Part shown: positions 1 to 40,000 of the stretch, piece by piece | How positions within the stretch are numbered: position 1 is the first letter of the stretch | Layout: each line of letters begins with the position of its first letter | Assembly (NCBI GenBank): GCA_049517415.1 | Contig: JBEKSC010000008.1 | Location: 1-40,000 of the forward strand | Direction: 5' to 3' | Source of the DNA: Candidatus Bathyarchaeia archaeon | GTDB taxonomy: Archaea; Thermoproteota; Bathyarchaeia; 40CM-2-53-6 | DNA length: 40,000 nt | The notes under the pieces: generated by a model | Databases searched by the model: none | What the model saw: the letters and a program-made list of their open reading frames with translations, nothing else | Told to the model about the DNA's origin: nothing | Program-made: the position numbers and the translations under genes

Positions 1-638
1 GCGGAGCTTGGGGCTCTTGCGACCGAGATCATACCACCAGAGATAACCGACATATAACGCGCTATATCCTCGCCTCGGACGTCGTCTAGGGCCTTCTTCA
101 GAACCATAACGTCTCCAATCGTGTTTGCCATCGTCATGGGCGAGACTGGGATGCCTGCAATGTTAGTGGTGGAGAGAGACATCTCAGGTTTGGCCCTACC
201 ACAGGCATCTGCGTCGATGGCTGGCTTTCCTTGAAGCGCTGCAAAGTACATCGGAAGTACAGTGTTTCCTGGACCGATCTCACTTGGCACATACGTGAAG
301 AATTGTACACCCATCAGCGATTCCAATTCACTTGCTGCTTTCTGAACCGTGCCTGTCAGAGCCTCAACATGATCCTTCTTCTCAGTTAAACTCAGATAGG
401 GTCTGAGTTTCTCCGTGATCTCCTTCTCAACCCCTCCACCTACTTGCCCAATAATGCAGAGGTGCTTGTCCTCCGGAATCTCATTGGGGTCTACCAAAGT
501 GAATTGCTTCCCTGAACCATATATCGCTTTTATGAGTTGTAGTCCTGACTGTGCGCTGCCTCCACCGCCACAGCCAAGTATACCGGCCCCAACGAGAAGA
601 TCAAGCATGTCTCGTTCTGTGAGAGTTCTCATTTGCAT
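1..638 (-). CDS. DUF917-family protein, N-terminal part (gene runs off the window start)
   Basis: My own minus-strand translation from ATG 638 (alternative ATG at 632) gives MQMRTLTERDMLDLLVGAGILGCGGGGSAQSGLQLIKAIYGSGKQFTLVDPNEIPEDK... It stays open to position 1. The GxxILGxGGGG N-terminus is typical of DUF917. It is missing from the ORF track because no stop lies inside the window. Confidence 0.65.
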   Translation of the reverse strand, partial: MQMRTLTERDMLDLLVGAGILGCGGGGSAQSGLQLIKAIYGSGKQFTLVDPNEIPEDKHLCIIGQVGGGVEKEITEKLRPYLSLTEKKDHVEALTGTVQKAASELESLMGVQFFTYVPSEIGPGNTVLPMYFAALQGKPAIDADACGRAKPEMSLSTTNIAGIPVSPMTMANTIGDVMVLKKALDDVRGEDIARYMSVISGGMISVARAPSS

Positions 639-1010
639 CAATCCAAAACGGAACTGGGTTTCGAGACACCGATAGACCGTCATAATCTATTAGATTTTCG
701 CACAGGAATGAGTAGTAGACTTGGAAGGTTCTTGGGCCGATACGTTCACGCCAATGAACAATAGGTGGAGATATACACCACTCACGTACCCTAAGCGGGA
801 AGGCAGGAACAAGACGTTGACTCAAACAACCCACGCCCAACCATTAGTGTATTGTATTAATGTCTACCCAGTCAATATGTTATCAGCTATGACAATTTGA
901 AAAGGAATTAATGTCAAGCCAGGAAGAAGATACGTCTCGCAGAATCCGGGAACTCGGGCGATGAAATCCTCCCGGAATCGACTTCTCTGCAACCCGTGAG
1001 GGTAATCTGA

Positions 1011-1715
1011 TTGCGTGCAGGTCAGGAGAGAATTCCAACTGGTTGCAGCGGTTTGGATAAACTTCTCAACGGAGGCCTCGCAAGAGGAGAGGTGGCACTA
1101 GTTTATGGTGAAGCTGCAACCGGCAAAACAACTACAGTGATTCAGACTGCAATTGCCGCAGCCAAGTTAGGCCTCAAGATACTGTACTTGGACTCCGACC
1201 ATTCGTTCACCCAGCAGAGGTTTCATCAGATAGCTGGAGTGAAATCTGATGAGATCAGCCAACTTATCCTGCTCTTCCTGCCCGAGACTTTTTCAGAGCA
1301 ACGGAGTATCGTTGAATCGCTCGAAAACTATGTCACACCAGCTCTTGGTTTGGTGATTATCGATTCTATGAGCTCCCTCTATCGAGCTGCATTTTCAGGT
1401 TCGGAGAGCATTTTCAGTCTCAACAGAGATCTAAGTAGGCAGGTTGCGTACTTGGGAGATTTGTCCGCTTCTCGCAGAATTGCCTGTATTCTTACAAGTC
1501 AAGTTCACGCCCGCCTAACCAAGACTTCAGGTGAAATTGAACCAGTCGCACGCAGGGCGTTGTTCCATTTTCCGCAGACGATCCTCAGGATTAGAAATAC
1601 TCCCAGGACGAATGTCAAGGAGTTCGTTTTGGAGAGAAGGGGAGGTTCAGACGTTGCGAGAACTAGTTGCCTCATTGCACTCGGTGAAACCGGACTGTCG
1701 GATGTCTCAACCTAA
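1011..1715 (+). CDS. radB: RadB-type RecA-superfamily ATPase (RadA paralog)
   Basis: RIPTGCSGLDKLLNGGLARGEVALVYGEAATGKTT carries a Walker A motif (GxxxxGKT). YLDSDHSF and VIIDSMSSLY provide a Walker B-like strand. The size (234 aa) fits RadB. The start codon is TTG. Confidence 0.65.
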   Translation: MRAGQERIPTGCSGLDKLLNGGLARGEVALVYGEAATGKTTTVIQTAIAAAKLGLKILYLDSDHSFTQQRFHQIAGVKSDEISQLILLFLPETFSEQRSIVESLENYVTPALGLVIIDSMSSLYRAAFSGSESIFSLNRDLSRQVAYLGDLSASRRIACILTSQVHARLTKTSGEIEPVARRALFHFPQTILRIRNTPRTNVKEFVLERRGGSDVARTSCLIALGETGLSDVST

Positions 1716-1735
1716 CTCTTATCTCCGTAAACCCG

Positions 1736-2269
1736 ATGCTAGCGTTTGTCTCTCAGCTTGTGAACAGCTTGTGGCCTCCGACACAGGATTTGATTTCAGC
1801 TCTCTACATCATAGTACCAGCATACTGCACTAACGGTGCTCCAGTAATTTTTGGCGGCGGCCACCCATTAGATCTGGGCAAATCTCTCTCCGATGGGAAC
1901 CGGATACTCGGTGACAACAAGACGGTCCGCGGACTTCTTAGTGGGTTAGTGGTTGGCGCAATAGTTGGGGCTTTTGGCTACTACTTTTTCTCAAGGAAGC
2001 TGTTCCTGGTCGCAGTCTTGGCGTCGGGCGGCGCGCTTTTGGGCGACTTGGGAGGTGCTTTTCTAAAGAGGAGATTGAAAATCAAACCGGGGAACGCATT
2101 GCCAGGAATAGATCAACTGGATTTTGTCTTGGGTGCAATACTGTTTGTTTCTTCGGTTTACAGCTTAAGTCTGGGAGCAATCGTAATATTGCTTTTTGTG
2201 ACTCCGCCCATTCACTTTCTCATGAATGTTGTCGCGTACTATATTGGGCTTAAGAGGAACTATTGGTGA
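1736..2269 (+). CDS. carS: CDP-archaeol synthase
   Basis: The polytopic 177-aa protein has IIVPAYCTNGAPVIFGGGHPLDLGKSLSDGNRILGDNKTVRG. This is the hallmark CarS (DUF46) motif. Confidence 0.8.
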   Translation: MLAFVSQLVNSLWPPTQDLISALYIIVPAYCTNGAPVIFGGGHPLDLGKSLSDGNRILGDNKTVRGLLSGLVVGAIVGAFGYYFFSRKLFLVAVLASGGALLGDLGGAFLKRRLKIKPGNALPGIDQLDFVLGAILFVSSVYSLSLGAIVILLFVTPPIHFLMNVVAYYIGLKRNYW

Positions 2270-2279
2270 GTTAGCGTTA

Positions 2280-2738
2280 TCATCCGCCGATCTTTTGATT
2301 TATGAGCGCATTCGAGTAGAATACGACAATAAGTACCATAAGCGTGCCTAGTATGAGGAGGAGGTACGCGTTGCGTGGTCTGTAAGCAAATCTTGTGCTC
2401 CGAAGAAGCATGTAAAGACCCCCGAGGCCCAGCATGTAGAGGAAAGCCGCAATCAGGCTCTCGTTCAGTGTTTGCTCACCCAAGGTTCCCTGAATGACGA
2501 CTGAGTATCCGGTAGCGGATGGCAGGAGAGAGATTGGGCGTTCTAGTATATCGTATACTCCTCCAGCCAGTACGAAACCGACGAAGACAAGAACCGCGAC
2601 AATCATTACAGTGGTCGAGGGTTTCATCCTTCTTGCGTTGGGCGACCTGAAAATTCTAATGGAATAGCTTAGGTTTGTGAAAGTTCGTTGTAGTCTCCAT
2701 GGCAGCCTGCGAAGCTTGATTCGAAGCCCTTCGAACAT
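2280..2738 (-). CDS. Three-TM membrane protein resembling the eukaryotic OST subunit OSTC/DC2 (Ost3/Ost6 TM domain)
   Basis: The ORF spans 2280..2756 (GTG). ATG 2738 is preferred and ATG 2627 is also possible. The segments GFVLAGGVYDILERPISL, GEQTLNESLIAAFLYMLGLGGLYMLLRS and NAYLLLILGTLMVLIVVFY align colinearly with human OSTC as I remember it. The function is an inference. Confidence 0.55.
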   Translation of the reverse strand: MFEGLRIKLRRLPWRLQRTFTNLSYSIRIFRSPNARRMKPSTTVMIVAVLVFVGFVLAGGVYDILERPISLLPSATGYSVVIQGTLGEQTLNESLIAAFLYMLGLGGLYMLLRSTRFAYRPRNAYLLLILGTLMVLIVVFYSNALINQKIGG

Positions 2739-2822
2739 ATTTTGCAACACTCGCACTTAGAATGACCACGAGGCTAAAATATGTTACCGTGCTTGTCCTC
2801 GCTTGGCTAACGTGGTTAGGGC

Positions 2823-2996
2823 ATGCCACAAAAAATCGTATGCGAAGCCTGCGGCTCGATTCTATATGATGGGCTTGAACTAGAGACGCCAACCGAAATC
2901 ATTCAACGGCACAACGGTATCTGCCCACAATGCAAGAAAAAACTAGATTTCGTAACTGAGAAAGTCAAAATAGTTCCCTACGAAGAAACGGCCTGA
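2823..2996 (+). CDS. Small zinc-ribbon protein (57 aa)
   Basis: My own translation gives MPQKIVCEACGSILYDGLELETPTEIIQRHNGICPQCKKKLDFVTEKVKIVPYEETA*. It has a CxxC...CxxC pattern, lies below the ORF-track size cutoff, and is divergent from the OSTC-like gene. Confidence 0.5.
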   Translation: MPQKIVCEACGSILYDGLELETPTEIIQRHNGICPQCKKKLDFVTEKVKIVPYEETA

Positions 2997-3033
2997 CCTG
3001 CCAAAGACGCCTCAACGGTAAGAGCGAAACAGT

Positions 3034-4188
3034 TTGCTCAAAGATGTTCAGGTGCAAAGTTTTCATGCGGAAAACGGGCATCTGACGGAATTCGCAGGTT
3101 TCAACCTCCCTCTCTGGTTCAAAGGAATCATACTCGAATCAATGGCTGTTAGAAACGCTGCAGGAATTTTCGACGTAAGCCACATGGGTCGCGCGATAAT
3201 TCGGGGGAAGAATTCAGAGAAGTTACTGGATAGTTTGTCGACGAATAACGTTGCGTCCCTTGCGAACGGACAAGGCCAGTACTCCCTTCTCTGCAACCCT
3301 GAAGGGGGCATCAAAGATGATGTGCTGGTCTTCCGGTTGCAAGAGGGCGAGCACTTAATCGTTTACAACGCTGCGAACCGCTCTAAAGACTACGATTGGA
3401 TTCTAAACAACAGCAGAGGCTTGAATGTTGACATCCAAGACGTATCTGATGATGTCGCGATGTTCGCTGTGCAAGGCCCGAAAACGATCTCCATCATGCA
3501 ATCACTGTTTAGTGTTCAACTCGATGCAATTCCTAGGTTCGGGTGCTCTTGGGCACAGGTTGCTGGGACCAAGGCCTTGGTTTCTAGGACAGGCTATACT
3601 GGGGAGGACGGGTTCGAATTGTTCGTTTGGGATTCTCCTGTAGCTAAACCTGAGAAAGCACGAATGGTTTGGGATCGAGTCTTGCAGGCCGGAAAACCCT
3701 ATGGGCTTGAGCCATGCGGGTTGGGTGCTCGAGATGTTCTGCGCTTGGAAGCTGGGCTTTGCCTATACGGTACGGACATGGATGAGAACACAAACCCGTA
3801 CGAGGCGAAGCTGGGGTTCGTAGTAAAACTAGACAAGGAGTTCATCGGCAAGAAGAGATTGCAAGAAGTTAAAGAAAAGGGACCGTTGAAAACACGCATT
3901 GGCCTTGTAACAACGAGACGTGTTATTCCAAGGCATGGGTTTAACATAATTCACTCTGCGAAAAATGTCGGAACAGTAACAAGCGGAACTCTATCACCGA
4001 TTCTGAACAAAGGCATCGCAATGGGGTACGTTGGACCTGACTTTGGACGGGAAGGCATTGATATCGAAATCGAGGTAAGAGATCGTCTAGAGGAGGGCAA
4101 GATTGTCAAACCGCCATTTTACGATCCAAGCAAGTATGGATATTCAAGAAAGACACAGGTAACTTCGTCAGACGGTGCTAACGTTTAA
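3034..4188 (+). CDS. gcvT: Glycine cleavage system T protein (aminomethyltransferase)
   Basis: GIFDVSHMGR, QYSLLCNPEGGIKDDVLVFR and SRTGYTGEDGFELF match the GcvT family over the full length. The start codon is TTG. Confidence 0.9.
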   Translation: MLKDVQVQSFHAENGHLTEFAGFNLPLWFKGIILESMAVRNAAGIFDVSHMGRAIIRGKNSEKLLDSLSTNNVASLANGQGQYSLLCNPEGGIKDDVLVFRLQEGEHLIVYNAANRSKDYDWILNNSRGLNVDIQDVSDDVAMFAVQGPKTISIMQSLFSVQLDAIPRFGCSWAQVAGTKALVSRTGYTGEDGFELFVWDSPVAKPEKARMVWDRVLQAGKPYGLEPCGLGARDVLRLEAGLCLYGTDMDENTNPYEAKLGFVVKLDKEFIGKKRLQEVKEKGPLKTRIGLVTTRRVIPRHGFNIIHSAKNVGTVTSGTLSPILNKGIAMGYVGPDFGREGIDIEIEVRDRLEEGKIVKPPFYDPSKYGYSRKTQVTSSDGANV

Positions 4189-4522
4189 TTTTCTGATCGT
4201 GTCGTGACATTAAGTTCCCATAAAGGGATTCACCAGCGGTCCCCTCTGGCTCCTCACCCAACTCACCGATTTCCTCATTGGTCATCGCTGAAGTTGGCTT
4301 CAGAACAGTGACGATTGGCCCCCATCGTATGCCCCTTAGAGTCGGCAGTGTCTTTCCACATTCGAGACACTGCTCCAAGCCTTCGGGGTTAGCTGTCCCG
4401 CAGGAAGAACAATAGATAGGTTTCAGTATTGATCCGCAATCAATGCAATACCTGGCATCCAGTTTGTTTACCCTTTTGCAAGAGGGGCACCTTACGATTG
4501 TACCTGCCAATCTACCAACCAC
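4178..4522 (-). CDS. Double zinc-ribbon domain protein
   Basis: VRCPSCKRVNKLDARYCIDCG and IYCSSCGTANPEGLEQCLECG form two CxxC...CxxC ribbons, followed by an acidic tail. The 3' end overlaps gcvT by 11 nt (convergent). Confidence 0.6.
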   Translation of the reverse strand: MVGRLAGTIVRCPSCKRVNKLDARYCIDCGSILKPIYCSSCGTANPEGLEQCLECGKTLPTLRGIRWGPIVTVLKPTSAMTNEEIGELGEEPEGTAGESLYGNLMSRHDQKIKR

Positions 4523-4599
4523 GATTTATGGAGGTTCGCTACACATCCAGACAAGTCTTTCGTAGTTGAACTTTGGTTTCTCGGTCGGGATGATTTCGA

Positions 4600-5751
4600 T
4601 TGACAAGTGACGGATCACGAGGTGCCGAGGCATCCGAGGAGGTTCCAAATGTGGGCCTTATCGTAAATCCGATCGCAGGAATTGGTGGCGCCGTAGGACT
4701 CAAGGGAACGGATCGCCCCGAGATCTTAGAGGAGGCCTTGAGACGTGGAGGTCGTCCAGTCGCGCCAGAGCGTTCTATTCGGGCGCTAAGGGCAATGAAA
4801 CGGAACCTTCCGGGAGTGAACGTAATCACTTGTCCTGGCGAAATGGGGGAGAACGAGGCGGCCGCGGCCGCCATACACTGTGATGTGATACAAATTCAGC
4901 TTATGGAAAGAACTACTGCAGTTGACACTCTAAAGGCAGCTAAAGAGCTCGAACGCAAAGTATGCCTGCTATTGTTTGCTGGTGGAGATGGTACCGCTCG
5001 TGATATTTCGGAAGCTGTTGATGCTCATGTTCCCGTGCTCGGCATACCTTGCGGCGTAAAGAACTATTCCGGAGTTTTCGCGTCTTCACCCGAGGCCGTT
5101 GGAGGAACAGTCGCGTTGTTCATGGAGAACAAGAATGCGACGGTTGACTCCGAGGTGTTGGATTTCGATGAAGATTCGATGCGCAATGGTAGAATTCAAA
5201 CGAGAATCTGTGGAATATTGCGCGTGCCCTCTGCAAGGCGTTTCATGCAAAATGCGAAATCGGCTCCGTTCTCATTAGAGGGGGACATTGAGCAAGAAGC
5301 GTTGGCCAAGTTTGTTGCAGAAGATATGGACAAGGAATTTCAATACGTCCTAGGTCCTGGTTCAACTACCAGTAAGGTTGCTGAATTGCTGAATGTGCAA
5401 AAGACATTGCTCGGAGTTGACGTTATTCTCAGGGGTAGGTTGGTTGCTAGAGATGTAACTGGCAGGGAGTTAGAAGACCTAGTCCGATTACGATCAACGA
5501 AGTTGGTTATCTCCCCCATCGGCGGGCAGGGCCACATCCTAGGCAGAGGAAATCAACAAATTACCCCTAACGTGATTCGAGCAATTGGAAAAGAAAACAT
5601 CATCGTGATCTGTACCAGAAGCAAATTGGCCAATCTTCCTAACCGAAGGTTATATGTCGACAGTGGCGATATCCGATTGGACAACGAATTGGTTGGCTAT
5701 TGGCGTATTGTGGTGGGATATCGTGAATTTGCTGTAGTCAAAGTAGATTAA
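4600..5751 (+). CDS. ATP-NAD kinase-like family protein (COG3199 type)
   Basis: GLIVNPIAGIGGAVGLKGTD, LLLFAGGDGTARD and GIPCGVKNYSGVF are diagnostic. The start is TTG 4600, or GTG 4651 immediately before GLIVNPIAG. Confidence 0.7.
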   Translation: MTSDGSRGAEASEEVPNVGLIVNPIAGIGGAVGLKGTDRPEILEEALRRGGRPVAPERSIRALRAMKRNLPGVNVITCPGEMGENEAAAAAIHCDVIQIQLMERTTAVDTLKAAKELERKVCLLLFAGGDGTARDISEAVDAHVPVLGIPCGVKNYSGVFASSPEAVGGTVALFMENKNATVDSEVLDFDEDSMRNGRIQTRICGILRVPSARRFMQNAKSAPFSLEGDIEQEALAKFVAEDMDKEFQYVLGPGSTTSKVAELLNVQKTLLGVDVILRGRLVARDVTGRELEDLVRLRSTKLVISPIGGQGHILGRGNQQITPNVIRAIGKENIIVICTRSKLANLPNRRLYVDSGDIRLDNELVGYWRIVVGYREFAVVKVD

Positions 5752-5822
5752 CTTCGAGATGACTTTGCGGACCGATCTATGTCCAACCTGACACAGAATA
5801 TTGGGATTATAACTCACCAACC

Positions 5823-5865
5823 TTTTATAACACACTGAAAGTGTAATCTCAAAAATCCCTAGGTG
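5823..5865 (+). promoter_or_regulatory. Putative TATA box (TTTTATAA, 5823-5830) and SD-like AGGTG (5861-5865) upstream of aglB
   Basis: An A/T box lies about 41 nt upstream of ATG 5871. AGGTG lies 5 nt before the ATG. This is a motif-level call only. Confidence 0.3.
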
Positions 5866-5870
5866 CAGAA

Positions 5871-8645
5871 ATGTCAGCTACCCGGCAAGCCCTGAGGAAG
5901 GTGCGTGGCTTCCTAGGGAAGTACGTAAACCGCGAAACACTTGCCGGCCGTGTTGAAGGAACTCGCAAAGTTCTTTCAGGCATCTCTCGAGGAACAGCCA
6001 TAGAAGCAATTGTAGTTGGCTTGATTGTTCTCATAGCACTAGCCGTCCGAATAATGCCTATCCGCTGGGGATTCTTCCTAAACGAATTCGATCCGTACCT
6101 GCAATGGCGCATGGCACAGTACGTGGTCGATCACGGTTTCTTGGCGTGGTTTAACTGGCATGACACGATGAGTTGGTATCCATACGGCGCGGACATGCCC
6201 ACATGGAACCTCTACGGTACGGCCTTCGTAATAGCGGCAATTACGATGATACTGAATTATGTTGGCGTAAATGTAACCGTGTTTGTGGTTGCAATTATCT
6301 TTCCAGTAGTCGCCGGAACCCTAACCGTTCTAGCAGCATACTTCCTTGGAAAGGATTTCTGGGGAAAAGGCGCAGGATTGTTTACCGCCCTGTTCTTGGC
6401 TTTGAATCCAAGCAGTATCGGCCGAACCCAACTTGGTTTTCTCCGTCATGAGCCGCTTGGCATTCTCCTGATGATACTGATCTTCCTCTTCTTCAGAAGG
6501 TCGACTGTGCCAACCTCTTCAACCCGTAAGACGCTGATATACGCTGGCTTAACCGGCTTCATGCTCTTCTACCTGGCCGCGGAGTGGGCCGGAGGCCTAT
6601 ACCCGCTGGACCTACTGGTTCTCTACGTAGTTGTTTTAGGCGTACTGGGTCGTTCCTCGAAGAAACTCTTCCTAAGCTATTCTATCACTATGGGGATATT
6701 CTTACTCTTTACACCATTTTTGGTCCCGAAGCTTGGGTTAGCCTCACTTAGTGATTTCGGCTGGCTGGTGATCCCGGTTGGGGAAGTAGTCCTACTTGCT
6801 CGCGAAGCCTCCTCATATGTCACCAATAGGATGCACCAGATTTACGCGCTAACGGCGACGGTACTTGGAACCATAGCCGTTGTTGGCTTTCTTTCGTATT
6901 TCCACGTGGTTTCTTTCCCCTATGGCAAATTCTATGCCGTAATAGACCCGTTTGTCCGAGGTAACGTTCCAATCATCGCAAGTGTTGCGGAACATCAACC
7001 CGCAACATGGGGTTCGTTCTTCTACGAATTTGGAGGGCTTATTTTTCTGATTCTGTTCGGCTTCGTTTTCATCCTGCAAAGGGTTAGGAACGACGATATC
7101 TTCCTACTTCTATGGGGAGTCACTGCTGTCTATTTTGCGGCATCCTTCGTCCGTCTAACCTTGCTCCTTGCTCCGGCATTCTGCATATTAGCTGCCATAG
7201 GGACAGTGGAACTTGGAAAACCTGCAGTCGACATTGTGCGCGAGGCGGTTATCTATCCAAAGCATAAGACACGAGTCATAAGTAGAATTGGCCGAGAGTT
7301 TGGTGTCGCCATCTTCCTAATCCTCCTCATAATCATAATTCCGACCTTCTGGACGGCGGTGCGTGGTTCATACCAACCCGCCACAATCGTCACTTCGAGT
7401 ATACCCACAGCTCCAACAGCTGGGCAGGAATTCAAGTATGCAGATTGGCTTGAGGCGTTGTCGTGGATGCAACAGAACACGCCTACTGGTTCGGTTATTT
7501 TCGCGTGGTGGGACTATGGGTATTGGATCACAGCTCTAGGCAATCGGAAAACGCTCGCAGATAACGGTACCCAAAACGACACGCAGATAGCCGTGATAGC
7601 TCAAACCTTCCTCGACAATACCACTATGGCGATCCCTAATCTCCAGAAGTATAACGTATCCTACGTGGCTATCTTTATCACGCCTTCAGGTGGCAGTCAA
7701 GGAGGATACCAAGGGTTCGGCGAGGACGGGAAATGGTATTGGATGGCTCGCATCGGAAATAACACGATGTGGAACAACTATAAAGTGATCTACACGGAAA
7801 CTACTGTCGCCACTCAAAGTGGTAGCACCAGTTCGAGCTATACCCAATTGCTCGAGGACTCGAAAGGAAGAGTCGTAAGTAACGATACGATTGCAGACAA
7901 TAACCAGCTCAACGACCACACGATGTTAGGCTACATGATGGCTGAGGTAACAAATGCGGCAAATGAACATGCCTCTCCATACTTCACACGTGTCTTCTCT
8001 TCATCGAACAACTTTGTATTCCTCTTCCAGGTGAGAATTCTAAGGTCAGTTCACCTATCGATCAATCCAACCAAACACGAAATCCCATACGGACAGCAAG
8101 TGGTGCTTGCTGGGAGTCTTGGTGATGCCTCTGGAAACCCATTAAGCATCAACAACCCGTCGGTCGCATTAGAAACATCTACCGACAGTGGCCAAACGTG
8201 GCAGCAAATAACAACCGCGCCTGTCTCTCCAAACGGAACGTATAGCTACAACTGGACACCTGACGCTGGCAATTACATTATTCGAGCCCACTACCTAGGT
8301 GCTGTCGGACCGTACGCAGAGGCTGCGACTACGCCTGAAGCCCTACTTGTGCAAACCGGAACAGTAAATTTGAGTATCACAACACCCTCCCATTCAGTAA
8401 CGATCGGCCAGAACGTTACGGTGACGGTTCAAATGTCCCCGTTCGTGAGCGGAGCCAACGTAACCATATCGTATACCTTTGACAACAAAACATTTGTTCC
8501 GATCCAAACTGTAATCATGAATTCCCCCAGCATGAGTTTCACTTGGCTTGTTAACATACCTGGGAGCTTTACATTGGCCGCGAACTGGCCAGGAAACCAA
8601 AACTACAACCGAGCACTGGCGGAAATTACGCTCAACAAGTCATGA
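5871..8645 (+). CDS. aglB: Archaeal oligosaccharyltransferase AglB (STT3 homolog) with a C-terminal Ig-like extension
   Basis: The N-terminal half is polytopic. The catalytic WWDYGYWI (WWDYG) motif is present, and the C-terminal beta-rich domains are repeated. Confidence 0.9.
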   Translation: MSATRQALRKVRGFLGKYVNRETLAGRVEGTRKVLSGISRGTAIEAIVVGLIVLIALAVRIMPIRWGFFLNEFDPYLQWRMAQYVVDHGFLAWFNWHDTMSWYPYGADMPTWNLYGTAFVIAAITMILNYVGVNVTVFVVAIIFPVVAGTLTVLAAYFLGKDFWGKGAGLFTALFLALNPSSIGRTQLGFLRHEPLGILLMILIFLFFRRSTVPTSSTRKTLIYAGLTGFMLFYLAAEWAGGLYPLDLLVLYVVVLGVLGRSSKKLFLSYSITMGIFLLFTPFLVPKLGLASLSDFGWLVIPVGEVVLLAREASSYVTNRMHQIYALTATVLGTIAVVGFLSYFHVVSFPYGKFYAVIDPFVRGNVPIIASVAEHQPATWGSFFYEFGGLIFLILFGFVFILQRVRNDDIFLLLWGVTAVYFAASFVRLTLLLAPAFCILAAIGTVELGKPAVDIVREAVIYPKHKTRVISRIGREFGVAIFLILLIIIIPTFWTAVRGSYQPATIVTSSIPTAPTAGQEFKYADWLEALSWMQQNTPTGSVIFAWWDYGYWITALGNRKTLADNGTQNDTQIAVIAQTFLDNTTMAIPNLQKYNVSYVAIFITPSGGSQGGYQGFGEDGKWYWMARIGNNTMWNNYKVIYTETTVATQSGSTSSSYTQLLEDSKGRVVSNDTIADNNQLNDHTMLGYMMAEVTNAANEHASPYFTRVFSSSNNFVFLFQVRILRSVHLSINPTKHEIPYGQQVVLAGSLGDASGNPLSINNPSVALETSTDSGQTWQQITTAPVSPNGTYSYNWTPDAGNYIIRAHYLGAVGPYAEAATTPEALLVQTGTVNLSITTPSHSVTIGQNVTVTVQMSPFVSGANVTISYTFDNKTFVPIQTVIMNSPSMSFTWLVNIPGSFTLAANWPGNQNYNRALAEITLNKS

Positions 8646-8665
8646 TAATGGTCTCTATTCCACTA

Positions 8666-8833
8666 CTATTGCCCTGAATATTTCTCCTCATTTGATTGAC
8701 GGAGTCGAGCATATTTGTCGTGCGGAGAAAACTTTGGTGGATGGGGTGTAACTGTAGCCTCTCCGCACTTGGGGCAGTTCTGCTTCAACGTGTAGGTTTT
8801 GCAGTCAGGACATTTTCTTAGAAGCCATTTCAA
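8666..8833 (-). CDS. nop10: H/ACA RNP protein Nop10
   Basis: My own translation gives (TTG)KWLLRKCPDCKTYTLKQNCPKCGEATVTPHPPKFSPHDKYARLRQSNEEKYSGQ*. The CxxC...CPxCG...HPP+FSP.DKY pattern is the Nop10 signature. The start overlaps the eif2a stop (TTGA). The eif2a-nop10 order is conserved in archaea. Confidence 0.8.
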   Translation of the reverse strand: MKWLLRKCPDCKTYTLKQNCPKCGEATVTPHPPKFSPHDKYARLRQSNEEKYSGQ

Positions 8834-9612
8834 CTTAGTTTGCGCCCTTCGCCGCCTAGGCTCTTAATCGAGTTTAGTGCCTCGTCAATCGCCAAGTTCA
8901 ATGTCGCTTGGGCATCCGTTATCTCTTTGCTCCTAACTTCGAGCCTGTAACGTGGGGACCCTACTGTGTAAATCTTAATGGTTGTTCCGCGTGATTTCTT
9001 AACCTTCTTCGCTCCTCGGAGTGCTTGGCGTATCGCTTCCACTCCTTCTGTCTTGGCGCAAATTAGTTCGACAGTTCCGGTGACCTTCGCTTTTTCTAAC
9101 CTAATCTTGCTCCGCGCAACTTCAGTAAGTGTCTTGGCCCATTCTTCGCTAATGCCAAGTTTGCTAAAGATCTCTTCGCCCTCATCCGTGGCTTCTTCGA
9201 ATGCGTCGAATGGGTTGTCGAATTTTTCATAGATAATCGACTTGACCTTAGATACATCATCTTCGGTCGCCTTCAACTTCTCAGCTGCTCCTTTAATGAT
9301 CGAGTCAGCTTTCTTGACTTTCTTCCATTCGAGCATTTTTTCGGATTTTTCTCGTCCCGTGACCCTGCGGAGCGAGAGGTCGACTTGAGCCCGTTGGGAG
9401 CTAACACGCAGAACCTTCAGGACGAGCTTCTGGCCCTCTCTGACGTGAACCCTGATGTTTCTCACGTATGTGCTTGCGATTTCTGAGATATGGATTAGGC
9501 CTTCCACACCTTCGTATTCATCAAGTTTGACGTATGCCCCGTAATCCACGACCCGCGTTACAGAGGCTACTACAAGGTCGCCGACCTCTGGGTAACGTGG
9601 CGTTACAGACAT
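8830..9612 (-). CDS. eif2a: Translation initiation factor aIF2 alpha subunit
   Basis: The N-terminal S1 domain reads GDLVVASVTRVVDYGAYVKLDEYEGVEGLIHISEI. Length and gene context also fit. Confidence 0.9.
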   Translation of the reverse strand: MSVTPRYPEVGDLVVASVTRVVDYGAYVKLDEYEGVEGLIHISEIASTYVRNIRVHVREGQKLVLKVLRVSSQRAQVDLSLRRVTGREKSEKMLEWKKVKKADSIIKGAAEKLKATEDDVSKVKSIIYEKFDNPFDAFEEATDEGEEIFSKLGISEEWAKTLTEVARSKIRLEKAKVTGTVELICAKTEGVEAIRQALRGAKKVKKSRGTTIKIYTVGSPRYRLEVRSKEITDAQATLNLAIDEALNSIKSLGGEGRKLS

Positions 9613-9621
9613 TTGTTTGGC

Positions 9622-9822
9622 CTATCCGAGGACTTCCACGACTTCTGACTTAATTCTTGCTTTTCCGCCGGTCGGTTCAGCTAAAATTTCTTCGCACACT
9701 GAGCATCGCGGGGAGATTGATGGTCTGTCAAATATCACTTGCTCGTTACCGCATTTGGGGCATTTGATTCTAACGAAGCTGCTCTCTGGCTTTGGAATAA
9801 GTTCGCCCTTAACCATAATCAT
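9622..9822 (-). CDS. rps27e: Ribosomal protein S27e
   Basis: FVRIKCPKCGNEQVIFDRPSISPRCSVCEEILAEPTGGKA is the S27e zinc ribbon. Confidence 0.9.
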   Translation of the reverse strand: MIMVKGELIPKPESSFVRIKCPKCGNEQVIFDRPSISPRCSVCEEILAEPTGGKARIKSEVVEVLG

Positions 9823-9903
9823 TCACTGTTCTTGTGGAATCCGAAGAAAGTGGGTGCAACCAACATAAGTGTTATGGCTTGTTTTTCTGCACTCGAAGGT
9901 AAT

Positions 9904-10179
9904 TTAGGTGATTTCGAGTTTTCGAAGTCTAATTCCGAATCGGTAGACCTCAGAGCTGCAGGTTTTGCAGCTGAGCCTCAGCAATTGTTTCTTTGTTGTC
10001 TTTGCTGTACGTTTCAGTTCCGGGAACTTCTGTCCGCCGTATCCATGCTTTCTTCGTCTTTGCCTTCTTGCTCCGTCGGACATGGCCCGTTCCTTACTCT
10101 TCTTGTAGATTGATACCTGGTGATCAGTATGTGATTTGCATTTTGGACAGTATGTTCGGATCTGTTTGGGGACTTTCAT
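9904..10179 (-). CDS. rpl44e: Ribosomal protein L44e
   Basis: TYCPKCKSHTDHQVSIYKKSK...RRKHGYGGQ...LRLSCKTC matches L44e. Confidence 0.9.
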   Translation of the reverse strand: MKVPKQIRTYCPKCKSHTDHQVSIYKKSKERAMSDGARRQRRRKHGYGGQKFPELKRTAKTTKKQLLRLSCKTCSSEVYRFGIRLRKLEIT

Positions 10180-10221
10180 ACTGATCAGCCTGAGTTCGAT
10201 ACCTAGCCTTGCGTGCGCTAT

Positions 10222-10809
10222 TTATTGTTGATGGAGTTGTTCCGCCAATTCTTCAGGCAAAGTATGATGAACACGCTTAACATCAATTTCCTTAGCGAGG
10301 CCTTGTTTAATCAGTGCCTGGGCGTTTTGATTTGGAAGGGAACCCACGTCTTCTTTCTTGTACGGGCCGTATATTTTCAAGTCAACGCCAACAATTTCGG
10401 GAACATTATCAAGGAACCTTACGACTGAAAGATCCGCTTGATCTTCGGGAAGGGAGCCTCCCTGCTTAGCTTTGTCGTGTTCCTTGTAGTTTGAGAGAGA
10501 TTCATTGAAATGTTCCACGAGCCTTTTTTCTTCATCCGTTAAGTCATTCGTGCTAATTTCGGTGCCATCTCTTGCTGCGTTAACAATTTTGTGCAGCCTT
10601 GTTTGCTTAATTTCGTCGAGCAGGCGTTTTGCTACGTCCTTCTCGTCGACGAGTAGGCGGCCCTGGATTGTACGCGTGTCGCCAGCAACGGAGTCGTCTT
10701 CCAAGCCCTTTAGGTAGCCAGTGGCACGCTGGTAAAAGTCGCTCGATAGCGGCTGCGGTTTCTCGGAGGTTTTTTCCGCCTTCCAAGCCTTGTAGAGGTC
10801 GTTGTACAC
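10222..10809 (-). CDS. GINS subunit (Gins51/Gins15-type)
   Basis: MYNDLYKAWKAEKTSEKPQPLSSDFYQRATGYLKGL...IKQTRLHKIV is a typical archaeal GINS A-domain. The gene lies 2 nt downstream of priS, matching the known gins15-priS operon. Confidence 0.7.
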   Translation of the reverse strand: MYNDLYKAWKAEKTSEKPQPLSSDFYQRATGYLKGLEDDSVAGDTRTIQGRLLVDEKDVAKRLLDEIKQTRLHKIVNAARDGTEISTNDLTDEEKRLVEHFNESLSNYKEHDKAKQGGSLPEDQADLSVVRFLDNVPEIVGVDLKIYGPYKKEDVGSLPNQNAQALIKQGLAKEIDVKRVHHTLPEELAEQLHQQ

Positions 10810-10811
10810 GT

Positions 10812-12101
10812 CTATTTCACCGGGTCTGCGACGCCCTTGGCTATTAGTAGGATTGCGACGGCTAGCGGTAGTTCAATTTTCTCGTTGGTGAACGGCCCAT
10901 AATGTTGGTCGCGCAGCATGATTTCAGGTGCTTCGCCTACTTGAACGACCTGGGCCCCTTCAAAAACTGCCGGTTCATAGAAAGGATCGAATTCTTCGAG
11001 GCGCTCTAATTCGACTGATGTGGCTTTGAGGCCTGTCTTCCCGTTCAACGTTTCCGGCATCCGGATCAGTCTGTGTATGTCCGTGGTCACGACGGTATCG
11101 ATCTGTGCAGGTAGGGCGACGAGGCTCATTGCTTTATCAACGATGTTTCTCCAGACCTTCTCGTTTATGCGCCACTTGTCTTGGAAAGAACTCCAAAGCA
11201 TCTTTCTCGACCATTCCTTCTTGATTGTTTCACGGTCCTTCAGAATCTGCGCGGCAGCGCCCCGTGTAAATCCAAGTTCAACCAGCTGCTGTTGATTCAA
11301 TTCCGTTAAGATTTGGTACACTCCGCGAGCAAGCCTACCGCGCCAACCTGGCTCCGTCAGATCAGGCCCGACGACAACCGGGTGCCGATTGTCTAGAATG
11401 TCCTGGTAAAGTCCCTGCTCAGCTGGATCCAATCCGAGGGCGAGGACATAATCTACGATCTCTTTCCGCTGCAGGTCGTCTAGAGTTTTCAGTTTGTCGG
11501 AAATTATGTGGAGGTGGTATCCTCTGTGACCGGAAAAAAACAGGTGCATCTGATTAGATTCAATTCCGAAGTCTTCTGAGAGAAACTCAATTAGTTTTAG
11601 GACTTCCTCCTTCGCAGCTATAAGACACCGAACGCAAAGCCAAGGTTTCTCATCTATTTTCTCGTTTCCGCACTTGGGACATTTTGCAGGCTTCCTTCCT
11701 CTTCGCGTCTCCTTGCAATTGGTACACGCCCACATGTCATGTGTTTCTTTGCAGGGGGTATCGATGTGATCAGCGTCAACATCGAAAACAACATCTGAGC
11801 CCTTCCAGCCTTTTTGATCCATCTCAAGAGTGGGGTGTGCATAGTACGCTGTAGAATAGTAAACATCTGAAGGCGCCAGCGATAAGAGCGAATCAGTGAA
11901 GGTTTCGAGATTCTGGAAGGCCTTGTGTCTTACCATTATCTTCTGAGGGAAAAGCAGAAACCCGAATTCGCGTTCCGTCATTGCAGAAGGGGGTTTGAGG
12001 GACGGACTTGCCGCTTTATAGTACTCTTGAAATTTCTGTTTTAGGAATTCGAAGCGTTGGGTTTGGGTGTTGGGTGGCAGGTCGCTCTTCCTCATGTTCA
12101 T
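10812..12101 (-). CDS. priS: DNA primase small (catalytic) subunit PriS
   Basis: DVVFDVDADH is the catalytic DxD motif. The Zn knuckle reads CTNCKETRRGRKPAKCPKCG, and FSGHRGYHLHI is present. Confidence 0.9.
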   Translation of the reverse strand: MNMRKSDLPPNTQTQRFEFLKQKFQEYYKAASPSLKPPSAMTEREFGFLLFPQKIMVRHKAFQNLETFTDSLLSLAPSDVYYSTAYYAHPTLEMDQKGWKGSDVVFDVDADHIDTPCKETHDMWACTNCKETRRGRKPAKCPKCGNEKIDEKPWLCVRCLIAAKEEVLKLIEFLSEDFGIESNQMHLFFSGHRGYHLHIISDKLKTLDDLQRKEIVDYVLALGLDPAEQGLYQDILDNRHPVVVGPDLTEPGWRGRLARGVYQILTELNQQQLVELGFTRGAAAQILKDRETIKKEWSRKMLWSSFQDKWRINEKVWRNIVDKAMSLVALPAQIDTVVTTDIHRLIRMPETLNGKTGLKATSVELERLEEFDPFYEPAVFEGAQVVQVGEAPEIMLRDQHYGPFTNEKIELPLAVAILLIAKGVADPVK

Positions 12102-12211
12102 GTCAGAGTAACTTCAGGCATTTCATTATTGAGTACTCGGCGCGAATACATCCTTCCATGTGCACTCACTTCATAAACCTAGCCGAATATAGTCCCAAGC
12201 GGTCTTACAGG

Positions 12212-12526
12212 ATGAGAGAAGGGTGTGTCAAAGTCGGCCAAGCGGTCGAATTTCCTGTTAGTTCTTTGAAGAAGGTTGTATTTGGCGGCGAAGATGTTCT
12301 CGTTGCAAATGTTGGCGGAAAGCTCTATGCGATACCGAACACCTGCACGCACAGAGGAGGGCCGCTTGATGAAGGTGAGCTTGAAGGAAATATCGTCATT
12401 TGCCCATGGCATGGGGGCCAGTTTGATGTTACAACGGGGAAGGTGGTTGGGCCGCCACCCACGAAAGATGAAATTCTATTTGATGTTCGCGTCGAAGGCT
12501 CCGACGTAATGTTGAAGCGAAAATAA
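12212..12526 (+). CDS. Rieske [2Fe-2S] domain protein
   Basis: CTHRGGPL...CPWHGGQF is the Rieske motif. The start is placed at ATG 12212 (MREGCVKV). The longer ORF from 12008 overlaps priS. Confidence 0.8.
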   Translation: MREGCVKVGQAVEFPVSSLKKVVFGGEDVLVANVGGKLYAIPNTCTHRGGPLDEGELEGNIVICPWHGGQFDVTTGKVVGPPPTKDEILFDVRVEGSDVMLKRK

Positions 12527-12532
12527 CCTAGG

Positions 12533-14905
12533 TTAACTCATCCATTTCCTCGCAATAATCACGAATGACACGAGAATTGCTACTAGGACCACCATGGCGA
12601 CCACAAAAGTTTCTACGGGAAAGGTCAGGGCGTAAACAGCTGTTACGTTCCCTGGCATATTCATGACAACAGGGTCTGTCGCAACTCTACCATCCTCTCC
12701 CACCCAGTAAGTCAAAGTGTATTCTCCACCTAGGTAGCCTGATGTTCCCTCAGCAGGCACGCTCTCCGGGGCGCCAACTTTCACAGTTGCATTAGCATCG
12801 TACCACCCTCCTCCCACCGTAGGTCCGAAGCGCGAGTTTACGACGAGTAGATATTGAACCGTGTAATTCAGCATCTTCAGTGAATTCGCCGATACCGCAA
12901 AACCGCCATTCTCGATTTCGTACCGGGTGCCGGGTTCACCTTGAATCTGAGTATCCAATGAAACCGTGTGCGTTTCTCCTTTGAGGAAGTATAGGTCAAC
13001 CCAGGAACCGCCCGATGGCTCGAGATTATCCTTGCCGTCTACCTGAACGGGAACGTTGATTGAGCTTGGAATACCACTGGTTACCAGTGTCAACCGGAAG
13101 AACCCGGTAGCCGTGCGTGCATCTATTTTTCCGAAGCCCCAAACCGGGGAGCCGTCCGTAGACACGCCAGTGTCTGCGTCAAGTCGTGCGGTTTGTCTGA
13201 GTATTCCCGGGATATCGATTGCTTGTAAGCGTGAGTCGTACTGGAGCATTAGGGCAATTACGCCCGCTACGTGTGGAGTTGCCATGCTTGTTCCCGATAT
13301 GATTCTGTGGAACGCGTCAGGGTCACTTTCTTGTTCGTGGATTGCATTTGATCTGGCGGATGCTATGATGGTTCCTGGTGCCACGACATCCGGCTTGATC
13401 CTTCCGTCCCTCGTGGGGCCCCAAGAGCTGAATGATGCGATTCCCCCGGGCTCTATGTCAGTAGGGCCGTAGACTTGACCATTCATTCCCGTCCATGAAG
13501 TGTTCGTTACGTAAGCGCCCACCGTCACAACATCTCTCGCCGTACCCGGTATGCCCACCGTGTCGTGGCTGTCGATCTCGTATCCGTTCCCCGGAGTGAA
13601 GGAGGGGCCAGGATAGGCGCAGGTTACCGCATCCGTCCACGCGTCCCAAGAACCTTGAGACTGAATTTGATTTCCTTTCAGAGTTACGCTCCATCCATTA
13701 GCTGGCAGGTATTTAGTCGAGTTGACTTCAAGGTACAGTTCCTTACCGTTGTTCGAGGAACTTGTTGTGGTTGTTACGTTGCCGAAATTGCTTACAACTC
13801 CTCCAGGAATTGTTGGGACATGGTAAGTCTGCCCATCTGGTATTGTGAGCGTCGCGTCGATCTGATCCTGAGGTGAATACCAGACATCGATCTGTAGGTC
13901 AACTGTTGTTTGCCGAACCTGCAGCTGGAAAGTCACGTTACTTCCCTGTGAAAGTTTGCCTTGAATGTGGGCGTTGTCTCGTGCCTCATTTCCGGCGGCA
14001 ACGACGATCGGCGTTCCCGCCTCCACGATTGCGTCGAGGCCGAGTTCGAAGGGGTCAGTTCCATCGTGGGCCCCAATGTTTCCACCTAAGCTGAGGCTTA
14101 TCACGGCACGTTTTCCCAGCTTGGCCGCTTTTTTCACAATGTAACTCACGCCATCTAAAAGGTGAGTTGTATCGAAGTTCCAGCTAGTGCCGTTGCATAA
14201 GCTATACCCGCTCTTCACGAAGATTATGCTCGCCCCCGGAGCTACCCCTGTAAAGTTTCCAGTAGCCACCCCGGAACTTGCCGCTATTCCGGCTACGTGT
14301 GTTCCGTGGCCGTACGTATCGGTTTCAGGACAGTTCTTCGCTTGAATGTCAGCTGACGTGCACTCGTAGCCGTAGTCGAAACCAATGGGTGGGCGCCCGG
14401 GAGTTGTTTGGTCCCAGACGTAGAGAATTTTGGTGGTTCCATTGGGGAAGGTGAAATCAGGGTGCGTCGTATCAATTCCAGTATCGACGAACCCAATGAT
14501 TACTCCTGCACCAGTTATATTGTTGCCATTAGGATCCTTTACTTGATTCCATACTTGCGGCGCTCCGGTATCGGGTACGCCGCTCTCAAGGTCAATGCTG
14601 AGGGAATGTGAATTCTCAATTCGGGTGACAAATGGCAAATCCGCAATCTCGGGGAGGCTGGTTACTAGGGTGTGGAGTACAGCGATGGGGCCTGCGGTCG
14701 ACGTGACTGTGCCGTATGTATTCAGCAACTGAACCTCGCTAGGGACAAAATCGTGGTCACTCTCAACGAAGATCGAGATTTGGACAGTGGGATTCTGTAA
14801 TCCACGAATAACAAGAGTAGCGTGAGCTGTTTGAGTAGGAGGTACTGAACTGGAGAGAATCGTTAAGATTGCGAGTATGCACAGAGCTACGGATCCTTTC
14901 TTCAA
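12533..14905 (-). CDS. Secreted, membrane-anchored subtilisin-like serine protease (peptidase S8)
   Basis: It has a signal peptide (MKKGSVALCILAILTILSS). The catalytic residues lie in VGFVDTGID, GHGTHVAG and SGTSMATPHVAG. The C-terminal TM anchor reads FVVAMVVLVAILVSFVIIARK. Confidence 0.9.
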   Translation of the reverse strand: MKKGSVALCILAILTILSSSVPPTQTAHATLVIRGLQNPTVQISIFVESDHDFVPSEVQLLNTYGTVTSTAGPIAVLHTLVTSLPEIADLPFVTRIENSHSLSIDLESGVPDTGAPQVWNQVKDPNGNNITGAGVIIGFVDTGIDTTHPDFTFPNGTTKILYVWDQTTPGRPPIGFDYGYECTSADIQAKNCPETDTYGHGTHVAGIAASSGVATGNFTGVAPGASIIFVKSGYSLCNGTSWNFDTTHLLDGVSYIVKKAAKLGKRAVISLSLGGNIGAHDGTDPFELGLDAIVEAGTPIVVAAGNEARDNAHIQGKLSQGSNVTFQLQVRQTTVDLQIDVWYSPQDQIDATLTIPDGQTYHVPTIPGGVVSNFGNVTTTTSSSNNGKELYLEVNSTKYLPANGWSVTLKGNQIQSQGSWDAWTDAVTCAYPGPSFTPGNGYEIDSHDTVGIPGTARDVVTVGAYVTNTSWTGMNGQVYGPTDIEPGGIASFSSWGPTRDGRIKPDVVAPGTIIASARSNAIHEQESDPDAFHRIISGTSMATPHVAGVIALMLQYDSRLQAIDIPGILRQTARLDADTGVSTDGSPVWGFGKIDARTATGFFRLTLVTSGIPSSINVPVQVDGKDNLEPSGGSWVDLYFLKGETHTVSLDTQIQGEPGTRYEIENGGFAVSANSLKMLNYTVQYLLVVNSRFGPTVGGGWYDANATVKVGAPESVPAEGTSGYLGGEYTLTYWVGEDGRVATDPVVMNMPGNVTAVYALTFPVETFVVAMVVLVAILVSFVIIARKWMS

Positions 14906-14920
14906 AGGCGACTTTCCCCT

Positions 14921-15997
14921 CTAGCTGCGCCGCTTTTCCACTGTGGCTCTTCCTTTGCCCTCTCTGAGAAGACTCCTTGCTTTTCTCCTATAGTAAGACA
15001 ATGGATGTTTTATGGAGCCGCATAGTTCATCAGGATTGACGCAAAGGCCGTGGGTCCGCATAGTACTGCAGTTTGGTGCAGTGTATTGTCTTCTTGACCC
15101 GCGTTTACCTGCAATGTGTTCCACTTGATAACGCGCAATCCTTTCATCGAAATCAGTGAAAGACTTGAACATCTTAAGCAGGTCGTCTTCGTTCGTTCCG
15201 ATGTTCAGTAGGAAGGCAGCCATGGCGAATCTTCCCATGTGAGAGATGTGTTTACTCGTTTGGAGGAGACCGAGCAGATTCCTCATGCATGGTGGCATTG
15301 CGGATGACATTGCTGCTCGAGGCATTTCGTCGGCCGCTAAATATTGTGACCTAGCCTTTAGTGTAGAACGCAACGGTTCGACGCGCTTTTCCAATTCCGC
15401 GGGAAGTGCTACCGTTGTGTCAGCAGTTTTCTCGAGTACTCTAGATTGGACTTCCTCCTCCAGGAGTCTCGCGAAATCTTCACGCGGAAGCAGGACACAG
15501 CCTTCAGCGAGGACCCTATTGACCAATTTCCATCTAAGGTCGTGAATCCGGGCTGAATTACTCACATAGAATGTGAAGTAAAGAGCGAATTCAAAGTGAG
15601 TGTCGCCAACATCTCGATCTGCAAGCTTCGCGTCCCACGCGAACGTGCCAGTTGCTATCTGCAAGAGCTTCTCTGGGCTTTCGTCTCTCAGCAGCTGGTA
15701 GGCTCGCTTTGACTCAGCGAGAGCGTATCGGCGCCGTGTTCTGTCGTCGCCGATGGAGCTGATCAACATCAGCGCCGTGGGGTAAGCGAGGATGTCTACA
15801 TCTTCTTGGGTCAGGTCAGCCGAGATTCTCCCGGTAAAGACGCCTTGCCTGATTCGTTCTATAGCGCGGTCGAGTATGGGAATTAGTTCAGGCCTGACAA
15901 GTTCTAGGGGATCAATGTTTCTTGACTTTATGTAGCTCGAAGCTTCTGCCGTGAACGGGAATTTTGCCAAGTCCAACTTGGTAAGAAGCGCCTGCAT
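14921..15997 (-). CDS. priL: DNA primase large subunit PriL
   Basis: It has a helical N-terminal domain. The C-terminal Fe-S cysteines lie in PPCMRNLL and APNCSTMRTHGLCVNPDELC. It sits in the replication cluster. Confidence 0.8.
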   Translation of the reverse strand: MQALLTKLDLAKFPFTAEASSYIKSRNIDPLELVRPELIPILDRAIERIRQGVFTGRISADLTQEDVDILAYPTALMLISSIGDDRTRRRYALAESKRAYQLLRDESPEKLLQIATGTFAWDAKLADRDVGDTHFEFALYFTFYVSNSARIHDLRWKLVNRVLAEGCVLLPREDFARLLEEEVQSRVLEKTADTTVALPAELEKRVEPLRSTLKARSQYLAADEMPRAAMSSAMPPCMRNLLGLLQTSKHISHMGRFAMAAFLLNIGTNEDDLLKMFKSFTDFDERIARYQVEHIAGKRGSRRQYTAPNCSTMRTHGLCVNPDELCGSIKHPLSYYRRKARSLLREGKGRATVEKRRS

Positions 15998-16061
15998 GCT
16001 AACCGCCTCTAAATAGTTCGGCAGAGGCGAGGGTGGTTATGCCGTCTTGGCGTTAATAGTT

Positions 16062-16814
16062 CTACTCCGCCTCAATTCTCGGGGCCAGGAAATAGAGTAA
16101 CTTCCCTTGTTGAGGCATTTCGTACTCTAGTTTCACGGGCATGTTAGATGAGAATTCCAGTGTTACAAGCTCCGCAGCCATCGAGCCGGCCTTGGATATT
16201 TCCGCTAAATAGTTCAGGTTGAACGTGGCCTTGCATGGTTCCTTGACTTCAAGCTCCAGCAAAACGTCGCTGCCCTTCTCTAACTCAATCTTTGCTCCAC
16301 TGAGTTCCGTAACTGCTTCCGCGGTGAACTTCTCTGGGGTAGTCTCGAACCTCACGTTATCGCTGACTGTTTGAATTTGATCAATTATATCTTTGAAGCT
16401 TGAGCTGATCATTTTAATTTTCGTGTTGAAAGAAATTTTCGGCGTCGGCACCTCTTCATCTCCGGGATCGAGCGTGGGGAGAGTGAACGTAGTCTTCCAT
16501 TTTCCTTTGATGACCATGCTGAGCTTTCGAGTATTTTCATCGTATGACATTTCGAGAGGTTCTTGCCCAGCGCCGCGTAGCTTCTTGACAATGTCGGCTA
16601 CATTCAGGCGAATCTTCGTTGGTTGAGGGCAGGTGTATTCTTCAAATGCTGATTTGTTCCATTCAAAGTCAACCATAGCCACATGGGACGGGTCCATCGA
16701 TCTTAGTTTGATGCCTTCAGGGGCGGCGTTGAAGTCGGCTTCCTCAATGAGTGTAGATATCGCCGCGAGAAGGTTCCTCCAAAGCCTCGCATCACCGATA
16801 GTAGCTTTGAACAT
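16062..16814 (-). CDS. pcn: DNA polymerase sliding clamp (PCNA)
   Basis: MFKATIGDARLWRNLLAAISTLIEEADFNAAPEGIKLRSMDPSHVAMVDF is PCNA-like. The length is 250 aa. Confidence 0.9.
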   Translation of the reverse strand: MFKATIGDARLWRNLLAAISTLIEEADFNAAPEGIKLRSMDPSHVAMVDFEWNKSAFEEYTCPQPTKIRLNVADIVKKLRGAGQEPLEMSYDENTRKLSMVIKGKWKTTFTLPTLDPGDEEVPTPKISFNTKIKMISSSFKDIIDQIQTVSDNVRFETTPEKFTAEAVTELSGAKIELEKGSDVLLELEVKEPCKATFNLNYLAEISKAGSMAAELVTLEFSSNMPVKLEYEMPQQGKLLYFLAPRIEAE

Positions 16815-16898
16815 TCATCAATCACCGGATATCAGGGGGTGTCTTAGAGAGAGAACCTTACGCATTTTAATTGAGCGGTGCGAGTCGCGACGTGGACC

Positions 16899-17222
16899 CT
16901 AGGAATTTTCACGCCAAGTTGCCCCACAACTTGTGCACCGGAAGAACTGTGTTGAGGATTCATCTGCTCCGCGCGTTTGCACAAGCCAATAGAACGCCTC
17001 TTTGTGTCCACACTTGGGGCAATCAACTTTCGTCTTCGGTAGTGTACGAATTTTCTGTTCTTCTTTACCGATGACGACCACATTCTCTTTTTGTTGCTCC
17101 AACTTTTGCACCGTGCGGTCTGACCGCTTCGTCTCGTAGCCACATTTCGGGCAACTCAAGACGACGGATTTCTGTTTCTTTGTAGGCAGAAGAGCTAAAC
17201 CGCACTTTGGACAAAACTGCAC
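16899..17222 (-). CDS. tfs: Transcription factor S (TFS/RpoM)
   Basis: The N-terminal Zn ribbon reads FCPKCG...CPKCG. The C-terminal ribbon reads CPKCGHKEAFYWLVQTRGADESSTQFFRCTSCGATWRE. Confidence 0.9.
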   Translation of the reverse strand: MQFCPKCGLALLPTKKQKSVVLSCPKCGYETKRSDRTVQKLEQQKENVVVIGKEEQKIRTLPKTKVDCPKCGHKEAFYWLVQTRGADESSTQFFRCTSCGATWRENS

Positions 17223-17642
17223 TTTGTTCGCCTTTTTGATTGGCCTTAAGGTCCTTTAGGGGCTCTAGGGGTTGTTAATTTGGGTTACTTATCCGCCCGC
17301 CCTTAGCCTAGGGTTTAGGGTTGCGAAAACTAACCAAACCGTGCTAGCTGCCTGGAGCGGGAGCATCTAAGTATTGGCGGAGTTGGGGAGGTTCAACGTG
17401 TAAACCTTTTCGTAATTGGAGACTGCAGTTGCAAAGAGGCCTTACAATACGCTGCATTATCGTAATCATGCTCTAGGTAGCATGGTCTTCTTCTTCGACT
17501 TTCACGAACACGATTGGCCAGTAAAATGCCTCGTAAAGTATGAATCCTAATTTCCGGCTCTCACGCCTGATCTTTGGTGACGCGGATGGGTACGAATCGC
17601 TACCTCCAGAAAAGCCCACTACTTTTTCCAGCAAATAACTCG

Positions 17643-17757
17643 ACTATTAGAGCCTTTCAGGTCACGGTTCAATTTGCGTTGCCCGCACCAGTAGACTCTC
17701 ACACACGTTTTTCAACGACGAACGATCATGTTCGGAATCGGTGGGTGTTATCGCTCC
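17643..17757 (+). repeat. Island repeat, copy A
   Basis: The copy contains ACGGTTCAATTTGCG, then CGCACCAGTAGACTCTCACACAC, then GTTTTTCAACGACGAACGA. It is colinear with copies B, C and D. Confidence 0.7.
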
Positions 17758-17782
17758 TTTCTTATCGCATCGTGAAGCGAAT

Positions 17783-18727
17783 CTACTTAGCACGTTTTGG
17801 CATCCAGAATAGGTAGTACATGAGGTAGAATGCCGCGATTCCGCTGAAAGGAGAGAATTTGCTTAGAAGTCGTCGAACTTCATTTGAGCCAATTCGCTTG
17901 CCTTTGAAATACGCTTGTGAGATTGCGCGTTGAATTCCTAGGTCGTCAGCAGGCAATGAATTCACCCTTCCCATGCCCCGAATCAACGTATATTCCGCAG
18001 TCCAAGGACCAACGCCCCTAATCTTGGTTAGCTCTGCAATCGCCGTCTCATCATCCATCCTCCTTAGACCTTCAAGGTCTAACTCCTTGCCTTCAACTTT
18101 CTTGGAAAGTTCACTTATGTACAATGCCTTATTCCTACTGAGCCCAACAGCCATCATTTGGTTCAGCTTTGCTTTCGCTAAAACCGCGGGAGTTGGAAAG
18201 GCATAGAAGCTTCTTCCCTCGAACTCCACACTCTCTCCATACTTCTCAATCAGGCGAGAGCGTACCGCTGCTGCAGCCTCGAGTGAAATCTGCTGCTCGG
18301 TAATGGCGATTACCAAGGCTTCAAAAATAGTCGGCGGTGAAACAGCTCTCAGCCCTCTGAGCTTCCATGAAACAATACTCATCAATCGGTCTTTCTTAAC
18401 AAACGAATAGAACTTGTCAAAATCAAACGAAGCTGCAAACATCGTATGCAGTAGTCTCTTCAATGCTTTAACTTCCTGAGCCAACAAACCTGGGTGAGCT
18501 TCCACGCTAAGACGTGGTTTTTCGATGGTTCCCTTGGATGTAACTAGGACAAGGACTGGATTCTCAGCAAGGTGAAGAACTCTTTTGTAAACACCGTTTT
18601 CATATACGTCTGGAAGGCTTTTCTCAAACCGACAGTGAATCCCCGCGCTTCTTTCAAAGTCGAATGGGGATTCGGGAAAAATGAAGAAACCTGTTTTGGA
18701 ACCAGTGATTCTGAGGGTCTTATCCAT
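17783..18727 (-). CDS. HhH-GPD superfamily DNA glycosylase (AlkA/Ogg-like)
   Basis: LTKIRGVGPWTAEYTLIRGMGRVNSLPADDLGIQRAI contains the HhH-GPD motif with the catalytic Asp. ALVIAITEQQISL is also present, and the N-terminal domain is AlkA_N-like. Confidence 0.8.
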   Translation of the reverse strand: MDKTLRITGSKTGFFIFPESPFDFERSAGIHCRFEKSLPDVYENGVYKRVLHLAENPVLVLVTSKGTIEKPRLSVEAHPGLLAQEVKALKRLLHTMFAASFDFDKFYSFVKKDRLMSIVSWKLRGLRAVSPPTIFEALVIAITEQQISLEAAAAVRSRLIEKYGESVEFEGRSFYAFPTPAVLAKAKLNQMMAVGLSRNKALYISELSKKVEGKELDLEGLRRMDDETAIAELTKIRGVGPWTAEYTLIRGMGRVNSLPADDLGIQRAISQAYFKGKRIGSNEVRRLLSKFSPFSGIAAFYLMYYLFWMPKRAK

Positions 18728-18779
18728 GAGTTGCTCGTAGCACGCTGAGAGAGTTACATGTTAAGTATTTGTGGATCTT

Positions 18780-18897
18780 GGCCACTTTAGTCGCACACAC
18801 TTCCTAGCGATTACGGTTCAAATTTGCCTGCTCGCACCAGCTGACCCACACACACTTTCTATGACGAACGACGACGGCGGCCTTTTGGGGTCTTTCC
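18780..18897 (+). repeat. Island repeat, copy B
   Basis: The copy contains GCACACACTTCCTAGCGA, TTACGGTTCAAATTTGCCTGCTC, CGCACCAGCTGACCCACACACAC and TTTCTATGACGAACGACGACGG. That is two tandem sub-units with a period of about 55 nt. Confidence 0.7.
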
Positions 18898-19872
18898 GAG
18901 GATCTTACAAAGTTCGACGAAACTGCTTATGGCCAATGGAATACCCACTCCGAGGTAAAGCGAAGAGAAGAATATAGATTGGTCACGTTGTGTAACTAAA
19001 TTCGTAATCTGAAAATCAACTAACACAAAACTACCAGAGGCGTAAAGTGGGCTCGCTCTACTAATATCCCACTGGTACCACAGATTTCCTCCAGAGGCGA
19101 AAATGTTGTCTTCAGTCGGCGATGATTCAATTATGGCACCAGCAGGTTGCGCCACGTCCAGAACGTAACTCTCGCTGTCAAATTGGTTGAGAGGAGTTAC
19201 AGGACCAGGTACTATGTTCTAGATTGCAGGGCCGTAGTCGAACCGGTTGGTCAACTCGTATGTGGAGTAGGAATTCCGCAAGAGTGGCGTTTTAATGATA
19301 ATTGTCGCATTGAACCAAAAGAAATCATAAGACGTGTTATGATTTATCATACGATTTGCGCGAACCCAGAAATATGATAAGCCTGTTGCTTTGTCGAATC
19401 CCGGAGAGTAAGTAAAGTTAGGATTAGGATATCTGCTACTCATGCTTGTACCGAAAGAGCTCATTGGAGTCAGCGTCTTTTGCATGCTGAAAGATACATC
19501 CCAATCCAGTATTGTCGCAGAAGAATTGTATGGAATCTCAGCTCCGAACACTATCTGGCTCGAGTTGAACTGCGTTTTGAAGGAGCACGATATGGAAAGA
19601 ACTGCAGCGTTGAGATCTGGCCTTATCCCGTAGACCATAACTGCAACTCTTGTTGAGGTGATTCCGTAATTCCCGGCCAGAGTTGGATAATGTGAGGCGA
19701 AAATAGCTAACCCGTAAGATGAGGATGCAGGCGCATTACTAGGGAAGTTGAAAACGTTCTGTAGGCCCGTGGATCCACAGAAAGCAAGTACGATACCACT
19801 AAAGAGAAAAATGAGCAGGAGATAAGGCACTCTCCGGTTGACGACTCTTCCGAAGCTATCTATGCTAACCAT
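18859..19872 (-). pseudogene. Surface/membrane protein gene interrupted by one in-frame TAG (19219-19221)
   Basis: ORFs 19219..19872 and 18859..19155 are in the same frame. Read-through gives ...DYGPAI*NIVPGPVTPLNQFDSESYVLDVAQPAGA... The product has an N-terminal signal anchor (LLLIFLFSGIVLAFC) and a C-terminal TM plus basic tail (KGRRRRSS). No domain was recognised. Confidence 0.5.
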
Positions 19873-20029
19873 CTAACCGAGACCCTGTTATTAGACCTGA
19901 ATAGTCCCTATAGCCACTAATGAATCGACCAGTGTCAATAACGTACGATTTAGGCTTACACGCCTACAATCATCCCCCAGCAGGAACTGCAATCGCCAAG
20001 CTAATTCAGCATGAACCGGGGGGGAATCT

Positions 20030-20130
20030 CAGCGTACACATGGAAACCCTTACGTGGACTTGTGGGTCTAGTGGTGCGCGCGCACACACTTTCCAACGAC
20101 AAACGACGACGGGTCGAATTTTGCTGCTCT
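20030..20130 (+). repeat. Island repeat, copy C (core-1 segment inverted)
   Basis: TGTGGGTCTAGTGGTGCGC is the reverse complement of core-1 in copies A, B and D. It is followed in direct orientation by GCGCACACACTTTCCAACGACAAACGACGACGGGTCGAATTTTGCTGCTC. Confidence 0.7.
20061..20087. repeat. Left inverted repeat bracketing the cas1 module
   Basis: TGTGGGTCTAGTGGTGCGCGCGCACAC matches the reverse complement of 22868-22894 at 24 of 27 positions without gaps. Confidence 0.7.
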
Positions 20131-20181
20131 TACCGAAGTTTTTTATGGATTCATTACGCACCTTTAGCTGGGTTTGATGTA

Positions 20182-20448
20182 ATGAACATGAAGTTGATGG
20201 TTCTTGTTTCTGTTGTTGCTGGTTTGGTGATTACGCTGATCACCGGGTTGGTTGATGTGACGCCTATGCACCTGGTGGGTGCAACTTGGCATGGTTGGCC
20301 GCTCCCTTGGTTCTATGTAATTGTCTACCCAGGCTCACCGATCTCGGTTAATTGGCTCAACTTAATCGGTGATATCATCGTCTGGTTTGTCATAGTCCTC
20401 GCAGTTGCCTTAGTGATTTCGAAATTCAAGAAGACGTCCAAAACTTAG
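20182..20448 (+). CDS. Small membrane protein, at least two predicted TM segments (88 aa)
   Basis: The protein reads MNMKLMVLVSVVAGLVITLITGL...WHGWPLPWFYVIV...IIVWFVIVLAVALVISKFKK. The start is placed at ATG 20182 because the upstream part of the ORF crosses repeat C. Confidence 0.5.
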   Translation: MNMKLMVLVSVVAGLVITLITGLVDVTPMHLVGATWHGWPLPWFYVIVYPGSPISVNWLNLIGDIIVWFVIVLAVALVISKFKKTSKT

Positions 20449-20549
20449 GATGCATTCGAGGTAACGATCGGAATCCGCTGAGCCCATGGCACAATTCGTC
20501 CCGAGAAGGGTGAGGCTCAGAGAGGGGGGCAGGGGATTCTGACCCCAAT

Positions 20550-20741
20550 TTAGCGGTACACATAGCCTTGCAGTGAAGCAACGGAACAATGCGAGTTCAA
20601 ATTCCGATGCTCGTACCAGAAGGCGGCCCCTCCATCTGAGGTCAGGTCGCCCACTAAAGCCACAACATCCGGTCGAATTCTATCTACCCGTTCTTCGTAT
20701 CCTTCCCATTTCACAACATCAGAGAAGGCAAGTATCTTCAT
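20550..20741 (-). CDS. Short ORF resembling the N-terminus of a metallophosphoesterase (probable remnant)
   Basis: MKILAFSDVVKWEGYEERVDRIRPDVVALVGDLTSDG resembles the MKILxxSDxH...PDxVxxxGDL motifs but lacks the His and ends after 63 aa. ATG 20741 lies 6 nt downstream of the cas1 stop codon (20750-20752). The TTG 20759 version overlaps cas1. Confidence 0.35.
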   Translation of the reverse strand: MKILAFSDVVKWEGYEERVDRIRPDVVALVGDLTSDGGAAFWYEHRNLNSHCSVASLQGYVYR

Positions 20742-20749
20742 CGAGCCCA

Positions 20750-21964
20750 CTAGGTCCAACCGCCAAGCTTCGTCATGACGGGTTTGTAGATGGTGAATTG
20801 GTCTTTACAGGCGTTCTTGCGCAAATATTGAAGGGTGCTCTTTCCAATCCCAAGGCGTCTTGCCTTGGAGCCGGTCAGTGCAAGAATCCTAGCTCGCACT
20901 TCTCGGTCATCACTCCTCTGCAGCCTCGGAGCGGGTTCTGCAAAATCAAGCGTGAGTGATTTCTCGAGTAGAAATCGGCCCAGCTCGTTGGTCTTCTGCT
21001 CAATAACAGTATCCCATTTCAGAACTCGGTGTTTGCATGCTACGCCAGCGTTGAATCGCTCACGAATGAGATCGATGAAGCGCTGCTTCGCTTCAACCTC
21101 GAAACGGTATCGGTAATCGTCCCCTGTGAAGTAGAAGTCGGATAGGTTCAAGGCTTCAGACTGGAATGCCGCGATGACCGAAATGTCAGATAGCCACCTG
21201 AACGGCTCCTGTAAATCATACACTAAAGACTGCTTTGTCTGATAGTCGCTGACATCATGAAAGAAACCGACCGAGGGTTCCAGGCCGACCGCGTTTATTG
21301 CTCGTCGACATTCACCCTCTAGGAAACCATAACCGTAGTTTAGGGCCAAGTTCACGGGATCTGAGGCGTTGTTCTGGTGGCTTGAAGTCATTCGCTCTTG
21401 GAAATCCAAGTGCTCGGGCATCACTTTCCCGAATGCTTCCCAGTATCTCCTAGCTACACGTCCTTCGACAGTTCGTAGGTCTGGCACTGTGGAGGCTCTT
21501 CTGAGCTTTGATGCCTCAAGCTTCGTTACTTGAATCTCCCTAGGAATATCATACCGCTCGGCCAACCAATCAAGAACTTGCAGACTCCTCTCAATTTTCG
21601 CTTGAACGAGCGCTCTGGCTATGCTGAACTTCTTCTTCGGATCGTTCGCAGCTAGAATTTGTGCAGCCCGCAGATCGGCCTTAACAGGCATTGGAGGCAG
21701 AACACTAGAAATCAGACTTCCATCGAAGTTCATGATGAAGACAGGAACCTTATGCTTCGACAGCCAGTGAAACGCTTGGAGAGAAATGTACCCACTGTGC
21801 CCATCGATGATGATGGTGCCGTAAGGGAAACGTCGCGGACGAAAACGGTGCGTAGATTCTGCTCTGTCATCTTCTCGCCAGTTGATGACCTCAAGTTCAG
21901 ATCTTGACTTGAGACTGTTAACGCGGATCTTGGCGCCCCAACCGGATAGATGAAGCGGATTCAA
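20750..21964 (-). CDS. cas1: Cas1 family integrase, stand-alone, casposase-like with a C-terminal HTH
   Basis: The Cas1 motifs are RTVEGRVARRYWEAF (Glu), ASDPVNLALNYGYGFL, VGFFHDV (His) and SLVYDLQEPFRW (Asp/Glu). The C-terminal HTH reads ARRLGIGKSTLQYLRKNA. Length is 404 aa. Confidence 0.85.
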   Translation of the reverse strand: MNPLHLSGWGAKIRVNSLKSRSELEVINWREDDRAESTHRFRPRRFPYGTIIIDGHSGYISLQAFHWLSKHKVPVFIMNFDGSLISSVLPPMPVKADLRAAQILAANDPKKKFSIARALVQAKIERSLQVLDWLAERYDIPREIQVTKLEASKLRRASTVPDLRTVEGRVARRYWEAFGKVMPEHLDFQERMTSSHQNNASDPVNLALNYGYGFLEGECRRAINAVGLEPSVGFFHDVSDYQTKQSLVYDLQEPFRWLSDISVIAAFQSEALNLSDFYFTGDDYRYRFEVEAKQRFIDLIRERFNAGVACKHRVLKWDTVIEQKTNELGRFLLEKSLTLDFAEPAPRLQRSDDREVRARILALTGSKARRLGIGKSTLQYLRKNACKDQFTIYKPVMTKLGGWT

Positions 21965-21966
21965 AC

Positions 21967-22413
21967 CTAATGCCCTCCCTGTCTACTTTCATATTCCTTG
22001 AGCTTCTGGTCGGCCAACTTGCCTGCTTCCTTCAATCGTTGTATCTCTCTTTCAGTAGGCCTTGATCTCGTCTTTGTGTTTGCACGGGCCACTATTGATT
22101 GCCAGCGTTCGTTGAGATATCCTACAGCGAAGCTTTCGCCTACAGGACTTGTAAGGAATTCAACGAATTTATCGGGATCGACTGCGAATGCCAACACTAT
22201 TAATCCGTAGTTGCTGAAGCAAGATTTCCAACCTTTTTTCAACTGTTCAGCATCGAGCCAGTTCCTTTTCGCTGAGAACATACTCTCAGCGAGGAAAGCC
22301 GTATACCGGGTTGAGGACCAGTGGGTCAATGCATACTTTAGGTACAGCGACCTTTCGTTAACCATTGTCAATCTAGAGTACGGTCTCATTGCAGTTGACT
22401 CAGGAGTCCTCAT
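21967..22413 (-). CDS. Hypothetical protein (148 aa) immediately upstream of cas1
   Basis: The ORF ends 2 nt before the cas1 start, which is an operon-like arrangement. I recognised no motif. It is not Cas2-like or Cas4-like. Alternative starts lie at M9 and M17. Confidence 0.5.
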   Translation of the reverse strand: MRTPESTAMRPYSRLTMVNERSLYLKYALTHWSSTRYTAFLAESMFSAKRNWLDAEQLKKGWKSCFSNYGLIVLAFAVDPDKFVEFLTSPVGESFAVGYLNERWQSIVARANTKTRSRPTEREIQRLKEAGKLADQKLKEYESRQGGH

Positions 22414-22744
22414 GCTATCACATGGCGATCCAATATCTTCGATGCTGAATAGCGCGTTCTTGCATCGAGTAATGAACTATCTCGCTGACTGGTCACCGTT
22501 CAAAACAAACAGTTATCCAAACGATGGTCTGAAACTGTACTCCGAGACAGGGAAAATGCTTAACGCCATTTTTGTGAGAGTTGCGGATGGCAAGACCTGG
22601 CACATTGCCTTTCATCTCAAGCCGGAAACGTCAACCGACGCGATCAAACCTGACATGGTCAAGCTACTCTCAATGCTAGCATCTTTAGGTTTGGTGAAGA
22701 ACCCTGTTGTGAGAGAACGAGTGGGTAAGAAACCTTGGATATGA
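22412..22744 (+). CDS. Hypothetical protein (110 aa)
   Basis: The first ATG of the ORF gives MLSHGDPISSMLNSAFLHRVMNYLADW... The composition is protein-like. The longer TTG 22211 version overlaps the 148-aa gene. No motif was recognised. Confidence 0.45.
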   Translation: MLSHGDPISSMLNSAFLHRVMNYLADWSPFKTNSYPNDGLKLYSETGKMLNAIFVRVADGKTWHIAFHLKPETSTDAIKPDMVKLLSMLASLGLVKNPVVRERVGKKPWI

Positions 22745-22844
22745 TATTAGTGATAGACAGACTGAACAAGTGTGAGAGACCGTTCTCCGAACGAGAATGA
22801 ACCATCTCCAATTTTCTCCTCGACACACAAAGCGACGCTGCCAG

Positions 22845-22950
22845 AATTAGATTCGGTCGTCCGTCTAGTGTGTGTGCGCACCATTAGACCCACACCCTTT
22901 CTAACGACGCTGGTCCAAATTACGACTCTCGCAAGCACTAGGTCCACAAT
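22845..22950 (+). repeat. Island repeat, copy D (imperfect palindrome plus direct unit)
   Basis: The sequence reads AATTAGATTCGGTCGTCCCGTCTAGTGTGTGTGCGC | GCGCACCATTAGACCCACACCCTTTCTAACGACGCTGGTCCAAATT. The left arm is an inverted partial unit. A second core-1-like GCAAGCACTAGGTCCACA lies 55 nt further on. Confidence 0.7.
22868..22894. repeat. Right inverted repeat bracketing the cas1 module
   Basis: The reverse complement is TGTGGGTCTAATGGTGCGCACACACAC. It matches 20061-20087 at 24 of 27 positions. Confidence 0.7.
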
Positions 22951-23168
22951 GAAGGAAAACGCGATAGTTGGACAGTTGAAATCACAGATAACGCAAATGG
23001 CGACTGCCAACTCTACAGGAGGCTGATTGGAATAATTTGATTGGATTGACGAAGAGTCTTACTTCTTCGCCGATTGCTTAGCGTAGGCCGCCAAACCACC
23101 ATCCGACACGCCATAATACTTAACCATTTGACTAAGCTTTTGCCATAAAGCTTTGCCAATTCAAAGCG

Positions 23169-24071
23169 GTGCAGAATTTCTTGGAAAATCTAACCTTTCA
23201 CACCTCAAAGATTGATAATTTCTCAGGCTTTTCAAAACCATTAGACGAGGCGCGCTACGTGGTGGTAGGTGTCCCATACGATCACACAAGTACATATCGA
23301 GCGGGGTCACGTTTCGCCCCACGAACAATTCGCGATGCATCATTGAACATTGAGACCTATAGCCTCCGAACGGCAATCGACATCGAAAACGTTCCAATAC
23401 ACGATGCAGGAGACCTGCATATAGTCGATAATGCTTCTGAAACACTCGACAGGCTAAAAGGGGTTACAAAGGACATTCTAGCCCTTGGGAAGATGCCAGT
23501 CATCATCGGCGGAGAGCACACAATCACTCAAGCTCCAGTCCGTAGCCTTCCGCACCCTGTCGGGGTTGTTAGTTTTGATGCCCACGGCGACCTGAGGGAT
23601 GAATATGGTGGCGGAAAATTATCCCACGCCACAGTCTTGAGGCGCATTACCGAGATTGTTGGGACGGATAGCGTTTTCGTATGCGGTCTGCGAGCCCTAT
23701 GCAAAGAAGAGGTAGATTTTATTGAACTAGGGAAAGTCCAGACGATGACGCCATGGGAAATTAGGGAGAAAGGCTTAGCCAAGGCGACGGAACGCATCAA
23801 AGCCTTTGCTCAAAAGTTCAAACACACATACCTTACCATAGATACTGATGTCTTAGACCCAGCCTTTGCACCCGGGGTCGCAAACCCTGAATTCGATGGC
23901 TTAACGCCTCAGGAACTCCTGACACTAGCCACCGCTGTGGTTGACGAAAAAATGGTCGGCTTCGACCTCGTGGAGGTATGTCCAAACTATGATACCGGCG
24001 TCACTTCCGTAGCTGCCGCCCGTCTTATCTTCGAAGTTATCGCCAAAGCAGAGAAATCGAGACAGCACTAA
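23169..24071 (+). CDS. speB: Agmatinase (arginase/ureohydrolase family)
   Basis: GGEHTIT, DAHGDLRDEY, SHATVLRR and DTDVLDPAFAPGV are the Mn-binding motifs. The start codon is GTG. Confidence 0.85.
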   Translation: MQNFLENLTFHTSKIDNFSGFSKPLDEARYVVVGVPYDHTSTYRAGSRFAPRTIRDASLNIETYSLRTAIDIENVPIHDAGDLHIVDNASETLDRLKGVTKDILALGKMPVIIGGEHTITQAPVRSLPHPVGVVSFDAHGDLRDEYGGGKLSHATVLRRITEIVGTDSVFVCGLRALCKEEVDFIELGKVQTMTPWEIREKGLAKATERIKAFAQKFKHTYLTIDTDVLDPAFAPGVANPEFDGLTPQELLTLATAVVDEKMVGFDLVEVCPNYDTGVTSVAAARLIFEVIAKAEKSRQH

Positions 24072-25384
24072 TCGATTCTTTGTAATTTCGCTATGAAGTA
24101 CCCATTGCATTCGTGTATGTGAGGGTAGAACCTCTGGCAGAGATCAAATCCCCTTAACCCAATGGAACCCAAGAACGGCACTTGCCGGACTACTTTGAAG
24201 TCTGGATTTTTCTTTAGAAATTCTTCGATTATACATTCATTCTCTTCTGGCAGGATGCTGCAAGTACAATAGGCGAGGGTTCCGTTAGGCTTGACGTAAT
24301 CCGATGCGTTCTGAATGATGGAGTATTGCCTCAATCCGTACTCACTTACGCGCGTGGGCGTGAGCTTCCATTTTCCGGCGGGGCTCCTTGCAAAAACTCC
24401 GCTGTTTGAGCATGGTGGGTCAACGATGACAACATCCGCGCTAGTCTTCAGGGGAAGCCTTCTCGCGTCAGCGCGGATGGGTCTTGCAATCTCGCATCCG
24501 CACCGCGCCATTTCCTTCTTCCAATACGCGAGTCTGCGGCCTGAAAGGTCGACCGAATAGATTTCGCCTCTATTCTGCATCTGGGCAGCTGCGTGGGTGG
24601 TTTTGTTCCCAGGTGCAGCGCATATGTCTATTACGATTTGCCCAGGCTTTGGGGAAGCGACGAGGCCGGCTGTAATGCTCGCCAAATCTTGCACAACTAC
24701 GTCACCTGATTTGATGATCCGGGACGGCTGACCTTTCATCCCCAAACGAAAGACGCCATCGACGCCTTCGACCTTCAAGCCTCCTAACTCTGCCGTCATT
24801 TCCGCTTGACTAACGGGCTTCAGTAAGTTTAGTCGGACGTAGGTAGGCATGGCATGCAAGTCCCGGCGCAGAATTCGGAGTGCAAAGCTTCTTCCAAAAA
24901 CATTCACTAGCCGTTCGACGAACCAAACAGGATGGCAGGTTTCCAGAGAAAGCCTTTCGAATTCAGGCAAGGGATCCTTGGTAACTTTTCTTCCCGCAAC
25001 GATTAGGGCGATTTGTTCCTCATGGATGCGGAGTTCCTTCCAACCTAAAATTTGCCGGGCCAATTCCACGTGACGTTCCAGATCGCTTTGGCGCGTCCCA
25101 TCAACATACTTGAGGTATGCGATAATTTTCAGGAAGCTCCTTATCCCGTGCGGAGTCCTCTCGATTTCATCCTTGGAGACTACTTGTGAAATCATATGGT
25201 CAATTCGGTTTTGGAAACGAGTTGTTTCCATGATGAGTCGGTACGCTTGGCGGAGTTCATTCGCTTCCTTTACGTCCATCTGGTCAGCGGCCTTGAATAG
25301 GGCGGTTCTCTCTCCGGTGCCTGCGTAAGCCATCCAGCTCAGGGCTTCAATGGCTACTGCGAGGGAATTCTTCATCAAGGCCAT
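24068..25384 (-). CDS. NOL1/NOP2/Sun-family RNA (cytosine-C5) methyltransferase
   Basis: DICAAPGNKTTH is the SAM-binding motif. DPPCSNSGV and YCTCSILPEENE carry the catalytic cysteines. The N-terminal domain is NusB-like. Confidence 0.85.
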   Translation of the reverse strand: MALMKNSLAVAIEALSWMAYAGTGERTALFKAADQMDVKEANELRQAYRLIMETTRFQNRIDHMISQVVSKDEIERTPHGIRSFLKIIAYLKYVDGTRQSDLERHVELARQILGWKELRIHEEQIALIVAGRKVTKDPLPEFERLSLETCHPVWFVERLVNVFGRSFALRILRRDLHAMPTYVRLNLLKPVSQAEMTAELGGLKVEGVDGVFRLGMKGQPSRIIKSGDVVVQDLASITAGLVASPKPGQIVIDICAAPGNKTTHAAAQMQNRGEIYSVDLSGRRLAYWKKEMARCGCEIARPIRADARRLPLKTSADVVIVDPPCSNSGVFARSPAGKWKLTPTRVSEYGLRQYSIIQNASDYVKPNGTLAYCTCSILPEENECIIEEFLKKNPDFKVVRQVPFLGSIGLRGFDLCQRFYPHIHECNGYFIAKLQRID

Positions 25385-25806
25385 ACAACCCCATTATCGC
25401 TAGTTTAACAGGCAATTATTTAGTGCGAGCTTCGCCATTCCGTTACGATACTGTCCGCTCAATATGTTGCATAATGCGCCGCCGACGATGTTGTAGGTTT
25501 GTTCAAACAACCTCGCCAGCAGGCTCGACAAGAATACTCGTCCACATTACGGGAAAGTAGAGAACAGACACGGTCAGATTCGATAGCGCAAACGGCACTT
25601 GGCTCAGAGCTGGTTTTGGTCCGGGACGTGTGTGACGGAAAATCTGATAGAAAATGTAAGAGTATATAAAGGGAACGCACTTGCCCAGTTTCGGGACTAG
25701 ACCCTAGATGTCTTCCTATCTAAAATACGCGTCCAAACCGGGTTTTCTGGTAGATCAACAGCTCATAACTTCTGATAATGACACTGACGAAACAGAGGTC
25801 TAGCCT

Positions 25807-28416
25807 ATGTCGAAAACACTTGAAAGCTACTTTACGGAAAAGCGCGAGGAGATCAAACTGGCCCCGAGGCCTCTGGTCAAGCGGCAGAGCCTAGTCTTCT
25901 ATCCGGCAATGCCAGCGTCAATCCCTCCATCATACTTGGTCTCCATAGGGTATGACGGGGATCTCAAGAAATGTTTTCTGCGTCTCTACGAACCTAAGTC
26001 GCATAAAATCTATTTTTGGTTTGACGACTCGGGTCACAAACCCTACTGTTACAGCAAGCAGTCGGTCGGGGAGCTTCAGAGAGTGGAGGCGGTAGCGAGG
26101 AACCCTGGGTTCGACCATTTCGAGGAGGAAACGAAGTTTGACGCGCTTCGGAGTGAGCAAGTTAAAGTGACGAAGATCGTCGCCAAAGACCCACTGACAA
26201 TCGGTGGAAAACCTACCGGTTCAATGCGCGACGCCATAACCGCATGGGAAGCTGACATAAAGTACGTCGAGAATTTCATCTATGACCGCGGGCTCGAACC
26301 TGGCATGATGTACGAGTTTAAAGACAAACAGTTGGCCGCGGTGAAATACGAACTACCGGAAGAAGCAGCGATGGAAATTGACAGTCTCTTCCGGGATGAA
26401 TCTCAAGAGTACCAAGGCCTAGCAAGAGAATGGATGCGGCTCCTTGAGTGCCCCGTACCAGAGTACAGGAGGGCGGCCGTAGACATTGAAGTTTTTCAGG
26501 CCGTAGAGTCACGTATTCCCGATCCAGAATTATCGGAACATCCAGTAATTTGTGCAAGCCTAGTCGGATCCGATGGTGCCAAACGCGTACTCCTCTTACG
26601 ACGAGAAGGGACTCCTGAGGGTCAGGCTTCGTTACCAACTGGCGTCGAATCGGAATTCTATGACACCGAGGAAGAATTGTTAATCGCTCTATTCCAAGCT
26701 TTCCTGGATTATCCGATAGTAGTCACATTCAACGGTGACGATTTTGACCTGAAATACCTCTACCACCGCGCTCAAAGGTTGGGTTTTAGAAATGAAGAAA
26801 TTCCAATCGAGTTAGGCCGCGATGTCGCCTTTCTCAAGTATGGTGTCCATGTAGACCTCTACAAGTTCTTCTTCAACAGGTCTATCCAAATTTACGCGTT
26901 CGGCCAGAAGTACCGGGAGAACACGCTGGACGCTGTCGGCGCGGCGCTAATCGGCACTCCAAAGGTCGAAATAGAATCAGTCTCGAAAGCATCCTACAGG
27001 CAATTGGCCGCCTACTGCTATCGTGACTCCGAAATTGTCCTCAACCTGACTTCTTTCAACGAAGATTTGGTCATGAAGTTGATGACGGCGATATCACGAA
27101 TCAGCTACATGACGCTGGACGATGTCTCAAGACAGGGAGTGTCGGGTTGGATTCGAAGCATACTGTTCTGTCACCACCGCAAACGAGGATACTTGATTCC
27201 TAGGAGAGACGAGATTCTGGAGGTCAAAGGCCAAACTGCTACGGAAGCTGTGATTAAGGGCAAGAAGTACAAGGGCGCAATAGTTGTTGAACCTAAACCA
27301 GGCGTCCATTTCAACGTCGCAGTCCTCGACTTTGCATCACTGTACCCTTCTATCATCAAGGTCTGGAACCTCGGCTACGAGACAGTTCGCTGTCCACACG
27401 TGGACGAGGCTTGCAGGAAGAACCTAATCCCAGGAACGCCCCACTGGGTCTGCAAAAAGAAGCGGGGACTTGAAAGCCTGCTGATTGGTTCGCTTAGGGA
27501 CCTGCGAGTTGGCAGGTACAAGGTCAAGTCGAAAGACCGTTCCTTACCACCGAACATGAAGAGTTGGTACAAAGTCGTATCCGATGCGCTGAAGGTGGTA
27601 CTAAATGCCTCCTACGGTGTCTTCGGTGCGGATAATTTTGCGTTGTATTGTCCGCCTGTCGCCGAGGCCACTGCCGCAATAGGCAGGCACGTTATAACTC
27701 AAGCATTGCAGAAAGCGCAGGAACTTAATTTGGAAGTCTTCTACGGTGACACGGATTCCATATTTCTTCAAGGCCAGGATAAAGTCTCGCTTAACAAGCT
27801 CATCGAATGGTCTACCAGCCAGCTCAGGATGGAGTTGGAAATCGACAAGAACTATCGTTACCTTGCCCTTAGTTCAAGGAAGAAGAACTACTTCGGCGTC
27901 CTGCCCGATGGAAGCGTAGACATCAAGGGATTGACAGGGAAAAAGCGGCATATTCCAGAGTTCTTGCACGGCGCCTTTTACGAAATGGTTTCGGCCCTGG
28001 CCGAAGTCAAATCGCCGGAAGACATCGACATTGCGAAAGCGAAAACAATTGATATCGTGAAACGCAGTTACGTGAGACTGCGGAACAGGGAATACACGCT
28101 CCAGGAACTAGCCTTTTCAATGATGATGAGCAGAACCCCGGAAAATTACACAAAAACGACCCCGCAGCACGTGAAAGCGGCCAAGCAATTACAAGAAGCC
28201 GGCGCAGAAATGAAACCAGGCGATATTATATCCTTTGTCAAGGTACGGGGCGAGCCCGGAGTTAAGCCTGTGCAACTTGCTAGGCTAGAAGACGTAGACA
28301 CTGAGAAATACATCGAATATATCCGGGGCACATTCGAGCAGGTACTTGACGCTTTAGGAGTCGAATTCGAAGATTTGGCTGGCGTAAAGAAACTGGAATC
28401 CTTCTTCAATGGGTAA
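25807..28416 (+). CDS. polB: Family B DNA polymerase (cellular replicative type)
   Basis: Exonuclease motifs are AAVDIEV and FNGDDFDLKYL. Polymerase motifs are DFASLYPSII, KVVLNASYGVFG and YGDTDS. Length is 869 aa and I saw no intein. Confidence 0.9.
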   Translation: MSKTLESYFTEKREEIKLAPRPLVKRQSLVFYPAMPASIPPSYLVSIGYDGDLKKCFLRLYEPKSHKIYFWFDDSGHKPYCYSKQSVGELQRVEAVARNPGFDHFEEETKFDALRSEQVKVTKIVAKDPLTIGGKPTGSMRDAITAWEADIKYVENFIYDRGLEPGMMYEFKDKQLAAVKYELPEEAAMEIDSLFRDESQEYQGLAREWMRLLECPVPEYRRAAVDIEVFQAVESRIPDPELSEHPVICASLVGSDGAKRVLLLRREGTPEGQASLPTGVESEFYDTEEELLIALFQAFLDYPIVVTFNGDDFDLKYLYHRAQRLGFRNEEIPIELGRDVAFLKYGVHVDLYKFFFNRSIQIYAFGQKYRENTLDAVGAALIGTPKVEIESVSKASYRQLAAYCYRDSEIVLNLTSFNEDLVMKLMTAISRISYMTLDDVSRQGVSGWIRSILFCHHRKRGYLIPRRDEILEVKGQTATEAVIKGKKYKGAIVVEPKPGVHFNVAVLDFASLYPSIIKVWNLGYETVRCPHVDEACRKNLIPGTPHWVCKKKRGLESLLIGSLRDLRVGRYKVKSKDRSLPPNMKSWYKVVSDALKVVLNASYGVFGADNFALYCPPVAEATAAIGRHVITQALQKAQELNLEVFYGDTDSIFLQGQDKVSLNKLIEWSTSQLRMELEIDKNYRYLALSSRKKNYFGVLPDGSVDIKGLTGKKRHIPEFLHGAFYEMVSALAEVKSPEDIDIAKAKTIDIVKRSYVRLRNREYTLQELAFSMMMSRTPENYTKTTPQHVKAAKQLQEAGAEMKPGDIISFVKVRGEPGVKPVQLARLEDVDTEKYIEYIRGTFEQVLDALGVEFEDLAGVKKLESFFNG

Positions 28417-28422
28417 ATAAAA

Positions 28423-29169
28423 TTGATTCAGATAATTGGGCTAAGAAAGATTCCGCTCACCAAACGCGGGGACAATATAGCCGATCAGATCGTTAACGCA
28501 GCCAGAGAGGAAGGCGCTCAAATCTCAAATAACGACATTTTGGTAATCGCGCAGAAAATCGTGTCCAAAGCCGAGGGAGGCGTTGTAGATTTGAAAAAGG
28601 TCAAGCCTACGGAAAAAGCGGAGGAACTCTCCAAGGCCTGCGGCAAGGATCCTAGACACGTAGAAACAATTCTGAGAGAAAGCGCGAAAATCGTGCGGCA
28701 GAATGGCCCTCATATCATCGTGCAAACTCGCCATGGTTTCGTGTGTGCGAACGCGGGTGTCGACAGGTCGAATGTTGAAGATCCTGACTCAGTAGTTGTG
28801 CTCCCAGTTGACCCTGACGGATCAGCACGCAAAATAAGGGAACGAATCAGAGAACTCACCGGCCGAGACGTGGCTGTTATCATCTCCGACACGTTCGGGC
28901 GCGCCTGGCGAAATGGGCAAGTAAATGTAGCGATAGGCGTGGATGGATTACGGCCTATAATTGATTACCGCGGATCCAAAGACATGTTCGGCTATGTTCT
29001 TAATGTAACCCAAATGGCCGTGGCGGATGAACTGGCTTCGGCCGCCGAATTGGTGATGAAGAAAAGAGATGGCGTTCCGGTTGCAATCATAAAGGGCGTC
29101 GATTACGCACACGGCAAGGGCTCAGTTCGTGAGCTCATACGGCCCGAGGAAGAGGACCTGTTTCGGTAA
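28423..29169 (+). CDS. cofE: Coenzyme F420-0:L-glutamate ligase
   Basis: IPLTKRGDNIADQIV, VIAQKIVSKAEG and GFVCANAGVDRSN match CofE. The start codon is TTG. Confidence 0.8.
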   Translation: MIQIIGLRKIPLTKRGDNIADQIVNAAREEGAQISNNDILVIAQKIVSKAEGGVVDLKKVKPTEKAEELSKACGKDPRHVETILRESAKIVRQNGPHIIVQTRHGFVCANAGVDRSNVEDPDSVVVLPVDPDGSARKIRERIRELTGRDVAVIISDTFGRAWRNGQVNVAIGVDGLRPIIDYRGSKDMFGYVLNVTQMAVADELASAAELVMKKRDGVPVAIIKGVDYAHGKGSVRELIRPEEEDLFR

Positions 29170-29255
29170 TTCACGGCTATCCAATAGGCTTTGGGAACGA
29201 CCATTCGCAAGCTTAATTATTCCTAGACCTTTGTGTAGCTGAAACGGTGTCCTGC

Positions 29256-29960
29256 ATGGAGTCACTAAAACCGCCGGTGCCTGTTCAAGTTGCTGACATG
29301 CAGGCTTTCTCGCGGCTCGCACTCGGGTTAACGGAAGGCTCACAAATCCTCTGGTACTTCAAACACAAAGGAAAACATGTCTTGGGACTGTTCACAGCCT
29401 ACATGTACTGGGAAGGCGACCTCCCGATACTGGCCTACGCTTATTCGGATACCCCGCCGAAGGCCTTCCTCGCCTACAGAAGTGACTCAGTGAAAGGTGA
29501 AGAGTGGATGTTCACCGACGATGTAGATGATACTCGTTTCAGGTACGCCGCCTTCGTTGCATTGAAGACTGTTCCAGAAGCCTTCGCGCAGAGCCTGGAC
29601 GGCAAATCACCCGAATTGACTCCGCCAATGCTCGCTGAAGTCGACGACCTCAAGTCAATCGCCAGAATCCTGCTCCCACTATCGCTCCGGGAGGGAACAC
29701 TATTTCCGCTGTGGCACTTCATGCGGGGAAAGAAGCATATTATCGGTACATGTATTCCCTTCGAACATTACTACGAAGCAGATGCCCTGCCCGTCTTCTT
29801 TTACGTCTCCCAAGATGAAGCACCTGAAAAGAGTTTCATAAAGTACCTCGCGGTCAAACCGAGCGGCGAGAAAGTTGAATACTCGAACAACACAAGCGAC
29901 GCCAAATACTTCTACGCAAAACTCATCGACGTGAAGGACCTACCGATTTTTCCCAAGTGA
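29256..29960 (+). CDS. Hypothetical protein with an internal tandem duplication
   Basis: Two homologous halves are LTEGSQILWYFKHKGKHVLGLF...LPILAYAYSD and LREGTLFPLWHFMRGKKHIIGTC...LPVFFYVSQD. A GTG start at 29247 is also possible. Confidence 0.55.
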   Translation: MESLKPPVPVQVADMQAFSRLALGLTEGSQILWYFKHKGKHVLGLFTAYMYWEGDLPILAYAYSDTPPKAFLAYRSDSVKGEEWMFTDDVDDTRFRYAAFVALKTVPEAFAQSLDGKSPELTPPMLAEVDDLKSIARILLPLSLREGTLFPLWHFMRGKKHIIGTCIPFEHYYEADALPVFFYVSQDEAPEKSFIKYLAVKPSGEKVEYSNNTSDAKYFYAKLIDVKDLPIFPK

Positions 29961-30017
29961 CTGCGAGTTTCATGGATTTTATTAGCCCCTCTGCTCTCTT
30001 TCCATGGAGGTAGCTGG

Positions 30018-30767
30018 GTGTCTTTTAGCGAGAAGATACGGAAAACTGCAGAAGCGAACAGGAGCAGAACAGTTCTCGCATTAGATTTGGAAGAACACGA
30101 CCCAAAACAGCTGGCGATAAAGAGTGAGAAGCTTCTTCAGAAGGTCGGCAAGCGCATCTGCGCGGTCAAGATTAACCGTCAATTGGTCATGTCATTAGGC
30201 ATGCGCGGGGGGGTTGACAGGGTCGTCGAATTAGCACACGACCTTGCGCTGCCTGCCATAATGGATGCGAAGCTAAACGACGTCGGCCACACGAACGAAT
30301 TCATGGCACGGTCATTCTTCGACATTGGTTTCGACGCCATCATAGCGAGCCCCGTTGTTGGATGGGAAAACGGCTTAGACAGAGTGTTCGCCCAAGCTAA
30401 TTCACGCGGAAGGGCAGTTATACTTCTCGTCTACATGAGTAATCCAGGCGCCGAGGCCTTCTACTCATTAGTTGGGGTGCAGGGAGGAGAGCCACCAAAG
30501 CCGGTTTTCGAACTTTTGGCGGGGATGGCGGTCCAATGGAAGGCACAGGGAGTTGTAGTCGGCGCTACCAAGCCTGAGGTAATTTCACGAGTGCGTGAAC
30601 TGGTTGGCCCAGGAATGGGGATTTACAGCCCGGGCGTCGGTGCCCAGGGAGGCGATCCTAGACAGGCATTGGATGCCGGTTCAACTTACATTATAGTAGG
30701 ACGAACGATTTACGGGTCTGCGGAACCTGAAAAGGCGGCTATGGAGTTCCAAGGCTTAGTCTCGTGA
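30018..30767 (+). CDS. pyrF: Orotidine 5'-phosphate decarboxylase
   Basis: VLALDLEE, VKINRQL, MDAKLNDVGHTN and IIVGRTIY match PyrF. The start codon is GTG. Confidence 0.85.
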   Translation: MSFSEKIRKTAEANRSRTVLALDLEEHDPKQLAIKSEKLLQKVGKRICAVKINRQLVMSLGMRGGVDRVVELAHDLALPAIMDAKLNDVGHTNEFMARSFFDIGFDAIIASPVVGWENGLDRVFAQANSRGRAVILLVYMSNPGAEAFYSLVGVQGGEPPKPVFELLAGMAVQWKAQGVVVGATKPEVISRVRELVGPGMGIYSPGVGAQGGDPRQALDAGSTYIIVGRTIYGSAEPEKAAMEFQGLVS

Positions 30768-31007
30768 TTCATCATCATCCTACCATGTGACTAGCCGTCC
30801 ACACCCCTTGTGTGGTGTCCCCAAATGGCCCCCCGCCCTGCCACACCGATCCAAAAGATGTCTAGCCATTCTATACGCCAAATCTGTGCATGCGGTGGGC
30901 ATGGCCTGCACGGCCATTCCTTACGCCACGCCTTACTTGGAATATGTCAACTCCAAGACCAAGATTTTTATTTACCTACATTTGTAGCCGCTTACTAGTG
31001 TTTTCTC

Positions 31008-31340
31008 ATGGGTGGGGCAAAAAAGAAGAGCCTAGCGCAGATGGAGAAGCAGCAGGATCAACAGGACTCCGACAAGAAACCTGAACCAGCAAAGAAATCG
31101 AAAGGAAAGACAGTAGCAGAGAAGAGGACCGCTGGAATAGGTCTTCCAAATTTCGACGACCCTAAATTCACCGGTGAACTCTCAAAGATGGCAGCCCTCA
31201 CTCCCTACGCAATTGCCACGCAGTTCAACGTAAGAATCAGCGTTGCAAGGGACATCCTCGAGGAATTGGAGAGGCGCCGCCTGGTCAAATCGGTTGGCGG
31301 GAACGCGAGGATCAAAATCTACAAGCTAGCAGCAGCCTAG
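31008..31340 (+). CDS. rps25e: Ribosomal protein S25e
   Basis: The N-terminus is lysine-rich. It is followed by a winged helix: LTPYAIATQFNVRISVARDILEELERRRLV. Confidence 0.8.
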   Translation: MGGAKKKSLAQMEKQQDQQDSDKKPEPAKKSKGKTVAEKRTAGIGLPNFDDPKFTGELSKMAALTPYAIATQFNVRISVARDILEELERRRLVKSVGGNARIKIYKLAAA

Positions 31341-31756
31341 ACTTTCTCAACTCGTATTTTTGTACCACTCTTCAGCTTCGCAAATAGCTCCAGGTTACTA
31401 GTTATCTTTCCAACTAGATTGACGGGGCTGTAAGGCTGTGTTGCGCCGTAGAAGACGCACAAGGCTGAACCCATAGGCCAATATGCAATAGTCCCAACGT
31501 CAACGTTGCTCTTTGCCTTCTCAACACCTAGCCTCACAGGAGTTTCGAAATAGATTTCTTCCTTCCATCTTGCCGCGCGTCCTTCAAAAGGTAAAGCCTT
31601 GGCCAAATTATCAACAGTCATTGGACTCTGAAAACGAATTAATTCACCTTCGGCTTCGCCGAAACCTTCTGCAACCAATCTAACCTTGTAACGGCTTACG
31701 TCGGTTTCCAGCGGTTTAGCGGTCAGTTCAGTAGGTGGTAACGAATTGGTAGACAT
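31337..31756 (-). CDS. Cyclophilin-like domain protein (TM1367-like)
   Basis: GTIAYWPMGSALCVFYG...PVNLVGKITSNLELFAKLKSGTKIRVEK is the typical Cyclophil_like C-terminal pattern. Confidence 0.6.
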   Translation of the reverse strand: MSTNSLPPTELTAKPLETDVSRYKVRLVAEGFGEAEGELIRFQSPMTVDNLAKALPFEGRAARWKEEIYFETPVRLGVEKAKSNVDVGTIAYWPMGSALCVFYGATQPYSPVNLVGKITSNLELFAKLKSGTKIRVEKV

Positions 31757-31925
31757 GGCTTTTCCTCTACGAAGTCACTAGTCGTAGGAGAATCACATTT
31801 GGGGTTGCCTTCTTAAAAATTGGACATGTCAGAGCCCCGTTATGCCAAATGACCTTGAAATGTGTAGTTTTCTGACAAAAAGGATAACTACCGCCGTTTT
31901 CTAGCCGCCCGAGAGGCATCGTGAC

Positions 31926-33266
31926 TTGAGTGGTCGTGTTCGAACAATAATAATGGGGGCTGCTGGAAGAGACTTCCACAATTTCAACGTCTATTTCAGG
32001 AACAACCCAGACTACGAAGTGGTCGCCTTTACTGCCACACAGATCCCGGGAATCGAGGGACGCACATACCCAACCGATCTTTCTGGGAAAATGTATCCGA
32101 ACGGCATCCCAATTTTCCCTGAGGACGACCTGTCCAAGCTCATTAAAGAGAAGAATATCGACTTGGTCGTATTGGCTTACAGTGACCTCTCGTACGACGA
32201 AGTTATGCACAAAGCCTCTCAAGTCCTTGCGTCCGGTGCAGATTTCAGGTTGATGGGACCCAAAACGACGATGCTCAAGTCAAGATTGCCAGTGATCTCT
32301 GTCTGCGCGGTAAGAACCGGCGCTGGCAAGAGTACGGTCTCGCGCTCCGTTTCCAAGTCCCTAAAGAAAATTGCAGGCAGAGTTGTCGTCATTCGACATC
32401 CCATGCCATACGGAACTCTCTCGAACGAGATTTGCGAACGTTTCGCGACATACGACGACATGAAACGTCATGAGTGCACTATTGAAGAGCGTGAGGAATA
32501 CGAACCTCACATCGACATTGGCAACATTGTATACGCAGGCGTTGACTACGAGAAGATCTTGCGTGAGGCTGAGAAGGAGGCAGATGTGATACTATGGGAC
32601 GGCGGAAACAACGACCTGCCTTTCTACTATCCGGACCTTCAAATCGTGGTTGTTGACCCGCAACGACCCGGGGATGAAGTTCGATATTACCCAGGGGAGG
32701 CTAACCTAAGAATGGCTGACGTTGTCCTCATAAACAAAGTCGACTCTTCAACACCCGAAGCCATAGAGACTGTTCGGAAGAACGTGAAACGCGTAAGGCC
32801 TGAGGCAAAGGTTGTCGAAGCAGCCTCTGAGATTCAAGTTGACGACATCGCGCACATACGCGGTAAGAGGGTGGTTGCAATTGAGGACGGGCCAACAGTT
32901 ACCCATGGCGGATTAAAGGAAGGAGTCGGTGCCCTAGCAGCAAGGAAGTACGGTGCAAAGGAACTTATCGACCCCAGACCGTTCGCCGTAGGGTCGATCA
33001 AGCGAACATACGAGAAGTACCCTCACCTCGGCCAGGTATTGCCAGCCATGGGATATGGTGAGAAGCAGATCAAAGAACTGGAACAAACAATCGCAGCTAT
33101 CGATTGCGATTCACTAATCTACGGGACACCGATTGATTTGAAGCGAATTATGAATGTGCCGAAACCTGCGGTTAGAGTCCGGTACGAGATTCGCGAAACT
33201 ACGAGGCCGACACTAGATGAAATCCTCAGTTCAATGCCTATTTTGGTGACGGCAAAGTCACGTTAG
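31926..33266 (+). CDS. COG2403 GTPase-like protein (cyclic 2,3-diphosphoglycerate synthetase-like)
   Basis: IIMGAAGRDFHNFNVYFRNNPDYEVVAF and VRTGAGKS (P-loop) place it in this family. The start codon is TTG. Confidence 0.6.
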   Translation: MSGRVRTIIMGAAGRDFHNFNVYFRNNPDYEVVAFTATQIPGIEGRTYPTDLSGKMYPNGIPIFPEDDLSKLIKEKNIDLVVLAYSDLSYDEVMHKASQVLASGADFRLMGPKTTMLKSRLPVISVCAVRTGAGKSTVSRSVSKSLKKIAGRVVVIRHPMPYGTLSNEICERFATYDDMKRHECTIEEREEYEPHIDIGNIVYAGVDYEKILREAEKEADVILWDGGNNDLPFYYPDLQIVVVDPQRPGDEVRYYPGEANLRMADVVLINKVDSSTPEAIETVRKNVKRVRPEAKVVEAASEIQVDDIAHIRGKRVVAIEDGPTVTHGGLKEGVGALAARKYGAKELIDPRPFAVGSIKRTYEKYPHLGQVLPAMGYGEKQIKELEQTIAAIDCDSLIYGTPIDLKRIMNVPKPAVRVRYEIRETTRPTLDEILSSMPILVTAKSR

Positions 33267-34421
33267 AACTCGCTTCATGGTATCGAAGATATAATTCAAC
33301 TCGGCTTCAGTGAGCCTCGGGTGGACGGGCACTGAAAAGACCTGCCTACAAGCTTTCTCAGTCTCAGGAAGAGGTCGGCGTGACGTAGTGCGCTCACGGT
33401 ATAGCGGGAGCAGGTGCAAAGGAGATTCATAATAGACCGCAGCCTCGATGTTCCTTGACCGAAGCTTTTCGATGATCTTATTGCGCTTCCCCGCATTCGC
33501 TCCATGCAATCTAAGCGTGTAAAGATACCATGCACTCTTCCTGCCCTCCGGCTCCTTAGGAGGCACTACCTTACCTAGAACTCCAAGCTTCTCTCCTAGA
33601 AATTCCGCGTTCTTTCTTCTTTTCTCCAAGAAAGAAGGCAGTTTCTTCAATTGGGCGGTCCCCACAGCGGCAAGTAATTCCGTCATCCTGTAATTGTTTC
33701 CGACCATCACCGGCCAGTACGGGCGTTGTTCCCCGTGAGATCTAATCATCCGTAATCTCTCAGAGTAATCATCATCGTTCGTGGTGACCATGCCGCCCTC
33801 GCCCGTGGTCATGTTCTTCCCCGCGTACATGCTGAAACAGGTCATGTCACCGATGGATCCAATTTTGGACCCCCTGTATTCGGCGCCGTGGGCTTGGGCC
33901 GCGTCCTCAATCAATGTCACTCCACGATCTCTGGCCAATTTCTTCAATGGGTCCAAGTCCGCCGGCAACCCGTATAGATGAACCGGCATGATGACTTTTG
34001 TATTCCGCGTCATAACGGCCTCGACTGTTTCGGCAGTTATTGTGTAGGTGTCGGGATCTATGTCGGCGAATATTGGTTCGCCCCCCGCCATTAGGACAAC
34101 CTCCGCGGTTGCATGAAACGTAAAGGATGGGATGATCACTTCGTCCCCTGGTTTAACGCCAGCGATGACGACGGCGGAGTGAAGGGCGGCGGTACCACTG
34201 CTCAAAGCCACGGCATGCTTGGCGCCGACATAATGCGCGAATTCTTTCTCGAATTCTAGGACCCGGGGGCCCATCCCACTCTTCTCAGTCAGAATGCCGC
34301 TCTTCAAAACCTCTGTCACCGCATCAATCTCTTCTTTTCCGATAATTGGTTGGTTTATTCGAATTAGGTCGCGCATAATGATCTTCTCGAGGTCGGGTTC
34401 GTTGTCTACTGGAGCGTTCAT
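33258..34421 (-). CDS. DegT/DnrJ/EryC1/StrS-family PLP-dependent aminotransferase
   Basis: EFAHYVGAKHAVALSSGTAALH, IEDAAQAHGA and CFSMYAGKNMTTGEGG (PLP lysine) match the family. Confidence 0.85.
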   Translation of the reverse strand: MNAPVDNEPDLEKIIMRDLIRINQPIIGKEEIDAVTEVLKSGILTEKSGMGPRVLEFEKEFAHYVGAKHAVALSSGTAALHSAVVIAGVKPGDEVIIPSFTFHATAEVVLMAGGEPIFADIDPDTYTITAETVEAVMTRNTKVIMPVHLYGLPADLDPLKKLARDRGVTLIEDAAQAHGAEYRGSKIGSIGDMTCFSMYAGKNMTTGEGGMVTTNDDDYSERLRMIRSHGEQRPYWPVMVGNNYRMTELLAAVGTAQLKKLPSFLEKRRKNAEFLGEKLGVLGKVVPPKEPEGRKSAWYLYTLRLHGANAGKRNKIIEKLRSRNIEAAVYYESPLHLLPLYRERTTSRRPLPETEKACRQVFSVPVHPRLTEAELNYIFDTMKRVLT

Positions 34422-34742
34422 CTAAAGGTATTGCTGAGTATGGAACGATTTCAGGGGCCGATATGGACATGGTTTTGATTTGCGCTGAACGTTAGGGACA
34501 TGAACCTCCAACTAAGAACTGCTGAGAGGTCAATCCAGAAATAATCCGACAGGCCACCGCTTGCAAGGCTATTGGATCTTCGGTAACCACGGCTGGATCT
34601 GATGCATAAGGAGAGCATCAAGCTTGGGCATCAACGTTCGAGGCTTGCGGCATCGAAATCAAAGGCCGAAATAAGTGGCTAACAATCATCCAAAACGCAA
34701 GTCAAAAGTAGCTCACGCAACCGACTATACATCTGACTCAAC

Positions 34743-34985
34743 ATGCCGATAGATGTGAATGAGGCAGACCGCTCGCGTGTCGAAGGAATGATTCGGGCGT
34801 ATCTACATTCCAAAGTCTCAATCGCACAAGTTAGAGGGGCAGTCAGTTCCTCATCCTTTAGACGAGGGGGACTTAGAGCTATCCTTGACGAAGTCGAGGT
34901 AAGTACCTCAGCGCTATCTGAGGATGAAAGAGGTAAGCTTATGGCCGTTTTGAAGGCCGAGCTTCAAAAGTCGGGTTTTCTCTAG
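34743..34985 (+). CDS. Hypothetical small protein (80 aa)
   Basis: This is an ATG-initiated ORF in an otherwise empty intergenic region upstream of the thermosome gene. No motif was recognised. Confidence 0.35.
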   Translation: MPIDVNEADRSRVEGMIRAYLHSKVSIAQVRGAVSSSSFRRGGLRAILDEVEVSTSALSEDERGKLMAVLKAELQKSGFL

Positions 34986-35120
34986 AGCTATCAAACGAAC
35001 GGTAACAGCCCCAAAGAGCGGCTCTTACCAAACGCAGAGGTACCAGAACCAGACAACAATAACCTTATATGAAATTGCTTTTTGTTGGAGAGCCGTTCAC
35101 GTTAGCGGAGGCTTTCAGGT

Positions 35121-36764
35121 TTGTCGGCGATTATCGGTGGGCAGCGGGCCCAAATACTCAAAGAAGGAACTTCTAGCACCCAGGGGCGCGAAGCCCTACA
35201 CGCCGATATTATGGCTGCCATGGTTATCGCAGAGGCGGTCCGGTCTTCTCTTGGACCTAAAGGCATGGATAAAATGCTCGTCGATGGTTTCGGTGACGTC
35301 ACCATCACCAATGACGGCGCAACGATTCTCGACGAGATGGATGTACAACACCCGACAGCAAAAATGATGGTGGAAGTCGCCAAAACACAAGATGACGAAG
35401 TAGGAGACGGAACCACCACTGCGGTCGTCTTAGCTGCCGAACTACTTTCGAAGGCACAGGTCTTAATGGACAAGGATGTCCATCCAACGGTAATTATTGA
35501 CGGCTACCAGATAGCGAGCGAGAAGGCGCTCGAGTTTATGCGCAAAATCGCAACCAAAGTCAATCCGACCGACAAGGTAATGCTAAAGAAAATCGCCAAA
35601 GTCGCCCTCGCCTCAAAGTTAGTGGCAGAGCACAAGGACTTTGTTGCGGACCTTGCCGTTAAGGCCGTTCTTCATGTAGCTGAGAAGACGGGAACTAATT
35701 ACAAGGCTGATCTTGACGACATCAAGGTGGAAAAGAAACCAGGGGGATCCTTGACCGATACGGCGCTCATTCAAGGTGTAGTGCTCGACAAAGAGGTCGT
35801 TCACCCTGGAATGCCACGCCGAGTTGAGAATGCGAGAATTGCACTCTTGAATTGTCCGTTCGAAGTAGAGAAAACTGAGTTCGACGCCAAACTAAACGTC
35901 AAGACTCCAGACCAAATGAAAGGTTTCCTTAACGAGGAAGAGAAGATTCTGCGGGAGATGGTGGACCGTGTCGTGTCCAGCGGGGCGAACGTGGTCATTT
36001 GCGAGAAGGGGATCGATGATATGGCGCAGCACTTCATGGCTAAGAAGAATGTGTTGGCCGTTAGGCGTGTGAAAGAATCTGACATGGAGAAGCTTGCTAA
36101 GGCCACAGGTGCGACTACCCTCACGCAACTCGAAGACTTGAAGGCCTCCGACTTAGGGCGGGCAAACCTAGTAGAAGAACGTAAGGTTTCAGACGATAAG
36201 ATGACGTTTGTCGAAGGATGCAAGAACCCGAAGGCTGTCAGTATTCTCGTTCGAGGGGGGACCGAGAGGGTTGTCGATGAAGCGGAGCGCGCGATTCACG
36301 ATGCGTTGTCCGTGGTTCGTGATGTTGTGCTGGAACCCCAGGTTGTCGCAGGTGGCGGATCTCCCGAAGCCGAGGTAGCACGAATGCTTAGGAGCTATGC
36401 TCAGAGATTGTCGGGGAAGGAGCAGCTAGCGATTCAGGCCTACGCTGATGGATTGGAGATTATTCCACTGACCCTAGCTGAAAACGCTGGAATGGACCCG
36501 ATAAATTCCCTAATGGAAATTAGGTCGAAACATCAATCCAAACAAAAATCGGTAGGGATCGACCCCTACAAGGGGGAAGTCTCAGACCTTGCAAAACTCG
36601 AAGTTTATGAGCCCCTTTCCGTTAAGGTGCAAGCTCTGAAATCCGCTGGCGAAGCCGCCGCCATGATTCTGAGGATTGACGACATCATAGCGGCCTCAAA
36701 GTCGAAGGAAGCGCCCAAGGGGCCAGAAAAAAGTGCCAAAGAAGAAGGAGACGGCGAGTCCTAG
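35121..36764 (+). CDS. ths: Thermosome subunit (group II chaperonin)
   Basis: [21 protein letters not shown] and [12 protein letters not shown] match over the full length. The TTG start is required to keep the conserved N-terminus. Confidence 0.9.
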
Positions 36765-37032
36765 GAAAACGATCCAGCTCATCGGTCCGAAGAAACTAAC
36801 GCGTTTTGAACGCGCTCGGATCGTGGGTGCGAGAGCTCTACAAATATCCATGGGTGCGCCTGTACTCTTGGACGTGCCCGAATCGATTAAGTCGCCGATA
36901 GAACTTGCTGAACTTGAACTTCAGGAAGGAGCACTTCCTATTAGCATTCGACGAGCCCTACCAGATGGAACCAGTATGAATATTCCACTCAAGACACTTC
37001 TTGAAGGCGAGCGGGAAGAAGCGGAACTATAG
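36733..37032 (+). CDS. rpoK: DNA-directed RNA polymerase subunit K (Rpb6/omega homolog)
   Basis: LTRFERARIVGARALQISMGAPVLLD is the RpoK core. The only canonical start (ATG/GTG/TTG) upstream of the core is GTG 36733, which overlaps the thermosome 3' end by 32 nt. Confidence 0.8.
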   Translation: MPKKKETASPRKTIQLIGPKKLTRFERARIVGARALQISMGAPVLLDVPESIKSPIELAELELQEGALPISIRRALPDGTSMNIPLKTLLEGEREEAEL

Positions 37033-37246
37033 TTTGGCAGACTCGCCAAGCTCAACAGACGAAAGAAGACTTTGGCTCTTTGCCTTCCTAATCCTTTTGC
37101 TCGTCTCCATATGGATGCTAACAATGCACCTCTTGAACAGTGCATTCTTGGCTTTGGATTTCGAGGTTTCACTCATCTATCTCCCCACGTTACTTGCAGG
37201 ATTGATTGCTCTCTACCTTTCCCTAAAAACGAAAGCTAGTCAGTAG
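37001..37246 (+). CDS. Possible small two-TM membrane protein
   Basis: Hydrophobic segments are LWLFAFLILLLVSIWMLTM and LIYLPTLLAGLIALYLSL. The start is uncertain (TTG 37001 overlaps rpoK). Confidence 0.3.
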   Translation: MKASGKKRNYSLADSPSSTDERRLWLFAFLILLLVSIWMLTMHLLNSAFLALDFEVSLIYLPTLLAGLIALYLSLKTKASQ

Positions 37247-37528
37247 ATATGGGAATGATATTCATGTTGACAGTTAGTTTTCATAAATGCGCCCAAAGAA
37301 TCTCCACGACAATGCGGCTTCAGATAATGTGCTTGCAATCCGCGGCTTTACAGTAGAATTGGAGGGAACTACATTCGAAACCTTCTAAGGAACTTTGTAA
37401 GTCGCTTGCGATGCACCCGCCCCGTCTAGGTTGAAATGTAGCCTATTGGCCGGCGAGATGATGCCGTTTCGGGGCATAATGGTTCCATTCGACTCCTGCC
37501 TGAGTCCTTGCTTCCTCCCTGATTGGGC

Positions 37529-37897
37529 CTATGGTCCACGGCCATACCCATATCTTGCGTAGGGCAGTATTGGGCCTGAGTAGAATGGCAAAGTAAATCG
37601 TGGCGGGGAGTGGCGGGTAGAACACATCGGGCAGTAGGCGTTTCCAAAAATGTACTGTTTGCAGCTCATGCAGATCGGTACTCCACACATGGCACAATTG
37701 GTCTGGCTCGGAAGCCAAGGATGGTAAACGCAACCCCCAGCCCGTCCAATGGGCTGGAATAAATTCGTCGCTGTTTCAGTGCGTTCAGGGCTCTCATAGG
37801 CGGGGGGAACTACGACCGATTGGCCGCATTTCAAACAGTAGTTGGCTATGTCTCTGTTTTCAGCTCCGCACGTTGCGCACTTGATCAATCCGACCAC
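37529..37897 (-). CDS. Zinc-ribbon plus B-box-like zinc-finger protein
   Basis: The first ribbon reads KCATCGAENRDIANYCLKCG. The second Cys/His cluster reads CVYHP...CAMCGVPICMSCKQYIFGNAYCPMC. The start codon is GTG. Confidence 0.55.
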   Translation of the reverse strand: MVGLIKCATCGAENRDIANYCLKCGQSVVVPPAYESPERTETATNLFQPIGRAGGCVYHPWLPSQTNCAMCGVPICMSCKQYIFGNAYCPMCSTRHSPPRFTLPFYSGPILPYARYGYGRGP

Positions 37898-37997
37898 ACA
37901 GAATAAAACGTGTACGAGGGTGTTAATATTATCTCAGTTTCTCTGCAACTTGAAAATCTTATGAGCACCGAGGTCTCAACTTGCAGCCGGAATCGCC

Positions 37998-38105
37998 ATG
38001 TCGCTGACCAGCTGTCCGAGATTCGGTGGCCCACTTGAGTTTATCTCGGGCAACAGGACAAGGTCGAAGTGCGCGAATTGCGGTTTCTACGACGATTGTA
38101 GTTAG
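37998..38105 (+). CDS. Possible 35-aa zinc-ribbon peptide coupled to the O-methyltransferase gene
   Basis: My own translation gives MSLTSCPRFGGPLEFISGNRTRSKCANCGFYDDCS*. The TAG stop is directly followed by GTG 38106 of the next gene. Confidence 0.3.
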   Translation: MSLTSCPRFGGPLEFISGNRTRSKCANCGFYDDCS

Positions 38106-38750
38106 GTGAATGTGATGCGGTACGAGGATGTTCTCGATTATGTCCAACGGCTGGTCGGGGAAGGAGACAGGCTGCAAGAATGGGTCTATGCAAAGTCGCA
38201 GGAACTAAGAGATTTGGGAGTTTTTCCTATCGACCCCACAAGGGGGCGCTTCTTGGAATTGCTGGCTCGGATGACAAGCCCTAGTCGAGTCCTCGAGATT
38301 GGCTCGGGGGCCGGCTACAGTGCGCTCTGGTTCATGAAAGGCATGGGTGGGAAGGGGAAGTTGGACGCAATCGAAGTCAACCCAGAAGTTGTAGAAGTTC
38401 TGAGAAACGTCACGAAAAAAGCAGGTTTGCAAAGGCGGATCCGGATTCATCATGGACCAGCCTTAGCGATGCTTCGCAAAATGAATGGGCCTTACGACAT
38501 AGTCTTCATAGACGCCGACAAGGACGAATACCCTGCCTACTTGGACCACGCTCTCAGACTAACCAAGGCGAGAAGCGCTATCTTGGCGGATAATATGTTG
38601 TGGAGTGGCGCCACTGTCCTAGGTGATACGCGAAGGGAAGGCGTGCATGGAATAATGGATTACACAAAGCGCATCTTCGCTGACAAGAGATTGTTCAGCA
38701 TAATCATCCCACTAGGAGACGGACTGGCGGTAAGCTATCGAATCAAATAG
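38106..38750 (+). CDS. Class I SAM-dependent O-methyltransferase (COG4122, caffeoyl-CoA OMT-like)
   Basis: VLEIGSGAGYSALW is the SAM-binding motif. FIDADKDEYPAYL is also present. The start codon is GTG. Confidence 0.8.
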   Translation: MNVMRYEDVLDYVQRLVGEGDRLQEWVYAKSQELRDLGVFPIDPTRGRFLELLARMTSPSRVLEIGSGAGYSALWFMKGMGGKGKLDAIEVNPEVVEVLRNVTKKAGLQRRIRIHHGPALAMLRKMNGPYDIVFIDADKDEYPAYLDHALRLTKARSAILADNMLWSGATVLGDTRREGVHGIMDYTKRIFADKRLFSIIIPLGDGLAVSYRIK

Positions 38751-38811
38751 TCCGAAGTTCTCCGATAAACCCATAAAGCCGCCAGCGTTCGAAGCAGACG
38801 CGTTCACGTCG

Positions 38812-40000
38812 ATGCTAAGGATTACGAAGACGGGGGCACTGAAGGTGTCCCTGTTCGGAATCGTCACTGTAATCATAGTAGAAAGCTTAGCGGCAATGGC
38901 GACGGGAAGCCTAGCTCTTCTAAGCGATTCCGCCCATGCCTCCTTCGATGCAATATCCACTTTGATCTTGCTGGTTGCAACGAGGCTCTCATTGAAACCC
39001 GCGGATGAAGATCACACTTATGGCCACGGAAAAATTGAATCACTAGGCGCCCTCATTGGTGGTTTTGTCCTCTTAATCCTAGCAATAGGAATCGTCGCTG
39101 CAGCAGTATTTCGTTTGAGCGTTGGGGGTGCGATCCACCCCACTCTATTCGGGTATGCTGCTGCGGCATACACGATCGGCATAGACATCTTGAGGCTAGC
39201 AGTATTGACCTCGGCATTGAAGACGGGGAGCCTATCGGTCCGAGCCGATCTTTACCATGCGGTGGCGGACCTCTTTTACACTTCGCTCGTCTTTGTTGCA
39301 TTAGGATTAGTGTCCTTAGGTTACGCTGTAGGCGATACAGCAATATCACTCGTGCTCGCAATGTTGCTCGGGTATCTGAGCATTCGGCTGATTCATGCAT
39401 CAATGCTCGACCTCAGTGACGCCGTATCCGGCAAACTCGTTCAATCAATTCTTCGCGAAATTCGGAAGACCGAAGAGGTGCTCAAAATAAAGGAACTTCG
39501 CGCGCGCCGAGTTGGGCAGATAACCTATGTCGACGCTGTAGTAGCTGTTTCACCCTTTGCAGGAATTGCAGATGCCGACACGATCGCTTCAAAGATTGAA
39601 GACAATCTCACGAAACTTCTAGGTAAATCCTCAATACTGATTCACTTAGAGCCCCTAGAATGGGACATACCACTTGAGTTGAAGATTCGGCACGCGACAA
39701 GCCGGGTTGAAGGCGCCCGAGGGCTCCATAACTTAACGGTAACGAAGATAGGCAGCGGGTTGTACGTGACACTTCACGTTCAGGTCGATCCTTCATTGCC
39801 ACTTGAGAAAGCGCATGAAATAGCAAAGTCCATAGAAGATGGGATAGAGAAATCTGTGCCGGAAGTGCGACAGGTTACGGTTCACTTGGAACCATCGATG
39901 CCTGAGAGCGGCAAGGGAACTTTCGTCGACGACAGATATATATCGGAAACGATCAGGTCAGTGGTTCAAGCGTACACGGATGTAATTGAAATCAACGGAA
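38812..40000 (+). CDS. Cation diffusion facilitator (CDF) transporter with tandem cytoplasmic domains, 3' end outside the window
   Basis: My own translation from ATG 38812 stays open to the window end. LLSDSAHASFD (TM2) and DLYHAVAD (TM5) form the metal site, and DEDHTYGHGKIE is present. The membrane domain is followed by two complete ZT_dimer-like domains and the start of a third. Confidence 0.8.
   Translation, partial: MLRITKTGALKVSLFGIVTVIIVESLAAMATGSLALLSDSAHASFDAISTLILLVATRLSLKPADEDHTYGHGKIESLGALIGGFVLLILAIGIVAAAVFRLSVGGAIHPTLFGYAAAAYTIGIDILRLAVLTSALKTGSLSVRADLYHAVADLFYTSLVFVALGLVSLGYAVGDTAISLVLAMLLGYLSIRLIHASMLDLSDAVSGKLVQSILREIRKTEEVLKIKELRARRVGQITYVDAVVAVSPFAGIADADTIASKIEDNLTKLLGKSSILIHLEPLEWDIPLELKIRHATSRVEGARGLHNLTVTKIGSGLYVTLHVQVDPSLPLEKAHEIAKSIEDGIEKSVPEVRQVTVHLEPSMPESGKGTFVDDRYISETIRSVVQAYTDVIEING

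What the first reader, a model, noticed from the sequence alone, without database searches (positions are those of the whole stretch)
2280..2738. Archaeal look-alike of eukaryotic OST subunit OSTC/DC2 (Ost3/6 TM domain), 3 kb from aglB
Seen in the sequence, three TM segments align colinearly with human OSTC as I recall it:
- GFVLAGGVYDILERPISL against YFLITGGIIYDVIVEPPSV
- GEQTLNESLIAAFLYMLGLGGLYMLLRS against [27 protein letters not shown]
- NAYLLLILGTLMVLIVVFY against NRFLLLFIGFVCVLLSFFM

Archaeal N-glycosylation is generally described as using AglB alone. As far as I recall, accessory OST-subunit homologs have mainly been reported for Asgard archaea. A homolog close to aglB in a TACK-type genome would bear on the origin of the multi-subunit OST.
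Basis: partly seen in the sequence, partly recalled or inferred. Interest (0 to 1): 0.6.

Follow-up and report, generated by a model that had tools for sequence, protein, structure and literature searches.

The report
Archaeal OSTC-like partner gene near AglB
A small three-helix membrane protein of a soil or peat Bathyarchaeon is a true relative of human OSTC/DC2, a helper subunit of the protein-glycosylating enzyme, and it probably partners the eukaryote-like AglB encoded 3 kb away; such helpers have already been mentioned for non-Asgard archaea.

Summary
ORF 2280-2738 (minus strand, 152 aa, three predicted transmembrane helices) is a genuine homologue of eukaryotic OSTC/DC2, which corresponds to the membrane module of Ost3/6.

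- **Homology.** Human OSTC is the only significant solved-structure match: E 4e-6 for the single sequence and 8.6e-14 for an archaeal-only profile. It also gives the top four Foldseek hits.
- **Real gene.** It is single-copy and under purifying selection (dN/dS 0.05-0.16).
- **Distribution.** I found it in all 46 genomes of its class (Bathyarchaeia) in the sample searched with the broad profile. I found it in about half of the other genomes of the phylum.
- **Synteny.** It sits in an old conserved block: eIF2a-Nop10 | AglB, 57-aa zinc ribbon <-> OSTC-like | CarS-RadB.
- **Related genes.** The AglB is most similar to human STT3A (E 5e-76). The genome also encodes a ribophorin I homologue, and 60 of the 61 genomes with a ribophorin I match also carry the OSTC-like gene.

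My best reading is a non-catalytic partner of AglB. The binding itself is inferred, not shown.

One 2024 paper already states that OST1 and OST3/6 occur in TACK archaea, and this scan has met the family before on other DNA. I classify it as a new member of a known kind, of moderate interest.

The parts
2280..2738 (-). OSTC/DC2-like gene: 152 aa, basic cytoplasmic N-terminus (11 K/R in residues 1-41), three TM helices, short external C-terminal tail ending KIGG
   Evidence: ORF. Start set by homologues. OSTC hits. Pfam PF04756 E 4e-4. Models and Foldseek. Hydropathy and charge. dN/dS 0.05-0.16.
2775..2785 (-). A/T-rich TATA-like box (AACATATTTTA) about 40 nt upstream of the ATG, in the 84-bp divergent intergenic region shared with the zinc-ribbon gene
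   Evidence: Read directly from the sequence. Its role as a promoter is inferred only. It would place the transcript start near or after the alternative GTG at 2756.
2823..2996 (+). 57-aa four-cysteine zinc-ribbon protein, divergent from the OSTC-like gene and on the AglB strand. It is a conserved neighbour that lies between the two genes in most related loci.
   Evidence: ORF. Only weak zinc-ribbon Pfam hits. No PDB relative. Conserved position.
3034..5751 (.). Intervening genes that separate the zinc ribbon from AglB in this genome: GcvT aminomethyltransferase (3034-4188 +), double zinc-ribbon protein (4178-4522 -) and an NAD-kinase-like gene (4600-5751 +). Their presence varies in relatives.
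   Evidence: Pfam. GcvT is missing in L031 and L035. The NAD kinase is present only in the window and L021 among the close relatives. All three are absent from the compact arrangement in L042, L043 and L052-L054.
5871..8645 (+). AglB/STT3 catalytic oligosaccharyltransferase: 924 aa, eukaryote-like, with two C-terminal Ig-like domains. It is the only STT3 in the genome.
   Evidence: Pfam STT3 5e-36, STT3-PglB_core and Big_3_5. Single genomic match. Best PDB hit is human STT3A at 5.3e-76, against 1e-9 or weaker for solved archaeal AglB chains.
1011..2269 (+). RadB-like recombinase (1011-1715) and CDP-archaeol synthase CarS (1736-2269). They are convergent with the OSTC-like gene (stop codons 10 bp apart) and are its most constant neighbours across the phylum.
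   Evidence: Pfam and NCBIfam. Synteny.

Best explanation
ORF 2280-2738 (minus strand) encodes a 152-aa protein with three transmembrane helices and a predicted N-in/C-out topology. It belongs to the same family as eukaryotic OSTC/DC2, the membrane module of Ost3/Ost6/TUSC3/MagT1, and the Asgard 'OST3/6' proteins. It has no thioredoxin domain, so its architecture is of the OSTC/DC2 type. It most likely works as a non-catalytic membrane subunit that packs against the transmembrane domain of the STT3A-like AglB encoded in the same ancient gene block. With the ribophorin I-like protein encoded elsewhere in the genome, this would form a minimal multi-subunit oligosaccharyltransferase in the cytoplasmic membrane. 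By analogy with DC2, it may stabilise AglB and hold it next to the SecYE-beta channel so that proteins are glycosylated as they emerge. Shown here: homology, fold class, gene reality, near-universal single-copy presence in the class, conserved linkage with AglB, and co-occurrence with ribophorin I. Inferred: physical binding to AglB. More speculative: docking to the translocon.
For: Homology:
- Human OSTC is the only significant PDB hit, over its full length: E 4e-6 for the single sequence, 8.6e-14 with a 30-cluster archaeal-only profile and 4.4e-20 with 112 representatives.
- MagT1 TM2-4 comes next, at 1e-8.
- All five near-invariant archaeal positions (G59, Q89, G107, G131, K149) are identical in human OSTC in the alignment.
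- 84 of 112 family representatives hit Pfam OST3_OST6, best E 8e-12.
- A profile built only from Bathyarchaeia retrieved a choanoflagellate OSTC from 1.8 billion proteins.
- Profile-profile comparison with the Asgard-type clade gives 99.9% probability, E 1.5e-34.

Fold:
- Two AlphaFold models both give human OSTC chains as the top four Foldseek hits (probability 1.00, TM 0.45-0.60 normalised to the target), followed by MagT1.

Gene reality:
- dN/dS is 0.05-0.16.
- The protein is better conserved than the neighbouring AglB, CarS and RadB.

Context:
- The narrow profile A1 found the gene in 177 of 201 class genomes, and the broad profile found it in 46 of 46.
- Of 72 class genomes I compared, 46 have it within 10 kb of STT3. 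Orientation is divergent in every pair where I compared strands. In family f22 only 0.5-0.6 kb separate the matched parts.
- All 8 distant class loci and 14 of 32 loci outside the class still have AglB within 10 kb. Seven of the 40 loci show the compact arrangement OSTC-like <-> zinc ribbon-AglB.
- The AglB is most similar to STT3A.
- The genome encodes a ribophorin I homologue at 70 bits.
- 60 of the 61 genomes with a ribophorin I match also carry the OSTC-like gene, against about 35 expected if the two were independent.

Literature:
- DC2 is unstable without STT3A, needs its lumenal C-terminal tail to assemble, and mediates OST-Sec61 contact (PMC5674889).
Against: - No experiment or co-folding here shows that the protein binds AglB.
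- CarS and RadB are more constant neighbours than AglB: about 27 of 32 loci outside the class against 14 of 32. Part of the linkage may therefore be inherited gene order rather than selected coupling.
- In this window three unrelated genes lie between the zinc-ribbon gene and AglB.
- The protein scores below Pfam's gathering threshold (20.3 against 27 bits).
- Model confidence is modest (pLDDT 65-69) and Foldseek E-values are only about 1e-3 to 1e-2.
- Several large families of the phylum have AglB-type glycosylation without this gene, so it is not required for AglB activity as such.
- Counts across related genomes are not independent.
Confidence: 0.7

Rival explanations
1. The protein is a true OSTC/Ost3-family homologue but works independently of AglB. 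It could be a small membrane protein tied to lipid or envelope biogenesis, given its tight convergent pairing with CDP-archaeol synthase, or a cation-transport factor as once proposed for MagT1/TUSC3. On this reading the proximity to aglB is only inherited gene order.
For: CarS and/or RadB flank the gene in about 27 of 32 loci outside the class, while AglB is within 10 kb in only 14 of 32. The whole block, including eIF2a and Nop10, is conserved, which shows that unrelated housekeeping genes can stay linked here. Pfam names the family 'transporter family'.
Against: Every characterised member of the family is an OST subunit that contacts STT3 directly (PMC5674889; structures 6S7O and 6S7T). In the compact arrangement the gene is the divergent partner of the zinc ribbon-AglB pair, and the intervening genes vary while the linkage persists. 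The gene co-occurs with a second OST subunit homologue, ribophorin I. CarS is convergent with it, so the two are not co-transcribed.
Confidence: 0.22
2. The resemblance to OSTC is a chance or compositional match between hydrophobic helices, not homology.
For: The query is a short membrane protein. The Pfam score is below threshold. Foldseek E-values are only 1e-3 to 1e-2 on models of modest confidence.
Against: The alignment is colinear and full-length, and identities fall on the family's invariant positions. E-values strengthen steadily with profile depth, to 8.6e-14 without any eukaryotic sequence in the profile. OSTC and MagT1 are the only significant hits among 177,635 PDB sequences. An independent search of 1.8 billion proteins recovered a eukaryotic OSTC. 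The structural search ranks the same chains first, twice.
Confidence: 0.02
3. The protein is an AglB partner but serves a role that differs from DC2's. It might be a structural stabiliser or a lipid-linked-oligosaccharide or substrate-selectivity factor like the Ost3/6 membrane domain, with no contact to the Sec translocon.
For: Archaeal glycosylation happens at the cell surface and is generally thought to be largely post-translocational (general knowledge). The cytoplasmic TM2-TM3 loop (RSTRxAYRPR) is strongly conserved in archaea but differs from the human loop. No KCP2 homologue was looked for.
Against: Nothing tested here separates this from the docking role. The AglB is closest to STT3A, the translocon-associated isoform.
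Confidence: 0.35

Closest known systems
Human/metazoan OSTC (DC2), the STT3A-specific subunit of OST-A (PDB 6S7O chain H, 8PN9 H, 8B6L J, 9N9J J)
   Same: Similar size (152 against 149 aa). Three TM helices, N-in/C-out, no thioredoxin domain. Shared motifs: GG-x-YD in TM1, Q-x3-E at the start of TM2, G-x2-G in TM2, a G in TM3, and a C-terminal K-x-G/P-G tail. About 28-30% identity over about 112-117 aligned positions. It is the best sequence and fold match. The partner enzyme in this genome is most similar to STT3A.
   Different: The archaeal protein has a longer and far more basic N-terminus. It has an invariant RSTRxAYRPR cytoplasmic loop that human OSTC lacks. It would sit in the plasma membrane rather than the ER. 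No KCP2, OST48, DAD1, Ost4 or Ost5 homologue was detected in this genome (KCP2 was not searched). Association with STT3 and Sec61 is shown for DC2 (PMC5674889) but not for this protein.
Ost3/Ost6 (yeast) and TUSC3/MagT1 (mammalian OST-B), Pfam OST3_OST6 PF04756
   Same: Homologous membrane module. Residues 37-148 of the 158-aa ORF translation (31-142 of the 152-aa protein) align to profile positions 170-281 of 294. MagT1 TM2-4 matches at E 1e-8 and is the fifth Foldseek hit.
   Different: There is no lumenal thioredoxin domain with CxxC and no first TM helix, so no oxidoreductase role is possible. This protein scores below the Pfam gathering threshold. Yeast Ost3 and Ost6 chains did not appear in the PDB searches at E <= 10.
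Asgard archaeal 'OST3/OST6' eukaryotic signature proteins (for example Prometheoarchaeum MK-D1; Zaremba-Niedzwiedzka 2017 as cited in PMC10307638 and PMC8993221; PMC11417166)
   Same: Same family: profile-profile probability 99.9%, E 1.5e-34 over 114 columns. Same size class. The Asgard proteins likewise accompany STT3 and ribophorin I homologues.
   Different: In a 112-representative tree the window's protein lies outside a fully supported clade (SH-like support 1.0). That clade holds the one eukaryotic OSTC in the tree, and close relatives of some of its members are labelled Heimdallarchaeota or Asgard. Some Asgard contigs carry two members of the family, whereas the Bathyarchaeia gene is single-copy. 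The additional OST subunits reported for Asgard (Ost2, Ost4, Ost5, Swp1, Wbp1; PMC10307638) were not all sought here: OST48, DAD, Ost4 and Ost5 were searched and not found, and Swp1 was not searched.

Membership tests
OSTC/DC2 | Small protein (about 150 aa) with three TM helices and no thioredoxin domain | tested here: met
   152 aa. Hydrophobic segments at about 42-65, 93-113 and 125-146. Helices at 42-66, 91-116 and 121-150 in the model. Pfam finds no other domain.
OSTC/DC2 | Significant full-length sequence similarity to OSTC, with OSTC as the best match | tested here: met
   6s7o_H gives E 4e-6, 1.8e-7, 8.6e-14 and 4.4e-20, and nothing else is significant except MagT1. The reverse direction also holds: the Bathyarchaeia profile retrieves Salpingoeca OSTC.
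OSTC/DC2 | Fold superposes on OSTC in OST-A cryo-EM structures | tested here: met
   The top four Foldseek hits for both models are OSTC chains, with probability 1.00, TM 0.45-0.60 normalised to the target and rmsd 4-5 A for most. Caveat: mean pLDDT is only 65-69.
OSTC/DC2 | N-terminus cytosolic, C-terminal tail on the lumenal/external side | tested here: met
   Positive-inside count: the N-terminus has 11 K/R and the TM2-TM3 loop has 3 K/R, against 1 each in the external loop and tail. This is a prediction only. DC2 topology is taken from PMC5674889.
OSTC/DC2 | Physically bound to, and dependent on, the STT3(A) catalytic subunit | not testable with these tools
   Only indirect support: conserved divergent linkage with AglB and an AglB closest to STT3A.
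OSTC/DC2 | Mediates contact between OST and the Sec61/SecY channel | not testable with these tools
   No data. Inferred by analogy only.
Pfam OST3_OST6 (PF04756) | Whole-protein score at or above the gathering threshold (27 bits) | tested here: not met
   20.3 bits, E 4e-4. The match covers only the TM part (positions 170-281 of 294), because the protein lacks the thioredoxin half of the model. 84 of 112 family representatives match at E < 0.01, best 8e-12. Many near-identical homologues carry a precomputed PF04756 hit.
Ost3/Ost6/TUSC3/MagT1 subfamily | N-terminal lumenal thioredoxin-like domain with a CxxC motif, plus four TM helices | tested here: not met
   Residues 1-41 are a basic stretch with no cysteine, and there are only three TM helices. 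The thioredoxin part of PF04756 matches other, separate genes in the genome.
Asgard-type archaeal OST3/6 family | Profile-level homology to the Asgard proteins | tested here: met
   hhalign probability 99.9%, E 1.5e-34. Relatives of the compared clade are labelled Heimdallarchaeota or Asgard group.

The most novel reading that the evidence does not exclude
Bathyarchaeia and roughly half of the other Thermoproteota genomes sampled would run a eukaryote-style multi-subunit oligosaccharyltransferase: an STT3A-like AglB, an OSTC-like subunit and a ribophorin I-like subunit. Its core would be encoded by an ancient divergent cassette, OSTC-like <-> 57-aa zinc ribbon-AglB. A multi-subunit and possibly translocon-docked OST would then predate the TACK/Asgard split rather than being an Asgard or eukaryotic invention. 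The conserved zinc-ribbon protein would be a further, so far unrecognised, component or regulator.
Probability: 0.4. Interest if true: 0.6.

Novelty: new member of a known kind. Interest (0 to 1): 0.4.

Why it matters
Archaeal N-glycosylation is usually described as the work of AglB alone. That picture comes from cultured models, and the large families of near-complete genomes in this phylum that lack the OSTC-like gene may include such lineages (their names are hidden, so this is my guess). This locus shows that a whole, abundant, uncultured class carries a eukaryote-like STT3 together with homologues of two eukaryotic accessory subunits. One of them is kept next to the enzyme gene. That pushes the likely origin of OST accessory subunits back to, or before, the common ancestor of TACK and Asgard archaea. 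It also offers simple three-gene systems in which the basic job of the DC2/Ost3 membrane module could be studied. The general point is already in the literature in one sentence (PMC11417166), and this scan has reached the same conclusion on other genomes. The added value is therefore in the detail: near-universality in the class, the conserved cassette, and the co-occurrence with ribophorin I.

Tried and rejected
- **GTDB contig scan for named relatives.** Only the close alignment A1 worked, and it returned only Bathyarchaeia-type contigs.
- **Naming the distant subfamilies.** The listing of cluster members named only the eukaryotic sequence.
- **Other OST subunits in this genome.** OST48 and DAD1 gave no match. 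Ost5 gave one insignificant match (13.5 bits, E 0.2). Ost4 gave no match. These are short or fast-evolving proteins, so absence is not proven. Ribophorin II/Swp1, KCP2 and the TRAP subunits were not searched.
- **Deeper alignment for the structure.** Adding Asgard sequences raised mean pLDDT only from 64.7 to 68.7 and did not improve the Foldseek scores.
- **Zinc-ribbon protein.** It has no PDB relative and only weak generic Pfam hits.
- **GTG start at 2756.** Rejected, because homologues start at the ATG.
- **Chance similarity and a non-coding ORF.** Rejected on E-values and dN/dS.
- **Complex prediction.** No multimer prediction was possible with the tools.

Full report
**1. The observation**

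The window has an ORF at 2280-2756 on the minus strand. Its homologues are 151-153 aa and start MLEGL/MFEGL. An A/T-rich TATA-like element (AACATATTTTA, 2775-2785) lies about 40 nt upstream, in the 84-bp region shared with a divergent gene. That it acts as a promoter is my inference.

A plain phmmer search of the PDB sequences returns only human and canine OSTC. The genome's only STT3/AglB gene is at 5871-8645 on the plus strand, 3.1 kb away and divergently oriented.

**2. Homology**

- **Pfam.** OST3_OST6 is the top family for this protein, but below threshold: E 4e-4, 20.3 bits against a cut-off of 27. Residues 37-148 of the 158-aa translation match profile positions 170-281 of 294, which is the membrane half only.
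- **Family size.** The family is large. The word-based search found 353 clusters at 90% identity. The exhaustive search of 1.8 billion representatives found 182 clusters at 50% identity. Nearly all of the 150 listed are 100-200 aa.
- **Pfam on representatives.** Of 112 full-length representatives, 84 hit OST3_OST6 on their own at E < 0.01, best 8e-12. No other family is hit by more than three.
- **PDB with profiles.** Human OSTC scores 1.8e-7 with 22 close homologues, 8.6e-14 with the 30 nearest clusters, and 4.4e-20 with all 112 representatives, aligned nearly end to end. One of the 112 turned out to be eukaryotic. MagT1 TM2-4 follows at 1.1e-8.
- **Invariant positions.** The five near-invariant archaeal positions (G59, Q89, G107, G131, K149) are identical in human OSTC in the alignment: GG-IYD, NGQYIMEG, GGLGF, FIGFV and MKLPG.
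- **Reverse check.** The profile built only from Bathyarchaeia sequences pulled out a choanoflagellate OSTC, from Salpingoeca urceolata in EukProt.

**3. Structure and topology**

Hydropathy gives three hydrophobic segments. There are 11 K/R in the N-terminal 41 residues and 3 in the TM2-TM3 loop, against 1 each in the TM1-TM2 loop and the C-terminal tail. This predicts N-in/C-out, the orientation reported for DC2 (PMC5674889).

Two AlphaFold2 models, with mean pLDDT 64.7 and 68.7, show helices at about 42-66, 91-116 and 121-150. For both models, Foldseek against the PDB ranks four human OSTC chains first (6S7O_H, 8PN9_H, 8B6L_J, 9N9J_J). These have probability 1.00 and TM-scores of 0.45-0.60 normalised to the target. 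MagT1 of OST-B is fifth, and there is a clear gap below it. The models are of modest confidence, so I use this only as corroboration.

**4. A real, constrained gene**

Against orthologues in named Bathyarchaeia MAGs, dN/dS is 0.05-0.16 wherever dS is not saturated. The protein is 73-93% identical in those comparisons, against 60-68% for most AglB orthologues and 58-73% for most CarS orthologues in the same loci.

**5. Organism and distribution**

Close relatives are labelled Candidatus Bathyarchaeia or Bathyarchaeota and come from peat and soil (SPRUCE, Microflora Danica).

| Sample | Profile | Result |
|---|---|---|
| 201 genomes of the class | narrow (A1) | 177 with a match, essentially always one per genome |
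| 120 high-quality genomes of that sample | narrow (A1) | 109 with a match |
| 46 class genomes in the phylum sample | broad (A2) | 46 with a match |
| 255 other genomes of the phylum | broad (A2) | 125 with a match |

Outside the class the pattern is sharply family-specific. Examples: f38 23/23, f45 17/18 and f40 11/12, against f33 2/45, f41 0/20, f34 0/14 and f47 0/11. The families that lack it are mostly near-complete, few-contig genomes. I suspect they are the cultured lineages, but I could not name them.

A profile-profile comparison of the window's clade with a second clade gives probability 99.9% and E 1.5e-34. Close relatives of that second clade are labelled Heimdallarchaeota or 'Asgard group'. 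This is therefore the same family as the Asgard 'OST3/6' proteins.

In a FastTree of the 112 representatives, the Asgard-type clade, which includes the eukaryotic sequence, is separated from the clade holding the window's protein with SH-like support 1.0. The tree is short, carries only one eukaryote and is midpoint-rooted, so it says nothing firm about direction.

**6. Genomic context**

I compared the places of the OSTC-like and STT3 matches in the same 201 genome handles, for 72 genomes:

- 46 have the two genes on one contig within 10 kb. Orientation is divergent in every pair where I compared strands.
- 5 have them 12-30 kb apart.
- 1 has them 116 kb apart.
- 20 have them on different contigs, mostly in fragmented assemblies.

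In family f22 the matched parts are only 0.5-0.6 kb apart.

Every close relative (21 loci) keeps the order eIF2a-Nop10 | AglB ... zinc ribbon <-> OSTC-like | CarS-RadB wherever the contig is long enough. The genes between the zinc-ribbon gene and AglB vary. GcvT is missing in two loci, and the NAD kinase is present only in the window and its nearest relative.

In 40 more distant loci cut from anonymous genomes:

- All 8 class loci have AglB within 7 kb.
- 14 of 32 loci outside the class still have AglB within 10 kb.
- Seven of the 40 loci show the compact form, with the OSTC-like gene divergent from a zinc ribbon-AglB pair.

The same analysis shows that CarS and/or RadB flank the gene in about 27 of the 32 outside loci. 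The AglB linkage is therefore embedded in an old block of otherwise unrelated genes, and it cannot be read as proof of functional coupling.

**7. Other OST parts**

- The AglB is far closer to human STT3A (E 5.3e-76, residues 40-634 against 14-608) than to any solved archaeal AglB (1e-9 or weaker).
- The genome encodes a 575-aa ribophorin I homologue: PF04597 at 70.2 bits against a cut-off of 25. By eye, its sequence shows a signal-peptide-like N-terminus, one TM segment and a charged helical C-terminal tail.
- Across the 301-genome phylum sample, ribophorin I was detected in 61 genomes. Sixty of them also have the OSTC-like gene, against about 35 expected under independence. The families without the OSTC-like gene had no ribophorin I match, except one weak sub-threshold match in f33 (1 of 45). 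Related genomes are not independent, and the Pfam model probably misses diverged ribophorins.
- OST48, DAD1 and Ost4 gave no match, and Ost5 gave only an insignificant one.

**8. How it most likely works**

Shown: the protein is an OSTC/DC2-type member of the Ost3/6 family. It is conserved, single-copy, linked to an STT3A-like AglB, and co-distributed with a ribophorin I homologue.

From the literature: DC2 is unstable without STT3A, needs its lumenal C-terminal tail to assemble into the STT3A complex, and together with KCP2 mediates contact with Sec61 (PMC5674889).

Inferred: the archaeal protein packs against the AglB transmembrane domain as a non-catalytic subunit. The invariant C-terminal K-x-G-G tail fits a conserved assembly contact. 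More speculatively, it positions AglB beside SecYE-beta. Lacking a thioredoxin domain, it cannot have the oxidoreductase role of Ost3/6.

Rivals:

- The same family, but with a function unrelated to AglB. The tight CarS pairing is the best argument for this.
- An AglB partner with no role at the translocon.
- Chance similarity, which is effectively excluded.

**9. Comparison with what is known, and novelty**

- Lombard 2016 found no prokaryotic homologues of the accessory subunits (PMC4973528).
- Ost1 and Ost3 homologues were then reported in Asgard archaea (PMC10307638; PMC8993221).
- Carilo et al. 2024 state in one sentence that OST1 and OST3/6 are found in eukaryotes, TACK and Asgard archaea (PMC11417166).
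- I found no paper in the searchable library that describes the Bathyarchaeia proteins, their universality in the class, the cassette with AglB, or the ribophorin co-occurrence.
- Earlier notes of this scan reach the same reading for other Bathyarchaeia, Methanomethylicaceae, Thermofilum-like and Asgard genomes. They are unchecked AI notes, and I re-tested the central claims here.

Noticed in passing
window 2823-2996 (+): A 57-aa four-cysteine zinc-ribbon protein sits between the OSTC-like gene and AglB. It lies on AglB's strand, directly upstream of AglB in the compact loci. It is found in all 8 distant class loci and about half of the loci outside the class. It has no PDB relative and only weak generic Pfam hits, so it could be an unrecognised component or regulator of the cassette.
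   Followed up: partly
own genome, contig C23: L007:1357-3084 (+): A ribophorin I (Ost1) homologue of 575 aa, PF04597 at 70 bits. By eye it has a signal-peptide-like N-terminus, one TM segment and a long charged helical C-terminal tail. The gene directly upstream looks like a hexapeptide-repeat acyltransferase, judged from its sequence and not tested.
   Followed up: partly
window 1736-2269 (+) and 1011-1715 (+): CDP-archaeol synthase and RadB are convergent with the OSTC-like gene (stop codons 10 bp apart). They are its most constant neighbours across the phylum, more constant than AglB. The reason for this pairing is unexplained.
   Followed up: partly
proteins P0329/P0339, P0328/P0338 and P0325/P0345: Several Asgard-type contigs (named relatives are labelled Heimdallarchaeota or Asgard group) carry two members of the OSTC-like family. 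In one case the locus tags are adjacent (FK733_11975 and FK733_11980). This suggests tandem paralogues, unlike the single copy in Bathyarchaeia.
   Followed up: no
window 5871-8645 (+), residues about 734-920: The AglB carries two C-terminal bacterial Ig-like (Big_3_5) domains. AglB reading frames in this order are about 910-930 aa, against about 660-770 aa in most other families of the class. The extension therefore appears to be specific to this order.
   Followed up: partly
L029, L032, L040; P0075, P0331: Contigs carrying this clearly archaeal gene block are deposited under bacterial MAG names (Acidiferrales, Methylomirabilota, Acidoferrum, Zixibacteria). They are probably mis-binned contigs in public assemblies.
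   Followed up: no
window 3034-5751: GcvT, a double zinc-ribbon protein and an NAD-kinase-like gene are inserted between the zinc-ribbon gene and AglB. Among the close relatives the NAD kinase gene is present only in the window and its nearest relative (L021), and GcvT is missing in L031 and L035.
   Followed up: partly

Follow-up and report, generated by a model that had tools for sequence, protein, structure and literature searches.

The adaptation machinery of CRISPR has been proposed to descend from casposons. To our knowledge, the casposons described up to now are few, carry PolB, and are found mainly in Euryarchaeota and Thaumarchaeota and in some bacteria. The described elements closest to the locus reported here are the family 2 casposons, namely AciBoo-C1 of Aciduliprofundum boonei, MetMaz-C1 and the tandem Methanosarcina casposons. 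The casposase of A. boonei requires a TCAAATC motif 9-15 bp upstream of the insertion site. The casposons of M. mazei have 14-bp target-site duplications (TSDs) starting with CGCA, the TSD is common to tandem elements, and solo TIRs occur next to CGCA. An analogy with Tn7-type attachment sites has also been drawn earlier for casposons. Regarding Bathyarchaeota/Bathyarchaeia, we found no description of casposons in the literature, whose coverage was incomplete, and this is not proof of absence.

In this study we analyzed a 40,000-nt stretch of a Bathyarchaeia contig (JBEKSC010000008.1), hereafter the window, in which copies of a composite repeat at four sites, A to D, surround a cas1 gene. The repeats are very probably the insertion-site and left-end signatures of family-2-type casposons, and the island that they delimit a decayed nest of serial insertions. 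Bathyarchaeia elements and family 2 have in common the tRNA 3'-end target, the TCAAAT leader 9-15 bp upstream, the 14-bp CGCA TSD, the sharing of a TSD between tandem elements, the solo ends next to CGCA and, judging from alignment, apparently the C-terminal casposase extension. They differ in host, in the many short Cas1-less derivatives and in an internal leader copy that is often present; moreover, the accessory set of family 2 (HNH and two HTH proteins) was not recognised here by Pfam, and PolB is lacking.

Several other systems invite comparison. CRISPR arrays, built by Cas1-Cas2, likewise depend on a Cas1-family integrase, a leader-dependent site and a short segment duplicated at each insertion. 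However, the duplication here is 14 bp and the inserts are kilobase-sized with their own termini, while unique short spacers are absent and the tandem 57-nt units are homologous throughout. Integron arrays also show same-orientation repeats around mostly single-gene segments beside an integrase-like gene, yet there is here no IntI, attC hairpin or attI/Pc, and the boundaries are transposon ends and target duplications. Membership among integrons, a likeness raised in the original prediction, is not supported, with neither an attC-like structure nor a tyrosine recombinase present. In Tn7-type islands and MITE families, too, site-specific transposons and decayed copies pile up at one site, and the short non-autonomous derivatives with the same ends and the same TSD are MITE-like, but the transposase family is another one and the target here is a tRNA-like leader.

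The finding points to an abundant Bathyarchaeia casposon lineage in which the family-2 target rules are kept, the polymerase is absent, and many short Cas1-less derivatives and leader-adjacent same-orientation arrays occur. For annotation, it accounts for a type of small, variable island seen in MAGs of Bathyarchaeia. Provided that the internal target mimic works, the lineage would offer a concrete and testable model for the passage from a Cas1 transposon to a leader-directed array-building system.

Structure of the island

The island lies, as originally predicted, between tfs (16899-17222) and an arginase-family speB gene (23259-24071), and its features are collected in Table 1. The repeated blocks do recur at all four predicted sites; a further partial copy, E, had been overlooked, and no others were found in the 40-kb window. 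Allowing at most one mismatch, CGCACCANNNGACNCNCAC is found 4 times in the window and never in 100 dinucleotide-preserving shuffles, and the leader plus 14-mer pattern is found 3 times, again with 0 in shuffles. The predicted unit of three colinear blocks (core-1 to core-3) stands in full in A (17664-17725) and B (18813-18876), which are 71% identical across 62 nt and reach nhmmer E-values of 5e-12 and 5e-16, respectively; D is partial, and the core of C is inverted. All four copies had been said to face the plus strand, which does not hold for C, where core-1 is on the minus strand (20060-20078) and only core-2 and core-3 are on the plus strand. The tandem sub-units, claimed to number about two per locus, amount to roughly 1.5-2 per site as measured. 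Since copy E falls between the membrane-protein gene and cas1, the last of the three modules formerly distinguished, the cas1 module, is in fact two.

Table 1. Features of the island (17652-22945), in window coordinates
Feature	Position	Strand	Basis
Partial left-end remnant ending in leader A	17652..17683	+	sequence; nhmmer; TCAATTT 17669-17675 at -15..-9 from 14-mer
14-mer T_A, CGCACCAGTAGACT, target-site-duplication type	17684..17697	+	starts CGCA like M. mazei TSDs; 12/14 vs T_D
Left end L_A: CTCACACAC, then GTTTTTCAACGACGAACGA (core-2 of the original prediction), TTCGGAATC leader-like stretch	17698..17757	+	sequence, nhmmer
HhH-GPD glycosylase gene, body between A and B	17783..18727	-	Pfam PF00730, E 4.6e-16
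Degenerate 14-mer (18780-18793), then solo left end X_B: (CA)n 18794-18800, core-2-like stretch, leader with TCAAATT 18818-18824	18780..18832	+	sequence, repeat comparison
14-mer T_B, CGCACCAGCTGACC	18833..18846	+	sequence
Left end L_B: CACACACAC TTTCTATGACGAACGACGACGG	18847..18877	+	sequence, nhmmer
Secreted/surface-type ORF containing a single in-frame TAG, body between B and C; 3' end extends into L_B	18859..19872	-	translation
Junction C: TTGTG, inverted 14-mer (20065-20078; reverse complement CGCACCACTAGACC), CGCG; left arm of 27-nt inverted repeat with D	20060..20082	-	sequence
Left end L_C: CACACAC TTTCCAACGACAAACGACGACGG GTCGAATTTTGCTGCTC	20083..20129	+	sequence
Membrane-protein module, gene 20182-20448	20103..20621	+	DNA ~92% identical to module in L025 casposon
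Copy E: leader (TCAAATT 20597-20603) and truncated 14-mer, CGTACCAG	20595..20619	+	repeat search, nhmmer
cas1 module; minus strand: 66-aa ORF (20550-20750), cas1 (20750-21964), 140-aa ORF (21967-22389); plus strand: 110-aa ORF (22412-22744)	20550..22744	-	Pfam Cas_Cas1 E 1e-51; gene calls
Sole right end in island: ...TCGGTCGTCCGTCTA, then (GT)n terminus 22868-22876	22845..22876	+	sequence, inverted repeats
14-mer T_D, CGCACCATTAGACC	22877..22890	+	sequence
Solo left end X_D' (CACACCC TTTCTAACGACGC TGGTCCAAATTACGACTCT; leader motif CCAAATT at -15..-9), then degenerate 14-mer CGCAAGCACTAGGTCC	22891..22945	+	sequence

The window has three (CA)n left ends and a degenerate one at D'. Its single right end, at D, precedes a 14-mer, after which come a solo left end and another 14-mer, this one degenerate. 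No right end can be recognised in segments A-B and B-C, which therefore cannot be taken as separate intact casposons. There is also no clean TSD pair within the window; the best direct pair, T_A and T_D, agrees at 12 of 14 positions, and the 14-mer at C agrees with T_D at 13 of 14 but is inverted. The island (about 17650-22945) thus looks like a decayed nest with an intact cas1, without the accessory genes of complete relatives. No unique insertion order could be reconstructed for the window. A search for an empty site in related genomes by way of speB homologues recovered none, because the left flank differs in these genomes, although the right flank (speB-rsmB-PolB) is syntenic.

Insertion units and complete relatives

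Each block of the unit can be assigned a part in insertion. Core-1 is the 14-bp segment duplicated upon insertion together with the (CA)n bases at which the element starts, and core-2 is the ACGACG-rich subterminal part of the element's left end. Core-3 is the leader, resembling a tRNA 3'-half, whose T-loop motif TCAAAT(T/C) is expected to be recognised by the casposase. Each of the five direct 14-mers (A, B, D, D' and E) is preceded by a TCAAATT-like motif at exactly -15..-9. The segment that is duplicated measures 14 bp, its first letters being CGCA (in the truncated copy E, CGTA), and the left end then begins with the (CA)n terminus and continues into the ACGACG-rich stretch. This grammar matches that of the experimentally mapped family-2 casposons.

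The same units are found in relatives. Across 552 kb of Bathyarchaeia loci there are 41 strict junctions of 14-mer and CACAC, compared with a single one in 823 kb from casposon loci of other archaea. About a third of the left ends contain an internal leader mimic (15 of 41 junctions; 3 of 10 complete elements), and in several, e.g. L025, L030 and L092, a second 14-mer comes after it. The distance between tandem copies is mostly 40-75 nt (median about 56), and that between non-tandem units 0.2-6 kb with genes included. Tandem Repeats Finder returned no repeats for the array of L092.

Complete relatives define the ends of the element. L027 measures 9,014 bp and has 65-nt perfect TIRs starting with (CA)n; its TSD, CCCACCACGATTTC, is a perfect 14-bp duplication spanning the 3' end of a real tRNA-Pro gene. 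L029 sits at a tRNA-Lys gene, likewise a real one, with a TSD of 13/14. Perfect TSDs (14/14) occur in eight relatives, among them the Cas1-bearing L030, L025, L021 and L203 as well as three without a Cas1 match, L154 (1,610 bp), L173 (2,082 bp) and L189 (4,103 bp). Element size is 8.7-11.5 kb with Cas1 and 1.6-4.1 kb without it. All ten paired elements have (CA)n/(GT)n termini and a TCAAATT-like motif upstream. A first terminus model built on the outer C/D inverted repeat, TGTGGGTCTAnTGGTGCG, was discarded, as the termini of L027, L029 and L030 are (CA)n/(GT)n and the 14-mer outside them is the duplication. Furthermore, the right TSD directly adjoins an older left end in several relatives, which indicates that new insertions enter next to the leader.

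Formation of the island and competing explanations

The unit grammar and the complete relatives support the original suggestion that elements inserted one after another at a reiterated target, in the manner of tandem casposons, with cas1 encoding the integrase concerned. Its casposon reading was broadly right. We suppose that casposon-type elements, some with Cas1 and most non-autonomous, would have inserted repeatedly beside leaders. Since the subterminal region of about a third of the left ends has its own leader-like copy, at times with a second 14-mer, an inserted element could offer a fresh target. This would give 1.5-2 tandem units per junction, and short segments with genes lined up in one orientation. 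Most right ends may later have been lost through deletions, module exchange and a small inversion at C. A more far-reaching version, which we regard as speculative and rather unlikely, is a casposon that has lost PolB and whose left-end pseudo-tRNA leader, often with a 14-mer, recreates the site, so that serial insertions, leader-proximal or nested and mostly of non-autonomous copies with cargo, build same-orientation arrays of single-gene cassettes that Cas1 mobilises in trans, a gene-capture platform intermediate between casposons and CRISPR arrays.

It is improbable, in our judgement, that the island is an active, integron-like platform in which single-gene cassettes enter and leave at the leader and 14-mer by the action of Cas1, the array being kept by selection. 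Such a platform would agree with the arrangement of neighbouring units, which share orientation in 62 cases versus 23 (p = 3e-5) at single-gene spacing (median 1.27 kb), and with their position mostly 3' of cas1 (about 41, versus about 15 upstream, in Cas1 loci with full flanks). It would also agree with the defence-like cargo of several complete relatives (OLD-TOPRIM, HEPN, Schlafen/AlbA_2 and DUF4365), and with the one cassette, the membrane-protein module, that the window shares with L025 at the DNA identity given in Table 1, while their Cas1 proteins are only 63% identical. However, the breakpoints of this common module fall inside units, not at their borders or at casposase cleavage positions, and the (GT)n right terminus that a casposase would need is missing from the cassette-like segments. 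Moreover, one window cassette is pseudogene-like owing to its in-frame TAG, Cas1 is not near most arrays, and ordinary nested transposons, once decayed, give an equal picture.

We also think it quite unlikely that the locus is one simple casposon (20061-22894) bounded by the inverted repeat of C and D, with A and B as unrelated leftovers. This repeat (20061-20087 and 22868-22894) is 27 nt long and 89% identical, can be extended with gaps and encloses cas1. Nevertheless, the termini of the ten TSD-matched relatives are (CA)n/(GT)n runs internal to these arms, and what lies outside these runs in each arm is the 14-mer, which is oriented one way at C and the other way at D; a single insertion cannot yield 14-mers that are mutually inverted. 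A direct duplication flanking 20061-22894 is absent, and the stretch 20103-20621 is conserved independently, as a module with a leader and 14-mer of its own at its end.

It is very unlikely that the units are att-site copies, that is, tRNA 3'-half repeats, of tyrosine-recombinase elements, or scars of homologous recombination, with Cas1 as a passenger. The exact geometry of a tRNA 3'-half (T-loop, 5-nt stem, 7-nt acceptor, discriminator and CCA) is indeed seen in the leader taken together with the 14-mer's first 7 nt, and it is common for integrated elements to form arrays at tRNA genes. Yet conservation continues beyond CCA, with a fixed 7 nt and then (CA)n, no integrase-family domain occurs among the island proteins, and element termini that are inverted (CA)n/(GT)n runs, like duplications of exactly 14 bp, are marks of a transposase and not of att sites. 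Hardly credible at all is a structured small RNA or tRNA-like gene family, as had been considered for covarying copies: in spite of the resemblance to a tRNA 3' end, RNAalifold on 20 copies gave no pairs and an energy of 0, Rfam at E <= 1 gave nothing relevant, and ARAGORN found no tRNA in the window. The window holds tRNA-like remnants only, and no tRNA gene.

Cas1, absence of PolB, and distribution of the units

The best solved relative of the window Cas1 is the M. mazei casposase 6OPM (E 4e-69, residues 36-403), whereas CRISPR Cas1 proteins give E 1e-21 or worse. The alignment extends to residue 403 of 404 (414 of 431 in the 6OPM chain), and the protein accordingly appears, at the level of sequence, to include the C-terminal region where family-2 casposases carry an HTH domain. 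Its catalytic residues align to the VEG, H and YDLQEPFR motifs of 6OPM, and E167, H236, D250 and E253 are invariant across 27 aligned clade members. The protein may still be active.

PolB, a defining casposon gene, is absent from all elements examined, which counts against the casposon reading. Pfam detected none between the island repeats and none in the complete relatives L027, L029 and L030, and no Bathyarchaeia-clade element has an ORF of at least 650 aa. As a positive control, PolB was found in the Methanolobus and Methanosarcina loci; unlike the Bathyarchaeia elements, the Methanosarcinales relatives from the same scan have it 2 kb upstream of cas1. The PolB at 25807-28416 of the window was rejected as a casposon polymerase, being a host gene that is syntenic in relatives without a nearby Cas1. 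Among the island proteins, Pfam revealed no integrase-family or recombinase domain, no Cas2 or other cas domain was seen in those scanned, the small ORFs of the cas1 module had no Pfam match, and six island proteins had none in PHROGs.

At the wider level, more than 950 Cas1 homologues were detected. The nhmmer matches to the unit occur only in loci of the Bathyarchaeia-type Cas1 clade, which with one exception are labelled Bathyarchaeia/Bathyarchaeota; none was found in Methanosarcinales, Thermoplasmata or DPANN-type loci. One unit pattern alone was recovered, among the matches listed, in more than 120 metagenome loci, versus 1 match in 2.9 million viral contigs, and a viral origin was rejected on this comparison. 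The original prediction had allowed for units scattered without a link to cas1, and this is partly what is seen: in a Cas1-blind scan, among the matches listed, 107 of 120 unit-bearing loci had no Cas1 on the contig and just 13 had one. On the other side, the units are confined to the lineage with this Cas1 clade and behave as non-autonomous derivatives.

Composition of the repeat unit

The best explanation of the repeats in the island between tfs and speB is that they are target-plus-left-end modules of casposons, the island itself being a decayed nest left by a family-2-like casposon lineage of Bathyarchaeia that lacks PolB. The repeat blocks which the original prediction had placed at four sites (A, B, C and D) were confirmed there, with no others across the 40-kb window: the core CGCACCANNNGACNCNCAC, with at most one mismatch, gave 4 matches against 0 in 100 shuffles, and a pattern joining a leader, i.e. 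a tRNA 3'-half-like stretch with a TCAAAT-type motif, to a 14-mer gave 3 matches against 0 in shuffles. Units A and B share 71% identity over 62 nt. The four copies do not all face the plus strand as had been described, since the core of C is on the minus strand, and the plus-facing parts of this site are ACGACG-rich and TTCAAAT-like blocks only. The genes reported for the island were all recovered. The window belongs to a Bathyarchaeia MAG, and its Cas1 has the same sequence as a protein named Candidatus Bathyarchaeia Cas1.

Features of the island. T_A, T_B and T_D, 14-mers of target-site-duplication type; L_A, L_B and L_C, left ends; X_B and X_D', solo left ends.
Feature	Position	Strand	Description
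tfs	16899-17222		TFIIS-type
Site A			partial left end with leader, T_A (17684-97), L_A
Unit A	17664-17725	+	full unit
A-B body			glycosylase
HhH-GPD glycosylase	17783-18727
Site B			degenerate 14-mer, solo left end X_B with leader, T_B (18833-46), L_B
Unit B	18813-18876	+	full unit
B-C body			TAG-interrupted ORF
ORF	18859-19872	-	one in-frame TAG
Site C			TTGTG, inverted 14-mer (20065-78), CGCG, L_C
Core of C	20060-20078	-	pattern search with the core
Body after C			membrane-protein module, ending in leader E and truncated 14-mer (20612-19)
Copy E	20595-20619		partial fifth copy, between small membrane-protein gene and cas1
Body before D			cas1 module
Cas1	20750-21964
Site D			right end (GT)n 22868-76, T_D (22877-90), solo left end X_D', degenerate 14-mer (22930-45)
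speB	23259-24071		arginase-family gene

The reading of the unit is settled by two elements from relatives. At locus L027, an element of 9,014 bp (8156-17169) lies after a real tRNA-Pro; on both sides it ends in perfect inverted repeats of 65 nt beginning CACACACACACA, and its flanks hold a perfect 14-bp direct repeat, CCCACCACGATTTC, covering the last bases of the tRNA-Pro. At a tRNA-Lys, the element of L029 (7933-16270) is laid out in the same way, its duplication matching at 13/14. A search for pairs of (CA)n and (GT)n with matching 14-mers in the flanks gave eight elements with 14/14 duplications, some with Cas1 (L021, L025, L027, L030 and L203; 8.7-11.5 kb) and others without a Cas1 match (L154, 1,610 bp; L173, 2,082 bp; L189, 4,103 bp), and the upstream flank of the paired elements reads GGTTCAA(A/T)T, 8 nt and then the 14-mer in 10 cases of 10. 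L027, L029 and these flanks together thus give the grammar of the unit, namely leader, 14-bp duplicated segment and (CA)n terminus. Among the three blocks shared by the copies, the leader corresponds to core-3, the 14-mer together with the first bases of the element to core-1, and the subterminal left end to core-2. When aligned, the copies read GGTTCAAAT-N5-N7-A-CCA, which is the exact geometry of a tRNA 3' half.

These features match those of experimentally characterised casposons. For insertion, the family-2 casposase of A. boonei depends on TCAAATC lying 9-15 bp upstream of the site, and its target overlaps the 3' end of tRNA-Pro (PMC6614799). The duplications of M. mazei casposons are 14 bp long with an invariant 5' CGCA, one duplication being common to tandem elements and solo ends adjoining CGCA (PMC4779613). 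In the window, TCAATTT, TCAAATT or CCAAATT occupies exactly -15 to -9, the position of the A. boonei motif, before all five direct 14-mers (A, B, E, the degenerate 14-mer D' following X_D' at site D, and B again via X_B); resembling the M. mazei duplications, four of the five start with CGCA, and the truncated 14-mer of E starts with CGTA. Moreover, the best solved relative of the window Cas1 is the M. mazei casposase 6OPM (E 4e-69, the alignment spanning residues 36-403 with the C-terminal part included), CRISPR Cas1 proteins scoring 1e-21 or worse, and within its clade the catalytic residues E, H, D and E do not vary.

Before some junctions of 14-mer and (CA)n, a G-rich run (GGCGGCGGCGG or GGGGGGG) replaces the TCAAAT leader or the (GT)n end (L024 ~8497, L033 ~6900 and ~15944, L013 ~17594, L032 ~12588), which may represent another type of upstream context.

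Distribution and gene content of the elements

A unit profile built from the copies was run on loci recovered via a Cas1 scan, and found the unit in 28 loci with Cas1 at 42-80% identity, all but one labelled Bathyarchaeia or Bathyarchaeota, and in none of ~50 Methanosarcinales, Thermoplasmata and DPANN-type loci from that scan, whose Cas1 is 30-39% identical. Metagenome contigs were also scanned for leader, 14-mer and CAC without regard to Cas1; this gave at least 120 loci, and the matches listed hold 337 units in 654 kb. Cas1 is present in 13 of the 120 listed loci and in 6 of the 23 listed loci of at least 10 kb; the units therefore far outnumber Cas1 genes, as is expected for non-autonomous derivatives and footprints. 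A scattering of units with no tie to cas1, raised earlier as a counter-argument, is thus found in part, in that most listed loci are without Cas1, but the link to the Cas1 lineage is unbroken. Among the matches listed, left ends and right ends occur in roughly equal numbers (~127 vs 101, discounting 120 selection junctions). Neighbouring leader-bearing units tend to have a common orientation (62 vs 23, p = 3e-5) and a median spacing of 1.27 kb, tandem copies being mostly 40-75 nt apart. Viral contigs gave one match to the unit pattern.

Far from any Cas1, L092 and L093 carry three tandem units in an insertion of ~820 bp at the same site (18088-18908 in L092), beside a cyclophilin-like gene. 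The insertion begins with these three tandem units of left end and 14-mer and has no right end, and the site is empty in the window at the syntenic position ~31950; L094 has a different sequence there, terminating in GTGTGTGT.

Described casposons carry PolB, whereas the Bathyarchaeia-clade elements examined do not: Pfam finds no PolB in the complete relatives L027, L029 and L030, and no ORF of PolB size occurs in any element of the clade, while the Methanolobus and Methanosarcina loci, as positive control, have a PolB of ~890 aa 2 kb upstream of cas1. The family B DNA polymerase gene at 25807-28416 (+), 3 kb from the window cas1, was rejected as a casposon PolB and is a host gene, because the order speB-rsmB-PolB-F420 ligase is syntenic in three relatives without nearby Cas1. 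The cargo of the complete PolB-less Cas1 elements is defence-like, with OLD-like TOPRIM and HEPN in L027, Schlafen/AlbA_2 in L029 and DUF4365 in L030 (3337-12742). Of the 16 loci compared, 8 share two small proteins and 4 a protein of 230-300 aa; none of these proteins is in the window, and its cas1 module is therefore reduced. In the literature, of which our coverage is incomplete, we found no description of casposons in Bathyarchaeia. The PolB-less lineage is a variant that bears on mobile-element research and on how CRISPR originated.

The Bathyarchaeota MAG MFD03726.bin.2.69 has at least 7 Cas1 loci (L014/L011, L015/L012, L017/L013, L026, L031, L035, L037), with three full-length Cas1 of the window clade, three truncated ones (beginning at residue 105, 148 or 197) and a more distant one (39% identity), which indicates proliferation and decay inside one genome.

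Layout and variation of the island

The island shows at least four same-facing left-end junctions against one right end, at D. The best direct 14-mer pair in the window is T_A/T_D (12/14); sites C and D form an inverted repeat of 27 nt (89%; 20061-20087 and 22868-22894). The 14-mer at C agrees with T_D at 13/14 but is inverted relative to it, and so the C-D segment, inviting as it is to read as one casposon, is not a simple insertion. In addition, window 20103-20621 is ~92% identical to a module within the L025 element, while the Cas1 of L025 is only 63% identical, so that the movement or recombination of modules is not tied to Cas1. We infer that the island would have arisen by repeated insertion beside leaders, including leader copies in the left ends of earlier elements, with later deletions and a small inversion at C. 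Of 41 left ends, 15 contain an inner leader copy, and L025 and L030 hold mimics of leader plus 14-mer inside elements with perfect outer duplications.

An active integron-like cassette platform is a less probable reading, weakened in three respects: the cassette-like segments have no right termini, the breakpoints of the shared membrane module fall within units, and one window cassette has an in-frame stop. A reading of the units as att sites fails, since the termini are inverted (CA)n/(GT)n runs, the 14-bp duplications are exact and a recombinase is absent. That the units are a structured RNA, an sRNA family or a tRNA-like gene is excluded as far as the tools used allow.

The ORF at 18859-19872 has 338 codons, a hydrophobic segment at the N-terminus and its sole in-frame TAG at codon 218, and could be a pseudogene or involve TAG read-through; its final codons (RRRRSS) come from the ACGACG-rich left end at B. 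Two short minus-strand ORFs overlapping unit-bearing intergenic stretches, at D (22747-23010) and just left of A (17473-17634), are probably spurious.

Several samples, with peat or soil among those that carry both variants described here, gave contigs 97-100% identical to the window up to 20480, after which L095-L098 have ParA (ParA/CbiA), a 5TM-LYT protein and a 986-aa gene in place of cas1 and speB; L100 and L102 end at the fork, and L099 and L101 cross the window junction. Eight Cas1-side contigs stop at 20340, i.e. 20480 minus the assembly k-mer (k=141), the pattern expected of a fork. Units A, B and C are retained in the ParA-type variant, E and D are missing from it, and its breakpoint lies inside the membrane module, off any unit border. 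Natural populations carry this structural polymorphism at the island, which is other than the clean gain or loss of cassettes that a comparison of related strains was to look for.

Follow-up and report, generated by a model that had tools for sequence, protein, structure and literature searches.

What kind of element is formed by a cas1 gene that lies between inverted repeats, with neither a CRISPR array nor a casposon polymerase at its side? The question is raised by a stretch of 40,000 nucleotides from a Candidatus Bathyarchaeia archaeon, called the window below. By definition, casposons are transposons of the self-synthesizing kind. The original search for them reportedly required the co-occurrence of cas1 and polB, so that polymerase-less relatives would have escaped it by design. 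An earlier note on this DNA, whose author knew only casposons encoding a family B polymerase, proposed that an element without one may be a minimal casposon derivative. Its premise agrees with the reviews, which place PolB in all casposons (PMC6452270, PMC9939771), but a mostly PolB-less "family 5" was proposed in 2022 (PMC9755687).

The segment between the repeats had been described as cas1 plus four small ORFs, and this is what it holds:

20185-20448, plus strand: ORF for an 88-aa membrane protein (from the ORF list), inside cassette S1 (see below)
20550-20759, minus strand: stub ORF of 66-69 aa, its first ~45 residues weakly like the start of a metallophosphoesterase
20750-21964, minus strand: cas1, the predicted casposase gene, 404 aa, with a C-terminal HTH (Pfam, PDB profile, tree)
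21967-22413, minus strand: 148-aa ORF directly upstream of cas1
22412-22744, plus strand: 110-aa ORF, function unassigned; the NCBI call is a 177-aa ORF starting at 22211

The two 27-nt arms (20061-20087 and 22868-22894) have 2780 nt in between and, on recomputation, are indeed complementary at 24/27 positions (89%). Their 19-nt core, TGTGGGTCTARTGGTGCGC, has two sites only in the window, one in each arm, versus 0.02 expected from shuffles. The weaker inverted similarity reported inward of the arms is also real (left CGCGCACACACTTTCCAACGACAAACGACGACGGGTCGAAT versus right CACACACACTAGACGGACGACCGAATC, a second inverted pair), and outside them there is, as had been stated, no clean direct target duplication (6/14). 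Among the small ORFs, the stub resembles a Metallophos N-terminus weakly (E 0.045, below the Pfam cut-off), and its remainder reads into a junction, U3; this ORF probably represents a truncated cargo gene. The 148-aa protein is a near-orphan among 5.8 billion proteins searched, homologous to the C-terminal part of the same-position gene in relatives (a 249-aa protein in L044, E 9e-12). Those genes upstream of cas1 often encode a winged HTH, and one an HTH with HEAT repeats; the window ORF is without the HTH part. Searches with the 110-aa ORF turned up only three relatives, with 51% identity to the most distant one. At 25807-28416, 3 kb from the bracketed segment, there is a gene for a family-B polymerase. 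It is of the chromosomal type: it gives no match to the casposon-PolB profile and, used as a query, finds chromosomal copies only.

Is the protein a casposase, as the earlier note suspected? It matches Pfam Cas_Cas1 at 1e-51, and among solved structures it is closest to the Methanosarcina mazei casposase (PDB 6opm, E 4e-69, 236 bits, residues 36-403), while the best CRISPR Cas1 structure reaches about 1e-21 (4.5e-21). The 6opm alignment spans residues 340-403, including the HTH. The catalytic residues E167, H236, D250 and E253 are intact, and E/H/D/E is invariant in 29 relatives. In a neighbour-joining tree the window clade has 100/100 bootstrap support, its grouping with L048/L049 91/100, and casposases are separated from four CRISPR Cas1 outgroups in 91/100. 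The clade is Bathyarchaeia-specific and sits inside the casposase radiation, with family-2-like casposases. It is also large: a homologue search with the window Cas1 returned 950 proteins at E <= 0.001, and among the 120 matches listed all are at least 67% identical. Judged from its sequence, then, the window Cas1 is a catalytically intact casposase and not a CRISPR Cas1.

Databases nevertheless label it "CRISPR-associated endonuclease Cas1", and NCBIfam TIGR00287 matches it, as would be expected of an ordinary CRISPR adaptation Cas1 with its array and partner genes elsewhere. Every subtype-specific NCBIfam model stays far below its cut-off, however, and the protein groups with casposases, with the C-terminal HTH of family 2. 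No tandem repeat array was found in the 40-kb window, and no cas2, cas4 or effector gene in any neighbourhood read. The hallmarks of an adaptation module (cas1 beside cas2, with or without cas4, an array, a place in a subtype clade) are thus all missing, and this candidate was rejected; its chance of being correct is next to negligible.

Much of what can be said about the element comes from its relatives. Eleven related loci could be delimited, ten with cas1 and one, the L022 unit, without it. In these relatives the gene or cassette lies inside an element of 5-11 kb. Its left side is marked by the 3' end of a tRNA, genuine or mimicked (GGTTCAAAT-N9), and next comes a 14-bp duplication that takes in the last four bases of the tRNA, CCA and a further seven. 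The 14-mers, at T-type and G-type junctions, are identical in cis in L014, L035, L036, L038, L039, L041, L044, L046, L047 and L022, and the L043 pair has one mismatch. In a scripted count, 9/64 T-junctions had an identical cis partner, whereas of 6624 trans pairs 0.23% were identical. Simple repeats form the termini, mostly (CA)n...(TG)n, also (CCG)n and (CGA)n, and terminal inverted repeats reach 40/40 in L041 (extending to 65 bp perfect) and 25/40 in L038; in L035 they are high when gapped. A genuine tRNA-Pro gene is the site of L041, where the duplication is 14/14, and a tRNA-Lys gene that of L043; in L022 a U2-type junction has, 8.3 kb away, a perfect 14/14 partner that is preceded by a short GT run, GTGTGTG.

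When run on classic casposons, the same script recovers their inverted repeats, GGGATATAGG, together with perfect 14-bp duplications that start with CGCA, as published (PMC6977970, PMC4779613). L044 has a classic GGGATATAGAT end, and L048-type elements carry PolB, so that PolB-bearing casposons do occur in Bathyarchaeia. The clade's own loci are different: in one and the same scan, the casposon-PolB profile matches L048 and most of the family-2 loci included, and none of the clade's. This absence of a family-B polymerase applies to at most 10 kb around cas1, as covered by sequence profiles, and leaves room for supply in trans. A Pfam scan of 102 ORFs in ten delimited elements gave 52 families, with no polymerase among the best 25 of 52 and a largest ORF of 615 aa. 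The cargo is rich in TIR, SIR2, GmrSD, HEPN and DitA genes; HNH_3 occurs in 1/10 elements, with no regular HNH gene, and 6/10 have a module of three genes that includes a TniB-like P-loop ATPase (TniB E 1.8e-5, no PDB match).

Taken by its anatomy, the family is one of casposase transposons that insert at tRNA-like sites and have no DNA polymerase. From this anatomy we infer casposase activity, end recognition and a target rule that can be put to the test: GGTTCAAAT-N9-[4 nt + CCA + 7 nt], with simple-repeat ends. The earlier proposal of a polymerase-less casposon derivative holds for the family as a whole. What did not survive is the view of the window locus as a single element with the boundaries drawn, as becomes clear once its junctions are set out:

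17655-17725, plus strand: junction U1, with tRNA 3'-end mimic GGTTCAATT (17666-17674), 14-mer CGCACCAGTAGACT (17684-17697) and terminus CTCACACAC + GTTTTTCAACGACGAACG
18805-18880, plus strand: junction U2, with mimic GGTTCAAATT, 14-mer CGCACCAGCTGACC (18833-18846), then (CA)4 C and TTTCTATGACGAACGACGACGG
20061-20087, plus strand: left arm of the inverted repeat, TGTG, 14-mer GGTCTAGTGGTGCG (20065-20078) and CGCG(CA)n
20079-20140, plus strand: left-end module, CGCG(CA)3C, AACGACGACG-type spacer, degenerate T-loop mimic GGGTCGAATTT, degenerate 14-mer
20103-20622, plus strand: cassette S1, carrying the 88-aa membrane-protein gene
20587-20625, plus strand: junction U3, T-loop mimic GAGTTCAAATT and degenerate 14-mer CGTACCAGAAGGCG (20612-20625), where S1 borders on the cas1 unit
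22845-22876, plus strand: right terminus of the cas1 segment, GGTCGTCCGTCTAG then (TG)4
22868-22894, plus strand: right arm of the inverted repeat, (GT)4 G, 14-mer CGCACCATTAGACC (22877-22890), CACA
22891-22945, plus strand: solo left-end module of an otherwise missing further element, CACA, CCCTTTCTAACGACGCTG, T-loop mimic GTCCAAATT (22913-22921), degenerate 14-mer CGCAAGCACTAGGTCC

The longer form of the motif is found, besides the arms, at U1, U2, U3 and 22891-22945. Could it be a common intergenic repeat, unrelated to cas1, that brackets the gene by coincidence? It is multicopy and also stands beside genes that have nothing to do with cas1 (HhH-GPD and a 217-aa gene). However, all six window copies fall within 5.3 kb around cas1, with none in the other 34.7 kb, and matching 14-mer pairs enclose cas1 in the relatives. 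Moreover, the motif follows the published target logic of family-2 casposases, i.e., a tRNA 3' end and a duplication from the last four tRNA bases (PMC6977970). A coincidence of this sort is very improbable.

Each arm consists of TGTG, one 14-mer and a (CA)n terminus. Given the junction anatomy found family-wide, the element termini would be the (CA)n/(TG)n runs inside the arms (20079/20083 and 22876), and the CGCG(CA)n of the left arm is taken as the start of such a terminus; the window ends thus read (CA)n...(TG)n, accompanied by the AACGACGAC motif in imperfect form. The 14-mers, in turn, correspond to the duplicated target of the relatives, so the arms are not the boundaries of an element. 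The left one, GGTCTAGTGGTGCG, is the reverse complement of CGCACCACTAGACC, and the two are inverted (13/14), not direct. Since the 14-mers at 20065-20078 and 22877-22890 are reverse complements, the 2.8 kb cannot be one simple insertion. In direct orientation, the 14-mer at 22877 finds its best match in that of U1, at only 12/14 and within the background similarity of such boxes.

The segment is instead part of a larger array of junctions, 17655-22950, in which S1 is a cassette of its own. S1 is 89% identical to L039 1642-2158, where it sits on the opposite side of the cas1 unit. Within it, 20200-20480 behaves as an exact repeat in metagenomes, and contigs break at ~20340 from both sides. The layout of the left-end module at 20079-20140 matches end modules in L039, L033, L045, L014 and L032, and the module at 22891-22945 is a direct repeat of that at 20083-20131.

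How does a discrete minimal casposon fare, one that moves as a whole, is bounded by 27-nt terminal repeats with their outer ends at 20061 and 22894, and has a decayed duplication outside? A 24/27 repeat is far above chance, the casposase is intact, and in L039 inverted arms with GGTCTAGTGGTGCG at 382 and 7690 enclose a longer set of cassettes that includes cas1. But in L039 a perfect direct pair of this 14-mer (9073/388) also encloses a larger, 8.7-kb element, and in all eleven relatives the 14-mer is the duplicated target, with simple-repeat termini inside it. With no direct repeat outside the arms and the left 0.5 kb being a separate cassette with its own junction U3, such a unit is unlikely.

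Another intriguing question is whether the casposase still moves an element of its own. It might have been domesticated: its element would be immobile, and the host would use it, in integron-like fashion, to capture and shuffle cassettes, often of defence genes, at tRNA-like repeats. Cassettes of one to three genes are indeed divided by tRNA-mimic repeats in direct arrays, the order of cassettes differs between the window and L039, and L022 is a cas1-less unit with a perfect 14-bp pair. The defence-rich cargo and a Cas1 that is 67-80% identical across many genomes fit as well. Against this, cas1 lies inside duplicated boundaries in 10/11 delimited units, genomes hold several copies, truncated ones included (at least 8, full or truncated, in one MAG), and L041, with its perfect 65-bp repeats, resembles a recent self-insertion. 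The neighbourhoods of cas1 also differ between genomes, with no fixed chromosomal position. Domestication is therefore quite unlikely.

For the window copy itself, searches for an empty site or a presence/absence polymorphism gave no match, nor did a second, near-identical cas1 unit turn up; recent movement of this copy is not shown. It is small, with apparent signs of truncation. The segment 20079-22876 has what look like proper termini and an intact casposase, yet it is, by comparison with L039 and the other relatives, a rearranged and truncated derivative: a cassette swap, the truncated cargo gene, the upstream gene without its HTH part and the inverted flanking 14-mers, which are not a product of simple casposase chemistry.

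We therefore think it likely that the gene encodes the casposase of a Bathyarchaeia-specific, polymerase-less branch of casposons, and that the window holds a rearranged, truncated derivative in an array of junctions. Such a casposase would join simple-repeat ends, mostly 5'-(CA)n...(TG)n-3', to a site set by the T-loop-like GGTTCAAAT. Nine bases beyond it, 14 bp (the final four bases of the acceptor, CCA and a further seven) are duplicated on insertion, as comparison of the relatives shows. Many elements carry a target mimic near their own end, so that old insertions could receive new ones, within them or alongside, and nested or tandem arrays would build up. In the place of PolB, cutting and joining by the casposase would presumably be followed by host enzymes filling the 14-nt gaps. 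The region 17655-22950 would be one such array, and the inverted-repeat arms two of its junctions.

What makes the family attractive is that the clade is abundant and multicopy, with textbook terminal repeats and 14-bp tRNA-end duplications, and has no polymerase. If this is right, a casposase alone can sustain a transposon, a step needed in scenarios of how CRISPR adaptation arose; the family also suggests a route from casposase insertions to direct-repeat arrays, and marks a class of defence-gene islands in Bathyarchaeia. More tentatively, and with the balance rather against it, the branch may still be mobile, bringing its own tRNA-end mimic and building nested direct-repeat arrays with defence-rich cassettes by casposase-only transposition. 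Casposons and the CRISPR adaptation module are postulated to be connected by a polymerase-less intermediate that builds repeats, and the branch would then be a living example of it; the recurrent inverted 14-mers would point to an extra reaction, such as intramolecular transposition or end flipping.

How does the clade compare with known systems? Of the casposon features of Krupovic et al. (2014), it has a casposase with the four catalytic residues that falls among casposases, and terminal inverted repeats. The 14-15 bp direct duplication is present in eleven relatives (ten identical, one with a mismatch), while the window flanks are 13/14 inverted and 12/14 at best direct; the family-B polymerase of a self-synthesizing casposon is absent. 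Signs of mobility include multiple copies with truncated ones among them, differing neighbourhoods and tRNA-Pro and tRNA-Lys targets, with no empty site recovered.

Closest are the family 2 casposons (MetMaz-C1 of Methanosarcina mazei, AciBoo-C1 of Aciduliprofundum boonei), which share the C-terminal HTH, a gene upstream of and overlapping cas1 (often HTH or HTH-HEAT), insertion at tRNA 3' ends with a 14-bp duplication from the last four tRNA bases, and tandem insertions with solo ends at one site. Of their core set (PolB, HNH, two HTH proteins, the repeat GGGATATAGG), the upstream HTH-type gene alone is retained. The clade differs in having simple-repeat termini, a duplication that includes an encoded CCA, elements that bring their own tRNA-end mimic, the TniB-like module in 6/10 elements and Bathyarchaeia as hosts.

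The hot-spring "family 5" is likewise Cas1-solo, with intact catalytic residues, variable hypothetical-protein neighbours and mostly no PolB, and its authors proposed non-self-replicating transposons (PMC9755687). Compared by its description, it reportedly is without the C-terminal HTH and lies outside families 1-4, near subtype I-A Cas1; the clade has the HTH and a family-2-like branch. Target duplications or target sites are not reported for "family 5", and Bathyarchaeia are unmentioned (PMC9755687). Cas1-solo group 1 of Methanomicrobiales also has a stand-alone cas1 with no polymerase or CRISPR array nearby, but its catalytic set is incomplete and its inheritance apparently vertical (PMC4046053), whereas the clade has invariant residues and multiple copies in bounded elements.

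By analogy only, Tn7-like elements and integrons offer site-specific insertion by a conserved gene end, tandem islands, a TniB/TnsC-like ATPase and defence-rich cassette arrays; their recombinases are DDE or tyrosine enzymes, not Cas1, and the ATPase similarity is weak. Finally, an engineered M. mazei mini-casposon, made of cargo with terminal repeats and target duplications only, integrated in vivo in tandem with the resident element (PMC10359463). It is artificial, and Cas1 and PolB came in trans from the resident casposon, but it shows that a unit can be moved even if it has neither PolB nor cas1 of its own (PMC10359463).

The gene at the centre of the segment encodes a Cas1 protein, and the open reading frames that bear on its identity and structure are these:

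20750-21964, minus strand: cas1 (casposase) gene, 404 aa, Pfam Cas_Cas1 at 1e-51
21967-22413, minus strand: 148-aa ORF (140 or 148 aa in other callers)
22211-22744, plus strand: 177-aa ORF in the NCBI call, a 110-aa ORF in other callers

By far the best solved structure for this Cas1 is that of the Methanosarcina mazei casposase (6opm, E 4e-69), in an alignment that covers residues 36-403 and includes the C-terminal helix-turn-helix; the top CRISPR Cas1 structure reached only 4.5e-21, and the subtype-specific NCBIfam models all scored far under their cut-offs. The protein search returned 950 matches at E <= 0.001. The 120 listed of these are 67-100% identical, about 400 aa each, and come mainly from peat, soil and wetland metagenomes, the named entries among them being Candidatus Bathyarchaeia. 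An alignment of 29 relatives shows no variation at the catalytic residues Glu167, His236, Asp250 and Glu253. A neighbour-joining tree was computed from 66 casposases translated from the fetched loci, 6opm and four CRISPR Cas1 fragments taken from PDB alignments. With this simple distance method, in which some very distant pairs have undefined distances, the Bathyarchaeia casposase clade was recovered in 100/100 bootstrap replicates, two more distant Bathyarchaeota sequences (loci L048 and L049) grouped with it in 91/100, and the casposases split from the four CRISPR outgroups in 91/100. The earlier note had called the module casposase-like, and the protein is a casposase: its nearest structure is 6opm, and the tree places it with casposases, apart from CRISPR Cas1.

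Do such elements lack a DNA polymerase, as had also been noted? The related-locus scan, covering a single genome for each species, gave 78 loci. Cas1 identity was 54-78% at the Bathyarchaeia loci, and one MAG (MFD03726.bin.2.69) held at least eight Cas1 copies, full-length or truncated. In the next tier, at 31-39% identity, stand the classic family-2 hosts, namely Methanosarcinales, Methanomassiliicoccales, Thermoplasmata and DPANN archaea. A casposon-PolB profile made from seven PolB proteins of that tier found the polymerase beside cas1 in most family-2-tier loci and in L048; it found none within 10 kb either side of cas1 at any Bathyarchaeia-clade locus. The best 25 of the 52 Pfam families in the element ORFs include no polymerase family, a list that on its own leaves room for weak single-member polymerase matches; the longest ORF in ten delimited elements has 615 aa. 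No relatives were found in IMG/VR contigs, and viral carriage is therefore not supported.

A family-B polymerase does lie 3 kb from the window element, behind two other genes:

23169-24071: arginase/agmatinase
24068-25384: RsmB-type methyltransferase
25807-28416, plus strand: family-B DNA polymerase, 869 aa, chromosomal type, with full exo and pol domains

Its inclusion in a larger casposon was rejected: the exo and pol domains are chromosomal, the protein does not match the casposon-PolB profile, and the RsmB/arginase synteny is constant in all public contigs. No repeat units were found past 22950 in the window.

Another question is where these elements begin and end. The motif of the 27-nt arms at 20061-20087 and 22868-22894 repeats around cas1 at Bathyarchaeia loci, in two distinguishable kinds of junction. 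The T-type consists of GGTTCAAAT, nine bases, a 14-mer and a simple-repeat run; the 14-mer is mostly CGCACCA plus seven variable bases (at times CTCACCA or CCCACCA), and the run is mostly (CA)n (at times (CCG)n or (CGA)n). The consensus over 62 such junctions is gacgGTTCAAATtccG.tGCcCGCACCA.t....cCacacacaca, and its T-loop-like motif stands exactly as far from the A preceding CCA as in a tRNA, with five bases for the T-stem, seven for the acceptor and one for the discriminator. The G-type consists of the complementary run, (TG)n or its equivalent, and then the 14-mer. Identical T- and G-type 14-mers stand on the same strand, 5-11 kb apart, around cas1 at L014, L035, L036, L038, L039, L041, L044, L046 and L047, and L043 has such a pair with one mismatch. 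In a scripted count, 9 of 64 T-junctions had an identical partner in cis, and 14-mers were identical in 15 of 6624 comparisons (0.23%) across different loci. L041 is a textbook case of tRNA-end insertion: a real tRNA-Pro gene (8070-8148) has the 3' end ...GGCCCCACCA, copies of the 14-mer CCCACCACGATTTC lie at 8142 and 17170, and the 9014 bp in between end in a perfect 65-bp inverted repeat starting (CA)6GTTTCTAATTG. L043 is likewise placed at a tRNA-Lys gene. From the identical pairs and L041 it follows that the 14-mer is the target-site duplication and that the simple-repeat runs are the element termini. As a control, the same inverted-repeat script was run on family-2 loci, where the terminal repeats that it gave start with GGGATATAGG and the 14-bp duplications are perfect and start with CGCA directly after the tRNA end, in agreement with the published anatomy (PMC6977970, PMC4779613).

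That the repeat units might themselves be tRNA genes was rejected, since ARAGORN and Rfam detect none at the units in the window, nor at most of those in related loci. The T-stem of the units is not complementary; L041 and L043 excepted, they are tRNA mimics or fragments. In L048, where a casposon-PolB fragment lies at the contig edge, a T-loop mimic is followed by CTCACCAGCTAAGG and then by GGGGATATAGAT.

Neither a tandem repeat array nor a tRNA gene is present in the window. Its repeat units, including three T-type units (U1-U3), are confined to 5.3 kb, with none in the other 34.7 kb:

17655-17725, plus strand: U1, T-type, 14-mer CGCACCAGTAGACT
18805-18880, plus strand: U2, T-type, 14-mer CGCACCAGCTGACC
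20065-20078, plus strand: 14-mer of the left arm, which reads TGTG + GGTCTAGTGGTGCG + CGCG(CA)3C
20587-20625, plus strand: U3, degenerate T-type, 14-mer CGTACCAGAAGGCG
22877-22890, plus strand: 14-mer of the right arm, a G-type junction, (TG)4 then CGCACCATTAGACC
22891-22945, plus strand: solo left-end module directly after the right arm, including a T-loop mimic of its own and a degenerate 14-mer

The arms reported in the earlier note do match, 24 of 27 positions agreeing once one arm is reverse-complemented; their 19-nt core occurs at only two places in the window (0.02 expected by chance), the weaker similarity described further inward is real, and the list of ORFs between them agrees with the ORF calls. 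In each arm a short run of TG precedes a 14-mer of the duplicated-target type, after which a (CA)n terminus begins; the left arm is a G-type junction read from the opposite strand. Proper (CA)n...(TG)n termini bound the stretch 20079-22876; the 14-mers flanking it are mutual reverse complements (13/14) and not direct repeats, and the best direct partner of the right-arm 14-mer, U1 at 12/14, is within background. Manual reading for a brief direct repeat immediately beyond the arms, such as the CCCTT found on both sides, or for a 14-mer displaced by a few bases, gave no consistent pattern. The idea of a polymerase-less casposase element thus stands as to its kind, and gives way as to its boundaries and its reading as a single unit: the termini are simple-repeat runs, the flanking 14-mers are inverted, and the stretch is composite.

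Inverted 14-mers, identical or with at most one mismatch and 1.4-7.3 kb apart, are present in five other loci, so that the arrangement in the window is recurrent and no accident of one locus:

L039: 388/7684/9073
L045: 14851/18741 (3.9 kb)
L031: 14192/17653
L052: 11502/13616
L055: 13089/14557 (1.5 kb)

How might such pairs arise? One candidate is that the 14-mer flips at tandem junctions, where a (TG)n run and a (CA)n run lie on either side of it; another is inversion via recombination of oppositely oriented copies; a third is intramolecular transposition, the inversion products of which bear inverted target duplications.

The composite nature of the stretch is visible in its parts. The portion 20103-20622, with the 88-aa membrane-protein gene, is 89% identical to L039 1642-2158, which lies on the opposite side of the cas1 unit with a junction in between. 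The small ORF after cas1 resembles the first 45 residues of a metallophosphoesterase (a weak match) and then runs into U3, and the 148-aa ORF matches only the C-terminal part of the relatives' upstream gene. Given this cassette swap, the cut ORFs and the inverted 14-mers, the window copy is a derivative that has been reduced and rearranged, and its casposase gene is intact. Both the 148-aa and the 110-aa protein are near-orphans in the homologue search. Gene callers disagree here, the 177-aa ORF of NCBI overlapping the 148-aa ORF of the opposite strand, and homology favours the 148-aa ORF. A 60-nt piece of the left flank (19945-20004), lying between the left arm and the 217-aa gene, is 92% identical to L031 7074-7133, a stretch that in that other genome precedes cas1 by 3 kb, and the flank therefore contains repeated or mobile sequence. 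The island borders on a replication-gene cluster at 10222-16814 (PCNA, primase large and small subunits, GINS), named after Pfam families in public contigs matching the window there.

The identical Cas1 is found on 23 public contigs. Contigs from the arginase side end at about 20340-20450 and those from the PCNA/HhH-GPD side at about 20335-20353, breaks that in k = 141 assemblies are as expected of an exact repeat at about 20200-20480. The breaks in these peat metagenomes fit an exact repeat of about 280 bp there, and the region of the 88-aa gene thus occurs in at least two contexts. A single contig, L007, runs across the entire region at 100% identity to the window. A 627-kb contig (JGI Ga0427942_000006, loci L018/L022) is identical to window 13219-20480 and continues, past the equivalent of 20480, with ParA, a 5TM protein (5TM-LYT) and a 986-aa protein; a GT run (GTGTGTG) and then CGCACCAGCTGACC, a perfect partner of U2, follow 8.3 kb off (unit 2746-11040), and in L022 the identical 14-mer pair surrounds 8.3 kb without cas1. 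This contig either represents a strain variant whose element lacks cas1 or results from joining across the 280-bp repeat. In the search for empty sites, an exact 31-mer of the right flank and a 32-mer of the arginase gene had no matches in metagenome_contigs, a collection evidently without the region. The exact-protein look-up of RsmB gave no match, probably through one amino-acid difference from the public contigs, and those of arginase and P0121 gave only contigs with cas1 or contigs ending at the repeat.

What do the elements carry? Gene content was counted over ten delimited cas1-bearing elements (102 ORFs of at least 80 aa), and Cas1 is present in all ten. Most have a fast-evolving gene immediately upstream of cas1, usually overlapping it, with a winged HTH in several copies and HTH plus HEAT repeats in one (L034); the latter protein is of the 'HTH-h' type, as in family-2 casposons. 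A three-gene module, a P-loop ATPase of 230-300 aa with weak similarity to TniB and two small match-less proteins, is found in six of the ten:

L014 7034-8751
L035 3057-4460
L036 7334-9001
L041 12499-14091
L043 12642-14282
L044 7389-8935

A profile search of the module ATPase against PDB sequences gave nothing significant. The remaining cargo is variable and often defence-like, comprising ThsB-like TIR, SIR2, DitA, GmrSD, HEPN, Schlafen/AlbA, OLD-type TOPRIM, DUF4365 and Fic proteins; the following stretches, which also include an archaeal ATPase with HTH and a DUF4365 nuclease-like protein, are examples:

L035 7333-8910
L036 2928-6859
L044 4063-5910
L047 11217-11981
L041 8590-9744

By inference, the casposase alone would cut and join, and the host would repair the gaps. 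In published work, a mini-casposon with only repeats, duplications and cargo integrated in vivo, the proteins coming from a resident element (PMC10359463).

Reviews describe PolB as invariably present in casposons (PMC6452270, PMC9939771, PMC9966878), and the original survey looked for co-occurrence of cas1 and polB (PMC4046053). In 2022, hot-spring 'family 5' casposases, most without PolB, were proposed to form non-self-replicating transposons; according to that study they have no C-terminal HTH and branch close to subtype I-A Cas1, and it reported no target duplications (PMC9755687). Our literature search found no paper linking casposases and Bathyarchaeia, and none describing casposons explicitly without PolB in those words. 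In Methanosarcina, tandem casposons with a common duplication, solo terminal repeats and the CGCA rule are on record (PMC4779613). At L044, the classic family-2 terminal repeat GGGGATATAGATAAC (12743-12775) follows the right-hand 14-bp duplication of the polymerase-less element without a gap, and the two kinds of casposon appear to use one common target there. The Bathyarchaeia elements follow the target logic of the family-2 casposases, in which the site is a tRNA 3' end and 14 bp are duplicated from the last four tRNA bases on. The family to which the window element belongs is a family-2-related, polymerase-less Bathyarchaeia casposon lineage, marked by simple-repeat termini, a tRNA-end target with CCA, self-carried target mimics, a TniB-like ATPase module and defence cargo.

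Follow-up and report, generated by a model that had tools for sequence, protein, structure and literature searches.

A casposase gene in a Bathyarchaeia genome without detected CRISPR-Cas, and related elements that lack a family B DNA polymerase

A variable island and its casposase gene

The window (the whole 40,000-nucleotide stretch analysed here) belongs to a Bathyarchaeia metagenome-assembled genome (MAG) of 2.65 Mb in 59 contigs, with an estimated completeness of 100% and contamination of 6.9%. Housekeeping genes in the window (PriS, PriL, GINS, PCNA, TFS, eIF2-alpha, AglB, agmatinase, an RsmB-like methyltransferase, PolB and CofE) surround a 5.9-kb variable island at 17226–23113. The island holds an intact gene for a casposase, a Cas1-family integrase, on the minus strand (20750–21964; 404 aa, TTG start), together with copies of a composite repeat at 17663–17738, 18782–18877, 20061–20134, 20584–20619 and 22842–22934. 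We refer to the repeat sites, all annotated on the plus strand, as A to E.

Site A (17663–17738) consists of a leader-like stretch, a 14-nt box (17684–17697) and a CA-run arm, and site B (18782–18877) of an arm with a leader-like stretch, a 14-nt box (18833–18846) and a CA-run arm. Between them lies a single-gene cassette encoding an HhH-GPD DNA glycosylase (17783–18727, minus strand). A second single-gene cassette (19219–19872, minus strand; a 217-aa protein without family match) separates site B from site C (20065–20134), which has a box in reverse orientation (20065–20078) followed by a CA-run arm (20079–20134). A small predicted membrane protein, 88 aa from an internal ATG and hydrophobic in sequence, is encoded between sites C and D (20182–20448, plus strand). 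Site D (20593–20633), 124 nt beyond the casposase stop codon, comprises a tRNA-3'-end-like leader (20593–20611), a box (20612–20625) with the sequence CGTACCAGAAGGCG, which is of the 14-nt CGCA type with one change, and a C-rich start (20626–20633). On the other side of the casposase gene, a 177-aa ORF (22211–22744, plus strand) is likely to be a cargo remnant, being 32% identical over 144 aa to the C-terminal portion of an AAA ATPase of 541 aa that a cassette on contig C3 carries; a 148-aa ORF overlapping this one (21967–22413, minus strand) has no homologue and may be spurious. Site E (22842–22929) is a palindromic junction, in which one arm (22842–22876) ends in a GT run, the box (22877–22890) has the canonical 14-nt sequence CGCACCATTAGACC, and the second arm (22891–22929) starts with a CA run. 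Sites C and E contribute a 27-nt inverted repeat (20061–20087 and 22868–22894) that brackets the casposase gene. Their boxes are inverted rather than direct and therefore do not represent a target duplication, and no matching 14–15-nt direct pair was found around the gene. Rfam gave no match in the window.

In the closest relative (genome G014; 92–98% nucleotide identity over the flanks), the match to the window breaks off after 17225 and resumes at 23114, with the two matching blocks at unrelated places in that genome. The same pattern was seen in four other relatives; G014 lacks the island, and in none of the five do the blocks that the island joins lie next to each other. On the TFS side, G014 continues with 48 nt and then with DNA found in our genome on contig C2, just before another island. 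On the agmatinase side, 4.9 kb of unrelated DNA separates the matching block from DNA found in our genome on contig C47, also just before an island. These comparisons show directly that 17226–23113 is variable DNA at a synteny break. The break may indicate either a real rearrangement between islands or a chimeric contig joined through repeats, and both possibilities are left standing. In G014 different genes border the two ends of the window island and the right end of the C3 island, and no clean empty site with a single box was obtained.

The casposase reading frame has 404 codons and no internal stop; homologues have ATG at the position of its TTG start. The protein matched the Pfam Cas_Cas1 profile (PF01867; 1.2e-51), TIGR00287 (1.6e-47) and the PADLOC Cas1 profile (7.8e-55). 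The top match in a phmmer search of all PDB sequences was the Methanosarcina mazei casposase (6OPM; E 4.8e-69), in an alignment spanning residues 37–403 that included the C-terminal tail, and the best CRISPR Cas1 in the same search (A. fulgidus 4N06) reached only 4.5e-21. In a Foldseek comparison with the PDB, 6OPM again ranked first (6.7e-24), and CRISPR Cas1 proteins scored around 1e-15 (best 6.9e-16). Identity to 6OPM is only about 33%. E167 (VEGR), H236 (GFxH) and E253 (LQEPFR) were invariant in a 22-member family alignment, whose members are 52–78% identical to the query, and they align with the catalytic residues E162, H232 and E247 of 6OPM (as named in PMC6977970). An AlphaFold2 model of the protein (mean pLDDT 76, pTM 0.70) contains an N-terminal beta domain, a helical catalytic domain and four short predicted C-terminal helices (354–362, 365–370, 375–385 and 394–401). 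These helices and the 6OPM alignment to residue 403 satisfy the family 2 criterion of a C-terminal helix-turn-helix (HTH) of 60–70 residues. Presence of this tail is relevant because its removal abolishes integration by the M. mazei enzyme (PMC6977970).

The window protein thus meets the casposase criterion of a Cas1 fold with conserved catalytic Glu/His/Glu(Asp). Its identity as a casposase and its conserved catalytic residues are shown directly; that it is nearer to casposases than to CRISPR Cas1 proteins rests on both the sequence and the fold comparison, without a full tree that includes named casposases of families 1–4. Under the same reservation, the lineage is most probably a large Bathyarchaeia group nearest to family 2 (Methanosarcina/Aciduliprofundum type) with a C-terminal HTH. 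The chemistry, target recognition and activity of the window copy are inferred by analogy, and there are no transposition or expression data.

No Cas2 or Cas4 was detected in the window or in the whole 2.65-Mb genome, and whole-genome searches for RAMP, DevR/Cas7 and Cas3-HD proteins were negative; control genomes responded in these searches. Tandem repeats were absent from the 40-kb window. A genome-wide k-mer scan for regularly spaced repeats revealed no CRISPR-like array, and the candidates that it raised were rejected as coding repeats. These negative results are limited by the fragmentation of the MAG into 59 contigs, since assembly frequently misses arrays. Within that limit, the analysis shows directly that this genome has no CRISPR-Cas.

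The initial annotation, made from sequence alone, had described a catalytically intact Cas1 with conserved residues in VEGR, GFFH and YDLQEPFR, a casposase-like C-terminal HTH, and no Cas2, Cas4 or CRISPR array in the window, and had concluded that this orphan Cas1 is an integrase outside CRISPR adaptation. The claims on the active site and the HTH held, with activity itself remaining inferred, and the absence of CRISPR components held and could be extended to the whole genome with the MAG caveat. The conclusion is supported by sequence, fold, catalytic residues, the HTH tail and the absence of CRISPR-Cas. It was to be considered refuted if the active site proved misaligned or substituted, which the invariance of E167, H236 and E253 does not bear out, or if a CRISPR-cas locus without its own cas1 existed elsewhere, and none was found genome-wide within MAG limits. 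Of the checks that it had proposed, comparison by sequence and by fold gave the casposase 6OPM as the best match, and the model shows a helical C-terminal tail.

Copies of the gene and the dispersed repeat sites

The casposase gene is found in five places in this genome: the window copy, a second full-length copy on contig C3 (72% identical to it), and C-terminal fragments on contigs C3, C9 and C37. Casposase genes are present in 11 of 18 genomes of the genus, at 0–13 copies each, many of them truncated or stop-containing, and two near-complete genomes (3–5 contigs) have none. The protein database yielded more than 120 distinct 90%-identity clusters at 67–79% identity, and 930 matches at E <= 1e-10. 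All of these homologues are approximately 400–415 aa long and are named only 'Cas1'. Relatives recovered with a back-translated pattern search all came from Candidatus Bathyarchaeia MAGs of peat and soil. Full-length copies are under strong purifying selection (dN/dS 0.05–0.16), and dS is saturated even between the two full-length copies of this genome.

DNA similarity between copies starts at the start codon and stops inside the gene, before the stop codon. Conserved DNA beyond the casposase coding sequence was considered and rejected, since similarity is confined to the coding sequence, and an all-against-all comparison of ORFs within 5 kb of 23 copies gave no conserved operon partner. Of the truncated copies, only the C3 fragment was found to end at a box or terminal inverted repeat (TIR), and the junctions of the others are heterogeneous. 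We consider it likely that the casposase behaves as a mobile gene, one that is patchy, multi-copy and often truncated, and that is selected when full-length.

The repeat unit has four parts: a tRNA-3'-end-like stretch, a 14-nt box (consensus CGCACCAnTAGACC), a CA run and an arm. The first part, or leader, is spaced exactly as a tRNA 3' end (GGTTCAAAT, five variable bases, seven bases, then ACCA) with an unpaired T-stem, and the ACGACG-rich arm runs into the next GGTTCAAAT. In palindromic versions a GT run and a CA run flank the box and an arm lies on either side, and many cassette boundaries carry leader-box-arm units in direct, not inverted, order. ARAGORN and Rfam were negative and the T-stems are unpaired, and the repeats were therefore rejected as tRNA genes or known RNAs. 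An anticodon-arm-like stretch upstream of site D was likewise rejected, as it did not align to real tRNAs.

A profile of the repeat gave 75 matches, corresponding to about 53 sites of this genome in about 12 islands, often at contig ends. Consecutive sites mostly enclose single, tightly packed genes of very diverse function, among them a DNA glycosylase, nitrilase, pirin, Asp/Glu racemase, luciferase-like oxidoreductase, DEAD-box helicase, Schlafen/AlbA and HEPN-like proteins, an AAA ATPase, a radical SAM enzyme, transporters and a glycosyltransferase. When loci are oriented by their cas1 gene, most sites fall downstream of it and on one strand. The leader-plus-box pattern occurs 1–40 times per genome in all 18 genomes of the genus and 0–5 times per genome in other families of the order, where the matches are mostly real tRNAs; the exception, one genome outside the genus, has 16 sites and also contains casposase fragments. 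No casposase gene was detectable in seven genus genomes that have sites, so the link between enzyme and sites is circumstantial, and site count correlates only weakly with casposase presence across genomes. These site-bearing genomes without the enzyme resemble the solo TIRs of M. mazei.

The window repeats are not CRISPR repeats but members of a dispersed family of sites, approximately 60–120 nt long, that resemble casposase target and end sequences. The initial statement that the window has no array of short identical repeats held in part: there are no CRISPR repeats, but the dispersed sites are present.

Elements with terminal inverted repeats and no polymerase

This genome and 18 related loci were subjected to an unbiased scan for 13-mer direct repeats, 0.3–20 kb apart, with inverted-repeat inner flanks. 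Seven distinct pairs resulted, six with CGCACCA-type boxes and five enclosing a casposase gene. The five casposase-bearing elements, 5–11 kb long, each have TIRs and identical 14–15-nt direct repeats (target duplications, CGCACCA...) that adjoin a tRNA-3'-end-like stretch. Full-length casposase genes are carried by the elements in loci L008 (8498–15641; 7.1 kb, with TIRs of about 48 nt starting with a CCG run) and L021 (6901–17865; 11 kb, CCG-run TIRs) and by the second element on our contig C3 (143155–151769; 8.6 kb, TIRs with a short CA run). The gene is truncated in the L012 element (about 7441–12587; 5.2 kb, C-run TIRs) and in the first C3 element (135146–143140; 8 kb, TIRs of about 50 nt with a CA run). 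The two C3 elements are adjacent, in tandem, with one box or duplication common to both and a leader-like stretch just past the last box.

Pfam scans detected no family B polymerase in L008, L021 or the first C3 element, and ORF sizes together with Pfam scans gave no PolB-sized or PolB-matching ORF in L008, L021, L012 or either C3 element. The genome has four PolB genes, on contigs C7, C8, C9 and C46, and none on C3. Cargo of the elements includes a zinc-ribbon protein, a TIR-domain protein, a TPR protein, an AAA ATPase and DUF4365. The existence of these TIR-bounded, duplicated-target elements without PolB is shown directly. Neither they nor the other copies and fragments in the genome (about five in total), nor the large multi-copy family, had been seen in the initial annotation.

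At the window copy, the order leader, box, C-rich TIR of site D is that of the leader-box-TIR ends of L008, L021 and L012, and of the two sides of the gene only this one matches the end type seen beside casposases. Site D is therefore likely to be the surviving end of a casposase element. A complementary end was not found on the other side of the gene, where site E is of the CA-run type. The window element is thus probably degraded or rearranged, within a cassette-rich island.

Casposons are defined as self-synthesizing transposons with an 'invariable' DNA polymerase (PMC6452270), and a thaumarchaeal survey found PolB in every casposon (PMC6563490). Membership of the casposons as defined in the literature fails on the polymerase, and membership of the casposases is met. 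We find it likely that the elements are a polymerase-less casposon variant forming a large family in soil archaea, with the window copy in a rearranged cassette island. No description of polymerase-less casposons, or of casposons in Bathyarchaeia, was found in the literature searched.

The nearest described systems are the family 2 casposons (MetMaz elements, 6OPM; Aciduliprofundum boonei AciBoo-C1). In M. mazei, casposons have a 14-bp target duplication whose invariant first four bases, CGCA, overlap the last four of a tRNA-Leu gene; the in vitro target is this 14-bp sequence plus 30 bp of the tRNA; tandem casposons share one duplication, and casposon-free strains keep solo TIRs (PMC6977970, PMC4779613). 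The Bathyarchaeia elements share with family 2 the Cas1 fold, the E/H/E triad, the C-terminal HTH, the 14-bp CGCA-starting duplication at a tRNA-3'-end-like sequence (PMC4779613, PMC6977970), the TIRs, tandem elements with one common duplication, and solo end remnants in integrase-free genomes. They differ in the absence of PolB, the HNH nuclease and any other conserved partner, only the casposase being common to the elements. Moreover, the target is a tRNA-end mimic with an unpaired T-stem and not a functional tRNA gene, and this mimic is built into the element arms; the TIRs are of several types (CA-run, CCG-run and C-run); and the host is a Bathyarchaeia with a protein only distantly identical to 6OPM (~33%).

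Group 1 of the Cas1-solo proteins (Methanomicrobiales) also consists of stand-alone cas1 genes without CRISPR, but their proteins have an incomplete catalytic set and there are no signs that they were transferred horizontally (PMC4046053), whereas the triad of the window family is invariant and its gene patchy and multi-copy. Membership of this group was rejected on the complete triad, the Bathyarchaeia host and the patchy distribution. The CRISPR Cas1-Cas2 module resembles our family in fold, catalytic residues and a short repeat duplicated beside a leader-like sequence; the family differs in having no Cas2, array or effectors, an extra HTH domain, and inserts of kilobase length that carry genes. 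Integrons, archaeal integrons and CALINs (bioRxiv 10.1101/2022.02.06.479319) likewise have arrays of single diverse accessory genes and imperfectly palindromic 60–120-nt sites with arms ending ...AAC / GTT.... Unlike in integrons, the Bathyarchaeia arm cores are TTTGAAC / GTTCAAA and not RYYYAAC...GTTRRRY, the sites have a 14-nt CGCA core flanked by GT and CA runs, and TIRs with 14-bp duplications are the mark of transposition, not of attC x attI recombination. No IntI-type tyrosine recombinase adjoins the arrays; PF00589 matches lie elsewhere, except for a weak one near the C9 fragment. Membership of the integrons or CALINs was rejected on the wrong arm cores and the lack of an adjacent IntI.

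Proposed mechanism and alternative readings

By analogy with the M. mazei enzyme, a casposase tetramer would bind approximately 30 bp of tRNA-3'-end-like stretch plus the 14-bp CGCA-starting box, and would attach the 3'-OH ends of an element bounded by TIRs to the two strands at positions 14 bp apart; gap repair would then duplicate the box. Since the elements contain no family B DNA polymerase, we propose that excision and integration would require only the casposase, with copying left to the host. A laboratory mini-casposon excises precisely and reintegrates in M. mazei in vivo (PMC10359463), and mobility without a polymerase in cis is therefore plausible. The element arms include a copy of the leader-like stretch, so that insertions would recreate targets, elements would pile up in tandem or nested arrays, and variable islands would result. 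For the window copy, site D would be one end, and an arm of another subtype (site E) would have taken the place of the other. In cis this copy probably cannot move, but it could act in trans on the many sites of the genome; its activity is not shown.

Several observations speak against this reading. The window copy has no pair of target duplications, its flanking boxes are inverted and it starts with TTG. There is no clean comparison of an empty with a filled site, and both island flanks are at synteny breaks that could be contig chimeras. In addition, leader-box-arm units in direct order and single-gene cassettes are not fully explained by simple TIR transposition.

The alternative that survives best, and which we nevertheless consider unlikely, is that the casposase serves as integrase in a cassette system resembling an integron or a proto-CRISPR, where it inserts single genes at leader-plus-box sites. 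The cassette arrays would then be the product of a capture platform, maybe beneficial to the host, and not transposon debris. In its favour, about 53 sites in about 12 islands tightly bound single accessory or defence-type genes, the sites are mostly downstream of cas1 and on one strand, many units are in direct leader-box-arm order, and the box is duplicated per insertion like a CRISPR repeat. However, the clearest complete units are multi-gene elements with TIRs and target duplications that carry the casposase itself, and the only casposase-free pair of identical boxes (on C39) is a 96-nt duplication. Furthermore, casposase copies decay freely, 7 of the 18 genus genomes have the sites but no casposase gene, and nothing indicates a common promoter from which the cassettes would be expressed. 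A bolder form, equally doubtful, holds that the casposase, the 14-bp CGCA box and the tRNA-end-mimic leader constitute a working gene-capture array, in which insertion duplicates the box, the new unit recreates the leader, and kilobase 'spacers' with accessory or defence genes accumulate beside Cas1. If true, such an array would be both a living analogue of the intermediate proposed between casposons and CRISPR and a counterpart of the integron built on Cas1.

Domestication of the casposase for a host function, in repair or regulation near replication genes and with mobility lost, is very unlikely. The ORF is intact and under purifying selection, no intact element surrounds the window copy, and the gene is located between PriL-PCNA-TFS and agmatinase-RsmB-PolB. 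Against this, the position is conserved in none of five relatives, the closest of them lacks the entire island, the gene has a patchy distribution with multiple, often pseudogenised copies, and paralogues reside in elements with TIRs and target duplications.

A canonical self-synthesizing casposon that includes the PolB gene at 25807–28416 is all but excluded. A family B polymerase does lie within 4 kb of the casposase, and the polymerases of family 2 casposons resemble cellular PolBs. However, agmatinase, RsmB and the PolB start are syntenic in G014 (92% identity), G018, G016 and G011 without a casposase there, and the island, which contains no PolB, ends at 23113. This PolB is a host gene, and its junction with RsmB and agmatinase is conserved in relatives that have no casposase at that place.

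Finally, a CRISPR adaptation Cas1 whose cas2, array and effectors sit in unassembled parts of the MAG, as the 59 contigs and the database name 'CRISPR-associated protein Cas1' might suggest, can be practically dismissed, given that a genome estimated to be complete yielded no cas gene of any kind, that no CRISPR Cas1 comes nearly as close to the protein as the casposase, whose HTH tail it shares, and that a conserved cas neighbour was found in 0 of 18 related loci.

Under the preferred reading, that of a polymerase-less casposon variant, the family bears on both the annotation and the biology of these archaea. Casposons are considered rare. The lineage described here comprises hundreds of distinct variants in soil and peat Bathyarchaeia, with casposon end and target signatures and no polymerase. 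The current name 'CRISPR-associated Cas1' for all genes of the family is misleading, and the repeat sites, which mark variable accessory-gene islands of uncultured archaea, may serve as an annotation aid. The PolB-less elements separate Cas1-mediated integration from self-replication and support excision and integration by the casposase only, as with the laboratory mini-casposon. They would also offer a natural case in which a short Cas1 target is duplicated repeatedly beside a leader-like sequence, the step proposed for the birth of the CRISPR array.

A tRNA-Ser-bounded island on contig C3

Contig C3 of the source genome carries a 23.6-kb island (C3:128103-151908; loci L027 and L043) with a tRNA-Ser(GGA) gene at its start (C3:128103-128241), and the island begins directly behind this gene. 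At the other end lies a partial copy of the tRNA-Ser(GGA) 3' end (about 151870-151895), which has a 15-nt identical core and immediately precedes conserved flank DNA. Both tandem casposase elements of this contig (135146-143140 and 143155-151769) are nested within the island. The tRNA gene and its partial 3' copy resemble the attL and attR of a larger integrated element, a possibility that we infer from sequence alone. Across the genome, the 3' CCA is encoded in the tRNA genes, many of which apparently contain introns; ARAGORN detected only 30 tRNAs genome-wide, and it needed its intron option to do so.

Casposase fragments, a casposase-free unit and the stretch upstream of site D

Contig C9 carries a truncated casposase fragment (C9:17645-18199; locus L037, C9:17645-19538). 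The frame that follows it encodes 351 aa and weakly matches tyrosine recombinases (PF00589, E 6.9e-5), and a leader-plus-box site is located at C9:21025-21049. Across genomes, casposase fragments showed a strong bias towards retention of the C-terminal rather than the N-terminal part; start points were scattered from residue 105 to 292, and the junctions were heterogeneous.

On contig C39 (locus L033), two identical 96-nt units, each consisting of a box, an arm and a second box (C39:272-356 and 4439-4523), are separated by 4.2 kb containing a DEAD-box helicase gene, a 131-aa ORF and an internal partial site. No casposase gene lies between the two units, and the arrangement may reflect the recent duplication or mobilisation of a unit without a casposase.

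Upstream of the site D leader in the window, and separate from it, lies a conserved stretch of ~45 nt (20517-20564), of which dozens of copies with 83-95% identity were present in relatives. The copy in L008, a relative's locus (L008:15675-15715), adjoins the leader of the casposase element. This stretch may act as a promoter or as part of a longer target.

Island edges and synteny

In the window, a gene for a 790-aa subtilase-family (S8) protease (12533-14905, minus strand) is placed between replication genes, with PriS/GINS on one side and PriL/PCNA on the other.

Synteny with the closest relative, G014, breaks at the island edges in all cases examined (window 17226 and 23113; C2:160998, C47:8250 and C3:151909). 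This coincidence may indicate either that MAG contigs were joined through repeats, or that the islands mediate rearrangements.
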